A stretch of 64,000 bases of DNA from Eledone cirrhosa (taxonomy: Eukaryota). Location: positions 25,110,001 through 25,174,000 of the forward strand of contig OZ024760.1 in the NCBI GenBank assembly GCA_964016885.1, in the 5' to 3' direction. Shown in pieces: positions 1 through 64,000 of this stretch. Under the pieces are notes generated by a model. It was not told where the DNA came from, did not search any database, and was given only the letters and a program-made list of their open reading frames with translations. The first letter of the stretch is position 1. Each line of letters opens with the position of its first letter. Position numbers and translations under genes: made by a program.

Positions 1-4
1 CACC

Positions 5-35
<31 letters not shown>

Positions 36-1780
36 GCAGCAGCAGCAGGACCAAGACCCAACACAACCACAACTAACACCACCACCACCACCACCACCAA
101 TAACAACAACAACAGCAGCAGCAGCAGGACCAAAACCCAACACAATAAGAATCCAGTGAAATGTGTTTACAAAAGAAAAAAATAAATATGTTAATCTAAT
201 ATTGAATGGCGGAACAGCTATTGAAATATTTCACACCATCGCATGTAACATTCCCACCACCACCATACCACTACCACCACCACCATACCACTACCACTAC
301 CACCACCACCATACCAATACCACTACCAATATCACCACGTCACCCCTACTCCCTCACACCACCAACAGCGCTAACCTGCACCACCACCACCACCAGCACC
401 AGCACCACTACCACTAACAATATCACCACCACCACCACCACTACTGCCACTAACAATATGACCACCACCACCACCATACCACTACCATTACCAATATCAC
501 CATCGTCACCCCTACCCCACTCACACCACCAACAGCGCTAATCTGCACCACCACTACCACCACCACCACCACCACCACCACCACTTACACCAGCACCACC
601 ACCACCACCACCACTACCATTAACAATATCACTACCACTACCAATATCACCATCGTCACCTCTATCCCCTCACACCACCAACAGCGCTAACCTGCACCAC
701 CACCACCACCACCTCCACCACTAACAATATCACCACCACCACCACCATACCAATACCACTACCAATATCACCATCGTCACCTCTACCCCCTCCCACCACC
801 AACAGCGCTAACCTGCACCACCACCACCACTGCCACCACCACTACTACAACTACCAATATGACCACCATCACCACATCTACCACTACTACCACCACCACC
901 ACCATCACCACATCTCCCACCACCACCACCACTACTACTACTACTACCAATATGACCACCATCACCACATCTACCACTACCACCACCACCATCACCACAC
1001 CTACCACTAATACCACCACCACCACCACCACTACAACTACTACCAATATCACCACCATCACGACCCATCACCACACCTCCCATCACTACCACCACCACCA
1101 ACACTACTACTACTACCAATATGACCACCATCATCACACTACCACCACCACTGCCACCACCACCACCACTACTACAACTACCAATATGACCACCATCACC
1201 ACACCTCCTATCACTACCACCACCACCACATCTACCACTACTACCACCACCACCATCACCACATCTACCACTACCACCGCCACCACCACTACAACTACTA
1301 CCAATATCACCACCATCACGACCCATCACCACACCTCCTACCACTACCACCACCACCACCACTACTACTACTACTACTACCAATATGACCACCATCACCA
1401 CATCTACTACTATCACCACCACCACCATCACCACAGCTACCACCACTACCACCACCACCACTACTACTACTATCAATATTACCACCATCACCACATCTAC
1501 CGCCACCACCACCATCACCACAGCTACCACTACCACCACCACCACCACCACTACTACTACTACCAATATCACCACCATCACCACATCTACTACTACTAAT
1601 ATCACCTTCATCACTACCGACACCACCACTACCAGTTCTACCACTACTACCTCCTCCTCCAACAACAACAACAACATCCAACGAAGACTACCAACACCAC
1701 CACCAACAACAACAACAACAAAACCATCATGTAAAAATACCACCAACACCACCACGACCACCGCCACCACCAATAATAAT
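1..1780. repeat. Degenerate (CAC/ACC/CAA)n low-complexity tract with internal higher-order repeats
   Basis: Trinucleotide repeats with recurring motifs (CCAACAGCGCTAACCTGC; TACCAATATGACCACCATCAC). ORFs are poly-T/H/V/G artefacts. Confidence 0.95.
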
Positions 1781-2406
1781 TGTTTCTTCTTTTGGCACAA
1801 GGCCAGCAATACACCAGTGTATTACTGGTACTTTATTTTATCGACCCCGTAAGGATGAAAGGCAAAGGGCCATAACACTATGCGTCAAATAAATTCTAAT
1901 ATAGGCACAAGGCCAGTAATTTGGAGAAAGGGGAACGTCGATTAAATCGATCCCAGCATGTTACTGGTACTTTATTTCATCGACGCCGTAAGGGTGAAAG
2001 GCAAAGGTAACATGGGCGGGATTTGAACTGGGGACATAAAGGGCCGTGACTCTATACCAGCAAAGCATGGCGTCCGACCCTCTACCGATACTGCCAATCC
2101 TCCATGCTGCAACGCATGATGTCCGACACTCTACCGATAATAAAAATGCTACTACTACTACTACTACTACAACTACTACTATAACTAATATTACTACTTC
2201 TACTACTAATAATAAGAATAATTGTTTCTAATATTGGCACAAGGCCAGCAATCATCACAGTGTATTACTGGTACTTTATTTTATCGACCCCGTAAGGATG
2301 AAAGGCAAAGTTAACCTCGGCGGGATTTGAACTCAGAATGGCAAGGACCGTAACTCTATGCTAGAAAGCATGCCGTCCGACCCTCTACCGATACTGCCAA
2401 TCCACC
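1780..2406 (-). mobile_element. Head-to-tail cluster of tRNA-derived SINEs (about 1780-1870 partial, 1895-2101, 2222-2406)
   Basis: On the minus strand: A-box-like TGGCAGTATCGG, B-box GTTCAAATCC, central GCCTTTCATCCTTACGGGGTCGATAAAATAAAGTACCAG, 3' GGCCTTGTGCCA..TAGAAAC then (ATT)n. Confidence 0.9.
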
Positions 2407-2455
<49 letters not shown>

Positions 2456-2456
<1 letters not shown>

Positions 2457-3330
2457 TTTCTTTATTAACCACAAGGGTTTACATAAAGTAGACATTAAGG
2501 ACAGTGCAGGACAATACAGGACGGTACAAATGGGCATTTCTGCGTGTAAAAAACAAAAACAGAGGATGTAATAAAAAATAAACAATGAAAAATTCCCCAA
2601 CAGGGGGGAGACTTCGGAGGCACATTTGTGAAGAAAGCCCATTAAAAGGCCACAGTGACCCTGACCACCAGGGCAAGTGCCCTCTCCCAGTTTTCTACCT
2701 TTAATTTACAGACACATACTCAGAGTAGGCCCATTCACTCGGGCCATTCTCGCTTCTCTCACCCATCTTTCAACAAAATGCTGGGAAGAGAGCACTTACC
2801 TTTCTACCCTGATTTTCCTTTTCAAATGAAATTTGAAAAAGTTAATCAGGGCATCACCGAAGAGGTAAGTGCTCGTCTTCAGCCCTTTCAAACGTGTCAC
2901 CATACTATCTCTTTCGCCATGGCCACCAGACAGATAAAACCTGCCTGCCCTTCCCGGCTAAATGAAGAGGGCGGGGCAATCCTCACGTCACAGCAGGTGT
3001 TTGACATAAACCCACAAGTCAGCAATACTCGGACACTGGACGAGTGCGTGCAGGACGGTTTCGGCGCCGTGCACGCATCTCGGACATGTCCGGCTGACGG
3101 CACCTCCATGCCTGTAGAGTTTATCCCGAACTGGCAAGGCTCCTCGGTAGCACTGCCAGGCCAGGGATTTCTGGAAGTTGTCCATTGGCCCCGGCCCGAA
3201 AGTTCTTCCGAAGAGATTGGCTAGTTGATTTTCGTCGACACCTAGATTTTCCCCAAGTACGTCGTCGCTCTTCCCCTCCACTAATCCTCTATAGAACGCC
3301 GAGGTGGAGTTTCCACCGATCACATTGCAC
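2456..3330 (-). mobile_element. 5'-truncated Tx1-like LINE 3' fragment (ORF2 C-terminus plus 3'UTR) inserted in (ATT)n
   Basis: Minus ORF 2988-3323 (FQKSLAWQCYRGALPVRDKLYRHG..CPRC..ETVLHALVQC) is homologous to the ORF2 C-terminus at 57.4-58.0 kb. Flanked on both sides by (AAT)n. Confidence 0.9.
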
Positions 3331-3331
3331 G

Positions 3332-3361
<30 letters not shown>

Positions 3362-3363
<2 letters not shown>

Positions 3364-3550
3364 TGTTTCTACTTTTGGCACAAGGCCAGCAATCATCCCA
3401 GTGTATTAATGGTACTTTATTTTTATCGACCCCTGTAAGGATGAAAGGCAAAGTTAACCTCAGCGGGATATGAACTCACACCATAAAGGGCCGTAACTGT
3501 TATCTTGCAAAGCATGGCGTCCAACCTGCTACCGATACTGCCAATCCACC
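3362..3550 (-). mobile_element. tRNA-derived SINE between (AAT)n tracts
   Basis: Same motifs as the 1780-2406 copies. Confidence 0.9.
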
Positions 3551-3601
<51 letters not shown>

Positions 3602-3603
<2 letters not shown>

Positions 3604-3640
3604 TTTCATTTATTAGCCACAAGGGCCGACATGTAGGGGA
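3602..3640 (-). mobile_element. About 40-bp extreme 3' end of a Tx1-like LINE inside (AAT)n
   Basis: Reverse complement reads GGCCCTTGTGGCTAATAAATGAAATC+(ATT)n, matching the Tx1 termini at 2456 and 11401. Confidence 0.7.
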
Positions 3641-3644
3641 TAAT

Positions 3645-3700
<56 letters not shown>

Positions 3701-4049
3701 TAATAATATGAATATGAATTAAAAAAAAAAAAAGCAGTAACAACAATAAATGCAAAGATAATTCTATCCGTTCGTTGTTTTAATAAAGGAAACAATAGCT
3801 AGGGAAAAGGCTTTTGTTTGGTGTGGCGAAAGCTTCCTTTTATAGTTGTGAACGGAGCATTTATGAGCAATTATATGTAGCAGAACTATAGGAACAGCTG
3901 TGGAAATGGTATTTTAATTAGATAGACTAAATAGAGGCTTTCATATTTTTATATAATATCATACTATAGCTAATGGCTAGAAAACATTATTGATAGAAAT
4001 TAATGTATTGGGTAGATTCGTGAGATGTCGCTGTATGTATTGTCTGTTG

Positions 4050-4072
4050 TGTGTCGTGTGTTGTATGTTGTG

Positions 4073-4143
<71 letters not shown>

Positions 4144-4265
4144 GTGTGTGTGTGTGCGCTTGTGTGTGTGATGTGTATATATATAGCTATATATATATAT
4201 ATGTGTGTGTATATGTGTGTGTGTGTGTGCGTGCGTGCGTATATAGTATATATTTAACTAGATGT

Positions 4266-4317
<52 letters not shown>

Positions 4318-4348
4318 GCGTGTTTGTTTGTGTGTGTGCGTGCGTGTG

Positions 4349-4381
<33 letters not shown>

Positions 4382-4386
4382 ACTAG

Positions 4387-4418
<32 letters not shown>

Positions 4419-4624
4419 TTGTATGTGTTAATGGGGTAGATTTCTACGATCTCGTTGTGTGTGATGTGTGTGTGTATATATATAATATATATAACTATGT
4501 ATATCTATATGTGTGTGTGTGTGTGTGTGTGTTTGAGTGAGTGTGTTTGAAAGTGTGTGTTTGTATATGTGTGTGTGTTTGTATGTGTGCTTATGGAGTA
4601 GATTCGTACGATGTCGTTGTGTTT

Positions 4625-4669
<45 letters not shown>

Positions 4670-4900
4670 GTGTGTGTGTGTATGCGTGCGCGGATGTGAG
4701 TGTGTGTATGTGTGTGCGTGTATGTGGATGGGATTCGTGAGTGTGTGTGAAATGTTTGTGTTTATTTGGACTGCGTTTGTGTGTAAATATGTGGCTTAGG
4801 AATGTATGTATATGTGTAATGTGAGAATTTATGGAATGTGAGCGGAAAACGCGCGCGCGCGTGTGTGTGTGAAATATGTGTGTGTTTGCGTGTGTGTATT
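4050..4900. repeat. (TG)n/(TA)n compound microsatellites
   Basis: Direct reading. Confidence 0.95.
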
Positions 4901-4942
4901 CATAGAATATATGTGTATGTGTGAAATATGTGAATCATGCGT

Positions 4943-5200
4943 GTGGTATGAGGGTATAATTGTGTAATGTGTGCGGATGGAACGTGGTATGTGTTTATAA
5001 TTGTGTAATGTGTCTCGAAGGAACGTGGTATGTGTATATAATGGTGTAATGTGCCTGGAAGAAACGTGGTATGTGTATATAATGGTGTAATGTGGGTGGA
5101 AGAAACGTGGTATGTGTATATAATGGTGTAATGTTAGCGGAAAGAACGTGTTATGTGTATATAATGTTGTAACGTGTGCGGAAGGAATGTATGTGATGGT
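4943..5200. repeat. About 41-bp minisatellite, about 6 copies
   Basis: AACGTGGTATGTG motif recurs at about 4981, 5022, 5063, 5104 and 5145. Confidence 0.85.
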
Positions 5201-5289
5201 ATGAAAAGTGCGTGGCTGGTGATTTAGTGATACTGTCGTAGTCGTTGTCGTCATGGTAATACCGGTGTGTGGGGGAAAGGGGCTTGGAT

Positions 5290-7150
5290 CTGTTTATATT
5301 GGTGATGGCGGTGGTGGTGGTATGTTATGGAAGAGGTGGTGTTGAGGATGCTGTGGTTAGTGGCATTGATATTGGTGGTGGTGTAGGTAGCTTTGATGCT
5401 GGTGGATGTGGTGGTGGTATTGATAATGGTGGTGGTGGTGGTGTTGGTGGTGGTGGTATTGATAATGGGTGTGGGGCTGGTGGTGGTGTTGGTGGTGGTG
5501 GTGGTGTTGGTGGTGGTGGTATTGATAATGGTGGTGGTGGTGGTGGTGTTGGCGGTGTTGGTGGTTGTGGTATTGATAATGGTTGTGGTGGTGGTGGTGT
5601 TGGTGGTGTTGGTGGTGGTGGTATTGATAATGGTTGTGGTGGTTGTGGTGTTGGTGGTGTTGGTGGTGGTGGTATTGATAATGGTGGTGGTGGTGCTGGT
5701 GTTGGTGGTGGTGGTGGTATTGATAATGTTTGTGGTGGTTGTGGTGTTGGTGGTGTTGGTGGTGGTGGTATTGATAATGGTTGTGGTGGTGGTGGTGTTG
5801 GTGGTGTTGGTGGTGGTGGTATTGATAATGGTTGTGGTATTTGTGGTGTTGGTGGTGTTGGTGGTGGTGGTATTGATAATGGTGGTGGAGGTGTTGGTGG
5901 TGTTGGTGGTGGTGGTGTTGGTGGTGTTGGTGGTGTTGGTGGTGGTGGTATTGATAATGGTGGTGGAGGTGTTGGTGGTGTTGGTGGTGGTGGTGTTGGT
6001 GGTGGTGGTGTTGGTGGTGGTGGTGGTGATTGTAGTGGTAGTGGTGTCTTTGAGAGTGGTGTTATTGCTGTATGATTCATTATCGATTTTGTGGGAGTAG
6101 TTGTTGTGTCGTTGTTACAGTTATTGTTGTTGTTGCTGCTGTTTGTAGTGTTGTTGTTGTTGTTGTTTGTAGTTATGTTGTTGCTGTTGTTGTTTGTAGT
6201 GTTGTTGGGGTTGTTGCAGTTGTTGGTGGTAGTGTTGTTGTTGTTGTTGGTAGTGTTGTTGTTGTTGTTGTTTGTAGTGTTGTTGGTGTTGTTGCTGTTG
6301 TTGGTGGTAGTGTTGGTGTTGTTGTTTGTAGTATTGCTGTTAGTTGTAGTGTCGTTGTTGTTGTTGTTGTTTGTAGTGTTGTTGTTGTTGTTTGTAGTGT
6401 TGTTGTTGTTATTGTTGTTTGTAGTGTTGTTGTTGTTGTTTTTGTAGTGGTGTTGGTGTTGTTGTTTGTAGTATTGTTGTTGTTGTTGTTTGTCGGGTTG
6501 TTGTTGTTGTTGTTTGTAGTGTTGTTGGTGTTGTTGTTTGCAGTATTGTTGTTGTTGTTGTTGTTTGTAGTGGTGTTGTTGCTGTTGTTGTTGTTTGTAT
6601 TGTTGTTGTTTGTGTTGTTACTGTTGTTGTTTATAGTGTTGTTGGTGTTGTTGTTTGTAGTGTTGTTTGTAGCGTTGTTGGTGTTGTTGTTGTTGTTGGT
6701 GTTGTTGTTTGTAGTGTTGTTGTTGTTGTTTGTAGTGTTGTTGGTGTTGTAGTGTTGTTGGTGTTGTTGTTGTTGGTGTTGTTGTTTGTAGTATTGTTGC
6801 TGTTGTTGCTGTTGTTGTTTGTAGTGTTGTTGGTTTTGTTGTTTGTAGTGTTGTTGCTGTTGTTGCTGTTGTTGTTTGTAGTGTTGTTGGTGTTGTTGTT
6901 TGTAGTGTTGTTGGTGTTGCTGTTTGTAGTGTTGTTGGTATTGTTGTTGTAGTGTTGTTGTTTGTAGTGTTGTTGGTGTTGTTGCTGTTGTTGTTTGTAG
7001 TGTTGTTGGTGTTGTTGTTATTGTTGTTGTTTGTAGTGTTGTTGTTGCTGTTATTGTTTGTAGTGTTGTTGTTGTTGTTGCTGTTGTTGTTTTGTTTGTG
7101 GAGTTGCAATGTTTGTTCCCCGTGTTGTTCTTACTACTGTTGTTGTTAAT
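5290..7150. repeat. (GGT)n then (GTT)n low-complexity tracts
   Basis: Recurring GGTATTGATAATGG and TTTGTAGTGTTG units. Confidence 0.9.
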
Positions 7151-7525
7151 ACAGTTCTCAGAGAGGTTATCCATTCGGGATAACTTCTTTCCGATGACAG
7201 TGTCTAAATCGACGGGAGATTTAGCTGCTTTTTCTAGCATAGCAGACATTCTTACCGACTCATGTCATTATACTAATGATGTTCGCCATTTTAAATCGAT
7301 CTTCATGGGAATCCAACTATCCATAATATCAACAATAAAATGAATAGCGGAATAATTAATACATAAGAAGTTATATAACCTTCTAAACAGAGAAGAAGGT
7401 ATTTAGAAATACAATTGTTTGGTTATATAATATATAGCGTGGATACATGCAAAGCTAAGCTGTTACCTGGGCATGACATGCAAACTAATTTTATGGTGTA
7501 TATAGTTATAAAAAGCTCTCCACCG

Positions 7526-7573
<48 letters not shown>

Positions 7574-7703
7574 AATACATAGTGTCTGAAAAAAGACTCA
7601 GAGAAATACAAAATATGAGAGATAGCCTAATATCAAATACATACACTCACACACACACACACGCACGCACACACATACGCACACACACATATATATATAT
7701 ATA

Positions 7704-7761
<58 letters not shown>

Positions 7762-7823
7762 CGGATATATATATATATATATATATGTATGTATATATGT
7801 ATATATATATACATATATATATA

Positions 7824-9639
7824 TATATAAAGAATGAATAATAACAGGTAGACATCATAAAAAGGTAGTTTATTCCGTGTGCTTACAAGTGTTTCCACGG
7901 TGGTACTGCAGCCTAGTTCCGCTACGTGCAAATTCACAAGTATTTGCAGAACTCGAATATCCAATGCTGTGACCACTGTTTCCTCAGAGCAGAATGGTAA
8001 ATATACAATGTAAAAACCCTTAAGTGGGGTTGTTGGGGAAGATAGAGTGGAACAGGAAGAGAGAAAAGTAGGGAAGATGGAGAGAGAAGGAAAGATATGC
8101 AGGGGTTGGAGAAGTAGGAGAGAGTGGCTTGTAGATATCTTAATCAAAATGTTATGGTAGGGGTTTTATTAGTTACTTTTGGAGAGATGCGTAGATAGTT
8201 GAGGTCGGAATTATTTATTGCCCCAGAGGTCAAGTTCATAGATGTTGAGAGGGAGGTAGGTCAAAGGTGAGAGAGAGAGAGTGTAATGGATGTAGAGAGA
8301 GATATATAGGTAGAGAGGGGACAGATAAAGTATATGTGGTGAGTGAACTTTTGGTTTTGTAGTAGTAATCTAGGAATTGTACTGAGTTACCATGTATAGT
8401 GATAAGCAGTGTATTGTCTTGTAGTGTGGGGGAGAAGAGAAGGTTGTTAGCTAGAAAGTGGTGTTGTAGTTACGGGTTCGAATGTTAAGTTATTTTATAG
8501 TGAGAGAATTTAGCTTTTAGTTTGTGGTTGCAGTATAATGATCGTTCAATTCTATCGTTAAGTAGTTTGTTTTGGGATTTTAGTATGTAAAATAGCTCAA
8601 GGTTACATAACCTGCAGTACTTCAAACCACTCCGATATGCATTTGCGCTGGAAAGTATATCCCATTTTAAGGTGAACTGTTGGTTGTGTTCACGGAGTTG
8701 CCAGGTCTTGTTGGCGAGCGTGGTCACAAAACGGTGATTCTGATGTTTGATTGAGAATCGATGACGGTACCAGCGAGATTTAAACGATGTGGTGGTAGAT
8801 CCGATATAATACCATTTCTGGTCGTCCGATTCAACCGTGCATTGGTAAACAATGTTGGACTTTAGGCATTCATTCTGCAATGGACATCTTTCAGGTAGAT
8901 GGCAGTTACATGCTTTGTTGTGGGTAGCGGGTATACCATGGATAGGTTGTGATAGCGGTACAGGTGGGTTGTGCAATATCCGTCTCCCATTTAGTGGTTG
9001 GGAGGCAGATATTGCGTTCTGCCCACCTGTTACTAAAATGTTTTGTTTTGTAGAGTTGTTTAATTGCCTTAAGTTAAGTTTTTTTATGTATGCTTCAAGG
9101 TTTGGTGCCGTGGAGTATGATAGTCTAATAGTTTTGGAGTTCAGAATTTTGCTGTACTTATGGGAACTAGGGAAGTGTTTATTGATTAATTTAAAGAATG
9201 AAAGAGATAGTTTTGTACTAATCGAGGCATTAAAAATAGGATTATACCAGATATACTTTCTACAACGTGATTTATTTGGTGGTGAACTTCTATTATTAGT
9301 ATGTCTGGTAGTATAGTGTGTGTGTGCTTGTGTTTTAGTCCCCCGGTTACGTATACCTTGATTACGTGTAGAGCTATGTGTGTTGTGGAAATTACTATCG
9401 ATGTATTCTATTGTATCCCGGTGGTCAGCATTCCTTAATGCATTATTGTAGTATTCAGCATGTTCGCTAAAAATATCAGAGTTAGACGATAGGCGAGAGA
9501 TTCTAAGAGAAATACTCCGGGGAACTGATTTGATCATGGAGAGTGGGTGGTTAGAGTTAAAGTTAATATACGTAAGGTTCTCATTTACCTTGTGGAAGGG
9601 TCGTATCTGTCCGGTATTTAAATTAAGAGTTACGTCCAG
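7824..9639 (-). mobile_element. Penelope-like element, 5'-truncated copy (RT C-terminus, GIY-YIG, pLTR); left arm of a fold-back
   Basis: Minus-strand coding 9639-8485: LDVTLNL..FHK..YINFNSNHP (PLE RT thumb), CNC..CPL..C linker, NIVYQCTV..YIGST..FKSRWYRH (GIY-YIG), CRLC..E. Flanked by (TA)n. Confidence 0.9.
7880..7991 (-). ncRNA. Mirror copy of the long-stem-II hammerhead ribozyme
   Basis: Reverse complement of 10889-11000. Confidence 0.7.
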
Positions 9640-10393
9640 TATTTTTAATGCCTCGATTAGTACAAAACTATCTCTTTCATTCTTTAAATTAATCAATAAA
9701 CACTTCCCTAGTTCCCATAAGTACAGCAAAATTCTGAACTCCAAAACTATTAGACTATCATACTCCACGGCACCAAACCTTGAAGCATACATAAAAAAAC
9801 TTAACTTAAGGCAATTAAACAACTCTACAAAACAAAACATTTTAGTAACAGGTGGGCAGAACGCAATATCTGCCTCCCAACCACTAAATGGGAGACGGAT
9901 ATTGCACAACCCACCTGTACCGCTATCACAACCTATCCATGGTATACCCGCTACCCACAACAAAGCATGTAACTGCCATCTACCTGAAAGATGTCCATTG
10001 CAGAATGAATGCCTAAAGTCCAACATTGTTTACCAATGCACGGTTGAATCGGACGACCAGAAATGGTATTATATCGGATCTACCACCACATCGTTTAAAT
10101 CTCGCTGGTACCGTCATCGATTCTCAATCAAACATCAGAATCACCGTTTTGTGACCACGCTCGCCAACAAGACCTGGCAACTCCGTGAACACAACCAACA
10201 GTTCACCTTAAAATGGGATATACTTTCCAGCGCAAATGCATATCGGAGTGGTTTGAAGTACTGCAGGTTATGTAACCTTGAGCTATTTTACATACTAAAA
10301 TCCCAAAACAAACTACTTAACGATAGAATTGAACGATCATTATACTGCAACCACAAACTAAAAGCTAAATTCTCTCACTATAAAATAACTTAA
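9640..10393 (+). pseudogene. GIY-YIG endonuclease C-terminal part of the PLE ORF (the motif pattern suggests the Naiad-type clade; inference)
   Basis: IVY..YIG motif, conserved R (KSRW), Cys-rich linker and CxxC. No start codon; 5'-truncated. Confidence 0.85.
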
Positions 10394-10888
10394 CATTCGA
10401 ACCCGTAACTACAACACCACTTTCTAGCTAACAACCTTCTCTTCTCCCCCACACTACAAGACAATACACTGCTTATCACTATACATGGTAACTCAGTACA
10501 ATTCCTAGATTACTACTACAAAACCAAAAGTTCACTCACCACATATACTTTATCTGTCCCCTCTCTACCTATATATCTCTCTCTACATCCATTACACTCT
10601 CTCTCTCTCTCACCTTTGACCTACCTCCCTCTCAACATCTATGAACTTGACCTCTGGGGCAATAAATAATTCCGACCTCAACTATCTACGCATCTCTCCA
10701 AAAGTAACTAATAAAACCCCTACCATAACATTTTGATTAAGATATCTACAAGCCACTCTCTCCTACTTCTCCAACCCCTGCATATCTTTCCTTCTCTCTC
10801 CATCTTCCCTACTTTTCTCTCTTCCTGTTCCACTCTATCTTCCCCAACAACCCCACTTAAGGGTTTTTACATTGTATATTTACCATTC

Positions 10889-11000
10889 TGCTCTGAGGAA
10901 ACAGTGGTCACAGCATTGGATATTCGAGTTCTGCAAATACTTGTGAATTTGCACGTAGCGGAACTAGGCTGCAGTACCACCGTGGAAACACTTGTAAGCA
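10889..11000 (+). ncRNA. Type I hammerhead ribozyme with a very long stem II, in the PLE pLTR
   Basis: TGCT-CTGAGGA-(GTGGT/ACCAC, CAGC/GCTG, AGTTCTGC/GCGGAACT helices)-GAAA-CACTT-GTA^AGCA. Confidence 0.7.
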
Positions 11001-11192
11001 CACGGAATAAACTACCTTTTTATGATGTCTACCTGTTATTATTCATTCTTTATATACACTCCGGAATACTGAAGGATCAGGAACTAAGTTTCTTGAACAA
11101 TTCTTCCATAACTCGTAGAGTAACCTCTTACCGTACGTCAACCATATCCAGTGTAGTAATTAACCATCACTGCATCTTGGATAATCCTATAC

Positions 11193-11295
<103 letters not shown>

Positions 11296-11308
11296 GTATA
11301 GTGAGAAT

Positions 11309-11400
<92 letters not shown>

Positions 11401-11403
<3 letters not shown>

Positions 11404-12306
11404 TTCTTTATTAGCCACAAGGGCACAAAAGAAGTGGACAAATACAAATATGGAGTTTACATACAGGTATATGAAAATAAAACTATTAATAAAATAACAA
11501 ATAACAATTGAAATCCCCAATAGGGGGGAGGCGTTACACGGGGGTTGCACACACCCCGAAAAAATGTACAACCCTCATCTCCATGAGAACGAAGAGTGAG
11601 CGCTCCTTTCCTCTCTTTCTCTTTTTCCTCATCCTACAGGCTTATATAGAGAGAAGGCCCAACCACTCGGGCCATCTTTGCCACATTCACTCACCTTTTA
11701 TAAAACTTGCTGGGGTACAGCACCTCTCTCTCCATCCTGCTTCTTCTTCTGAAGTGATATTTGAAAAAAACAAATCAGTTGCTCGCCGGAGAGAAAGGTG
11801 TCTGACCTCAGCCCTTTTAACCTATTTCACCATAGCCATAACACATAAGAAAATCGCTTCTCCCTCGTGTTTGAAGGAAGGTGGCGGTTTGATCATGACA
11901 ATGGACTCGGTGGTTAACTGGATTGGTCCCACCCGCGACAATAGTCGTTCTACATAGGCCCACAGGTCGATAACGCCCGGGCAGTGTACAAATGCGTGCG
12001 TGACGGTTTCCTCGTCGCACACGCATCTAGGACAGATCTTTTTCGAAGGGTCCCTGCCCGGGCGCCCGTGTCTGTAGAGCTTGTCTCGAACTGGTAGAAC
12101 TCCTCGGTAGCACTGCCAGGCCAGGGACCTTTGGAAGTTGACCATTGATCCCGGACGGAAGGTCCTACCGAACAGACTGTACAGTTCGTCCTCCTCAACG
12201 CCTAGAGTTTATCCGAGCGCGTCGTCGCACTTGCTGCGGACTAACCCTCGATAGAATGTCGAAGTGGAGTCTCCACTGATCGCCGGGGCCGTTTGCCAGA
12301 GGACTG
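11401..12306 (-). mobile_element. 5'-truncated Tx1-like LINE 3' fragment between (GA)n and (GATA)n
   Basis: ORF 11822-12145 (FQRSLAWQCYRGVLPVRDKLYRHGRPGRDPSKKICPRC). 3'UTR ends GCCCTTGTGGCTAATAAAGAAA. Confidence 0.9.
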
Positions 12307-12387
<81 letters not shown>

Positions 12388-12479
12388 GTCAAAGAAGAGT
12401 CAGTACAGAGCCATTGGTAATTGTACATGTGTCATTTTAAGAACTGACGGACCTGCTAAAAAAAGTGTTACACCCGCGT

Positions 12480-12900
12480 GGAGATATGAGAGCGAAGATT
12501 AGAAAAGAGTTCTACAAAAGAGATAGACTAATATTAAAAGTACAAACAAATTGTACTAAATGCTCTATATATGATAATATATACATAAAGAAACAGTCGT
12601 CAACTTCAACATAATAAACTGGAACTTAAATCAATTGAAGTGTGTAGATAAGAATATAAGAATTTTATTATATGCGTTTTGAAACCACCATTTTTCTAAT
12701 GCGCGGAGAAATAGCCGATTAGTTGAAGGCGTTCTGGAAGAAAAGCCATGATAGAAAGAGTGGATTATTATAAAGCAAAGAGGCTGTATCTATGGAAATA
12801 CTTGGATACTGATCATAATAAACTGATAGTATATTAAAAGAACATGAAAGATCGTAATTCTTTGCTCTGTTTGTGAATAAAAGACAAAGAATATACGACT
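12480..12900 (+). pseudogene. Highly decayed R4/Dong-like LINE RT-region fragment
   Basis: Broken frames read KIRKEFYKR and NFNIINWNLNQLKCVDKNIR, resembling the better-preserved segment at 24640-24850. Confidence 0.5.
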
Positions 12901-12959
12901 AGGTATAAGTTAATTATACGGAGAAAGTTGTTTTTGATAAGGAAAAAACAATAGAAAAG

Positions 12960-13287
12960 AGTTATGAAAAACAACAACAACGGAAACAATAAAAGCAGCA
13001 GCAGCAGCAGCAGCAACAAGAACAACTATAAAAACAGCAGCAGCAACAGCAGCAACAACAACAACAGCAACAAAATCTGCAGCAGCAACAATATCAACAA
13101 CAAAAACAGCAGCAACAGCAACAACAGCAAACAAAAATGCAACAACAACAACAGCAACAAAAACAACAGCAGCAAAAAAAACAACAGCAACAAAAACAAG
13201 ACCAACAACAACAAAAACAGCAGAAACAACAACAGCAACAAAAACATTAACAGCCGCAATAAGAGCAACAACAAATATACCACCACC

Positions 13288-13319
<32 letters not shown>

Positions 13320-13869
13320 AATACAGCAGTAACAACAACAACAGCAAAAACGACAGCAACAACAAAAAAAACACCACCAGCAACAACAATAACAACAAAT
13401 ACGACAACAACAACATCACCACCGCCAACAGAAACAACAAATACAACAGTAACAACAACACAAACAACAAAGAAATTAATAGAAAAAATTGATAAAAATC
13501 AAAGAGGAAGCTAAACAATAGGAAGTTAAACAATTGGACATAAAACAATAAGATATAAAACAATAAAAGGTAAAACAATAAGAGGTAAAACAATAGCGGC
13601 AACCCTGTCCATTGTAATTATCTGCCTAGATTGGATGCGGAAGAACTGAGGTCAATATAAAATGGCGGCCAAACTAGTCCCCAAGCTCTCATCAAGGAGG
13701 TAAAAATATAATGGCTGTGCTACAACGCCACCAACATTACCACCGCTATCAGCAACACTTGTACCAGTAGCAGCAGTAGCAGCAGTAGCAACAGTAGTAG
13801 CAGCAGCAGCAACAGCAGACGAACATCACCAACGCTAACACCACCAACACTACCACCACTACCACCGCC

Positions 13870-13928
<59 letters not shown>

Positions 13929-13952
13929 TATGTATATATGTATATATATATG

Positions 13953-13987
<35 letters not shown>

Positions 13988-13988
13988 G

Positions 13989-14048
<60 letters not shown>
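12960..14048. repeat. (AAC/CAG)n low-complexity tract followed by (TA)n
   Basis: Direct reading. Short unique stretch at about 13600-13730. Confidence 0.9.
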
Positions 14049-14099
14049 GAATAAGGAAAAGCGAAGTAGTTTCAGATGTTCAAGTCCTTTAATAATAAT

Positions 14100-14173
14100 G
14101 CTGTGATATATATTTCAATGGCGAGACTGGCCACACTGTTCTGTGTGCGAGTGTCGTGACATCATCAGACAGC
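14100..14173 (-). ncRNA. Type I hammerhead ribozyme (mirror copy)
   Basis: Reverse complement of 14377-14450 with a single substitution. Confidence 0.8.
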
Positions 14174-14376
14174 TTGTTACATAATAAGGTTATGTTTCCG
14201 AGGCAATCTGCGGTAGCTAATGGTCAACTTCCTTCGGACATGCGCTTGCGCATACCGGTGGGGGTGAATTGGTACTCACAGGGGAACGGGTGATAAACCC
14301 AAAAGCACGCATTTCATCCGTTCCCATGTCGATTCAATTTGGATTGCCTCGGAAACATAACCTTATTATGTAACAA

Positions 14377-14450
14377 GCTGTCTGATGATGTCACGACACT
14401 CGCACACAGAACAGTGTGGCCAGTGTCGCCATTGAAATATATATCACAGC
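14377..14450 (+). ncRNA. Type I hammerhead ribozyme
   Basis: GCTGT-CTGATGA-stem II (GACACT/AGTGTC, CACAC/GTGTG)-GAAA-TATAT-ATC^ACAGC; palindromic minimal stem III. Confidence 0.85.
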
Positions 14451-14572
14451 ATTATTATTAAAGGACTTGAACATCTGAAACTACTTCTCTTTTCTTATTC
14501 GATATTTACTCCGTCACTCCTATGTGGAAAAAGTACGTTGAGTGCTTGAATTGAATTGCATCAATGTTTACC

Positions 14573-14642
<70 letters not shown>

Positions 14643-14724
14643 TATATTATTCATAATGTTAACAAATGAAAGATATTCACATAATCAAAATATATACTTT
14701 TTTATATATATTTGAAAGGTACTG

Positions 14725-14783
<59 letters not shown>

Positions 14784-14932
14784 TATATATTTATATATAT
14801 AATATATATATTTATATATATATATTGTGGAGACATATATATACGTACATATATATATATATATAGATACATATATATATACATACATATATATATATGC
14901 ATACATATATATATACATACATATATATATAT

Positions 14933-14991
<59 letters not shown>

Positions 14992-14995
14992 CATA

Positions 14996-16040
14996 CTGAA
15001 GCAACACCTTCAACAGAGGAAAAAGTTTGGCAACCATCTTGCCCAGATTTATGAGCATGAACAAACAAATATCATTAGAATAGCGACTGATCTGGAGGAG
15101 AGATGGAATAAAGCCTGATATAAATCTCTCACCCAGAGAAATCGGAAGATCCTATTCAATGTTCAAACAAGATTAAAAAATTGACCAATTTACAGAAAAA
15201 GTTGTTCATGGATACTGAGACGTAAAACAGACCATAGAGGGAATAAACCACTCAAAAGCCTGGCATGGAGTTCCGACAAGTTTATGACATCACACCTTGA
15301 GGGATATCTCTATGCAATACAGGAACAAGAACTCCCTACCAAATATCTGCTGCACAAAAGAGGAGGGCCAGCAGATGACAATAAATGTAGGCTATGTAAA
15401 ACAAAGATCGAGGATGTAAGCCACATTGTTGCCAGCTGCGAAAGAATGTCATCTCGTTACTACCTCCCCATGAGACACGATGGGATAGCTAGAACCATCT
15501 GGAACGCACTTCGGAAAACAAAATTAACAACAAACGAGGAAGAATATATTGAGACAGATGGCACTAAGGAATACTGGTGGAACCTGAAAATAAAAACTGC
15601 CACCAAATTAAAGCACAACCGGCCTGATATTGTAGTTTGGGACCACACATTGAAAACGTGTTCTGTTGTGGAGTTCAGCTGCCCAATTGATGTAAACGTT
15701 GTCAGAAAAATACAGGAGAAGGAGGACATCTACGGACATTTGATGAGGAGTTTACAAATCCAGTATCCAAGAAACACCTTTAGCTTCATACCCATCATTA
15801 TTGGAGCTACGGGTTATATACCAACCCGCTTGGACCAAAGTATGACTGAACGTGGATTTGCGGACAAAAAGCGCTGCTCCCTAATTCATAGTCTACAAAT
15901 GGCTGCGATAGCGGGCACCTTCAAAATTTGCAAAAGATTCTTGCGATTCGAGGGATGACAATTTCTTTTCTTTTACAACCTTTCCACCAAGAAGGTGGCC
16001 GGTCCCAAAAATATACTCGAAATTAAGAGAAAGAGATAAC
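14996..16040 (+). mobile_element. R4/Dong-like non-LTR retrotransposon 3' fragment (CCHC finger plus restriction-like endonuclease)
   Basis: ORF 15284-15958: CRLC..EDVSHIVASC, RHD, HNRPDIVVWD..VEFSCP..EK..Y (PD-(D/E)xK type RLE). Confidence 0.85.
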
Positions 16041-16074
16041 ATATATATATACATACATACATACATACATATAT

Positions 16075-17452
16075 ATTCTGATCGCAGATTTGGTACGAGT
16101 GATGAAGAATGTGTTCCGCATGTGCGACCCAACAGAAATGGAAAGACGCATCCAACACTTCATCAACCGCATGCAGTTCTCTGGCTACAACCAAAGAGAC
16201 AGAGTCAGAGTATACGAAGGAGCCATGGAGAAGTATAAGACCCTCATAGAACTGGACATGAAAGGAATTTGCCCATTATACAGGAGCAAATCATCGAATA
16301 GCTTAGATAGGGCTAGACATAAGATAGGGAAAGCCACCTGATGGTACGACAACCAAAGATACCAGAGTGACATGTTTGTGGACGCTACCCCTGGAGGGAA
16401 ATTAGCTAACCAGTGTAGAAAGGCCCTGAGAAAGACCCACTTAAAGATTAAGGTGGTAGAAAAGCCAGGAAACACCATAAAATTCCTGATCAGCAAAACC
16501 TACCCTTTTAAGAAACCCACTGTACTAATAGGAAATATATCATATGTAAGGTAAACCCCCGGATAAACTGTAAAACTAGAAACGTAGTTTATAGCATAAG
16601 ATGTACAGAGGTTTCTTGCAGAAACATGACTACAACATACATAGGCGAGACAGCTCGTAGCATAGTTGAAAGGATAGACCAACACTGGGCGAACTAAAAG
16701 GACGAAAAAACGGTTCAGTACTATACGAACATGCCAGACAACAACACGACGTTAACATAGACAACATAGAAATTAGAATAATATCTAAACATAGAAATGA
16801 CCCAGCAGATAGGCAAATCAGAGAGGCCAGTGAAATAGAACTTAGAAGGCCAAGACTAAACAGAAAGAATGAATGGAATAACAACAACACCCAAACAAAC
16901 AACACTGACCTAAGAAAAGTATAAATAAATAAATAAATAAATAGATGAATAAATAAATAAATACATACACAAGCACAATAACAACAAACACATATAAACA
17001 CACACTAGTAAAGATAGAATACATTAACCGATACACAGTCACCCAATCACGAACACACATCAAACAAAACACTATACACACACGCAAACGCATGCGCAAA
17101 GAAGAGAAAATAAAATAAACAAACAAACAAATAAATAAATAAATATATAAACAGACTAAATAAAGATGTCGTAAACATACAATGTTACGGGAGGAAACAA
17201 TAGCATCACTGACGATGTTGCAGATGTGCAACGAAAGAACTTTGATAAACTATATATATGTGTTTGTGTCTATATTGTATTTGTATTATTTTTGACCGTT
17301 GGTCAGTCAATGGCAACATTGAGGACCGAATAAATTAGATTACCGATATAAAAGACACAGAAGCGAAAAGCGAAAACCAACCAAACAGTGAGTGTGTTCT
17401 GTTAGTAATTCTGGCAATATTACACAAATATGACCCTCCCCAAGTATAACAA
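16075..17452 (+). mobile_element. Decayed Penelope-like element of a second family (RT thumb, linker, GIY-YIG, pLTR)
   Basis: RMQFSGY, MFVDATPGG..IKVVEKPG, YIGETARS..ERIDQHW..SVLYEHARQQH, with stops and frameshifts. Ends TGACCCTCCCCAAGTATAAC before TA-rich repeat. Confidence 0.8.
17205..17246 (+). ncRNA. Minimal hammerhead-like motif in the PLE pLTR
   Basis: ATCA-CTGACGA-T-GTTGCA(GATG)TGCAAC-GAAA-GAA-CTT^TGAT. Confidence 0.65.
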
Positions 17453-17759
17453 TACATATATATATACATACACACACACCCATATATATATATACATATA
17501 TATATATATATGTATGTATGTATGTATGTATGCGTGTGTGTGTGTGTATGTATATATGACTGTGTGTGTGTGTGTGTGTATACACATATATATAAATGGA
17601 AGAATGAAATGTTCTGCAATCCATTAGTTGAAGTGGATTTACATAAATTACATTCATAAACTAAGTTGAATATGTAGGAATAGGTTTTATTTCTTTGGTA
17701 CAACTAGGAATTACCATTGTTAGAATTTTTATTTTAACACCACCCTCGTTGATACACAA

Positions 17760-18252
<493 letters not shown>

Positions 18253-18535
18253 TTGGTAAAAGGAAAAGAAAATGCTAACAAATTGTTCCCAGTGAAAAAT
18301 AGTTTAATTAGGAAGAAGTAAAAATTAGTAATAAGTATTGGTTAGTATTCAGTTTTAGTTTTAAGTTTTAAACGGTAAAAACTTAAAACTAAAACTGAAT
18401 ACTAACCAATTCTTATTACTAATTTTTACTTATTCCTAATTAAACTATTTTTCACTGGGAACAATTTGTCAGCATTTTCTTTTCCTTTTACCAATATATC
18501 AGAACCCGTGTTTTACACCTCTATTCTGTTAAATA
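18253..18535. mobile_element. Fold-back element in (TA)n (arms about 18253-18370 and 18377-18494)
   Basis: Near-perfect palindrome with a centre of about 6 bp. The right arm has a tail of about 35 bp. Confidence 0.8.
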
Positions 18536-18559
18536 TATATATATATATATATATATATA

Positions 18560-18956
18560 AGCAAAGAGTTATGTAATGTTTTGGTTATTCAACAATTTTA
18601 TTTATAACATATTCGAAGCACTCTGCATGTTTCTTCTGGAGTATAAAATCAATACTATTAATAAATGGGAACTATCTTTATAAAACCATATTTATTTTAT
18701 TATATATATTTCAAGGGTACCAACTTTTGGCAAGCGCTCATCAGATAAAATGCAAAAGTTGTTTTACAGATAGTGACATATCCAAAAGCAAGAACTTAAA
18801 ACGATATATTCTTGATTTGGGATATGTCACTATCTGTAAAACAACTTTTGTATGTTATCTGATGAGAGCGTGCCAAAATGTTGGTATCCTTGAAATATAT
18901 ATATTAAAATAAATATGGTTTTATAAAGATATTTTCCATTTATTAATATTATTGAA
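18560..18956. mobile_element. Hammerhead-bearing PLE pLTR fold-back in (TA)n
   Basis: Arms about 18650-18793 and 18810-18955. The left (minus) copy has the longer 3' tail. Confidence 0.8.
18694..18751 (-). ncRNA. Type I hammerhead ribozyme (degenerate mirror at 18853-18911, + strand)
   Basis: ATTTTAT-CTGATGA-..TGCCAA/TTGGTA..-GAAA-TATAT-ATA^ATAAAAT. Confidence 0.7.
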
Positions 18957-18990
<34 letters not shown>

Positions 18991-19139
18991 ATATATATAC
19001 ATATACATTTACATATATATGTATATATATATATTTATATATATATATATACATACATATACATACATTTATTTTCATCATTTAAATTTATAATACAAAT
19101 ATAGTTATCTATTTGTGTACCATAACTTATATATATATA

Positions 19140-20020
19140 TAATTGAATATACAATAGAGATGAACATAAATTTAAACATACATGTCTTCGAATCGTAAGG
19201 ACCAAATATGCTAGGGTGAAAAAATACTAACTACAGCAATATAGTTTGTTATCGTTAAGTTTAAATATTAAATTAAGAAAAGAAAACAGACCTATATTGG
19301 GCAAAAATGCCTGGTAAGAACTAGACAGTTTTGGAGACTGTTTCGCAACGACTTATTAAGCGAAGTTCACACGTTTCTCTGCTCCTCAGTAGTTGTTGAG
19401 AAATTAGTGATCGTTTCACTTCTAAGAATATTAGAAAATGAATTGTGAACGATATGAATTATCGCACGTGTCATTTGGAACCCAGCTAGTCTCGAAAACC
19501 CTGCCGCTAAAAATAGCAGCCTGGCTGACAGGACAATCAAAATTAGCTCTACATGATGGAGCAAATAAATATATATTGAGTTAAAAACTTAGGGTAGTCT
19601 CTTACAATTAAATAGCTCTAACAAAAAAGCTTTTCCGAGCCGTACAATATAATTGAATAAACAAGAGAGATGAACATAAATATAAACATACATGTGTTCG
19701 AAACATGCTTGTGATCTTCACTTAATAAGTCGTTGCGGAACAGTCTCCAACACTGTCTAGTTGTTACCAGGCATTTTTGCCCAATATAGGTCTGTTTTTT
19801 TTTTCTTAATTTAATATTTAAAGTTAAGGATAACAAACTATATTGCTGTAGTTAGTATTTTTTCACCCTAGCAAATTTTACTCCTTACAATTCAAACACA
19901 TGTATGTTTATATTAGTGTTCATCTCTCTTGTTTATTCAAATATATTGTACGGCTCGGAAAAGCTTTTTTCTTAGAGCTATTTAATTGTAAGAGACTACC
20001 CTGAGTTTTTAACTCAATAT
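19140..20020. mobile_element. Compound inverted-repeat element in (TA)n (three partial copies)
   Basis: 19716-20020 is reverse-complementary to both 19140-19365 and 19570-19705. Confidence 0.75.
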
Positions 20021-20191
20021 ATATATATATATATATTATCTATCATAACATATATAAATATATAGCTAAAGAGATCACTAAATCTCTAATTTAACATGTG
20101 TGCCTGACATTGACGTTTTGAAGTGTATCAACATTGGCGTAAAATTTTATGAAATAATTTTTTATATAATTATATTATTTGCTATACATAT

Positions 20192-20228
<37 letters not shown>

Positions 20229-20318
20229 TGGTCTAATTGATTTTTGATATGGTTAATTATGTTAATTGGGAGAGGAAACGGTATATATTTTATCTGGTGA
20301 TTCTATAGACATGTTTTA

Positions 20319-20425
<107 letters not shown>

Positions 20426-20534
20426 TATAGAGAGAGATAACTAATAAATAAATAAATAAATAAATAATAAATATATATATATATTTATTATTTATTTATT
20501 TATTTATTATTGATCTCTATTATTTATTTTATGG

Positions 20535-21160
20535 GCAGCGGATTTGCAGCATCGGTTGGGCGTCGGGCACCATGCTTTGCAGAATAGAGTTACGGCCCTT
20601 TTTGATCTGAGTTCATATGCCGTCCAGGTTTAACTTTGCCTTTCATCCTTACGGGGTCGATAAAATAAAGTACCAGTAATGTACTGGTATAATTGCTGGC
20701 CTTATGCCAAAAGTAGAAATAATTATTTCTTTGTGCGTAGGGTGGTGGATTGAGAGAATCGGTAGATCGTTAGACATTATACTTTGCAGCATAGAGTTAT
20801 GCCGCTTTACGTTCTGAGTTCATATCCCGCCCAGGTTAGCTTTGACTGTTATCCTTGCAGGTCTTTCAAATAAATACCAGTAACTCATGGGGGGGGGGGG
20901 ATTTCATTGAAGTTCCCTCTCCCCTCCAAAAGTTTACTGACATCGTACTTAAATGAGAAACCATTATTTACAGTGGATTGGCAGTATCGGTAGAGGGTCG
21001 GACGCCATGCTTTGACGCATAGAGTGACGGCCCTTGCCATTCTGAGTTCAAATCCCATCGAGGTTAACTTTGCCTTTCATCCTTACGGGGTCGATAAAAT
21101 AAAGTACCAGTAATACACTGGTGAATTGCTGGCCTTGTGCCAAAAGTAGAAACAATTATT
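20535..21160 (+). mobile_element. Three tandem tRNA-derived SINEs (about 20535-20725, 20741-20965, 20972-21160)
   Basis: A/B boxes, central domain and a GGCCTT(G/A)TGCCAAAAGTAGAAA end (degenerate in the middle copy). Confidence 0.9.
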
Positions 21161-21311
21161 TACGTGCGGATGTGTGTGTTTGCTTCTGTTGTCTGTGTAT
21201 CTGTTTATGTACTGACGTCAATATATGTGTATGTATGTAACTTACTAAGGCGTAACTTACGTTACGAACATACAATAAACCAGCAGAATTAGCATATCAT
21301 TATATAGGAGT

Positions 21312-21390
21312 GGATAACATAAAGTACCAGTGATAAAATAAAGTACCAGTGATAAAATAAAATACCATTGATAAAATAAAGTAACAGTGG
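21312..21390 (+). repeat. 19-bp tandem repeat (GATAAAATAAAGTACCAGT) x4 derived from the SINE central domain
   Basis: The unit is identical to SINE positions such as 21094-21112. Confidence 0.85.
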
Positions 21391-21602
21391 GGTCTGCTTA
21401 ACCCACAGATATTAAAATATTTAAGTAGGGTCCTATTATCCTGAAAATTGCCAAAAATTAATGCCGTCTGTGATGTGGAAAGGATAGACTAGTATACATG
21501 GACGACTGTTGGTCTACCCCAGACAAACCTTGCGCCCAGTCCTGTCCCTCGGATGGAAACTGGCTGGGTGTTAAACCATACTCATTAGTAACCGATGGTC
21601 GC

Positions 21603-21675
<73 letters not shown>

Positions 21676-21720
21676 ATGGAATACTGTTAGCTTCTCGCTA
21701 CAACAATTTCTATACCTTTC

Positions 21721-21754
<34 letters not shown>

Positions 21755-21759
<5 letters not shown>

Positions 21760-22206
21760 TTAGTTAAGCAAAACAATCCCACAAATTTCACAAGGAAGAC
21801 ATTATTAAAAGACTGTCAACATATTTTAGTTTGATGTAAGGAATGTAGAGAATAATAATAATAATAATATTAATAATAATAATGACCGTTTACAATTGTT
21901 TACATTATTATTATTAATATTATTATTATTTTTCTCTACATTCCTTACATCAAACTAAAATATGTTGACAATCTTTTAATAATGTCTTCCTTGTGAAATT
22001 TGTGGTCTTGCTTTGCTTAACTAATGAATATTTCCAGCTCTGCGCGTCTAACTTCTGCATGAACCCGGCCACCTAACTGCTTTCTACTGCATATTGCACA
22101 TTGAGCACATGCCTTTACGCTTTGGCTTCTAACTAATTCACCAATCTCTCCTCTCCTATCTCCTCTCCTATCTCCATCTCTCTCTTTAAGATTGGTTACT
22201 CGCGAA

Positions 22207-22212
<6 letters not shown>
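21755..22212. mobile_element. Fold-back element in (TA)n (arms about 21755-21885 and 21903-22030) with a 3' extension
   Basis: ATTCATTAGTTAAGCAA..ATAATG mirrored by CATTAT..TTGCTTAACTAATGAAT. Confidence 0.8.
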
Positions 22213-22288
<76 letters not shown>

Positions 22289-22331
22289 TCTCAGCTGTCT
22301 TCTAGTCCAGCAGTTGCAAGCGGTGGGAGAG

Positions 22332-22375
22332 ACCGTCCTAAAGAAGGCCAGTTAAGCCTGAAATGCATAGACGGT
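22332..22375 (+). ncRNA. Minimal hammerhead ribozyme with a core mutation (CUAAAGA)
   Basis: ACCGTC-CTAAAGA-AGGC(CAGTTAA)GCCT-GAAA-TGC-ATA^GACGGT. Confidence 0.7.
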
Positions 22376-22526
22376 TGTCCCCCTTGCTTGTGTTGGACAT
22401 CACCAGAGGGCGTTAGCCCCCCGTTGTTTGCATAGCTAAGGCTTCTTAAAACTGTATTTCTTTGGAGATACGAAATATTTATACATATTGTATAAAGCTA
22501 TGCTTGAAGCGAAATCCAATTAGAAG

Positions 22527-22712
22527 CTACATTCTTAGCGAGTATAAATGACAAGTAAGTATGTTTTGAAACAGTGAGTAGGTTTGAAATTAGAAAATAG
22601 AATAGCTTTCAAAAAATATGGTGTAAGTTATTCTATTTTCTAATTTCAAACCTGCTCACTGTTTCAAAATATACTTGTCATTTATACTCGCTATGAATGT
22701 AGCTCTAATTTG
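22527..22712. repeat. Inverted repeat (about 22527-22605 vs 22631-22712); partial third copy at 22886-22935
   Basis: GAAACAGTGAGTAGGTTTGAAATTAGAAAATAGAATA vs TATTCTATTTTCTAATTTCAAACCTGCTCACTGTTTC. Confidence 0.8.
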
Positions 22713-22729
22713 AATGGAAAAAGATTGGT

Positions 22730-22800
22730 GATCTGTTGGTGTAATGGTAGCACAGTGGTCTGGATAACCAAAGATGTGGGTTCGACTCCCATATACATCA
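22730..22800 (+). tRNA. tRNA-like cloverleaf (pseudo-tRNA, apparent GGA anticodon, short variable loop)
   Basis: Acceptor GATCTGT/ATACATC (one mismatch, one G-U), D arm GTG..CAC with TAATGGTAG, anticodon arm TGGT-CTGGATA-ACCA, T arm GTGGG-TTCGACT-CCCAT. Confidence 0.55.
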
Positions 22801-22959
22801 ATACTCATCTTTTTCCATTTATCTGAGGGTTCTAAACCCCATTATAAGACTGAAATTTCTTTAGTAAAAAAAAATACGGAGAAAGCTATTCTATTTTCTA
22901 ATTTCAACACAGCTCACTGTTTCAAAACATACTTACATATAAATATATATATATATATA

Positions 22960-23450
22960 GGAGGTGAGTTTTATTGTATCACAATAAAGCAATGCAGTTT
23001 ATAGGTCTGGAGTATAAATAATATAAGATCAAAAGATCGTTAAAAGAGATCAAGTATTTTATTATCTTCCAACGGTTTTTTAATTTCTCTCTGTGAGACA
23101 ATGTTTTCTCAGTTGTAAAGGCTATTTCTCTCTCTTTATCACTCATCTCTCCTCCTCTCTCTTCCTTCCTTCTTATACTCCTCCCCCATCATCCTTTATT
23201 TTCTTTCTTTCTCTTCCTTACATTTTCCTACCCTCCCCTCCTTTTTTCCCAATCTCATATATCCATCTTACTTTATTTTTCATGTGTTGATTTAAAACTT
23301 CACTGCTCACAAGTGTTTTTTAAGCTTCATATCATGTCTCCCTATTTTATCTGATGAGAACGCAAATATCATCCCATGATGATATTTGTTTTTGAAATGT
23401 GCATAATAAAATACTTGGAACTCTTTTAACCATCCTTTGATCTTATATTA
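22960..23450. mobile_element. PLE pLTR with a short inverted 3' copy in (TA)n
   Basis: 23019-23065 is reverse-complementary to 23403-23450. Pyrimidine tract then a hammerhead. Shares CTGGAGTATAAA with 18560-18956. Confidence 0.75.
23344..23412 (+). ncRNA. Type I hammerhead ribozyme
   Basis: ATTTTAT-CTGATGA-CAAATATCATC(CCAT)GATGATATTTG-GAAA-TGTGC-ATA^ATAAAAT. Confidence 0.85.
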
Positions 23451-23779
23451 TATATATATATATACAAATCATTCACCATAACTTATAAAACAACACACAT
23501 CTCTAAGTCTGTAATGTTGTTTAACAGGTGTGCATGACATTCACGTTGTAAAGTAATTTAGGAGAGGCGTTATATTTAATTATTAAACTAGGGAAAGGAA
23601 GTAATAAAAAGCTATTTAGTTTGAACGATTGGGCGGGGGCTTCGATGGAACGTGTAGATTGGCATGTGTGTTGTGTGTTGAGGTGTAGGTAGGTGGTTAG
23701 GATATATGAGGTCCTGCATTTACGTTAGAATAGTTTATTGTTTTCAGATCCAGTTTGCAAGATGGAAGTAATTCACCAC

Positions 23780-23972
23780 CCAACCATCACCACCATCACC
23801 AACCATCACCAATGTCTCATGTTGTTCAATTGCTCTTCTACGCATCAAAATATTTAATAGACCTTTCCCTTCCACCGTCCAACCATCACCACCATCACCA
23901 ATGTCTCTGAGTTGTTCAAGTGCTCTTCTACGCATCAAAATATTTAATAGACCTTTCCCTTCCACCGTCCAA
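23780..23972. repeat. Direct tandem duplication of about 90-100 bp
   Basis: TGCTCTTCTACGCATCAAAATATTTAATAGACCTTTCCCTTCCACCGTCCAA occurs twice. Confidence 0.9.
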
Positions 23973-23981
23973 CAAATAAAT

Positions 23982-24026
<45 letters not shown>

Positions 24027-24030
<4 letters not shown>

Positions 24031-24194
24031 ATAAATTAACGGAGCCATAGACTCTCGCTATTCCCTGTCAATAATGTGCTCAAAGGAGAAGAAATCCTGA
24101 GCTCTTTAAAATACAATATGTTGAAAAGGTTTTTCCCTGTTTTATTGATAGCACACCGTATCTCTCTCTAGTGTGTTACCTTTTCAATATATTG

Positions 24195-24200
<6 letters not shown>
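24027..24200. mobile_element. Short fold-back remnant in (TA)n
   Basis: AAAATACAATATGTTGAAAAGGT (about 24108-24130) vs ACCTTTTCAATATATTGTATTTT (24178-24200). Confidence 0.55.
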
Positions 24201-24251
<51 letters not shown>

Positions 24252-24634
24252 CACACACAGAGAGTGGAAGATAGATAGATAGATATTTTCTTTATCACCA
24301 TTAATTGCACTAGATGACCCAGGTCTCTTTTGCCTTTCCATTCTCGCAGATCGATAAAATAAATATCAGTTACGTAAGGAAAGTACTGAGATCTATATCA
24401 TGTGCTCTTCATGTCATTCCTCATAAAACATACCTGTTTGTACCGTACCTATTTTAAATTACATAAAACCTACCAAGAAGATTCTATAAAAAAAAAAAAA
24501 AAATACAATTAAATAATTCTAAATAAACTAATTTGAAAAGACATCAAACGATGCCTCCACTTGTTAACCCGGTCCAGCTTCATACACAGAAGATTTTACA
24601 TCGGAACATCTAACACAATATAATAATAATATTA

Positions 24635-25815
24635 TAGGAATGTCATAAATTCAGTGAATTCTCGAGCTGTGTCTATTATTAGGTACAGTGCGGGAATTCT
24701 GAAATGGAATGTTGCTGAACAATAAGAAATGAATAGGAAGACTAGAAAGCTATTGACTATCTACAACATGTTCCACAAGAAGAGTGGTGTCGATAGACTC
24801 TACTTAAAGAGATCTGAAGGTGGAAGAAGTCTTATCAGCATAGAGGACTATGTTCAGATGGAGGAAAAACAACCTGCACAAATATGTGACTGACAGTAGG
24901 GAGCCAATGCTCAAAATTGTACTGAACAATAGACCAGAGGATGTACAAGGAGGAAATAACAACAAGGACGAAGAGCAACCTTCATGAAAAATCCCTTCAT
25001 AGTACCTTCTTTAAGAAAACTGAATTTAGAGATCCACAGACATTGAACTAGTTAAAAAGAGGAGACCTTAAAAAAGCTACAGAAGGAACGCTAATGGCTG
25101 CGCAAGAGCAACCCCTCAGAACGAAGTGGGTGAAACGCCATATTGACAAGGAGGAGGCTAGCTCACTGTGTAGGAACTGTGGAGAGAGAGCGAAGAGACT
25201 GTGGCTCACATTGTATCCGAGTGTAAATACCTAGCCCAGACTCACTATAAAGATTGGAGACATGGTGCGATAGGCAGGGTGATCCACTGGCATCTATGCA
25301 TAGTAAACAATTTACCACATTCTGAGAAGTGGTATGAGCATAAGCCAGAGTCGGTGATAGAAAACGATCAGGTGAAGGTGCTATGGGATTTTAGGATACA
25401 GACGGACAAGAAATTAGAACACAATAGGCCTGACCTGGTGGTTTTGGACAAGATAAAACGATCGTGCCTGATTGTAGATGTAGCCTGCTCATTTGACACG
25501 AGAGTGCAAGAAAAGCTGAGGGAGAAATTTAACCGGACTTAAAGTGGGAGTTAAAAAGAATTTGGAACTATCATGAAATCAAGGTCGTCCCGATTGACAT
25601 AGGCGCACTAGGCACTATCTCAAATGTTTCCAAGGATGGTTAAAGAAGATTAGTGCAGCCCCGCTTTTTGGAACACTTCAAAAGCATGCTTGCTTGGAAC
25701 GGCAAAAACCCTCCGATACGTCCTGAATAACTGTGGCTGCAGTTAGCGGCTTGATATTCATTTCAACAAACTTTCCAGTTAAATAACAGCAATGACTGAG
25801 ACTCAAAGAACAATA
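24635..25815 (+). mobile_element. Decayed R4/Dong-like LINE 3' portion, preceded by (AAT)n; second short 3'-end copy at about 25969-26100
   Basis: RKTRKLLT..DRLYLKRSEGGRSL, CRNC..HIVSEC..RHG, KWYEHKP, LWDFRIQTD..HNRPDLVVLD..IVDVAC. Confidence 0.85.
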
Positions 25816-25818
25816 ATG

Positions 25819-27425
25819 TTTTCTTATATAGGAACAAGGCCAGCAATTTTTGGAGGAAGGGAAAGGGGATTAAATCGACCTCAGTGCGTGAGTGGTACTT
25901 TATTTTATCGACCACGTAAGAATGAAAGGCAAAGTTATCCTTGGCCGGATTTGAATTTAGAATGTAATATGCTGGGAACTGCAAGAACACTCCGATACGT
26001 CCTGAATATTTGAGGATGCAGGTAACGGCTTGATATTCATTTGAACAAACTTTCCAATTAAATAACTTCAATGACTAAGACGCAAAGAATGATAATGATA
26101 ATTGTTTCTATTTCTGGCACAAGGCCAGCAGTAATTGCAGTGTATTACTGGTACTTTATTTTATTGACCCCGTAAAGCTGAAAGGGAAAGTTAACCTCAG
26201 CGGGATTTGAACTCAGACCATAAAGGGCCGTAACTCTTTGCTGCAAAGCATGGCGTCCGACCATCTACTGATACTGTCAATCTAAATAATAATTGTTTCT
26301 ACTTTTTGGCACAAGGTCAGCAATTACCCAGTACATTACTGGTACTTTATTTTATCGACCCCGTAAGGCTGAAAGGCAAAGTTAACCTCAGCGGGATTTG
26401 AAATCAAAACATAAAGGGCCGTAACTCTTTGCTTCAAAGCATGGCGTCCGCCCCTAACTGATACTGCCGATCCAAATAATAATGAAGATAACGGTTTCTT
26501 TATTGGCCACAGGGAAACATTACAGAAGAAAAACATTACAGACGGCACAGAACGGTACAGAACGATACAAAGTGGGTTTTGACCGTGTTAAAATGGTTAT
26601 AACAAAAACCATAGAAATGTGTAGTAACAAATTAAACAATTCTAATAAGAAAAATTCTCCTATTGGGGGCTACCTCCGCGGGTCACACAAAAGATCACGG
26701 CCACCCGGACCGCCATGGCAAGTGCCCTCTCTCAGTTCTCCCACTGATAATAATAATACTAATAATAACAATGAGAATAATTGTTTCTAAATTTGGCACA
26801 AGGCCGGCAATGTTGAAGGGTAGTGGAAAATCGATTAAAATCAACCACAGCTCGTTACTGGTACTTTATTATATCGACCGCGTAAGGATGAAAGGCAAAG
26901 TTAACCTCGTCGGGATTTGAACTGAGAACGTAAAGGGATGTAACTATGTGCCGCAATACATGTTTTGCGACGCCCAACCGATGCTACCAATCTACCAATT
27001 TATGATAATAACTGTTTCTACTTTAGGCACAAGGCCAGCAATAACCCAGTGCATTACTGGTACTTTATTTTATTCGACCCCGTAAGGATGAAAGGCAAAG
27101 TCAACCTCGGCGGGATTTGAACTCAGATCGTAAAGGGACGTAACTATGCTGGAAAGCATGGCGTCCGACGCTCTACCGATTCTGCCAATCCACCGCCCTT
27201 ATGATAATAATGATTTCTAATATAGGCACAAGGCCAGAAACTTTGGGGGAGGGAAAGTCGATTAAATCGACTCCAGTGGGTTACTGGTACTTTATTTTAT
27301 CGACCCCACAAGGATGAAAGGCAAAGTTTACCTCGGAAGTATTGGAACACAGACTGTAAAGGGTTGTAACTCTATGCTGCAAAGCATGGTGTCCGTCTCT
27401 CTACGATACTGACAATCCACCACCC
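25819..27425 (-). mobile_element. Head-to-tail array of about 6 tRNA-derived SINEs, interrupted by LINE 3' ends
   Basis: Copies at about 25819-25965, 26101-26284, 26292-26474, 26781-26996, 27011-27198 and 27212-27425, separated by short (AAT)n. Confidence 0.9.
26490..26745 (-). mobile_element. Tx1-like 3'UTR fragment of the (ATT)-associated family
   Basis: TTTCTTTATTGGCCACAGGG terminus and GGCAAGTGCCCTCTC are shared with 2456-2700. Confidence 0.7.
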
Positions 27426-27513
27426 TATGATAATAAGAAGTCTCTCTAGTCTCTCTCTCATGTGTGAATATGTGTTTATGTTAATAGGCTTACATTCGGG
27501 TATCAATCTATCT

Positions 27514-28325
27514 GAACTGGCCTACCTGTTCGGGCGGACATTCAGCCCGGGACCCATGGATAACTTCCAGAGGTCCCTGGCCTGGCAGTGCTACCGAGAA
27601 AGGCTCTACAGACACGGGCGCCCGGGTAGGGACCCCTCGAAAAAGATCTGTCCCAGATGCGTGTGCGACGAGGAAACCGTTGCACACGCATTGGTACACT
27701 GCTCGGGCATTGCCGATCTGTGGAGCTATGTCGACCAACTGCTGTCAAGGGTGGAACCGATCCGGTTGACCACCGAGTCTATTGTAACGATCAAAAACGA
27801 AGGAGAGGCGGTGTTTCTGTGCGTAATAGCCATGGCGAAAGAGGTTGTATGGTGGACGCGTCTGAAAAGATGGAGGTCAGACACCTTTCTCTCTGGCCAA
27901 CAACTGGTCTGTTTCTTCCAATATCATTTCGGAAGAAGGATCAGGATGGAGAGAGAGGTGCTGACCCCAGCCGTTTTTATGAAAGATGGGTGAAAGTGGC
28001 GAGAATGGCCCGTGTGAATGTGCCTTCACTCTACCTCAGACTAGAGGTGAGGAAGATGAAAGATCAAGGGAGCACCTCCTCTCTGTGTTCCTGAGGAGAA
28101 GAGTTGCACACTTTTTTCGGGTGGGGGGGGGGGAGAACCCCCAAGGCGCCTCCTCCCTGTTGAGGATTTTGTTATTAAATTTATTTTTGTTATATTTTAT
28201 TTTATTTTTATATCTTGTTATTGCCTCCTCCTTATTGAGGACGTCTTTTTATGTAAACTTCCCCCCATTGTACTTGTCCCACTTGTTAATTCCCTGGTGG
28301 CAAATGAAAAGAAAGTTATCTATCT
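27514..28325 (+). mobile_element. 5'-truncated Tx1-like LINE 3' fragment in short (CTAT)n
   Basis: High similarity to 57471-58303. Confidence 0.92.
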
Positions 28326-28550
28326 ACAAAGTAAGTGTGGTAAGGAACCAGGTGGATATATAATAATGCACCAGAGTACTCGAGACTTATGGTAGTAGAG
28401 TGGGTAATAGGCAAAGAGTCAGGACCCCAACGGCTGAGCTCAGACCGTTTCGACAGCTAGATCCGAAGTGAATCGCCGGAATAACGCAATCTACTACCCC
28501 AAGTATCACTGGTGAGTAATTGTCTAACTGGTTTTTACTGTCTCTATTCT
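28326..28550 (-). mobile_element. Unclassified dispersed repeat (second copy 44725-44860), probable PLE pLTR remnant
   Basis: GTGGTAAGGAACCAGGTGGA..GTAGTAGAGTGGGTAATAGG..CGGCTGAGCTCA..CCGTTTCGAC is shared. The minus strand has a GAAAC-G-GTC half-hammerhead. Confidence 0.55.
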
Positions 28551-28552
28551 TA

Positions 28553-28609
<57 letters not shown>

Positions 28610-28611
<2 letters not shown>

Positions 28612-28977
28612 AAGTATCATTTTAGAAGGAGAATCAGAGTGGAGAGAGAGGCATTGTCCCCCAGTAAATTTACTGAAAGGTGGGTGAATGAAGCGAAAAT
28701 GGCTCGAGTGATTGGACCTTCTCTGTTTATAAGCCTGTAGGTTAAAGTAGAGAGCAAAAGGAAGAAGGGAGAAGTTGCACAACACGCTCCTGAAGTTGAA
28801 GGTTGTTCTATCGACGGGGTATTAAACAACTCATTTGTGGCGCCTACCCCCTATTGGGGATTTCGATTGTTAAATTTGTTTGTTTTAATAATATATTTAC
28901 ATAACTGTATGTAAAATCCCCGGCATGTGTCTTTGTTTTGTCCTCTTTTCTTGTGCGCCCTTGTGGCAAATACAGAA

Positions 28978-28980
<3 letters not shown>
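28610..28980 (+). mobile_element. Divergent Tx1-like 3' fragment flanked by (CTAT)n on both sides
   Basis: HFRRRIRVEREALSPSKFTERWV C-terminus; GCCCTTGTGGCAAATACAGAAA terminus. Confidence 0.85.
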
Positions 28981-29041
<61 letters not shown>

Positions 29042-29599
29042 GTCTATCTACCTAACTATATATCAATTTTATCTCTCTCTCTCTTTCTCTCTGTCTCTAT
29101 CTATCGATCGATCTACCTACCTACCTATCTATCTAAACATTTATCTATATATCTATCTAAAAATATAACATGGTCATTGTAAACACATTCAGGCGCGTCA
29201 ATGTTAACCCGATCCTTCACCCACCGAGCCTCCTCAGATAATTTCAATAAAATACACTAGAAGACATCACAGCTTGTTCTCACTAAACCTCACCTAAAAC
29301 TACAATAAAACAAAGATGAAAAACGAATGGACAATAAGAAAACTCTAATAAAATGCTTTTATTGTCGTTATTTTCTCTATGTCCGTTTCTTCAGACGGCA
29401 AGGGCGATTACCTTGCTAATGTAGTCAGAGGTATTATCTAAGACAAAAGATTAAAGAAAATGTCATGAGCTTAGATTTAACACAGGTGTGTGATTTAACA
29501 AAGATCAGTGTAGCTGATACCATGGCAACACAATACGATAACCGTTATCAACAAACAGAAAGGAAATTGGTCTCTCCCACCCTCTTTCTTTGTAAGTAA

Positions 29600-29602
29600 T
29601 TG

Positions 29603-29659
<57 letters not shown>

Positions 29660-29719
29660 CCATATATATATATTGATATATGTAAATATATATATGTATA
29701 TATATGTGTATATATATAA

Positions 29720-29790
<71 letters not shown>

Positions 29791-29905
29791 AATATATATA
29801 TATATATACTTATAAATATATACATATATATACATATATATATATTTACATATATCAATATATATATATGTATATATATGAAAACATATATATATATATA
29901 TATAA

Positions 29906-29966
<61 letters not shown>

Positions 29967-30068
29967 CTTATAAATATATACATATATATACATATATATA
30001 TATTTACATATATCAATATATATATATATGTATATATATGAAAACATATATATATGTATATATATGAA

Positions 30069-30119
<51 letters not shown>

Positions 30120-30213
30120 ATATATATATATATACATGTATACACATACATATATATACTTATATATATATATACATATATACATATATTATATGTATAT
30201 AGGTATATAAACA

Positions 30214-30284
<71 letters not shown>

Positions 30285-30430
30285 GCATATATATATACAT
30301 ATATGTGTGTGTAGAGAGAGATAGATAGAGAGAAATAGAGTGTTGGGGTGGGGGGTATGAGGTAGATATTTAGATAGGTAGGTAGATAAATACCCACATA
30401 CAGGCCTATTAACAAAAGCATATATATATG

Positions 30431-30491
<61 letters not shown>

Positions 30492-30706
30492 CATATATAT
30501 ATATATATATATATATAAACGAAAAAAATGAAACGAAATTTCGTTTCCCATTCTTAGTACGGCTGTTACTTAAATATAAATATGTACACGTACGTACATA
30601 TATGTATACAGACGTATAGTAGTATGTACATATATATACATACATTCACACATATATATGTGTGCATGTATGTATATATATGTACATACTACTGTATATA
30701 TATATT

Positions 30707-30796
<90 letters not shown>

Positions 30797-30808
30797 CATA
30801 TATATATT

Positions 30809-30906
<98 letters not shown>

Positions 30907-30912
30907 TATATT

Positions 30913-30960
<48 letters not shown>

Positions 30961-30966
30961 TATATT

Positions 30967-31026
<60 letters not shown>

Positions 31027-31049
31027 CATATATATATTTATATATATAC

Positions 31050-31110
<61 letters not shown>

Positions 31111-31133
31111 CATATATATATTTATATATATAC

Positions 31134-31210
<77 letters not shown>

Positions 31211-31225
31211 CATATATATATATAC

Positions 31226-31280
<55 letters not shown>

Positions 31281-31288
31281 TATATATA
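29600..31288. repeat. Long (TA)n/(TACA) microsatellite region
   Basis: Direct reading. Confidence 0.95.
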
Positions 31289-31945
31289 GTTTACATAATT
31301 TACATAAATCTTTCGTTGCACATCTGCAACATCGTCAGTGGTGTTATATTTTCCTCCTGTTGTGTTGTATGTCTACGCCATTTTTTATTCAGTCTGTCTA
31401 TATATTTATTTATTTATTTGCTTATTTGTTTATTTTATTTTGTCTTCTTTGCGCATGCGTTTGCGTGCGTGTATAGTTTTATGTTTGCTGTGTGACTAGT
31501 GTGTATAGTGTTATGTTTGCTGGGTGACTAGTGTGTGTTTATGTGCTTGTTTTTATTGTGCTTGTGTATGTATTTATTTATCTTATTTTATTTACTTATT
31601 TATACTTCTCTTAGATCAGTGTTGTTTGTTTGGGTGTTGTTGTTATTCCACTCATTCTTTCTGTTTTGCTTTGGTCTTCTAATTTCTATTTCACTGGCCT
31701 CTCTGATTTGCCTATCTGCTGGGTCATTTCTATGTTTAGATATTATTCTAATTTCTATGTTGTCTATGTTACCGTAATGTTGTTGTCTAGCATGTTCGTA
31801 TAGTACTGACCCGTTTGTTCGTCCTTTTAGTTCCCCCCAGTGTTGGTCTATCCTTTCACCTATGCTACGAGCTGTCTCACCTATGTTTGTTGTTGTCATG
31901 TTTCTGCAAGTACCCTCTGTACATCTTATGCTAAAAAACCTCGCT
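31289..31945 (-). mobile_element. PLE second-family fragment (GIY-YIG C-terminus plus pLTR, hammerhead-like core at 31311-31340)
   Basis: ORF 31600-31899 (IGETARSIGERIDQHW); homologous to 16590-17250. Confidence 0.85.
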
Positions 31946-32379
31946 AAACTATATATATATATATATATATGCTTTTATTAATAGGCCTGTATGTGGGTAC
32001 CTACCTATCTAAACATCTACCTTATGGCCCCACCCCAACTATCTCTCTCTCTATCTCTCTCTACACACACACATATATATATATATACAGACACACACAC
32101 ACACGAAATATTCATATTATACTATATACAGAATTTCCAATAAGTTTTCATTTAATAAGAGGCCACGTTACCACGTGATGACACCTACTATCGTTAAACC
32201 CTGAACTATGCTGAAATTGTGACATTAAATCATAGATTTCGTTCAGGCTTAATGAATATTAATATTATACGATCCGCCATTAAATGAATTGAAAAATAGA
32301 AAACGAAAAAATAATGAGAAAAAACGAGGAAATGTGGGGGACTGCAACGGAACGAAGGAAGTAGCATACGTATATTTTA

Positions 32380-32411
32380 TGTATATATATATATATGTAT
32401 ATATGGATGTA

Positions 32412-32501
<90 letters not shown>

Positions 32502-32795
32502 TATATAAACATATATATATATATATGTATTTACGTGTATATATATATATATATATATACATAAATATATATATATATATATATAAATATGTAAATATAT
32601 GTATGTGTGTGTGTGTGTATATATATTAGTATATACATATATATATATGTATGTATACAGTAATCTGTTAACAACTGTTACATTCTCCACACGACTATTT
32701 ACATAATGTCAAATTTAATTTATACACAAACAGGCTTGATCCTTGATATTCATACAATATCAGCCATATTGAATTTCACTGTATGAGGTATTAAG

Positions 32796-32826
<31 letters not shown>

Positions 32827-33017
32827 CTAGTGTATATACATATGTATTTACATATATACTAGTGTATATATATATGTATTTACATATATACATACATATG
32901 TACGTATGTATGATTGTACCTACATATATATATATATATGTATATATACTAGTGTATATATATATATGTATTTATATATATACATATATATGTATGTATG
33001 TATGATTGTACCTACAC

Positions 33018-33048
<31 letters not shown>

Positions 33049-33118
33049 CTAGTGTATATATATATATATATATGTATTTACATATATACATACATATGTA
33101 TGTATGTATGATTGTACC

Positions 33119-33187
<69 letters not shown>

Positions 33188-33228
33188 TTACATATATACA
33201 TACATATGTATGTATGTATGATTGTACC

Positions 33229-33290
<62 letters not shown>

Positions 33291-33396
33291 CATGATTGTA
33301 TCTACACACATATATATATAAAGCTATAGAGAGAGGGAGAAAGTGTGATATACATGCATATATTTAAACTAATACATGCATATATGTATATATATA

Positions 33397-33445
<49 letters not shown>

Positions 33446-33635
33446 ATATATACATATATATATATATTTTTTTACATATATATATTTATGTGTTGATATG
33501 TGTGTGTATATAATACACATTTTCACGAAGATCATGACTTGTGTTAAAGTTTGATAAATACTCTCTCAATAGGACATTCGCAATAATGATAGTATTAGTT
33601 TAACTGTAAGTAATATATGTGTGTATAATTATATA

Positions 33636-33722
<87 letters not shown>

Positions 33723-33729
33723 TTGTGTG

Positions 33730-33794
<65 letters not shown>

Positions 33795-33959
33795 ATATCT
33801 GGTCTATGTAGCTATCTATCAATCTATCTCTCGCCCTTTATCTCTCTCGCTCTCTCTATCTCTCTATATTTCTATCTCTAACTATCTAGCCATATCTAAA
33901 CCCTCAGGCTTACATTGAATGGGGAACGTGCATACAGACATACATACACACAGAGGAAC

Positions 33960-34043
<84 letters not shown>

Positions 34044-34160
34044 CGAGAGAGAGTGAGAAAGGGAGAGAGGGTGAGAGAGAGTGAGGGGGAGGTGTGAGAT
34101 AGATAGAAATATAGGGATATATATATATTGATAGCTGTATAGATTCCCAGAAAATGTTGT

Positions 34161-34224
<64 letters not shown>
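32380..34224. repeat. (TA)n/(TG)n/(GA)n microsatellite region
   Basis: Direct reading. Confidence 0.9.
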
Positions 34225-34225
<1 letters not shown>

Positions 34226-34228
<3 letters not shown>

Positions 34229-34345
34229 CGTGTGGCTTAGTGGTTAGAGAATTGGATTCACAATCTTGAGATTGTGAGTTCAATTCCTGGACCGGGCGAT
34301 GCGTTATGTCCTTGGGCAAGACACTTTATTTCACGTTGCTCCATC
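34226..34345 (+). mobile_element. tRNA-derived CORE-like SINE 5' part
   Basis: TGGCTTAGTGG (A box), GTTCAATTCC (B box), TGTCCTTGGGCAAGACACTT. Confidence 0.8.
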
Positions 34346-34937
34346 TACCTGGAGTTGCGACCGATAGATAGTATTAGCAACTGGAAAGACCGATTTGACG
34401 AAAGTCGATCGACTAAAAAAGACATCATATAAACATATATAGATATACATATATACATTATATTATATTAAATAAAGTACCAGTAATACACTGGATAATT
34501 TGCTGGCCTTGTGCCCAAAGTAGAAACAATTATATTATATTATATTATATTATATTATATATATATACATCGGTGGATTGGCAGTACCGGCAACCGCTCT
34601 GTATAATAAGTTCCTGATTATTACTAGAATTTTATAAGAATCAAACATTCATAATTTTCAGAAAACAGGTTAAACAAATTAGCTTTGATAAGTACCAAAA
34701 GGTACGAAACAGAACTCTGTCAGCTTTATCTCCCCTGTTTGCTGAAAATTTAAAGTAAGTGAGACTGTCACTACTCTAAAACACTAGCGTAAGGTCTTCG
34801 AAATGCTTTTAATTAAGCATAAGGTGTATTGCAAAATACACTATATATACATTCATATATATATATATATATATATATTTCGTTTCTGAATTTGTTTAGC
34901 AAGATTCTTTATCTGAAAACGTGTGTTGAAACCGATA

Positions 34938-35495
34938 TTGTTATACTTTGGGAGGGTCATGTTGCCAATAGGAAACACACGCACCAATCGCTTTCACTTC
35001 AATTTATTATAATAGATTTATAAATTTAGGAATTTATAAATTTCCGGTTGGTTGGTTGGTTCCACAACCAGATGATTGTTCATATATTGTCAAAGTTCTT
35101 TCGTCACACATTCTGTGACCTCTTCAGTGACTTGGGATTCTTTTCTTTGTTTTTGTGCCTCTCCTTTGTTCTGACCTACGCCATCCTGTTTTTGTGTGTG
35201 TTGTGTGCTTAGTTTGCGCATGTGTTACATCCGGGTGTCTGTGTGTATTTATATTTGTTCATTTATTTGTTTATTTACATGTTACTGGTTGGTTGTTTGT
35301 TCTATGTGTGGGTGTGTTTTCATTTTGTCCTTAATTGTAAGTTGTGATGTTGCTGTTCCATTGATGTTTTCTATTTAATTTTGGTTGGAGTTCATTTATG
35401 TTTATTGCCTCTGTGATTTGTCTAAACATTGCGTCTTTTCTGTGTGTAGATTCTATTTATATTTCTATGTTCTCTAATTTACCCTTATGTTCTCC
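34938..35495 (-). mobile_element. Divergent relative of the second PLE family (pLTR and ORF end)
   Basis: GTTATACTTTGGGAGGGTCAT terminus as at 45462; hammerhead at 35089-35131. Confidence 0.7.
35089..35131 (-). ncRNA. Minimal hammerhead-like motif
   Basis: GTCA-CTGAAGA-G-GTCACA(GAATG)TGTGAC-GAAA-GAA-CTT^TGAC; stems covary with 17205-17246. Confidence 0.7.
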
Positions 35496-35504
35496 CAATA
35501 CATC

Positions 35505-35643
35505 ACTGGTGCTTTATGTTATCGACCCCGTAAGGATGAATAGCAAAGTTAAGCTCGGCGGGATATGAACTCAGAATGACAAGGGCCGTAACTCTATGCG
35601 TCAAAGCATGGGGTCCGACCCTCTGACGATACTGCCAATCCAC
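35505..35643 (-). mobile_element. tRNA-derived SINE (3'-truncated)
   Basis: Same head and central domain as the other copies. Confidence 0.85.
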
Positions 35644-35749
35644 ATAATTATAATCTTGTCTGAGGAACGAACCCGATCTTTCTTGCAAGACTCATCCAGT
35701 TTCTTGAAACCTTCGGTAATGAAATGATAATACAGGGGAGGGAAAAGAA

Positions 35750-36005
35750 AAGTAAGAAGAAGAAGAAGAAGAAGAAAAAGTAAAAGAAGAAGAAGAAGAA
35801 GAAGAAGAAGACGAAGAAGAAGAAGAAGAAGAAGAAGAAGAAGAAGAAGAAGAAGAAGAAGAAGAAGAAGAAGAAGAAAAAGAAGAAGAAGAAGAAGAAG
35901 AAGAAGAAGAAGAAGAAGAAGAAGAAGAAGAAGAAGAAGAAGAAGAAGAAGAAGAAGAAGAAGAAGAAGAAGAAGAAGAAGAAGAAGAAGAAGAAGCAGA
36001 AGGAG
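35750..36005. repeat. (GAA)n microsatellite, about 80 units
   Basis: Direct reading. Confidence 0.97.
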
Positions 36006-36275
36006 TAGGATGATAATAAGAAGGTAATTGTTATTAGAAGATCCGATATAGGACAACTATTGTGTGAAATAAAGAGGAAAGAAAATCAATAAGCAACATC
36101 ATTGGATAGGAAACAATATGTGTTGATGAATGTAGGGAAAAGATTTATAGAAGTTTTATACAAGCGAGAAGAATGTTTGGATTATAGAAGTAAAATGGCT
36201 GACATGATGACAACCATTGTCGGCTATTGTGACAGCTGCTACAGAATTAAGATAGACAGTATTTCAAAATCCTCA

Positions 36276-36825
36276 GATTACTGTTGTTATCGTTGCTGTT
36301 ATTATTTTTATTGTAAGTTTTAGCAGCAACAGCCACAACAGCCACAGCAATAGCAACAACAATAACAGCAACGGTAGATATATCTAGTGCCATTGGCGCT
36401 AAGGGCTGCATCCCTACTCACCACCATTGGCACAGAGTTGGCTATCCGAAGGTGTGAGATTCACCAGCTGGAATAGCTCCTCCAACGCGATTCCTTAACT
36501 ATCCTCTTGGGTAAACCCCTTCTCTATTCTACTCGCCGGATCCGTGGGGGTCGGCCAGCGCATTGGCCACCATTTTCTCATAAAAGTTAAGATTACTGTT
36601 GTTATTGGTGTTGTTATTATTTTTCATTGTAGGTATTAGCAGCAACAGCAACATCAATAACAGCAGCAATAGAGAAACCTGGTGTCCTTGGTCCTAATGG
36701 CTGCATCCTTACTCACCACCATTGGCACACAGTTGGATACCCGCAGGTATGAGCCTCATGAGCTGGAAGGGCTCGTCCAATGCGTCTCCCTCACTATCCT
36801 CTGGGCTAAACCCCTTCTCTATTCT
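36276..36825 (-). mobile_element. Two diverged tandem copies (about 315 bp period) of a possible RTE-type LINE 3' end
   Basis: The duplication is seen directly (36276 vs 36591). The minus translation RRGLPKR...AALSANGTR only weakly resembles RTE C-termini. Confidence 0.4.
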
Positions 36826-38835
36826 GCTAACCAGCCAATCCACCAGCTTCACATCTTATCCAGCATTCTACCGATACTGCTAAACCACCAGCCTCACATT
36901 TTATCCGGCATTCTACCAATACTGCCAATCCACCTGCTTCACATCTTATCCGGCATTCTACCGATACTGCCTCACATTTTGTCCGGCATTCTACCAATAC
37001 TGCTAATCCACCAGCTTCACATTTTATCCAGCAATCTACCAATACTGCTAATGCACCAGCTTCACATTTTGTCCAGCATTCTACCAATACTGTTAATCCA
37101 CCATCCCCGCATTTTATCCGGCATTCTACCAATCCTGCTAATCCATTGACCTCATTTTATCCGGCATTATACCAATACAGCCAATCCACCAGCTTCACAT
37201 CTTATCCGGCATTCTACCGATATTGCTAATCCACCAGCTTCACATTTTATCCGGTATTCTACCAATATTGCTAATCCACCAGCTTCACATTTTATCCGGC
37301 ATTCTACTAATACTGCTAATCCGCCAGCTTCACATTTTATCCGGCATTCTACCAATACTGCTAAGCCGCCAACTTCACATTTTATCCGGCATTCTACCAA
37401 TACTGCTAATCCGCCAACCTCACATTTTATCTGGCATTCTACCAATACTGCTAATCCGCCAGCTTCACATTTTATCCGGCATTCTACCAATACTGCTAAG
37501 CCGCCAACCTCTCATTTTATCCGGTATTCTACCAATACTGCTAATCCGCCAGCTTCACATTTTATCCGGCATTCTACCAATACTGCTAATCCGCCAGCTT
37601 CACATTTTATCCGGCATTCTACTAATACTGCTAATCCGCCAACCTCACATTTTATCCGGCATTCTACCAATACTGCTAATCCGCCAACCTCACATTTTAT
37701 CCGGCATTCTACCAATACTGCTAAGCCGCCAACTTCACATTTTATCCGGCATTCTACCAATACTGCTAATCCACCAGCTTCACATTTTATCCGGCATTCT
37801 ACCAATATTGCTAATCCACCAGCTTCACATTTTATCCGGCATTCTACCAATAGTGCTAATCCACCAGCTTCACATTTTATCCGGCATTCTACCAATACTG
37901 CTAATCCACCAGCTTCACATTTTATCCGGTATTCTACCAATACTGCTAATGCACCAGCTTCACATTTTGTCCGGCATTCTACCAATACTGTTAATCCACC
38001 ATCCCCGCATTTTATCCGGCATTCTACCAATCCTGCTAATCCATTGACCTCATTTTATCCGGCATTATACCAATACAGCCAATCCACCAGCTTCACATCT
38101 TATCCGGCATTCTACCGATATTGCTAATCCACCAGCCTCACATTTTATCCGGCATTCTACCAATAGTGCTAATCCACCAGCTTCACATTTTATCCGGCAT
38201 TCTACCAATACTGCTAAGCCGCCAACTTCACATTTTATCCGGCATTCTACTAATACTGCTAATCCACCAGCTTCACATTTTATCCGGTATTCTACCAATA
38301 TTGCTAATCCACCAGCTTCACATTTTATCCGGCATTCTACTAATACTGCTAATCCACCGGCTTCACATTTTATCTGGTATTCTACCAATATTGCTAATCC
38401 ACCAGCTTCACATTTTATCCGGCATTCTACTAATACTGCTAATCCACCGGCTTCACATTTTATACGGCATTCTACCAATACTGCTAAGCCACCAGCTTCA
38501 CATCTTATCCGGCATTCTACCGATATTGCTAATCCACCAGCCTCACATTTTATCCGGCATTCTACCAATAGTGCTAATCCACCAGCTTCACATTTTATCC
38601 GGCATTCTACCAATACTGCTAAGCCGCCAACTTCACATTTTATCCGGCATTCTACCAATACTGCTAATCCACCAGCTCACATTTTATCCGGCATTCTACC
38701 AATACTGCTAATCCGCCAGCTTCACATTTTATCCGGCATTCTACCAATACTGCTAATCCGCCAGCTTCACATTTTATCCGGCATTCTACCAATACTGCTA
38801 ATCCATTCACCTCACATGTTGTCCTGTGATCTACC
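36825..38835 (-). repeat. 45-bp minisatellite (about 44 units) derived from the SINE tRNA-like head
   Basis: Unit (minus) GGTGGATTAGCAGTATTGGTAGAATGCCGGATAAAATGTGAAGCT vs SINE head GGTGGATTGGCAGTATCGGTAGAGGGTCGGACGCCATG. Confidence 0.92.
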
Positions 38836-38874
38836 GATGCAGCTACTCCATTAACCATATTACCACTACTAATA

Positions 38875-39080
38875 CTGTTTTCTGATTTAAGCACAAGGTC
38901 AACCATTCTGGGGAAGAGAGACATGACCCCAGTGCGTTTCTGGTACTAAAATTTATCAACCTCCTCAGGATGAACAGGCATTGTTAACAATGGCGGGATT
39001 TGAACTCAGAACGTAAAGGGACTTAACTATATTCCACAAAACTTCTCCCAGGACGCTCTACTGATATTGCCAATCAGCCG
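38875..39080 (-). mobile_element. Diverged tRNA-derived SINE
   Basis: GCACAAGG, CTGGTACT, GGGATTTGAACTCAGAA and GCCAATC motifs. Confidence 0.8.
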
Positions 39081-39212
39081 GCCTCACCACCACTACTAAT
39101 AATAGTTACGGACTTAGACTCAATTGTTTTACCCAGGGTCAGTAAATAGTTTAAGGAAGGGAGAATCCCTTGTATCCACTCCAGTGAATGACTGGTCATT
39201 ATTTAGGCAACC

Positions 39213-39402
39213 CGGCGGTGGATTGGCAGTATCGGTAGAGGGTCGGACGCCATGTTTTCCAGCATAGTTACGTCCCTTTTTGATCTGAGTTCAAATCACG
39301 CCGAGGTTGACTTTGCCTTTCATCCTTACGGGGTCGATAAAATAAAGTACCAGTAATGCACTGTGTAATTGCTGGCCTTGTGCCTAAAGTAGAAACAATT
39401 AT
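39213..39402 (+). mobile_element. tRNA-derived SINE inserted within an older minus-strand SINE (about 39130-39540)
   Basis: Full head-to-tail motifs. Flanked by a similar ATT(T)TA(G)GCAACCCGG sequence (about 39198-39215 and 39399-39416), a possible TSD. Confidence 0.85.
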
Positions 39403-39849
39403 TTTAGCAACCCGGGAAAAATGAAAGGTAAAGTTGAGCCCGGGGCGATTTGAACTGAGAACGTAAAGGGACCTAACTGTACGCCGCAAAGCATTTTGTA
39501 CAACGAGACACTTTACCGATTAAGCTAATTCCCCAGCCCGAAATGTAGTAAATATAGTAATGTTAATACTTAGAGACGATAGGGAGTTTGCGACGAAAGA
39601 TTCTCAAATAACCCGGCTTTACAGCTTTACAGATATTTGTGTGTGAGGGAAGTGACATGGAAAACAACAACATATACAAAAGCAAATGCATGAAGTATTT
39701 CCCAAATATAGAACTGTCAACTTACAGGTTGCATATGAATGAACTACACGAGATACAGTAATACAGGGTCTCCTTCGAAATATGTATACACGGTTTGAAT
39801 GTCGGCTAAAACTATGTTTATATATAAAGACTAACGTATGTCTTGAGAT

Positions 39850-40150
39850 CGGAGGGTGATCAGGCTGGAGCTATTCCCTGTTTTCATGGCATGATGCAAC
39901 AGAGAGTACTGGTCTTGCTCCTGTTAAGGGTGCTAGTCCATCGCAAGGGTAAAGTCTCTCTTGAAACCGTAAACTCATCAGTTTGTTTCCTGTCCCGTGT
40001 TTTGTGGCATGAATCGACTGAGAGTACATCACTCCCTCTGGACAGGACGCCAGTCCATCACAGGGTTAAGCCCCCAGCTATTGCTGGTACTTATTTTCAG
40101 CTGAGTATACATACTGAAGCAGCGTGAAATGAGGTGTTTTGCTCAAGAGT
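39850..40150 (-). mobile_element. CORE-like SINE 3' part (same family as 61793-62170)
   Basis: GGACAGGACGCCAGTCCATC..GCTGGTACTTATTTT..GTGAAATGAGGTGTTTTGCTCAAG. Confidence 0.75.
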
Positions 40151-40699
40151 ATGTACAGCAGGGCGGCGAATTGCCAGAGTCGTTAGAACATCGGTTAAAG
40201 TTATTTACTGCATTAGTTCTGCCCCTGTACTCTTGGTGTTCAGGCCCCAGTGGTATCAACATATCCTTTGAACCATTCGAGTTATATAAAAAAAAAGGTA
40301 CTGGGGTCCCTTTAACCGCTCTTTCTCACACAAATTTCTAACTGCCATTCCCACGTTCTAAATCCTTCGCTGAAATAAATCTGTGGTATTTAGACACGGA
40401 GAAGAAAATGGACTCTGCCAGGTTTTAAAAAAGCCCAATATGCCAAAGAGTAGAACCGAACCCGGTACCTTTTGATTACCAAGTTGTCTTGCTGGGGAGG
40501 GGTTGGGGTAGAGGTTTTGACCTAAGGAGATGAATATGTCTGTCACCATTAGCTACCTTTTCACACTCTATGTGAACAGCCCACCCTGTCTCAGTTCATG
40601 GCCTTCTATCAGTGAAAAACAAACATGACATCCTTTGTTGTATAAACATAATTATTCAAGTTGTAATTTCTATCACGATTGATTTAGGAAACAATTATA

Positions 40700-42920
40700 A
40701 AGATTAACATCATCACCATCATCATCATCATCATCTTCTTTAAGATCATCATCATCATCACCATACCACAATCATCATCATCATCATCATCATCATGATC
40801 ATCATCATCATCATCATGATCATCGCCATCATCATCATCAACATCGCCACGAATCATCACCACCATCATCATCATCATCTTTTTTAACATCGTCATCATC
40901 ATCATGATCATCAGCTGCAAACAGCATCATTAACAACATCACCATCATCATCACCATCAACAGCAACTACGTCATCATTATCACCATGACTATCAACATC
41001 ATCACCATCAACGCCATTACCACCAACATCATCATTATTATCATCACCATGATCATCATCATCACCATCACCATCACCATCAACACCATGACAATCAACA
41101 TCACCATCAACATCACCATCAACACTATTACAATCAACAACAACATCACCATCACCATCAACACTATAACAATCAACAACATCATCACCATCACCATCAA
41201 CACCATGACAATTAATAACACCATCACCATCACATCAACACGATGACAATCAACAACATCATCACCATCACCATCAACACCATGACAATCAACAACATCA
41301 TCACCATCGCATCAACACGATGACAATCAACAACATCATCACCATCACCATCCAGACCATGACAATCAACAACATCATCACCATCACCATCAACACCATG
41401 ACAATCAACAACACCATCACCATCACCCTCAACACAATGACAATCAACAACATCATCACCATCACCATCACCATCAACACCATGACAATCAACAGCATCA
41501 TCACCATCACCATCAACACTGACAATCAACAACATCATCACCATCACCATCAACATTATGACAATCAACAACATCATCACCATCACCATCAACACCATGA
41601 CAATCAACAGCATCATCACCATCACCATCAAGACCATGACAATCAACAATATCATCACCATCACCATCAACACCATGACAATCAACAGCATCATCACCAT
41701 CACCATCACCATCAACATTATGACAATCAACTACATCATCACCATCACCATCAATACCATGACAATCAACAACATCATCACCATCACCATCAACATTATG
41801 ACAATCAACTACATCATCACCATCACCATCAATACCATGACAATCAACAGCATCATCACCATCACCATCAACACCATGACAATCAACAACATCATCACCA
41901 TCACCATCAACACAATGACAATCAACAACATTAGCACCATCACCATCAACACTATGACAATCAACAACATCATCACCATCACCATCAACACCATGACAAT
42001 CAACAACATCAGCACCATCACCATCAACACAATGACAATCAACAACATCATCACCATCACCATCACCATCAACACCATGACAATCAACAACATCGTCACC
42101 ATCACCATCAACACAATGACAATCAACAACATCATCACCATCACCATCAACACTATGACAATCAACAACATCATCACCATCACCATCACCATCAACACAA
42201 TGACAATCAACAACATCAGCACCATCACCATCAACACTATGACAATCAACAACATCATCACCTTCACCATCAACACTATGACAATCAACAACATCATCAA
42301 CATCACCATCAACACTATGACAATCAACAACATCATCACCATCACCATCACCATCAACATTATGACAATCAACATCATCATCACCATCACCATCACCATC
42401 AACCCTATGGCAATCAACAACATCATCACCATCACCATCAACACCATGACAATCACCAACATCATCACCATCACCATCAACACTATGACAATCAACAACA
42501 TCATCACCATCACCATCACCATCAACATTATGACAATCAACAACATCATCACCATCAACACCATGACAATCAACAACATCATCACCACCATCACCATCAA
42601 GACTATGACAATCAACAACATCAGCACCATCAACGCCATGACAATCAACAACATCATCACCATCACCATCAACACTATGACAATCAACTACATCATCACC
42701 ATCACCATCAACACTATGACAATCAACTACATCATCACCATCACCATCAACACCATGACCATCACCATCAACACCAAGACCATCACCATCACCATCCACA
42801 CCATCACCATCACCATCAACACCATCACCATCACCATCAACACCCTCATCATCACCACTATCACCACCATCACCATCATACACCACCATCACCACCATCA
42901 CCATCATCAACAACAACATC
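40700..42920. repeat. (CAT/CAC)n-derived minisatellite with a 39-bp unit (CATCATCACCATCACCATCAACACCATGACAATCAACAA)
   Basis: 13-codon periodicity in all open frames. Confidence 0.92.
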
Positions 42921-43319
42921 CATACGAAGCAGAAGAAGAAGATTGTTAGATGTCACACGAAGACACAGTTTATTCTTTTGCTTCGTTTCTAAAACATACT
43001 TTCCTCCCTTTTTACAACACCACTTCCGGTTGAACCGACAATTATTATGGACACAGAAGAAACCGTACGATATATTTGCAATTAAAATACAATTATAATT
43101 CTCGTATAAATGCTATTGTATTATAGGCATATCTCTATCTTCTTTTGGCAATAGTAAAATGATATTAGATATATTTAATATCTAATATCTGCTGAGTGAG
43201 ATATCAAAGAGATGGCAGAGATGAGATATGTCAGTAAATGGATTTCAATAGGGAAACTTTCAAACTAATATGAATCGCTGATGTAATGATATCTAAATGA
43301 TGTTATGTGAATGGTTGTT

Positions 43320-44525
43320 ATGGGGGTATGGTGGTGTGGTGGTGTGGTGGTGTGGTGATATGGTGGTGTGGTGATATGGTGGGGTGGTGGTGTGGTGGTA
43401 ATGTGGTAATGTGGTGTGGGGGTGTGAGGGTGTGGGAGTGTGGTGATATGGTGGTGTAGTGGGTTGGTGTTGTGGTGGTAATGTGGTGTGGTGGTGTTGT
43501 GGTGTGGTGGTAATGTGGTAATGTGGTGTGGGGGTGTGGGGGTGTGGGGGTGTGGGGGTGTGGTGATATAGTGGTGTAGTGGGTTGGTGGTGTGGTGGTA
43601 ATGTGGTGTGGTGGTGTTGTGGTGTGGTGTTGTGGTGGTGTTGTGGTGTGGTGGTGTGGTGGTGTGGTGGTCTGGTGGTGTAGTGGGGTGTTGGTGTGGT
43701 GGTAATGTGGTGTGGTGGTGTAGTTGGGTGGTGGTGTGGTGGTGTGGTGGTGTGTCGTGGTGTAGTGGTGTAGTGGTGTGGTGGTAATGTGGTGTGGTGG
43801 TGTGGTGGTGTGGTGATATGGTGATATGGTGGTGTGGTGGTATGATGGTGTGGTGGTGTGATGGTGTGGTGGTGTGGTGGTGTGGTGGTGTGGTGGTGTG
43901 GTCGCGTTGTGGTGGTATGGTGGTGTGGTAGTGTGGTGGTGTGGTCGTGTTGTGGTGTGGTGGTATGGTGGTGTGGTGGTATGGTGGTGTGTTGGTGTGG
44001 TCGTGTTGTGGTGTGATGGTATGGTGGTGTGGTGGTATGGTGGTGTGGAGGTGTGGTGGTGTGGTGATGTGGTGGTGTGTTGATATGGTGGTGTGGTGGT
44101 AATGTGGTGTGGTGGTGTGGTGATATGGTGGTATGGTGGTGTGGTGGTGTGGTGGTATGGTGGTGTGGTGGTGTGATGGTGTGCTGGTGTGATGTTGTGC
44201 TGGTGTGCTGGTGTGGTGATATAGTGGTATGGTGGTATGGTGGTGTGGTGGTGGTGGTATGGTGGTGTGGTGGTGTGTTGGCATGGTGGTGTGGTGGTAT
44301 GGTTTGTGTGGTGGTATGGTGGTATGGTGGTTTGGTGGTGTGTTGGCATGGTGATATGGTGGTATGGTAGTGTTGTGGTGTGGTGATGTGGTGGGGTGGT
44401 GGTATGATGGTGTAATTGTGTTGTAGAAAGGGGATATGGTGGCGTGGTGGTGTGGTGGTATAGTGCTGTGGTGGTGTGGTGATATGGTGGCGTTGTGGTG
44501 GTGTGGTTGTATAGTGGTATGATGG
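43320..44525. repeat. (GTGGTGGT)-type 8-bp/GT-rich low-complexity repeat
   Basis: Direct reading. Confidence 0.92.
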
Positions 44526-45184
44526 AATATTGAGAGAGAGAGAGAGGGAGACCATGATCACTAATGATACACACACACACTCACACACACACGTATATAT
44601 ATATATTTATATATATATATATATATATATAATCATACACAAACTCACAGACACACACACATATATATATATATATGTATACACACAAACACACAACCAC
44701 ATTCAATCAAATATATATATATAACGAAGAAAATGTGGTAAGGAACCAGGTGGACCATAACGCACCAAAGTACTCAATACTTTGGGTAGTAGAGTGGGTA
44801 ATAGGAACGAGTAGGACCCCCACGGCTGAGCTCAAGCCGTTTCGACGGCTAATTCTGGACTAAAAAAAATATATATATATATACATGTGTGCATGTGTTT
44901 GCGTGTGTGTGTGTGCACTTGTATGAATATGTATGCATACATATGTATGCAATTCATTCGTAATAAATCTAAAGGCAGACTTACCATTATTACCAAATGT
45001 ACATATACCTGCTACTAAAAGTGTAGGGAAAGTTCCACGTTGAACGCCAGTGAGATTCATTAAATCAACACAACAAGTCGTAATATTGAATTTAATAATT
45101 ATAACAACAGGGTAGCTCTTACTGGACCTCCTTTATATTTCAACCAGACTGTTTAACAGGAAACTATATTTATAAAACCATATT

Positions 45185-45250
45185 TATTTCATTATACATA
45201 TTTCAAGGGCCACCAAAGCAAACTATTGTGCGCTTTCATCAGATAAAATA
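45185..45250 (-). ncRNA. Type I hammerhead ribozyme (family of 18694-18751)
   Basis: TATTTTAT-CTGATGA-..-GAAA-TATGT-ATA^ATGAAATA; flank ATAAAACCATATTTATTT is shared with 18680. Confidence 0.65.
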
Positions 45251-45417
45251 TAATATAGGTTAGTTTTATAAATAAATATTGACATACCCTGAAAAATGGA
45301 ACAATTCTGGTTGGAATCTCCTGGATATCTCGTCAAATCGGACCGAGGAAACAATGTTTCCAATGGTCTTTCTAATTGCTAATACGCTCTATCGGTCGCA
45401 ACTGCAGGTATAAGGAG

Positions 45418-45461
<44 letters not shown>

Positions 45462-45466
<5 letters not shown>

Positions 45467-46010
45467 TACTTGGGGAGGGTCATATTTGTGTAATATTGCC
45501 AGAATTAATAACAGAACACACTCACTGTTTGGTTGGTTTTCGCTTCTCGCTGTCTTTTATATCTGTAATCTAACTTACTCGGTCCTCAATGTTGCCATTG
45601 ACTGACCGACGGTCAAACATAATACAGATACAATATAGACACAAACACATATATATAGTTTACATAAATCTTTCGTTGCACATCTGCAACATCGTCAGTG
45701 GTGTTATATTTTCCTCCTGTTGTGTTGTATGTCTACGCCATTTTTTATTCAGTCTGTCTATATATTTATTTATTTATTTGCTTGTTTGTTTATTTTATTT
45801 TATCTTCTTTGCGCATGCGTTTGCGTGTGTGTATAGTGTTATGTTTGCTGTGTGATGGGTGACTAGTGTGTGTTTATGTGCTTGTTGTTATTGTGCTTGT
45901 GTATGTATTTATTTATCTTATTTTATTTACTTATTTATACTTCTCTTAGGTCAGTGTTGTTTGTTTGGTTGTTGTTGTTATTCTGTTTGGGTGTTGTTGT
46001 TATTCCACTC

Positions 46011-46012
<2 letters not shown>
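45462..46012 (-). mobile_element. PLE second-family pLTR copy in (TA)n (hammerhead-like core at 45671-45700)
   Basis: Reverse complement of 16880-17452. Confidence 0.85.
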
Positions 46013-46071
<59 letters not shown>

Positions 46072-47100
46072 GAATAAAATTAGTCCTTCATCAGTGATCT
46101 TCCAACCATCATTGGTATGTCATCGCTTTAAAGACCATATACCTCCGGTTGGTGCGAACAACGGCTAAAAAAAGTCGTTGCGACACGTAAATAAAGGGGA
46201 CACGAGAGTGTAAACAAACAAAGATGGTGAAGCAACGAAAAGTGAGGAAGAAGGAGTCAAGACCCAAATTTCCATGAATATAAGTTCGGTGAAATCGTGA
46301 ACGAGAGAGAGTAAAGACCATCAAACCTGGTTGGAATGTGAGCAAGGAAGGAATTCCGTACAAGTCTAACGGGAGGAAGAAGGATCGAGTCTGTGAATTC
46401 GGTGAACGTAAGTTCTGTGAAATCGTAGACGAGAGAGAGAAAAAAAGCGACCTGCCTGAACAAGGGTGCGAAAGAAAAGAATTACGCACAGGTCAAACGG
46501 GAAGAAGGAGGAGGAGGAGGAGAGGTAGTAACAGAGAGTGAGTGAGTGAAGTGTGAGGAAGAGGCTAACAGAGAGAGTGACTGTTAGAGAGGGTAAAGAT
46601 ACAGAGAAAGAGGAAGCAGTAAGAACGAAATAGACGGGTTACAGCGGGGGAAAAAATATGTGTAAATATGAGAATAAACGTGCTGCGTGGTTGCTAATGG
46701 GTTACATTCGACTGCATATATCATGCAACAATGCATCATCGGCTTATGCGTCTTCATCAGCGGGTAGCGCCTAATCAATAACCAATCGATCGACAAAATC
46801 CAAACACCAGCCCATGCGGGTCATGACTGTTTGTGACGGCCGACACAGTAAAGCGATTAGCAATATATATATATATATACCGCTGATGAAGCCGCATAAG
46901 GTAATTGTGCATTGTTGCGTAATGTATGCAGACGGATGGTGCAGTGTACCTTACTTTTCAGTAAGCCCTGAAGATGTGTCCCGAGTGAAACAGTTCTAGT
47001 CCTGTAGAAGCCATTTCTATATATTAAATATTTATACTCTGCTTCGTATTGAGTACCTTACTTACTGTGGTTACCCCCGATTGAACCCGGGATAAACTTA
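46072..47100. mobile_element. Cluster of probable PLE pLTR remnants in (TA)n, with degenerate hammerhead cores and a partial inverted pair
   Basis: CTGATGA cores at about 46087 (-), 46754 (-) and 46883 (+); CTGAAGA..GAAA at 46968. 46710-46765 is inverted relative to 46879-46932. The 3' end resembles 62192-62240. Confidence 0.5.
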
Positions 47101-47277
47101 TATATATATATATATATATATGATAATAATAATATTACGCAACCAGCACTATGTAGACTTGTATTGTATTGAAACATATGTTAGAGAATGAACTTTTGAT
47201 AAATTCTTCATTGTTCTGTACTTCACGCCTATTATTTGTTTTCCCATTACATTTAGAAATATATATACATATGTGTA

Positions 47278-47316
<39 letters not shown>

Positions 47317-47321
47317 ATATC

Positions 47322-47388
<67 letters not shown>

Positions 47389-47454
47389 AAAAGATAAACA
47401 TATGGAATGGAAAAAGTGGTTTATGAGGTCTGAACTACCTGTTTGTGAATATAC

Positions 47455-47535
47455 CGCATATCCTCGAATATAAGTCGAGGAATATGTAACCAAATGATTG
47501 ACGGTAGAAGGAGGGTCGGCTTATATTCGGGATAC
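47455..47535 (+). mobile_element. Terminal region of a Tc1/mariner-superfamily (Tc2/pogo-like) DNA transposon
   Basis: TA+CCGCATATCCTCGAATATAAGTCGA with the internal inverted copy TCGGCTTATATTCGGGATA. Confidence 0.5.
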
Positions 47536-48161
47536 AATCTTTTGTCGCTTTTCACCAATATCAATCCCAATTAGTTGATATTTTTTCGATCGTCCAAACC
47601 CATCGCTATCAGTCATATTTCAGTTCTCATTATCACATTACATTAACCGGAACGTTCAATCATTTATACAAAGAATCGAGACAGGCTGTTGACATGATGT
47701 ACGAGAGAATACACAACACACTAAGTCTACAACAGACACAACTACCTATATCCAACTAACGAGAGAGACATGTCTGCCTTGAAATGTATAGTTAAATGGT
47801 CGCCATAAAGAAGTATATAACAATGGGTTTTCACTCGTCCCAGTATTTCTTTGTGGTGAAATTTACTTATCATTCAGTGGAATTTATCGGTGTAGTATCT
47901 TTTATTTCTTAACAGTGTTAATTCTGCCACTGTACGACAACAAAGCATTATATGAAGGCGAAAATTGATGTAGTGTCAAATGTAATTTGTCCGCAAGCTG
48001 TAGGTTATCCAGTTGAAAAGAATTCTAATTTTTATATCCTACTGCATAGTGTAGTAAAGATAAAGCAAATGGGAAACTTACTGAAGAGGAAAGTGGATTG
48101 CAATTCTTATTGTTGATGTTGTAGTTGTTGTTGCAGTTATCATTAACATTATTATTATTAA

Positions 48162-48195
<34 letters not shown>

Positions 48196-48234
48196 GTCAC
48201 CATCACCCCCATTGAGAGTAGTTTCTGGTCATTG

Positions 48235-49970
<1,736 letters not shown>

Positions 49971-50210
49971 CGTTGAAATCAGCGGAAGGTATTGATGAAA
50001 TGGATTAACTGACACGTGTATAAATCATTATGTTGTTATTAACTAACTCACTGTCTGATTGGTTGATATCTGTGAAGAAAGAAATTGATTAGCGAATCAA
50101 CGAAGCGGATAATCAACAAATATGTCTGAGTAAATGCTTCGTTTCATCGTACATCTGCCTGTCTAGCTATCTATCCATCTGTCTATCTCTCTCTCTCTGT
50201 CTAAGTAGTG

Positions 50211-50256
<46 letters not shown>

Positions 50257-51800
50257 CCAGCAACTCGGCACGTGGAGGGGCAGACCGATGCCCTCCGATG
50301 GCGTCGTCGGACGCTGGACGGAGGGCCCGGTGAAGTTGCTCGGGGTCTTGTTCGGACCGGACCTCCAGGTGGAGAAAAACTGGGCGGAGGTTACGAACAG
50401 GGTGTTTGCACTGACCCAGAAGTGGGCCCAGTTGCAAACTATCCCTGAAAGGTCGGGCGGAGGTGGCGAACACCTACATAGCGTCCGTCATCTACTACCG
50501 CCTGACCGTAGTGCCCTGCCCAAGGGAAACCCTCACCAAGATGGAGCGCGCGCTCTTCCAATTCCTTTGGAAGAGGCGGGCTCCTATGGTGAGGAGATCC
50601 ATCTGCTGTCAACACCCTTCGAAAGGAGGGCTGGGGATGCCGTGGCTAATGATGCGTAAACACGCATTAAGGCTACGGCACCTCTACGTATTCCTCACCG
50701 GACAACCGGTGTGGGCCTCGTTTGTGAGACGAACCTTTCCCAGACTCGTCTCACTCACCGAGCTGCAATCCTGGGTCAAGCAAAGACCGAGAAAACTGGG
50801 CGCCTGGCACACTGAGTGTGCCCAGGCGCTCACCGCCCTCTGGCAGGCGGATCCGGTTATCAGTGGAGACTCCACCGCAACATTCTATAGAAGGCTGGTA
50901 CGCAGCAGGTGCGACGACGTCCTCGGAGAAGCCCTAGACATGGAGGAGGACGAACTGGCCAGCCTGTTCGGTAGGACATTCAGCCCGGGACCTATGGACA
51001 ACTTCCAGAAGTCCCTGGCCTGGCAGTGCTACCGAGGGGCTTTACCCGTTCGAGAAAGGCTCTACAGACACGGGCGCCCGGGTAGCGACCCCGCCAAAAA
51101 GATCTGTCCCAGATGCGTGTGCGACGAGGAAACCGTTGCACACGCATTGGTACACTGCTCGGGCGTAGCCGATCTGTGGGGCTATGTCGAACAACTGCTG
51201 TCAAGGGCGGGACCGATCCGGTTAACCACCGAGTCTATTGTAATGATCAAGCCGCCTCCCCCCTTCAAAGATGAAGCAGAGGCGGTGTTTCTGTGCGTAA
51301 TAGCCATGGCGAAAGAGGCTGTATGGTGGACGCGTCTGAAAGGTCTGAGGTCAGGCACCTTTCTCTCTGGCCAACAACTGGTCCGTTTCTTCCGATATCA
51401 TTTCGGAAGAAGGATCAGGATGGAGAGAGAGGTGCTGCACCCCAGCCGTTTCTATGAAAGATGGGTGAAAGTGGCGAGAATGGCCCGTGTGAATGGGCCT
51501 TCACTCTACATCAGACTATAGGTGAGGAAGATGAAAGACCAAGGGAGCACCCCTTCTCTGTGCTCCTGAGGAGAAGGGTTGCACACTTTTTTCGGGGGTG
51601 TGTGCGACCCCCCAAGGCGCCTCCTCTCTATTGAGGATTTTGTTATAAATTTTATTTTTTGTTATATCTTATTTTATTTTTATATTTTGTTATTGCCTCC
51701 TCCTTATTGAGGACGCCTTTTTGTGTAAACTCCCCCCTTTGTACTTGTCCCACTTTTGATGCCCTAGTGGCAAATAAAAGAAACATATCTATCTATCTAT
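50257..51800 (+). mobile_element. Young 5'-truncated Tx1-like LINE copy in (CTAT)n
   Basis: Nearly identical to 56781-58303; one extra base near 50428 frameshifts ORF2. Confidence 0.95.
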
Positions 51801-52170
51801 CCCAGCCGTTTTTATGAAAGATGGGTGAAAGTCGCGAGAATGGCCCGTGTGAATGGGCTTTCACTCTACATCAGACTATAGGTAAGGAAGATGAAAGACC
51901 CAGGGAGCACCCCTTCTCTGTGCTCCTGAGAAAAAGGGTTGCACACTTTTTTTCGGGGGTGTGTGCGACCCCCCAAGGCGCCTCCTCTCTATTGAGGACT
52001 TTGTTATAGATTTTATTTTTTGTTATATTTTATTTTATTTTTATATATTGTTATTGCCTCCTCCTTATTGAGGACGCCTTGTTTTGTAAACTCCCCCCCA
52101 TTGTACTTGTCCCGCTTTTGATGCCCTGGTGGCAAATAAAAGAAACATATCTATCTATCTATCTATCTAT
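51801..52170 (+). mobile_element. Tx1-like 3' fragment (about 345 bp) plus (CTAT)n tail
   Basis: Matches 57960-58303. Confidence 0.93.
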
Positions 52171-52171
52171 C

Positions 52172-52551
52172 TGATTCTTTTTTTCAAATACACTTTGGAA
52201 GAAGAATCAGGATGGAGAGAGATGGGCTGTACCCCAGCAACTTTTATGAAAGGTGGGTGAAAGTGGCGACAATGGCCCGAGTGAATGGGCCTTCTCTCTA
52301 TATCAGCTTCTAGGTTGAGGAAAAGGAGGAAGAGAGGAAAGGGGTACTCACTCTTCATACTCCTGGAGATGAGGGTTGCATATTTTTTCGGGGGTATGTG
52401 TTACCCATATGAAATGTTTCCCCCTATTGGGGAAAATCGACTAATTTTTTAAATTGCATTTGTGATAACATTTTACACGTTTTTATTGTATGTAAACTTC
52501 CCCCTTTGTATTTTTCCCCTTATGATGTGCTCTGTGGCTAATAAAGAAACA

Positions 52552-52584
<33 letters not shown>
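52172..52584 (+). mobile_element. Tx1-like 3' fragment of a second subfamily plus (CTAT)n tail
   Basis: The 3'UTR (CTCACTCTTC..GGAGATGAGGGTTG..CCCCTATTGGGG) matches the 11401-11640 copy. Confidence 0.88.
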
Positions 52585-52799
52585 CTGGGATGGACACACG
52601 CGTATAACTTGCTGAGTAAGTTCTGTTTAAATTTCTATAGAAATTCTTGTCTGATAACTTTAATTTTTGTACCATTTTGTAGAGGGACTGCCAGGTCAAA
52701 CTTTGATCTGGTCAGTCTCTCAAAATATTCTACGCCTTTAGGCGAAATAGTTAAACAAAAAAAAAGTTTTTTCTTGTTGAAAAGTCAATATTTTTTTAA

Positions 52800-54578
52800 A
52801 TGGCCGAAGCTTCTTCACCAAAATTCGAAGGAGGAAAGGGGAAGATGAACTTACAGCTTCCCCCTGCCACTGTCACAGTAGCAGAGGTCAAGAAGAAAGG
52901 TCAGCCAGAGGAAGAATTCTCTCCACCTGTTAACCGACAACTTGACGTTGCCATGGTAACAACTCAAAGAACCAGCGGCAACAGCAACAACAACAATGCG
53001 ACGGACGAAAACAACACCAATAACAATAACAACAACAAGACCAATAACGGTGACAACAACAACAATGATAACAACAACACCACCAACGACAACAACAACA
53101 CAAACAAACAAAATTTCTCCTTCGCCGAGACGACAAGGAAAACCCTCGACTATCTGCCAGTAGATATAACAAAAGCGAAGGAGTTACTGGCGGATGCGAA
53201 AAAATATATAGTGTACGGGGAAAATGGTTCATTCACAATCCATTCCCCCCCGGAACTAAAAAGCCAGAGACTCCTAAACACGGTCATGTTTAGGACAATC
53301 TCGAACAAAAGTAAAAAACCAGCTCAACCATCACAGAGCGAGATAGAGCTGGTTTTAAAAGACGTCATGAAGGACATCACCTTCATTCAGAAGGATAGAC
53401 TCTACGGGAGTCTATCCATTCTCATGAAGGACAGGGACACAGCAGTGAAACTGTCCATCAAACCAATCACATCCACCGCATACACCTTCTACCCTACGTA
53501 CATGGGTAGAAGAACACAAAAAATAAAAATCCACACCATCCTGCCGATTATGGACATATGGTGGGTTTTGACAGGTTTTCTGGACCTGGAGGATGACATG
53601 CTGGTGTCCATGGGAAAGGCATCGGGTGACGCGTTCAGTGGAACGAGCCTCGAACTTGTAGTTCAAATGAGGCCCGAAAGGATCGCCCAGATCCCTGAAC
53701 GCGTCATACTGGATGATCTAACCTTCATCAACATTACCGTTGAGGGTAGACGGCCCTCGTGTTACCTCTGCGGAACCAGAGGTCACCTGAGGGCTGTCTG
53801 TCCCCAACTTAATAAGAAAACCCCAATCCTGCCTACACCACCAACAGCTGCACAACCAACACAATCACCACAACTACCACTACAAAAACAACCACCACAG
53901 CTCAAACCAAAACAAAACAATGTCCAACCCATCCCCTCCACTCAAAAAACAAAAACAATTTCCAAAACACCCGTACCGCAAACACAACCCGAAAATATAC
54001 CCCTCCCCTCCAACGCGGAAGATGACCCTAGTTCGTCGTCAGACGAGGAGGAGCACTTCCACACAATCAAAAGAAAAAAAAGAAAACACACCTCAGACAC
54101 ACAAATGAAAAAAAACCCTCCCCAAAACATAACACTGACACCAACACAAAAGAGCTCACAACAGCAAACAAAAAACACCACACAAAAACAAAAACATGCA
54201 TACACATACATAAATACAAGAAACAAAAAACTGTTAAACATTGTGTACAACAACAATCTAATAAAAACACAAGGGCCTAACTTCACCCAGGCAGGGGATT
54301 TCCCCCACCTCAAAATGATTAAGGCCCCACAGGACACCTATAAAACTTTAAAAAACAATTTTAAAGAGGACGTGGGTCCCCCCTGCGTCGGGCCCATTAA
54401 CCGCGTCCTCCTAAAAAACTATCCCACCCCCTCCCCAAACACCCACACAACTCCAAGCTCCCCAACCACACAACACACTGATGCCCCCACACTTCCACAA
54501 ACCACCACCCCACCCAACAACCCATCCCCCACCCTAATGGAAATTGTGCAGCCCGATACCCGGGACGCAGAGAGGTAA
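52800..54578 (+). CDS. LINE ORF1p (gag-like RNA-binding protein) with a CCHC zinc knuckle
   Basis: 592-aa ORF from ATG 52800; CYLCGTRGHLRAVC (CX2CX4HX4C), basic KRKKRK, Asn-rich N-terminus, Pro/Thr/Gln-rich C-terminus. Confidence 0.9.
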   Translation: MAEASSPKFEGGKGKMNLQLPPATVTVAEVKKKGQPEEEFSPPVNRQLDVAMVTTQRTSGNSNNNNATDENNTNNNNNNKTNNGDNNNNDNNNTTNDNNNTNKQNFSFAETTRKTLDYLPVDITKAKELLADAKKYIVYGENGSFTIHSPPELKSQRLLNTVMFRTISNKSKKPAQPSQSEIELVLKDVMKDITFIQKDRLYGSLSILMKDRDTAVKLSIKPITSTAYTFYPTYMGRRTQKIKIHTILPIMDIWWVLTGFLDLEDDMLVSMGKASGDAFSGTSLELVVQMRPERIAQIPERVILDDLTFINITVEGRRPSCYLCGTRGHLRAVCPQLNKKTPILPTPPTAAQPTQSPQLPLQKQPPQLKPKQNNVQPIPSTQKTKTISKTPVPQTQPENIPLPSNAEDDPSSSSDEEEHFHTIKRKKRKHTSDTQMKKNPPQNITLTPTQKSSQQQTKNTTQKQKHAYTYINTRNKKLLNIVYNNNLIKTQGPNFTQAGDFPHLKMIKAPQDTYKTLKNNFKEDVGPPCVGPINRVLLKNYPTPSPNTHTTPSSPTTQHTDAPTLPQTTTPPNNPSPTLMEIVQPDTRDAER

Positions 54579-54602
54579 GTGCCTTTTCTCTTCACCACCA
54601 AC

Positions 54603-57600
54603 ATGGCTATGCTAAGAGTAGGCTGTTTAAATGCGCGTGGCCTGGGCTCAACTTGGAAGCAAGCAATGCTTCTAAATGACCTCAGGTCACAACGTATAGA
54701 TGTGATGGTTATTTGCGAGGCCCGGATCAGCAACGTGCGACAGCTGGCCCCCACCTTTGATGACTTTGAGATGCACGCATCTCTCTGTCAGCCCGGAGGT
54801 GGGGGTGGAGTTGTCGTTCTGCTGCAAAAACATCTGGGTCTCGCAACACAGATAGTACATTTGGACCCGGAGGGTCGACTAGTGGTTCTGGACCTTGGCA
54901 GTGGTAAAGGCGGAGCGTTTAGGTTGGTAGCCGCCTACGGCCCTTTCGGGTCAATGCGGCCGGACTTCTTCCATCGTCTGGAGACTTTTCTAGGGACGTC
55001 CCGCTCCTTGCTATTAGTGGGGGACTGGAATGGTATCCTAGATGCACGCTGGGACTACGTAGGGGCCTGCCCCGATAGAGAGGGGTGTAATAGCCTCAAA
55101 GGGTTAATCGGTCGATTTGACCTGGCCGATAGATATCGACTAGATTTTCCGACTGCGCCAACCTGGACTTGGGCAAATCGTAGCGGATCATCTAGGTCGT
55201 ACCTAGATAGGTTCTTAGTTAGAATTAAGGATAAGGACTTTTTAAGTTGTCCAAAAATGCGCATTGTTGGCTATTCAGACCACAAATTAGTGACCTGCAT
55301 GGTCAACCTTGACAGAACTCATAGACAGGGCCCCGGTTACTGGAAGCTCAACTTGTCCTTGCCGGCAAGTAGAGCCTACAGGAATCGGATTAGTACGTTA
55401 GTTAAGGAACGGTTGACTGGAGCGATCGTCAACAGCAGGTGGTGGGTATCTCTAAAGAGAGAGATTAGAGTAGTCTCGATAGAATTTAGTAAGGTTCTAG
55501 CTGCGGATAGGAATAGGAAGGAAAGGGAGCTAATAGATAGAGTAGAAGAGGCAATTAGAAGCGGCGACGTGGCCAGAGTGCTAGCGTCGAGAACGGCTTT
55601 GAGCCAGTTTTTCGACGCGAAGCACGAAGGCTGCGTTGTCCGAAGTAAAATACGTGCTCTAGGGAACGAGGGGACCAAAGCTGTTAGCTGGGCCCGCGTG
55701 ACAGAGGCCAACAGTGGAACTAAATCCACCATCCGGTCTTTGCGAGACCTGGATGGACGGGCGATTCTTGAGCCTAAGCAGATGTGTGAGGCCTTTCAAA
55801 GGCACTTTGCCCGACTGTTCGGGAGGGGCGGGGAGCCGGTTGGGAACGTGGACTTCGGTCCATACCTCGACGGCCTGCCGCGCCTCTCGGACAGGGAGGC
55901 GAAGTCCTGCGAAGAGCCGATTTCGGCCGCTGAGATAGAGGACGTGCTGAGCCAATGCGGCAAACGCAAATCCCCGGGTCTCGATGGTCTTCCTTACGAA
56001 TTATATCTAGCTATGCCGGACTTGTTCCCCGATCTCCTCGAGGCGGTCTACTGCAACTGGCAACAGAACGGGAGAATTCCCTGTACTGTGACCAAGGGCG
56101 TAGTCACGCTAGTGAGGAAGGACGAGAACAAGGGGGACGAAATAAGTAACTTCAGGCCCATAACACTGCTAAATACAGAGTTACAGATTTTGGCCAAGGT
56201 GCTAGCAAAGAGGTTGGCGCTTGTCGTGGGCAACCTGGTGGGAGATGCGCAGACATGCGCTATCCCGTCCAGGTCCATCCATGACAACCTCCACCTCATG
56301 CGATACATCATAGAGAGGGTTGGGAACGAACCCGGCTTTGGTGGGGCTCTGATCAACTTGGATCAATCTAAGGCGTTCGATAGGGTCGACCATGGTTACC
56401 TGGATGCGGTGCTAGCGGCGGCAGGCTTCGGACCCGTTTTCAGGGGCTGGATCACTGCTATGCACAGCAGCCGCATCTGCTCTAGGGTCAAGGTGAACGG
56501 CTACCTCTCGGAGCCGTTCAAAATCGCGCGGTCCATCCGACAAGGGTGCCCTCTCTCCTCCCTTCTGTATGTGTTGACTCTCGAGCCACTACTGCGGAAG
56601 TTGGAGTTGTTGCAGGGCATCCCTTTGGAACCGGGATTGCGGAAAGCGGTGTCGGCCTACGCCGATGACGTGACAGTAATGGTGTCGACGGCCTCCGAAA
56701 TCGAGGCGGTCGGCACCTTACTGGAGGAGTACGAAAAGTTCACAGGGGCTAAGCTGAACCGGGACAAGTCGATCGGTTTGCAACTCGGCACGTGGAGGGG
56801 CAGACCGATGCCCTCCGATAGCGTCGTCGGACGCTGGACGGAGGGCCCGGTGAAGTTGCTCGGGGTCTGGTTCGGACCGGACCTCCAGGTGGAGAAAAAC
56901 TGGGCGGAGGTCACGAACAGGGTGTTTGCACTGACCCAGAAGTGGGCCAGTTGCAAACTATCCCTGAAAGGCCGGGCGGAGGTGGCGAACACCTACATAG
57001 CGTCCGTCATCTACTACCGCCTGACCGTAGTGCCCTGCCCAAGGGAAACCCTCACCAAGATGGAGCGCGCGCTCTTCCAATTCCTTTGGAAGAGGCGGGC
57101 TCCTATGGTGAGGAGATCCATCTGCTGTCAACACCCTTCGAAAGGAGGGCTGGGGATGCCGTGGCTAGTGATGCGTAAACACGCATTAAGGCTACGGCAC
57201 CTCTACGTATTCCTCACCGGACAACCGGTGTGGGCCTCGTTTGTGAGACGAACCTTTCCCAGACTCGTCTCACTCACCGAGCTGCAATCCTGGGTCAAGC
57301 AAAGACCGAGAAAACTGGGCGCCTGGCACACTGAGTGTGCCCAGGCGCTCACCGCCCTCTGGCAGGCGGATCCGGTTATCAGTGGAGACTCCACCGCAAC
57401 ATTCTATAGAGGGCTGGTACGCAGCAGGTGCGACGACGCCCTCGGAGAAGCCCTAGACATGGAGGAGGACGAACTGGCCAGCCTGTTCGGTAGGACATTC
57501 AGCCCGGGACCTATGGACAACTTCCAGAAGTCCCTGGCCTGGCAGTGCTACCGAGGGGCTTTACCCGTTCGAGAAAGGCTCTACAGACACGGGCGCCCGG

Positions 57601-58040
57601 GTAGGGACCCCGCCAAAAAGATCTGTCCCAGATGCGTGTGCGACGAGGAAACCGTTGCACACGCATTAGTACACTGCTCGGGCGTAGCCGATCTGTGGGG
57701 CTATGTCGAACAACTGCTGTCAAGGGTGGGACCGATCCGGTTGACCACCGAGTCTATTGTAATGATCAAGCCGCCTCCCCCCTTCAAAGATGAAGCAGAG
57801 GCGGTGTTTCTGTGCGTAATAGCCATGGCGAAAGAGGTTGTATGGTGGACGCGTCTGAAAGGACTGAGGTCGGGCACCTTTCTCTCTGGCCAACAACTGG
57901 TCCGTTTCTTCCGATATCATTTCGGAAGAAGGATCAGGATGGAGAGAGAGGTGCTGCACCCCAGCCGTTTCTATGAAAGATGGGTGAAAGTGGCGAGAAT
58001 GGCCCGTGTGAATGGGCCTTCACTCTACATCAGACTATAG
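54603..58040 (+). CDS. LINE ORF2p: AP endonuclease, reverse transcriptase and C-terminal CCHC finger
   Basis: APE: LNARG, E, GDWN, LDR, SDH. RT: KSPGLDG, FRPITLLN, LDQSKAFDRV, RQGCPLS, YADD. Finger: CPRC..ETVAHALVHC. First ATG at 54603. Confidence 0.97.
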   Translation: MAMLRVGCLNARGLGSTWKQAMLLNDLRSQRIDVMVICEARISNVRQLAPTFDDFEMHASLCQPGGGGGVVVLLQKHLGLATQIVHLDPEGRLVVLDLGSGKGGAFRLVAAYGPFGSMRPDFFHRLETFLGTSRSLLLVGDWNGILDARWDYVGACPDREGCNSLKGLIGRFDLADRYRLDFPTAPTWTWANRSGSSRSYLDRFLVRIKDKDFLSCPKMRIVGYSDHKLVTCMVNLDRTHRQGPGYWKLNLSLPASRAYRNRISTLVKERLTGAIVNSRWWVSLKREIRVVSIEFSKVLAADRNRKERELIDRVEEAIRSGDVARVLASRTALSQFFDAKHEGCVVRSKIRALGNEGTKAVSWARVTEANSGTKSTIRSLRDLDGRAILEPKQMCEAFQRHFARLFGRGGEPVGNVDFGPYLDGLPRLSDREAKSCEEPISAAEIEDVLSQCGKRKSPGLDGLPYELYLAMPDLFPDLLEAVYCNWQQNGRIPCTVTKGVVTLVRKDENKGDEISNFRPITLLNTELQILAKVLAKRLALVVGNLVGDAQTCAIPSRSIHDNLHLMRYIIERVGNEPGFGGALINLDQSKAFDRVDHGYLDAVLAAAGFGPVFRGWITAMHSSRICSRVKVNGYLSEPFKIARSIRQGCPLSSLLYVLTLEPLLRKLELLQGIPLEPGLRKAVSAYADDVTVMVSTASEIEAVGTLLEEYEKFTGAKLNRDKSIGLQLGTWRGRPMPSDSVVGRWTEGPVKLLGVWFGPDLQVEKNWAEVTNRVFALTQKWASCKLSLKGRAEVANTYIASVIYYRLTVVPCPRETLTKMERALFQFLWKRRAPMVRRSICCQHPSKGGLGMPWLVMRKHALRLRHLYVFLTGQPVWASFVRRTFPRLVSLTELQSWVKQRPRKLGAWHTECAQALTALWQADPVISGDSTATFYRGLVRSRCDDALGEALDMEEDELASLFGRTFSPGPMDNFQKSLAWQCYRGALPVRERLYRHGRPGRDPAKKICPRCVCDEETVAHALVHCSGVADLWGYVEQLLSRVGPIRLTTESIVMIKPPPPFKDEAEAVFLCVIAMAKEVVWWTRLKGLRSGTFLSGQQLVRFFRYHFGRRIRMEREVLHPSRFYERWVKVARMARVNGPSLYIRL

Positions 58041-58304
58041 GTGAGGAAGATGAAAGACCAAGGGAGCACCCCTTCTCTGTGCTCCTGAGGAGAAGGGTTG
58101 CACACTTTTTTCGGGGGTGTGTGCGACCCCCCAAGGCGCCTCCTCTCTATTGAGGATTTTGTTAAAAATTTTATTTTTTGTTATATCTTATTTTATTTTT
58201 ATATTTTGTTATTGCCTCCTCCTTATTGAGGACGCCTTTTTGTGTAAACTCCCCCCTTTGTACTTGTCCCACTTTTGATGCCCTAGTGGCAAATAAAAGA
58301 AATA

Positions 58305-58351
<47 letters not shown>

Positions 58352-58432
58352 ATATATATATATATATATGTACTGCACACACACATACACACACACACAC
58401 ACACACACCACACATATATATATATATATATA

Positions 58433-58530
58433 CAGGGTGTCCCAAAAATATATACACAGGTCAAGAACATTCTAATAAATATTGCCTGTACAGGTAATGA
58501 AACTGTGTATACATTTTGGAGGACAACGTG
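58433..58530. mobile_element. Tc1/mariner-type MITE (about 98 bp) in TA; related single end at about 39764
   Basis: TA-CAGGGTGTCCCAAAAATATATACACAG ... CTGTGTATACATTTTGGAGGACAACGTG-TA. Confidence 0.75.
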
Positions 58531-58532
58531 TA

Positions 58533-58584
<52 letters not shown>

Positions 58585-58823
58585 GAGGTATCCACTGTAA
58601 GTTGTGGGGTCTATTCTCTATGAAGGACTCAATGTAATCCATATGTTGAAAATATTGTAGGTTAAGATATATCTCAGAAAACAATAAAACATGATATAAG
58701 TTAAAACAATGAAATAAAAAAATCAAGTCATTAGAGATATACTTCACTGCTTTACGATCGTTTCTAGGTGGTGATAATACATTGTATCTATACTCAGTCA
58801 TTGATCTATGTAAGTTTAGAAAC

Positions 58824-58866
<43 letters not shown>

Positions 58867-59219
58867 TGTGTGTGTGTTTTGTGTGGGTGGGTGAGTCTGT
58901 GTGTGTGTGTGATAGAGAGAGGGAGAGAGAGATAATGAGTGTGTGAGTGTGCATGTGAGGGAGAGCGTGTGAGTGTATGTTTGTGTGAGAGAGACAGAGG
59001 GAGAAAAAGTGTGTGTGTGTGTGTGTATGTATATGTGTGTGTTTGTGTGTGTCTAATACAGAGGAAGAATGCCACAAGTGTTACCCCCATTATTTCCTAA
59101 TCAATTATTTACAGTTATTGATTTACCAAATCTAACTAATATATCCCCCTTCCCCCGCCCCATCACCACCGCCATCTGGTGGATATAATTGAATTCTTAG
59201 CAACAATCTATATTACACA

Positions 59220-59777
59220 TCACTATCATCATCACCATCACCACAACCCATCACATTGTCGTCATCATTATCACCATCCTCATCATCGCCATCGTCATCA
59301 CCATCATCATCATCACCATCATCACCATCATCATCACCATCATCACCACCATCATCATCATCATCACCACCATCATCATCACCATCATCATCATCATCAT
59401 CATCACCATCACCATCATCATCAGCGCAGCCGTCATCATGATCATCCTCATCACCACCACCACCACCACCATCATCATCATCACCAACACCATCAGCATC
59501 ACTGTCATCACCACCATCATCACCACCATCATCATCACCATCATCATCAGCGCAGCTGTCATCATGATCATCATGATCATCACCATCATCATCATCATCA
59601 CCATCATCATCACTCTCATCACCATCATCATCATCATCTCCACAACCATCACATTATCGTCAGAGTAAACATCATAATTAATCATCATCATCATTACAAC
59701 TCATCACATCATCATCATCATCATCATCAACATCATAATAATCACCATCGCCGTCATCACCACCATCATCACCAACA

Positions 59778-59829
<52 letters not shown>

Positions 59830-59830
59830 T
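59220..59830. repeat. (CAT/CAC)n then (TA)n
   Basis: Direct reading; the poly-His ORF is an artefact. Confidence 0.95.
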
Positions 59831-59871
59831 CAAATATTAACAAAAACAGATATTCTTGTGATCAATTAAAT

Positions 59872-59934
59872 GTTATTATACATATTTCAGAGGCACTGAA
59901 TTAACTTCAAGAGTACGTCCTCATCAGATAAAAT
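59872..59934 (-). ncRNA. Type I hammerhead ribozyme in a PLE pLTR remnant next to (TA)n
   Basis: TTTTAT-CTGATGA-GGACGTACT..AGTGCCTCT-GAAA-TATGT-ATA^ATAA. Confidence 0.65.
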
Positions 59935-60929
59935 AAAATGATACATGACATACCCTGACATAATAGATGGTTAAGATTTAATCAAGGTAGTGATTGACTT
60001 ATGAGAAAACTCAATATGTATACCCTAATATTGAGAACATGAGAAAACGTAATAGAATCAATAGAGGGAGTGTGTGAGTATTATATTTTAAGAAATACAT
60101 TGCCTCAATGCAACAGTTATAGAATTTTTAATATTTAAAATACTACTATAGAACTATGCGGTAGAGGAAAGTATAGAGGAAGACGTAGCTGAAGTTATAA
60201 CTTATTTAGTATTTAGCTTGAGAAGACAAATGACAGATAATTAAAGAGAGGGAGAGACAAAGGGGGGTAATTTATGGTCAAATTTCTGTATACACACATA
60301 CTCATATATAGTTTTGCGGTTAATTTTCAAAATATTTAATTTATGTTATTTCAGGGTAAAGAATCACAAATTTAGGATTTTAAAGTTGATTGGTATTTGT
60401 ATTAATATTATAATATAATTATGTTAAATTTCTAAAATTCAAAATTTTATGAAAACAAATTTAAATGATTTACGAAGCCCGCGAAAGAAAAAAAAATATA
60501 CATATAATGTTCAATATTCTCACAAAGGTAAACTTTATCAAAATTGCTTATAATACTGACAACATTTTCTATAATATAATTTATGAGATATTTACAGTTA
60601 TAACTATTAATGAATTTATTGTTAAATAGTTAAAGTGCCTAAAGTATTAACAGGTCTTATAATTAAACCTAAAGAGGTCAGAGTTTTCAGCTATATATAT
60701 GTGTGTATTGATCATAATACCAGCACGATAATTAATTATTTGTTCCTATATTTGTTCGTATATGATTGTTCGTAAGAGATTATATAAGTTCGACCTTCTA
60801 GGGAAAACCTAACTATAATTTATTATTAGTTCATATGTTATATAAAGTAAACGATTATATAAGTTCGACCTTCCAGGGAAAATCAAACACTTATAATAAT
60901 GCCATTAGGGTGTTTAAATTATTTATATA

Positions 60930-61330
60930 AATGTAACTACGATTATGTTATTATCCTATATAAAGATATTTGTATAAAACTATATATAGATATACTAGGT
61001 GTTAATAAAACGGTAAACATTTAATAAAAATAGTAATTATAATCATTGTTATTATTTTTATACAAATGTAAATATGGTTATGTTATTATACTAGATAAAG
61101 ATATGTGTACAAACTATATATAGAGATATACTAAGTATTAATGAAACGCTACACATTAATAAAGAATAACGATTATAATCTCTGTTAGTAGTTTTATATA
61201 AGTGTAACTACGATTATATTATTACACTAGATAAAGATATTTGTACAAACTATACATAGATATACTAGATATTAATGAAACGGTATATATTTAATAAAAA
61301 ATAGCGATTATAAACATTGTTAGTAGTTTT
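60930..61330. repeat. AT-rich tandem repeat of about 135 bp, 3 copies
   Basis: TGTAA(C/A)TA..ATAAAGATAT..GATATACTA units start at about 60932, 61067 and 61203. Confidence 0.85.
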
Positions 61331-61463
61331 ACCTCCAGTTCTGTGGAGAGATAAACCAATATTTATCTGCTATTATAGTTAGTTAAATATACATAAAAAA
61401 GCAAAGCGCAAAACCAACTTTCTGAGTCCTCAAAAACCATCTCAAAATGAGTTGAGTAATATA

Positions 61464-61530
<67 letters not shown>

Positions 61531-61792
61531 GCATGAATGATCCACAGTTCAAATTAAAATCAATAAAATTTACAGGTTAGATATCTAAACTATATATTAA
61601 AATATGTATAATACAATTTAATATAATTGATCACAAGAATATCTATTTTCTTAATATTGAGTTAATATTAATAACACTGGAAAATATTTTCTTGTAGAGT
61701 GCTTCCAATCTACTCTAAAACTCATTATTTGATGTACTCATTGAATCTTGTTTAACTCTTTAATATATATATATATATATGTATGTGTGTGA

Positions 61793-62172
61793 AGGCACGT
61801 GGCCTAGTGTTAAGGGTGTTGGACTTACGATCATAATGCCGTGGGTTCGATTCCTGGGTTGTCTGTTGTGTCCTTGAGCAAAACACTTCATTTCACGGTG
61901 CTCCAGTATACTCAGCTTAAAATGAGTACCAGCAATAGCCGGTGGTTTAGACTGCGATGGACTGGCGTCCTGTCCAGGGTGGAGTCTTGTACTCTCAGTC
62001 GTTTCACGCCATGACAGTGGGATAAGTACCAGCACTAGCTGGGGGTTTAACCCTGTGATAGACTGGCGTCCTGTCCAGGGTGGGGTCTTGTACTCCCAGT
62101 CGCTTCACGCCATGAAACCAGGATATTCACCGTCCAAATGAGCCTTCAGGATTAAGACAGACTTTAGACTTT
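61793..62172 (+). mobile_element. Full CORE-like tRNA SINE with an internally duplicated 3' segment
   Basis: TGGCCTAGTG, GGTTCGATTCC, TGTGTCCTTGAGCAAAACACTT; GACTGGCGTCCTGTCCAGGGTGG occurs twice; (AGACTTT) tail. Confidence 0.85.
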
Positions 62173-62464
62173 TTAGATGTATATATATATGAATCCTGGG
62201 TATAATTAGGAGTAACCACAGGAAGGAACTCAATATATTAGGAGGGCGTAAACATCATGCTTAATATACAAATGGCTTCTAAAGTACTACAAATGGCTTT
62301 TCAAGAAATCACCAGAAAAATAAAAATCTATCTTATTTCTCATTCTTTCTTTTGATGAAGGACCTGCATCCGAACGGTTGAGACCCTCTTCCTGCTATAT
62401 CAAGCGTTAACCTAATATATCCCTTCCATATACTGTACCGATTGTGTTGTTATTTCAGTTTACC

Positions 62465-62514
<50 letters not shown>

Positions 62515-62663
62515 CGGTCGCTATATTTGATTTGCAAAGCTGTCTAAACGTATTGTTATCATTCTGGGGTGTTATTCTCCATCGAGTGCTAAGATGCATT
62601 CGTTAGCTTAGACGCAGCCAAAAGCTTCGTTAATGCAGTACTAAAATTTGTATATATATATAT

Positions 62664-62691
62664 CTGAAGAAGGGATTATGCCCGAAACGTC
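62664..62691 (+). ncRNA. Minimal hammerhead core directly abutting (TA)n
   Basis: CTGAAGA-A-GGG(ATTATG)CCC-GAAA-C-GTC; the 5' strand of stem I is missing. Confidence 0.65.
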
Positions 62692-62907
62692 GTTCCCCAC
62701 CCCGACCCCCACTCTCAAGAGCGTGAAACTAATACACCTGTGTTTGTATTGCCTCTCTGTTTTCTTCCCGTCCAATTTGTCACTATATATATATATACAT
62801 ACACACACAGACACATGTATTTGTGTGTGTGTGTTAATACGTGTGTGTGTGTATGTGTGTGTGTCCGTGTGCGTGTGCGTGTGCGTGCGTGTGTGTATGT
62901 GTGTGTG

Positions 62908-62982
<75 letters not shown>

Positions 62983-63225
62983 AGTTTTCCTTACACTTCT
63001 AACGTCTTAGTACGTCAGTCAGGACACAGGATTTCTTTCTATGTTGAAATGTTTGAAATATTTAAAGGCAGATAAATCAATACGCAAACACGAAAGAGTT
63101 CCCTCGAGACACGTCACTTAACATGTACAATTGTCAATTCGTGACTGCCCAAGATAACAGCGTAGTGATATGTTATGTGACAATACAAACCGTGTTAGAC
63201 TTACTAGCAGCAAACCATTAAAAGA

Positions 63226-63480
63226 GAGCAGTGGTTAGCTCGTTCGCCTCAATACGGTAAAGTGATGAGTTCGATTCCAGGCTGCTTGCTGTGTCCGCGG
63301 CGAACACGACTTGGTTTCAAGTGGTTAGAGTTCACTCAGCTAGCCAAAAATGAGTTGTACCAGCAGGGACATATTTAATACAGGGCAAAGAGGGCAATTA
63401 CTCCGATCCCCTTGCAATGGGGGCTCCACCAGCGAGAGCCGTAGCAATAGAGTTGTTCTCTAAGCTGGGCCTTCTAGTGT
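63226..63480 (+). mobile_element. Old tRNA-derived SINE
   Basis: AGCAGTGGTTAG, GAGTTCGATTCC, CACTCAGC..AAAATGAGT. Confidence 0.55.
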
Positions 63481-63545
63481 TAGGATGGTTAGATGTTTTG
63501 TATTTAATACATGTATGTATAACTTTTCTATTCCATCTGCATGTG

Positions 63546-63822
63546 CAAAGTTAAATTTGATATGTACAATTGGGGGTTTGTAGCTCAAAGCTAACTTGCA
63601 TATATAAAATTCGTGGTTTGTAGCGCAAAGCTAACTTTGATATGCAAAATTGGGGGTTTGTAGCCCAAGGCTAACTTTGATATGTAAAATTGGGGATTTG
63701 TAGCGAAAGCTAACTTTGATATATAAAATTGGGGGTTTGTTGGGCAAAGCTAACTTTGATATGTAAAATAGGGAGTTTGTAACGCAAAACTAACCTTGAT
63801 ATATAAAATTGGGGGCTTGCTA
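63546..63822. repeat. 40-bp minisatellite, about 7 copies
   Basis: Unit CAAAGCTAACTTTGATATGTAAAATTGGGGGTTTGTAGCG. Confidence 0.92.
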
Positions 63823-64000
63823 TGTATTCTATTTTTTTCTTTAGACAGGCCACACAAACATGAAACGGCCTGAGACCGCTAGAGTCAAAAACCAACTCTG
63901 TGTACCAGTAATTTAAAGGGGCCAAAGTTGTCACATTTCTCAATTGGAAACGTGTTAAACTTATACGAGTCTGAAGAGTGCTCAGACACTTGAATACCAA

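Follow-up and report, generated by a model that had tools for sequence, protein, structure and literature searches.

Probable targeted insertion of an L1/Tx1-type LINE lineage into (CTAT)n microsatellites in Eledone cirrhosa: a head-to-tail array and its relatives

Four copies of an L1/Tx1-type LINE lie on the same strand at positions 50241-58351 of a 64-kb stretch of the Eledone cirrhosa genome (hereafter the window, the whole DNA analysed), with only (CTAT)n between neighbours. This arrangement raises the question of whether the microsatellite is the site into which these elements insert, a tail that they carry themselves, or the footprint of copying at the DNA level. The data point to the first: a LINE lineage likely inserts specifically into the (CTAT)n/(ATAG)n repeat.

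Array copies, dispersed relatives and coding capacity

The initial annotation had described four elements in one orientation separated only by CTAT repeats, and the coordinates bear this out (Table 1): copies of 1.52, 0.35, 0.38 and 5.72 kb follow one another, all on the forward strand, and the perfect CTAT runs across the array count 11, 3, 5, 7 and 11 units from left to right. The four had been taken as one family, which must be abandoned, identities between copies ranging from 69% (c2/c3) to 99% (c1/c4) and c3 belonging to a different subfamily. Because they are 69-99% identical with different 5' ends, the array copies are separate insertions. The array is polarized, as proposed, in that all copies share one orientation, but one-way growth in time does not follow: the order is fixed solely for c1, which came after c2. 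Furthermore, c3, the most divergent array copy, sits between two near-identical young copies, which is no harder to reconcile with growth on both sides than with one-way growth. Copy c4, which had been called full length, is putatively so, being the only long copy available for comparing 5' ends.

Table 1. Positions of the LINE copies, repeat tracts and related features in the window
Feature	Position	Strand	Description
SINE-like repeat, example	3364-3551	-	About 190 bp; 3' end same as that of the LINE
Copy A	2455-3330	-	Sister lineage (66% DNA, 52% protein), flanked on either side by (ATT)n
Copy F	about 3602-3642	-	Family 3' end of about 40 bp, with an (ATT)n tract on either side; weakly assigned (E 0.0013)
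Copy B	11401-12307	-	5'-truncated, 76-78% to c4; 5' (CTAT)19 at 12310-12385, 3' (CT)n
Copy E	26493-26745	-	Sister-lineage 3' UTR fragment (E 4e-10); (ATT)n 5', degenerate (ATT)n 3'
Copy C	27514-28316	+	5'-truncated, 88% to c4; flanked on each side by short imperfect CTAT, with 8 flanking bases shared
Copy D	28610-28980	+	5'-truncated, 66-73% to c4; flanks (CTAT)13 and (CTAT)15
(CTAT)11 tract 5' of array	50212-50256	+	Original 5' flank of c2
c1 TSD, left copy	50241-50261	+	21 bp, made up of 16 bases of repeat followed by the start of c2
Copy 1 (c1)	50262-51785	+	1524 bp, 5'-truncated, 98.9% identity to c4, one frameshift near 50427
c1 TSD, right copy	51786-51806	+	21 bp, exact; overlaps c2 start
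Copy 2 (c2)	51801-52147	+	347 bp, 5'-truncated, 94.6% identity to c4
c2/c3 CTAT spacer	52148-52172	+	5 perfect units; CT microhomology with c3
Copy 3 (c3)	52171-52551	+	381 bp, 5'-truncated; different subfamily, 71% to c4, 78% to copy B
c3/c4 CTAT spacer	52552-52584	+	7 perfect units
Copy 4 (c4)	52585-58304	+	5720 bp, apparently full length; inferred 5' end +/- a few bases
ORF1 of c4	52800-54578	+	592 aa, no internal stop; one CCHC knuckle at aa 321-334
ORF2 of c4	54603-58040	+	1145 aa, no internal stop; APE endonuclease, RT, C-terminal CCHC
Predicted RNA hairpin	58279-58291	+	3-4 bp, 5-base loop; common to family copies and SINE; z-scores not significant
(CTAT)11 tract 3' of c4	58305-58351	+	Followed by (AT)n

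Three further CTAT-group copies (B, C and D) are dispersed in the window. The 5' tract reported at 11401 (B) is present, and CTAT on both sides stands for the copy at 28610 (D), but at 27514 (C) it amounts to 8 perfect CTAT bases 5' and about 10 3', with a target of only about three imperfect units. The copies listed by the annotation are real, but three sister copies (A, E and F), all with (ATT)n on both sides, had been missed. In an unrooted tree of nine copies (F left out), the separation of A and E from the CTAT group has a UFBoot of 100. Nine of the ten family copies in the 64 kb are 5'-truncated.

As annotated, both ORFs of c4 are open. ORF2 carries the APE residues N10, E39, Y112, D141, N143, D226 and H227, the RT motif YADD at 686-689 and a C-terminal CCHC at 1008-1025. 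The APE and RT catalytic motifs are intact and align with those of human L1 ORF2p, which is also the best PDB match (aa 8-856, E 7e-48; R2, 1e-19). Pfam returns PF03372 and PF00078, PF13966 below cut-off and no RNase H match in ORF2. An N-terminal APE, an RT, a C-terminal CCHC and no RNase H are features of the L1 group (L1 and Tx1), whose habit of leaving 5'-truncated copies with common 3' ends is also seen here, together with a TSD at c1. In ORF1, zf-CCHC scores below the Pfam cut-off (E 0.051), Transposase_22 has no Pfam match, and residues 110-345 resemble RRM/zf-CCHC (type I) ORF1 proteins (Atlas feature scores 0.90-0.92), which is a lead. Type I ORF1 (RRM and/or zf-CCHC) is associated with Tx1 (PMC5203782); this trait of c4 is not exclusive to Tx1, as plant L1s have the same. 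A match to TcdB_toxin_midC on an R4-like fragment (E 0.011, below cut-off) was taken as chance.

Among named proteins, those of Argonauta are the closest relatives (59-65%). A FastTree phylogeny of 99 RT regions (369 columns), rooted on four plant L1s and built from a set without curated Tx1, Keno, Kibi, Koshi or vertebrate L1, places c4 with Argonauta and two unnamed proteins (1.0) among animal elements, the next-joining group consisting of 11 unnamed proteins (0.997). By its open ORFs and intact catalytic motifs, c4 is a candidate active copy. Near RT residue 621-624 it has one codon more than its closest relatives, and it shares R727Q and R784C with c1; K528Q was rejected as a private defect of c4 because Argonauta P0109 also has Q.

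The microsatellite as probable insertion target

In this one window, CTAT lies on the 5' side of all seven CTAT-group copies, always as CTAT on the element's sense strand, and on the 3' side of six. The 5' tracts represent four independent loci (the left end of the array, B, C and D), and a profile search with the family 3' ends finds none upstream of these four tracts. By contrast with this regularity, the CTAT register occupies 391 of 127,984 strand-positions (8 upstream bases), or 0.0031 per junction, a background itself inflated by the family's own tracts, and the AT register, about 19 times commoner (7,544 strand-positions, 0.059), holds none of the 5' junctions. Of the ten perfect AGAT-class runs that the window contains, eight adjoin a copy of the family, and within the window the CTAT group exceeds the 20% of copies beside one repeat type used as a criterion in the excerpted PMC4494074. 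The census covers one window, with ten copies, four independent CTAT loci and one informative TSD, and its motif was picked once the data had been seen. Four of six independent 5' junctions end in CTATCT, a phase that is not significant (about 0.15). A free tract at 24271 follows the family-like ATAAAGAAA, but the 3'-end profile finds no homology upstream of it (best E 0.35).

The junction of c1 is more telling. Five bases of its TSD beyond the repeat register match the start of c2, with a chance of about 1 in 1000, or 1 in 64 if only the three that are not also element sequence are counted, the last two bases of the left copy being also microhomology with c1. This 21-bp TSD shows that a CTAT tract was already present when c1 inserted and that the first bases of c2 were duplicated in the event. 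All 16 repeat bases at the 3' end of c1 are accounted for by the duplication, and therefore no long templated tail is needed for this copy. The earlier proposal that CTAT is a pre-existing target rather than a mere tail is thus upheld by the 5' CTAT of every 5'-truncated CTAT-group copy and by the c1 TSD, as is the corollary that each insertion leaves target on both sides. The specificity for (CTAT)n that had been claimed agrees with the 5' flanks of the seven CTAT-group copies but has to be loosened for the 3' (CT)n of copy B and for the sister copies, which use (ATT)n.

The explanation that best fits these observations, and that we hold to be quite probable, is target-primed insertion of an L1/Tx1-type LINE lineage into (CTAT)n/(ATAG)n in separate events. 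Insertion would likely proceed by target-primed reverse transcription, the piece of repeat duplicated on both sides providing fresh target. The ORF2 protein would first bind its own RNA, probably via the small 3' hairpin followed by GAAA, a recognition proposed because no copy has poly(A). In a second step, the APE domain may nick the strand carrying (ATAG)n, always keeping to one register; reverse transcription would then prime at the nick, possibly aided by pairing of a few bases between RNA and target, and would usually stop early. A fourth step, seen once, at c1, would be a second-strand cut up to about 20 bases off that does not require the repeat: at c1 it fell inside the first bases of c2, and 21 bp at most were duplicated. 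Joining of the 5' end may involve 1-3 bases of microhomology. Finally, both halves of the tract would stay targets and lengthen by slippage. As the target is strand-asymmetric, different subfamilies would stack in one orientation. Copy B, which has CTAT 5' but (CT)n 3' and in which no duplication was found, is not predicted by a strict CTAT nick with TSD.

Other readings of the locus have to be weighed against target-primed insertion. CTAT might be a template-encoded or slippage tail, the 5' tracts being the tails of neighbours or survivors in repeat-rich neutral DNA; indeed, three array 5' tracts directly follow the 3' end of another copy and the window is saturated with microsatellites. This is largely refuted by the four 5' tracts that have no family end upstream, the single strand of all 5' junctions and their avoidance of the commoner AT register, as well as by the TSD, which shows that the tract was there before the insertion, so that we regard it as highly improbable. 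Scarcely less improbable is an origin of the array, or at least of c1, by misassembly or by copying at the DNA level, whether through template switching or through unequal crossing-over from one CTAT tract to another. It would explain the near identity of c1 to the 3' 1.5 kb of c4, 6.5 kb away, and a templated copy could be guided by the 2-base microhomology together with the repeat homology. However, identity to c4 is only 95% for c2 and 71% for c3, their 5' ends are different, and c1 itself differs from c4 at 17-18 of about 1526 positions. The terminal 3' bases of c1 agree with c2 and c3, not with c4, and it is c1, not c4, that has the majority letter of sequencing run X1 at 56972, 57168, 57668 and 57872.

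The remaining alternative concerns what sets the target. A relaxed APE could nick AT-rich DNA, the nick being used only where a short 3' repeat of the RNA can pair; this repeat would be read through from the flank of the donor, and a change of tail would change the target. The lack of poly(A), the fixed 3' register and the existence of close sister lineages with one common 3' end and different repeats all suit such targeting by RNA, and the same model has been proposed for RTE-clade elements (PMC6007223). Yet the 16 repeat bases at the 3' end of c1 all fall within the duplication, copy B has 5' CTAT without a CTAT 3' end, and the Tx1L endonuclease is, in the excerpted PMC1950540, specific by itself. 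We consider targeting by RNA possible but rather unlikely; it is compatible with the outcome of target-primed insertion and differs from it only in the second, nicking step.

A 3' end shared with a SINE-like repeat

The absence of poly(A), noted in the initial annotation, extends to all ten family 3' ends of the window. These ends consist of an AATAAA-like motif, GAAA, two bases and then the repeat, with exactly two bases between GAAA and TATC in all six CTAT-tailed copies. An abundant SINE-like repeat that sits in (ATT)n (many copies, 75-92% identity, with a repeat tail; 12 3' ends in the window) has the same terminal arrangement in common with the LINE: a small hairpin, GAAA, two bases and the repeat. 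The 22 ends (10 LINE, 12 SINE) align with 71% mean column identity over 38 columns; the spacing from the loop to GAAA and to the repeat is equal in both, and the common stretch is only about 22 bases. In the hairpin alignment, 83% of cells are paired and the covariation (0.327) exceeds 500 of 500 shuffles and six of six slid controls, the structure being read off the same sequences and the covariation amounting to about two events. RNAalifold recovers the same three pairs. The hairpin appears in six of seven single folds, yet in the seven sequences it folds no better than in shuffles (z from -1.9 to +1.5, not significant). Rfam and ARAGORN gave no match on the SINE-like copies at 2100-3800.

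The SINE is probably mobilised by the (ATT)n sister lineage, which has the same 3' end. Dong/R4 is another possible driver. The sense strand of the SINE tail, however, reads ATT, as in the sister copies of the Tx1-type LINE, and the repeat listed for Dong is (TAA)n. This likely partnership bears on what drives the SINEs of Octopus vulgaris, which fill about 12% of its genome according to the excerpted PMC13282606.

Comparison with known systems and occurrence in sequencing data

LINEs that seek microsatellites are already known; the CTAT/GATA target and its use in this animal group are apparently new, a search of the published literature, as distinct from Repbase and Dfam, having found no GATA/CTAT-specific LINE, octopus Tx1 target or Tx1-SINE pair. 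In the excerpts of the cited papers, on which the comparisons below are based, Kibi, in (TC)n, and Koshi, in (TTC)n, are Tx1-clade LINEs of teleost fish (PMC4494074, PMC3812793). The present lineage is likewise an APE-type L1/Tx1-group LINE found specifically in one microsatellite, but it differs from them by its A-containing target (CTAT), its octopod host and the stacking of several subfamilies in one tract. Instead of the pure pyrimidine target of the (TC)n, (TTC)n, (TTCC)n and (TTTC)n families, (CTAT)n is found here and (ATT)n in the sister copies, (CT)n being touched by copy B only. Crocodilian Tx1 families occur on (TTCC)n/(TTTC)n, Tx1-Mar goes with SINEU, and SINEU-3 displays tandem insertions sandwiching a TSD (PMC4494074). 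The Eledone elements resemble them in their tetranucleotide target, in the variation of the target among related families, in tandem insertion around a TSD and in the use by a SINE of the same target as a Tx1 group; the SINEU link rests on common target, age and 5' heads, whereas here SINE and LINE have a common 3' end.

The isolated Tx1L endonuclease of Xenopus nicks its target almost exclusively (PMC1950540), and the endonuclease of c4 has, like it, a betaB6-betaB5 loop between conserved T and S (here T188/W189 to S199). The Tx1L target is a unique site in the Tx1D transposon and its endonuclease specificity was measured, whereas that of the c4 endonuclease is putative. Waldo (ACAY), Mino (AC), Dong (TAA) and Togen (TG) also insert into simple repeats, which offer safe landing sites in many copies, but they belong to other clades (R1, R4, NeSL-related) and none is listed for GATA/CTAT (PMC3812793, PMC4640811). 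The genome of O. vulgaris holds 80 L1-Tx1 consensus families, 13 of them recently active, with 421 insertions (PMC13282606); the present lineage is probably among their kin, and the text consulted describes no target preference for them. Stringent SINE/LINE pairs have a common 3' end with a small hairpin, a conserved loop and compensatory stem changes, and the SINEs that a 2012 survey found to carry L1-clade tails numbered only three, from maize/sorghum and a green alga (PMC3472496, PMC3747384). The LINE and the SINE-like repeat described here also share a 3' end with a small predicted hairpin, but differ from these pairs by the shortness of the common stretch.

We tentatively suggest, as a possibility on the doubtful side, an octopod Tx1-type radiation that kept one 3' RNA hairpin while switching its microsatellite target (CTAT, ATT, perhaps CT) and that makes most genomic (GATA)n tracts. 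If so, a natural series for finding what sets APE specificity would be at hand in endonucleases that are closely related (about 60-70% identical) but differ in their simple-repeat target. Target choice by microsatellite APE retrotransposons was called poorly understood in 2013 (PMC3812793, excerpt); it is testable here by domain and tail swaps because close relatives in one genome differ in target, one of them keeps its ORFs intact and a junction gives the spacing of the two cuts. Octopod microsatellite markers would be affected if most GATA tracts were scars of the element. Use as an insertion tool is speculative, the GATA-repeat target being multicopy and the element only putatively active.

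Relatives also occur in sequencing data. A protein-based metagenome scan gave, over 54 of 64 parts, at least 80 distant loci, mostly of 24-34% identity and uninformative on the present lineage; an exact 32-base pattern had no match in JGI metagenome contigs, and no relative was found among viral contigs. Among the matches listed, none of the 26 distant metagenome relatives that reach the end of ORF2 has a CTAT tail (two have poly(A)), and therefore insertion next to CTAT is not the rule across the wider group. Parts of the element are present in 20 of 24 listed sequencing runs (16 studies), all as contigs; no RNA run is listed among them, which carries no information about expression. Four runs were aligned to 53150-58310 only, contig depth not being taken as copy number; matching contigs numbered 27,688 in X1 (4,746 at 99% or more), 3,214 in X4, 18 in X6 and 162 in X8. 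Of 2028 loose ends, 24 were viewed: CTAT was seen at one, most others looking like diverged family sequence or chance AT-rich matches. A loose end of X1 at 57456 (three contigs) starts with a degenerate CTAT repeat followed by diverged family sequence, and one X4 contig spans 53150-54665 with five substitutions, bridging ORF1 to ORF2.

A head-to-tail LINE array and its apparently full-length copy

The initial annotation described four same-orientation LINE copies separated by CTAT repeats, and this description is borne out. Indeed, copies c1 (1524 bp), c2 (347 bp), c3 (381 bp) and c4 (5720 bp) lie on the same strand and are surrounded, in order, by perfect CTAT runs of 11, 3, 5, 7 and 11 units. 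Contigs from public sequencing runs, in which the family is abundant, can be placed on the element, and within the window the reality of the array is well supported.

The copy c4 carries an ORF1 of 592 aa and an ORF2 of 1145 aa separated by 24 bases. According to Pfam and motif reading, ORF2 includes APE and RT domains and ends with a CCHC finger in its C-terminal part; its catalytic motifs can be aligned with those of human L1 ORF2p. ORF1, in which a single CCHC knuckle is present, is similar to ORF1 proteins of type I, which the available text of PMC5203782 associates with Tx1 in non-mammalian animals. The family shows the architecture of the L1 group and both the ORF1 type and the flanks of target-specific Tx1 elements. 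Its closest named proteins come from Argonauta hians (59–65% identity), which makes an octopod the likely host. Compared with its relatives, c4 has a one-codon insertion near residue 621–624; its remaining departures from conserved residues are common to c1 or to Argonauta.

All four copies share a 3′ end motif. Because their 5′ start points differ, c4 shares only 95% identity with c2 and 71% with c3, and c1 and c4 differ at 17–18 positions (including a frameshift in c1), they are, judging from these comparisons, separate insertions. At the neutral rate quoted in the available text of PMC13282606 (0.0036 per Myr), c1 and c4 would be separated, very roughly, by 1.5 Myr, which would make c4 young, not new.

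CTAT repeats as a probable insertion target

CTAT is very probably the target of the element rather than its tail, because of an exact 21-bp duplication, of CTAT at four independent 5′ loci and of the contact of eight of the ten perfect AGAT-class runs of the window with a family copy. The duplicate comprises 16 repeat bases and the first bases of c2; therefore, c1 entered the tract ahead of a pre-existing c2, duplicating its start, and the duplicate accounts for all repeat bases at the c1 3′ end. It fixes the insertion order as c2 then c1 and shows that the second-strand cut can fall outside the repeat. The duplication itself may fall short of 21 bp, should a few of the repeat bases be RNA-derived. 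Truncated 5′ ends adjoin CTAT at the array left end and at the dispersed copies B, C and D, and no family 3′ end was found upstream of these four tracts. The chance background of CTAT in the window is 0.0031 per junction, and the AT register, with a background of 0.059, is unused by the 5′ junctions. On the 3′ side, GAAA and two bases precede TATC in all six CTAT-tailed copies, an arrangement that holds across subfamilies as little as 63–70% identical. Two copies count against a strict CTAT reading: B, devoid of duplication, has (CTAT)19 on its 5′ side but (CT)n on its 3′ side, and the target of C comprised only about three imperfect CTAT units. This evidence for targeting comes from one window and one informative duplication.

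Insertion most likely occurs by target-primed reverse transcription. By extension from Tx1L and related elements, as presented in the available text of PMC1950540 and PMC4494074, the ATAG strand would be nicked in a fixed register and the RNA would be recognised via its own 3′ end, not poly(A). The second cut would fall within about 20 bases of the nick, the 5′ end would be joined through microhomology, and the duplicated tracts, lengthened by slippage, would be used again as targets. The junctions are observed, and the role of APE, already proposed as a candidate insertion tool, would follow from the same Tx1L-related elements; the endonuclease is somewhat favoured as the main determinant of the target. 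The main rival is priming guided by the RNA tail, as proposed for RTE elements in the available text of PMC6007223. As the target is strand-asymmetric, the array is polarized in orientation, all copies being on the same strand; this part of the polarity initially claimed stands, the order of growth being known only for c2 then c1.

Sister lineage in (ATT)n and a SINE-like repeat

A sister lineage is found in (ATT)n instead. Its copy A (66% DNA identity) is flanked by this repeat at either end, and a profile of 3′ ends revealed two further copies in the same kind of repeat, E and F, the latter 40 bp long. An unrooted tree based on nine 3′ ends separates A and E, with full bootstrap, from the seven copies of the CTAT group, and no copy crosses over between the two groups; a single split does not prove lineage-target co-evolution.

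Copies A, E and F all lie within head-to-tail runs of a SINE-like repeat. Twelve SINE ends and ten LINE ends of the window share a terminal pattern: a loop of five bases lies at a constant distance from GAAA, after which come two bases and then, in SINE ends, mostly ATT repeats. The loop-flanking bases are predicted to pair as a 3–4 bp stem. At its middle position, most LINE copies have a C-G pair and most SINE copies a G-C pair, copy A showing further compensatory changes. A conserved 3′ hairpin common to both is only suggestive, because the stem is tiny, folds no better than shuffles and was read off the same sequences used to assess pairing. If real, the pair would be unusual, as SINEs carrying a tail of the L1 clade number only three in a 2012 survey (PMC3472496). 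The SINE-like repeat is likely a partner of the LINE lineage. The ~45-bp unit of a long minisatellite matches the 5′ head of this SINE-like repeat over 22–33 bases, and the minisatellite could be a SINE-head-derived satellite.

Coordinates of the features in the window
Feature	Position	Strand	Remark
Array c1–c4	50241-58351		
21-bp duplicate	50241-50261, 51786-51806		
Copy B	11401-12307	minus	CTAT group
Copy C	27514-28316	plus	CTAT group
Copy D	28610-28980	plus	CTAT group
Copy A	2455-3330	minus	sister lineage
Copy E	26493-26745	minus	sister lineage
Copy F	3602-3642	minus	sister lineage
SINE-like repeat, ~190 bp	1783-3551, 20540-21160, 26089-27422, 34470-34538, 38879-39403		abundant; often head to tail, (ATT)n-type spacers
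Minisatellite	36673-38854		
Isolated CTAT run	24271-24295	minus	after family-like ATAAAGAAA
Inverted duplication	7824-11056		7824-9238 vs 9640-11056
zf-RVT pieces	15185-15958, 25174-25542		
tRNA-Ser(gga)-like gene	22729-22801		one, predicted by ARAGORN

Known families and other observations

Compared by description, the mode of action resembles that of Kibi, Koshi and the crocodilian (TTCC)n/(TTTC)n families, and microsatellite-targeting LINEs as such are already known. Unlike these microsatellite-specific Tx1 families, the CTAT LINE does not have a pyrimidine-only target. Literature searches, which covered neither Repbase nor Dfam nor the original paper of 2004, yielded no CTAT/GATA-specific LINE; the available text of PMC13282606 catalogues 80 L1-Tx1 families in O. 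vulgaris, without described targets. What appears to be new is the target repeat, the host group, the sister lineages with different targets and the likely SINE partner.

Among more remote relatives, ENA/JGI proteins (P0005-P0035 and P0162-P0211) form a large, diverse sister group at ~40% identity, nearer than any named animal protein except cephalopod ones. The 133-aa fragment P0136, from a contig of 404 bp that bears the label Escherichia coli, shares 59% identity with c4 ORF2 and is likely animal DNA contamination. Eleven members of the P0264 cluster, a distant relative (28% identity) in Patella caerulea, lie on a single contig under consecutive locus tags (SNE40_003393-003415), which suggests that this limpet carries a tandem LINE array.

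A 3′ end profile search detected no homology upstream of the short isolated CTAT run, which may be a decayed copy or one that has undergone extreme truncation. The only Pfam match of two other segments is zf-RVT; their zinc-finger and restriction-like endonuclease-type motif lead us to presume that they are R4/Dong-like LINE pieces. Finally, a 1417-bp near-perfect inverted duplication (99.9%) surrounds an ORF with GIY-YIG, like a Penelope element with an inverted terminal repeat or a twin-primed inversion.
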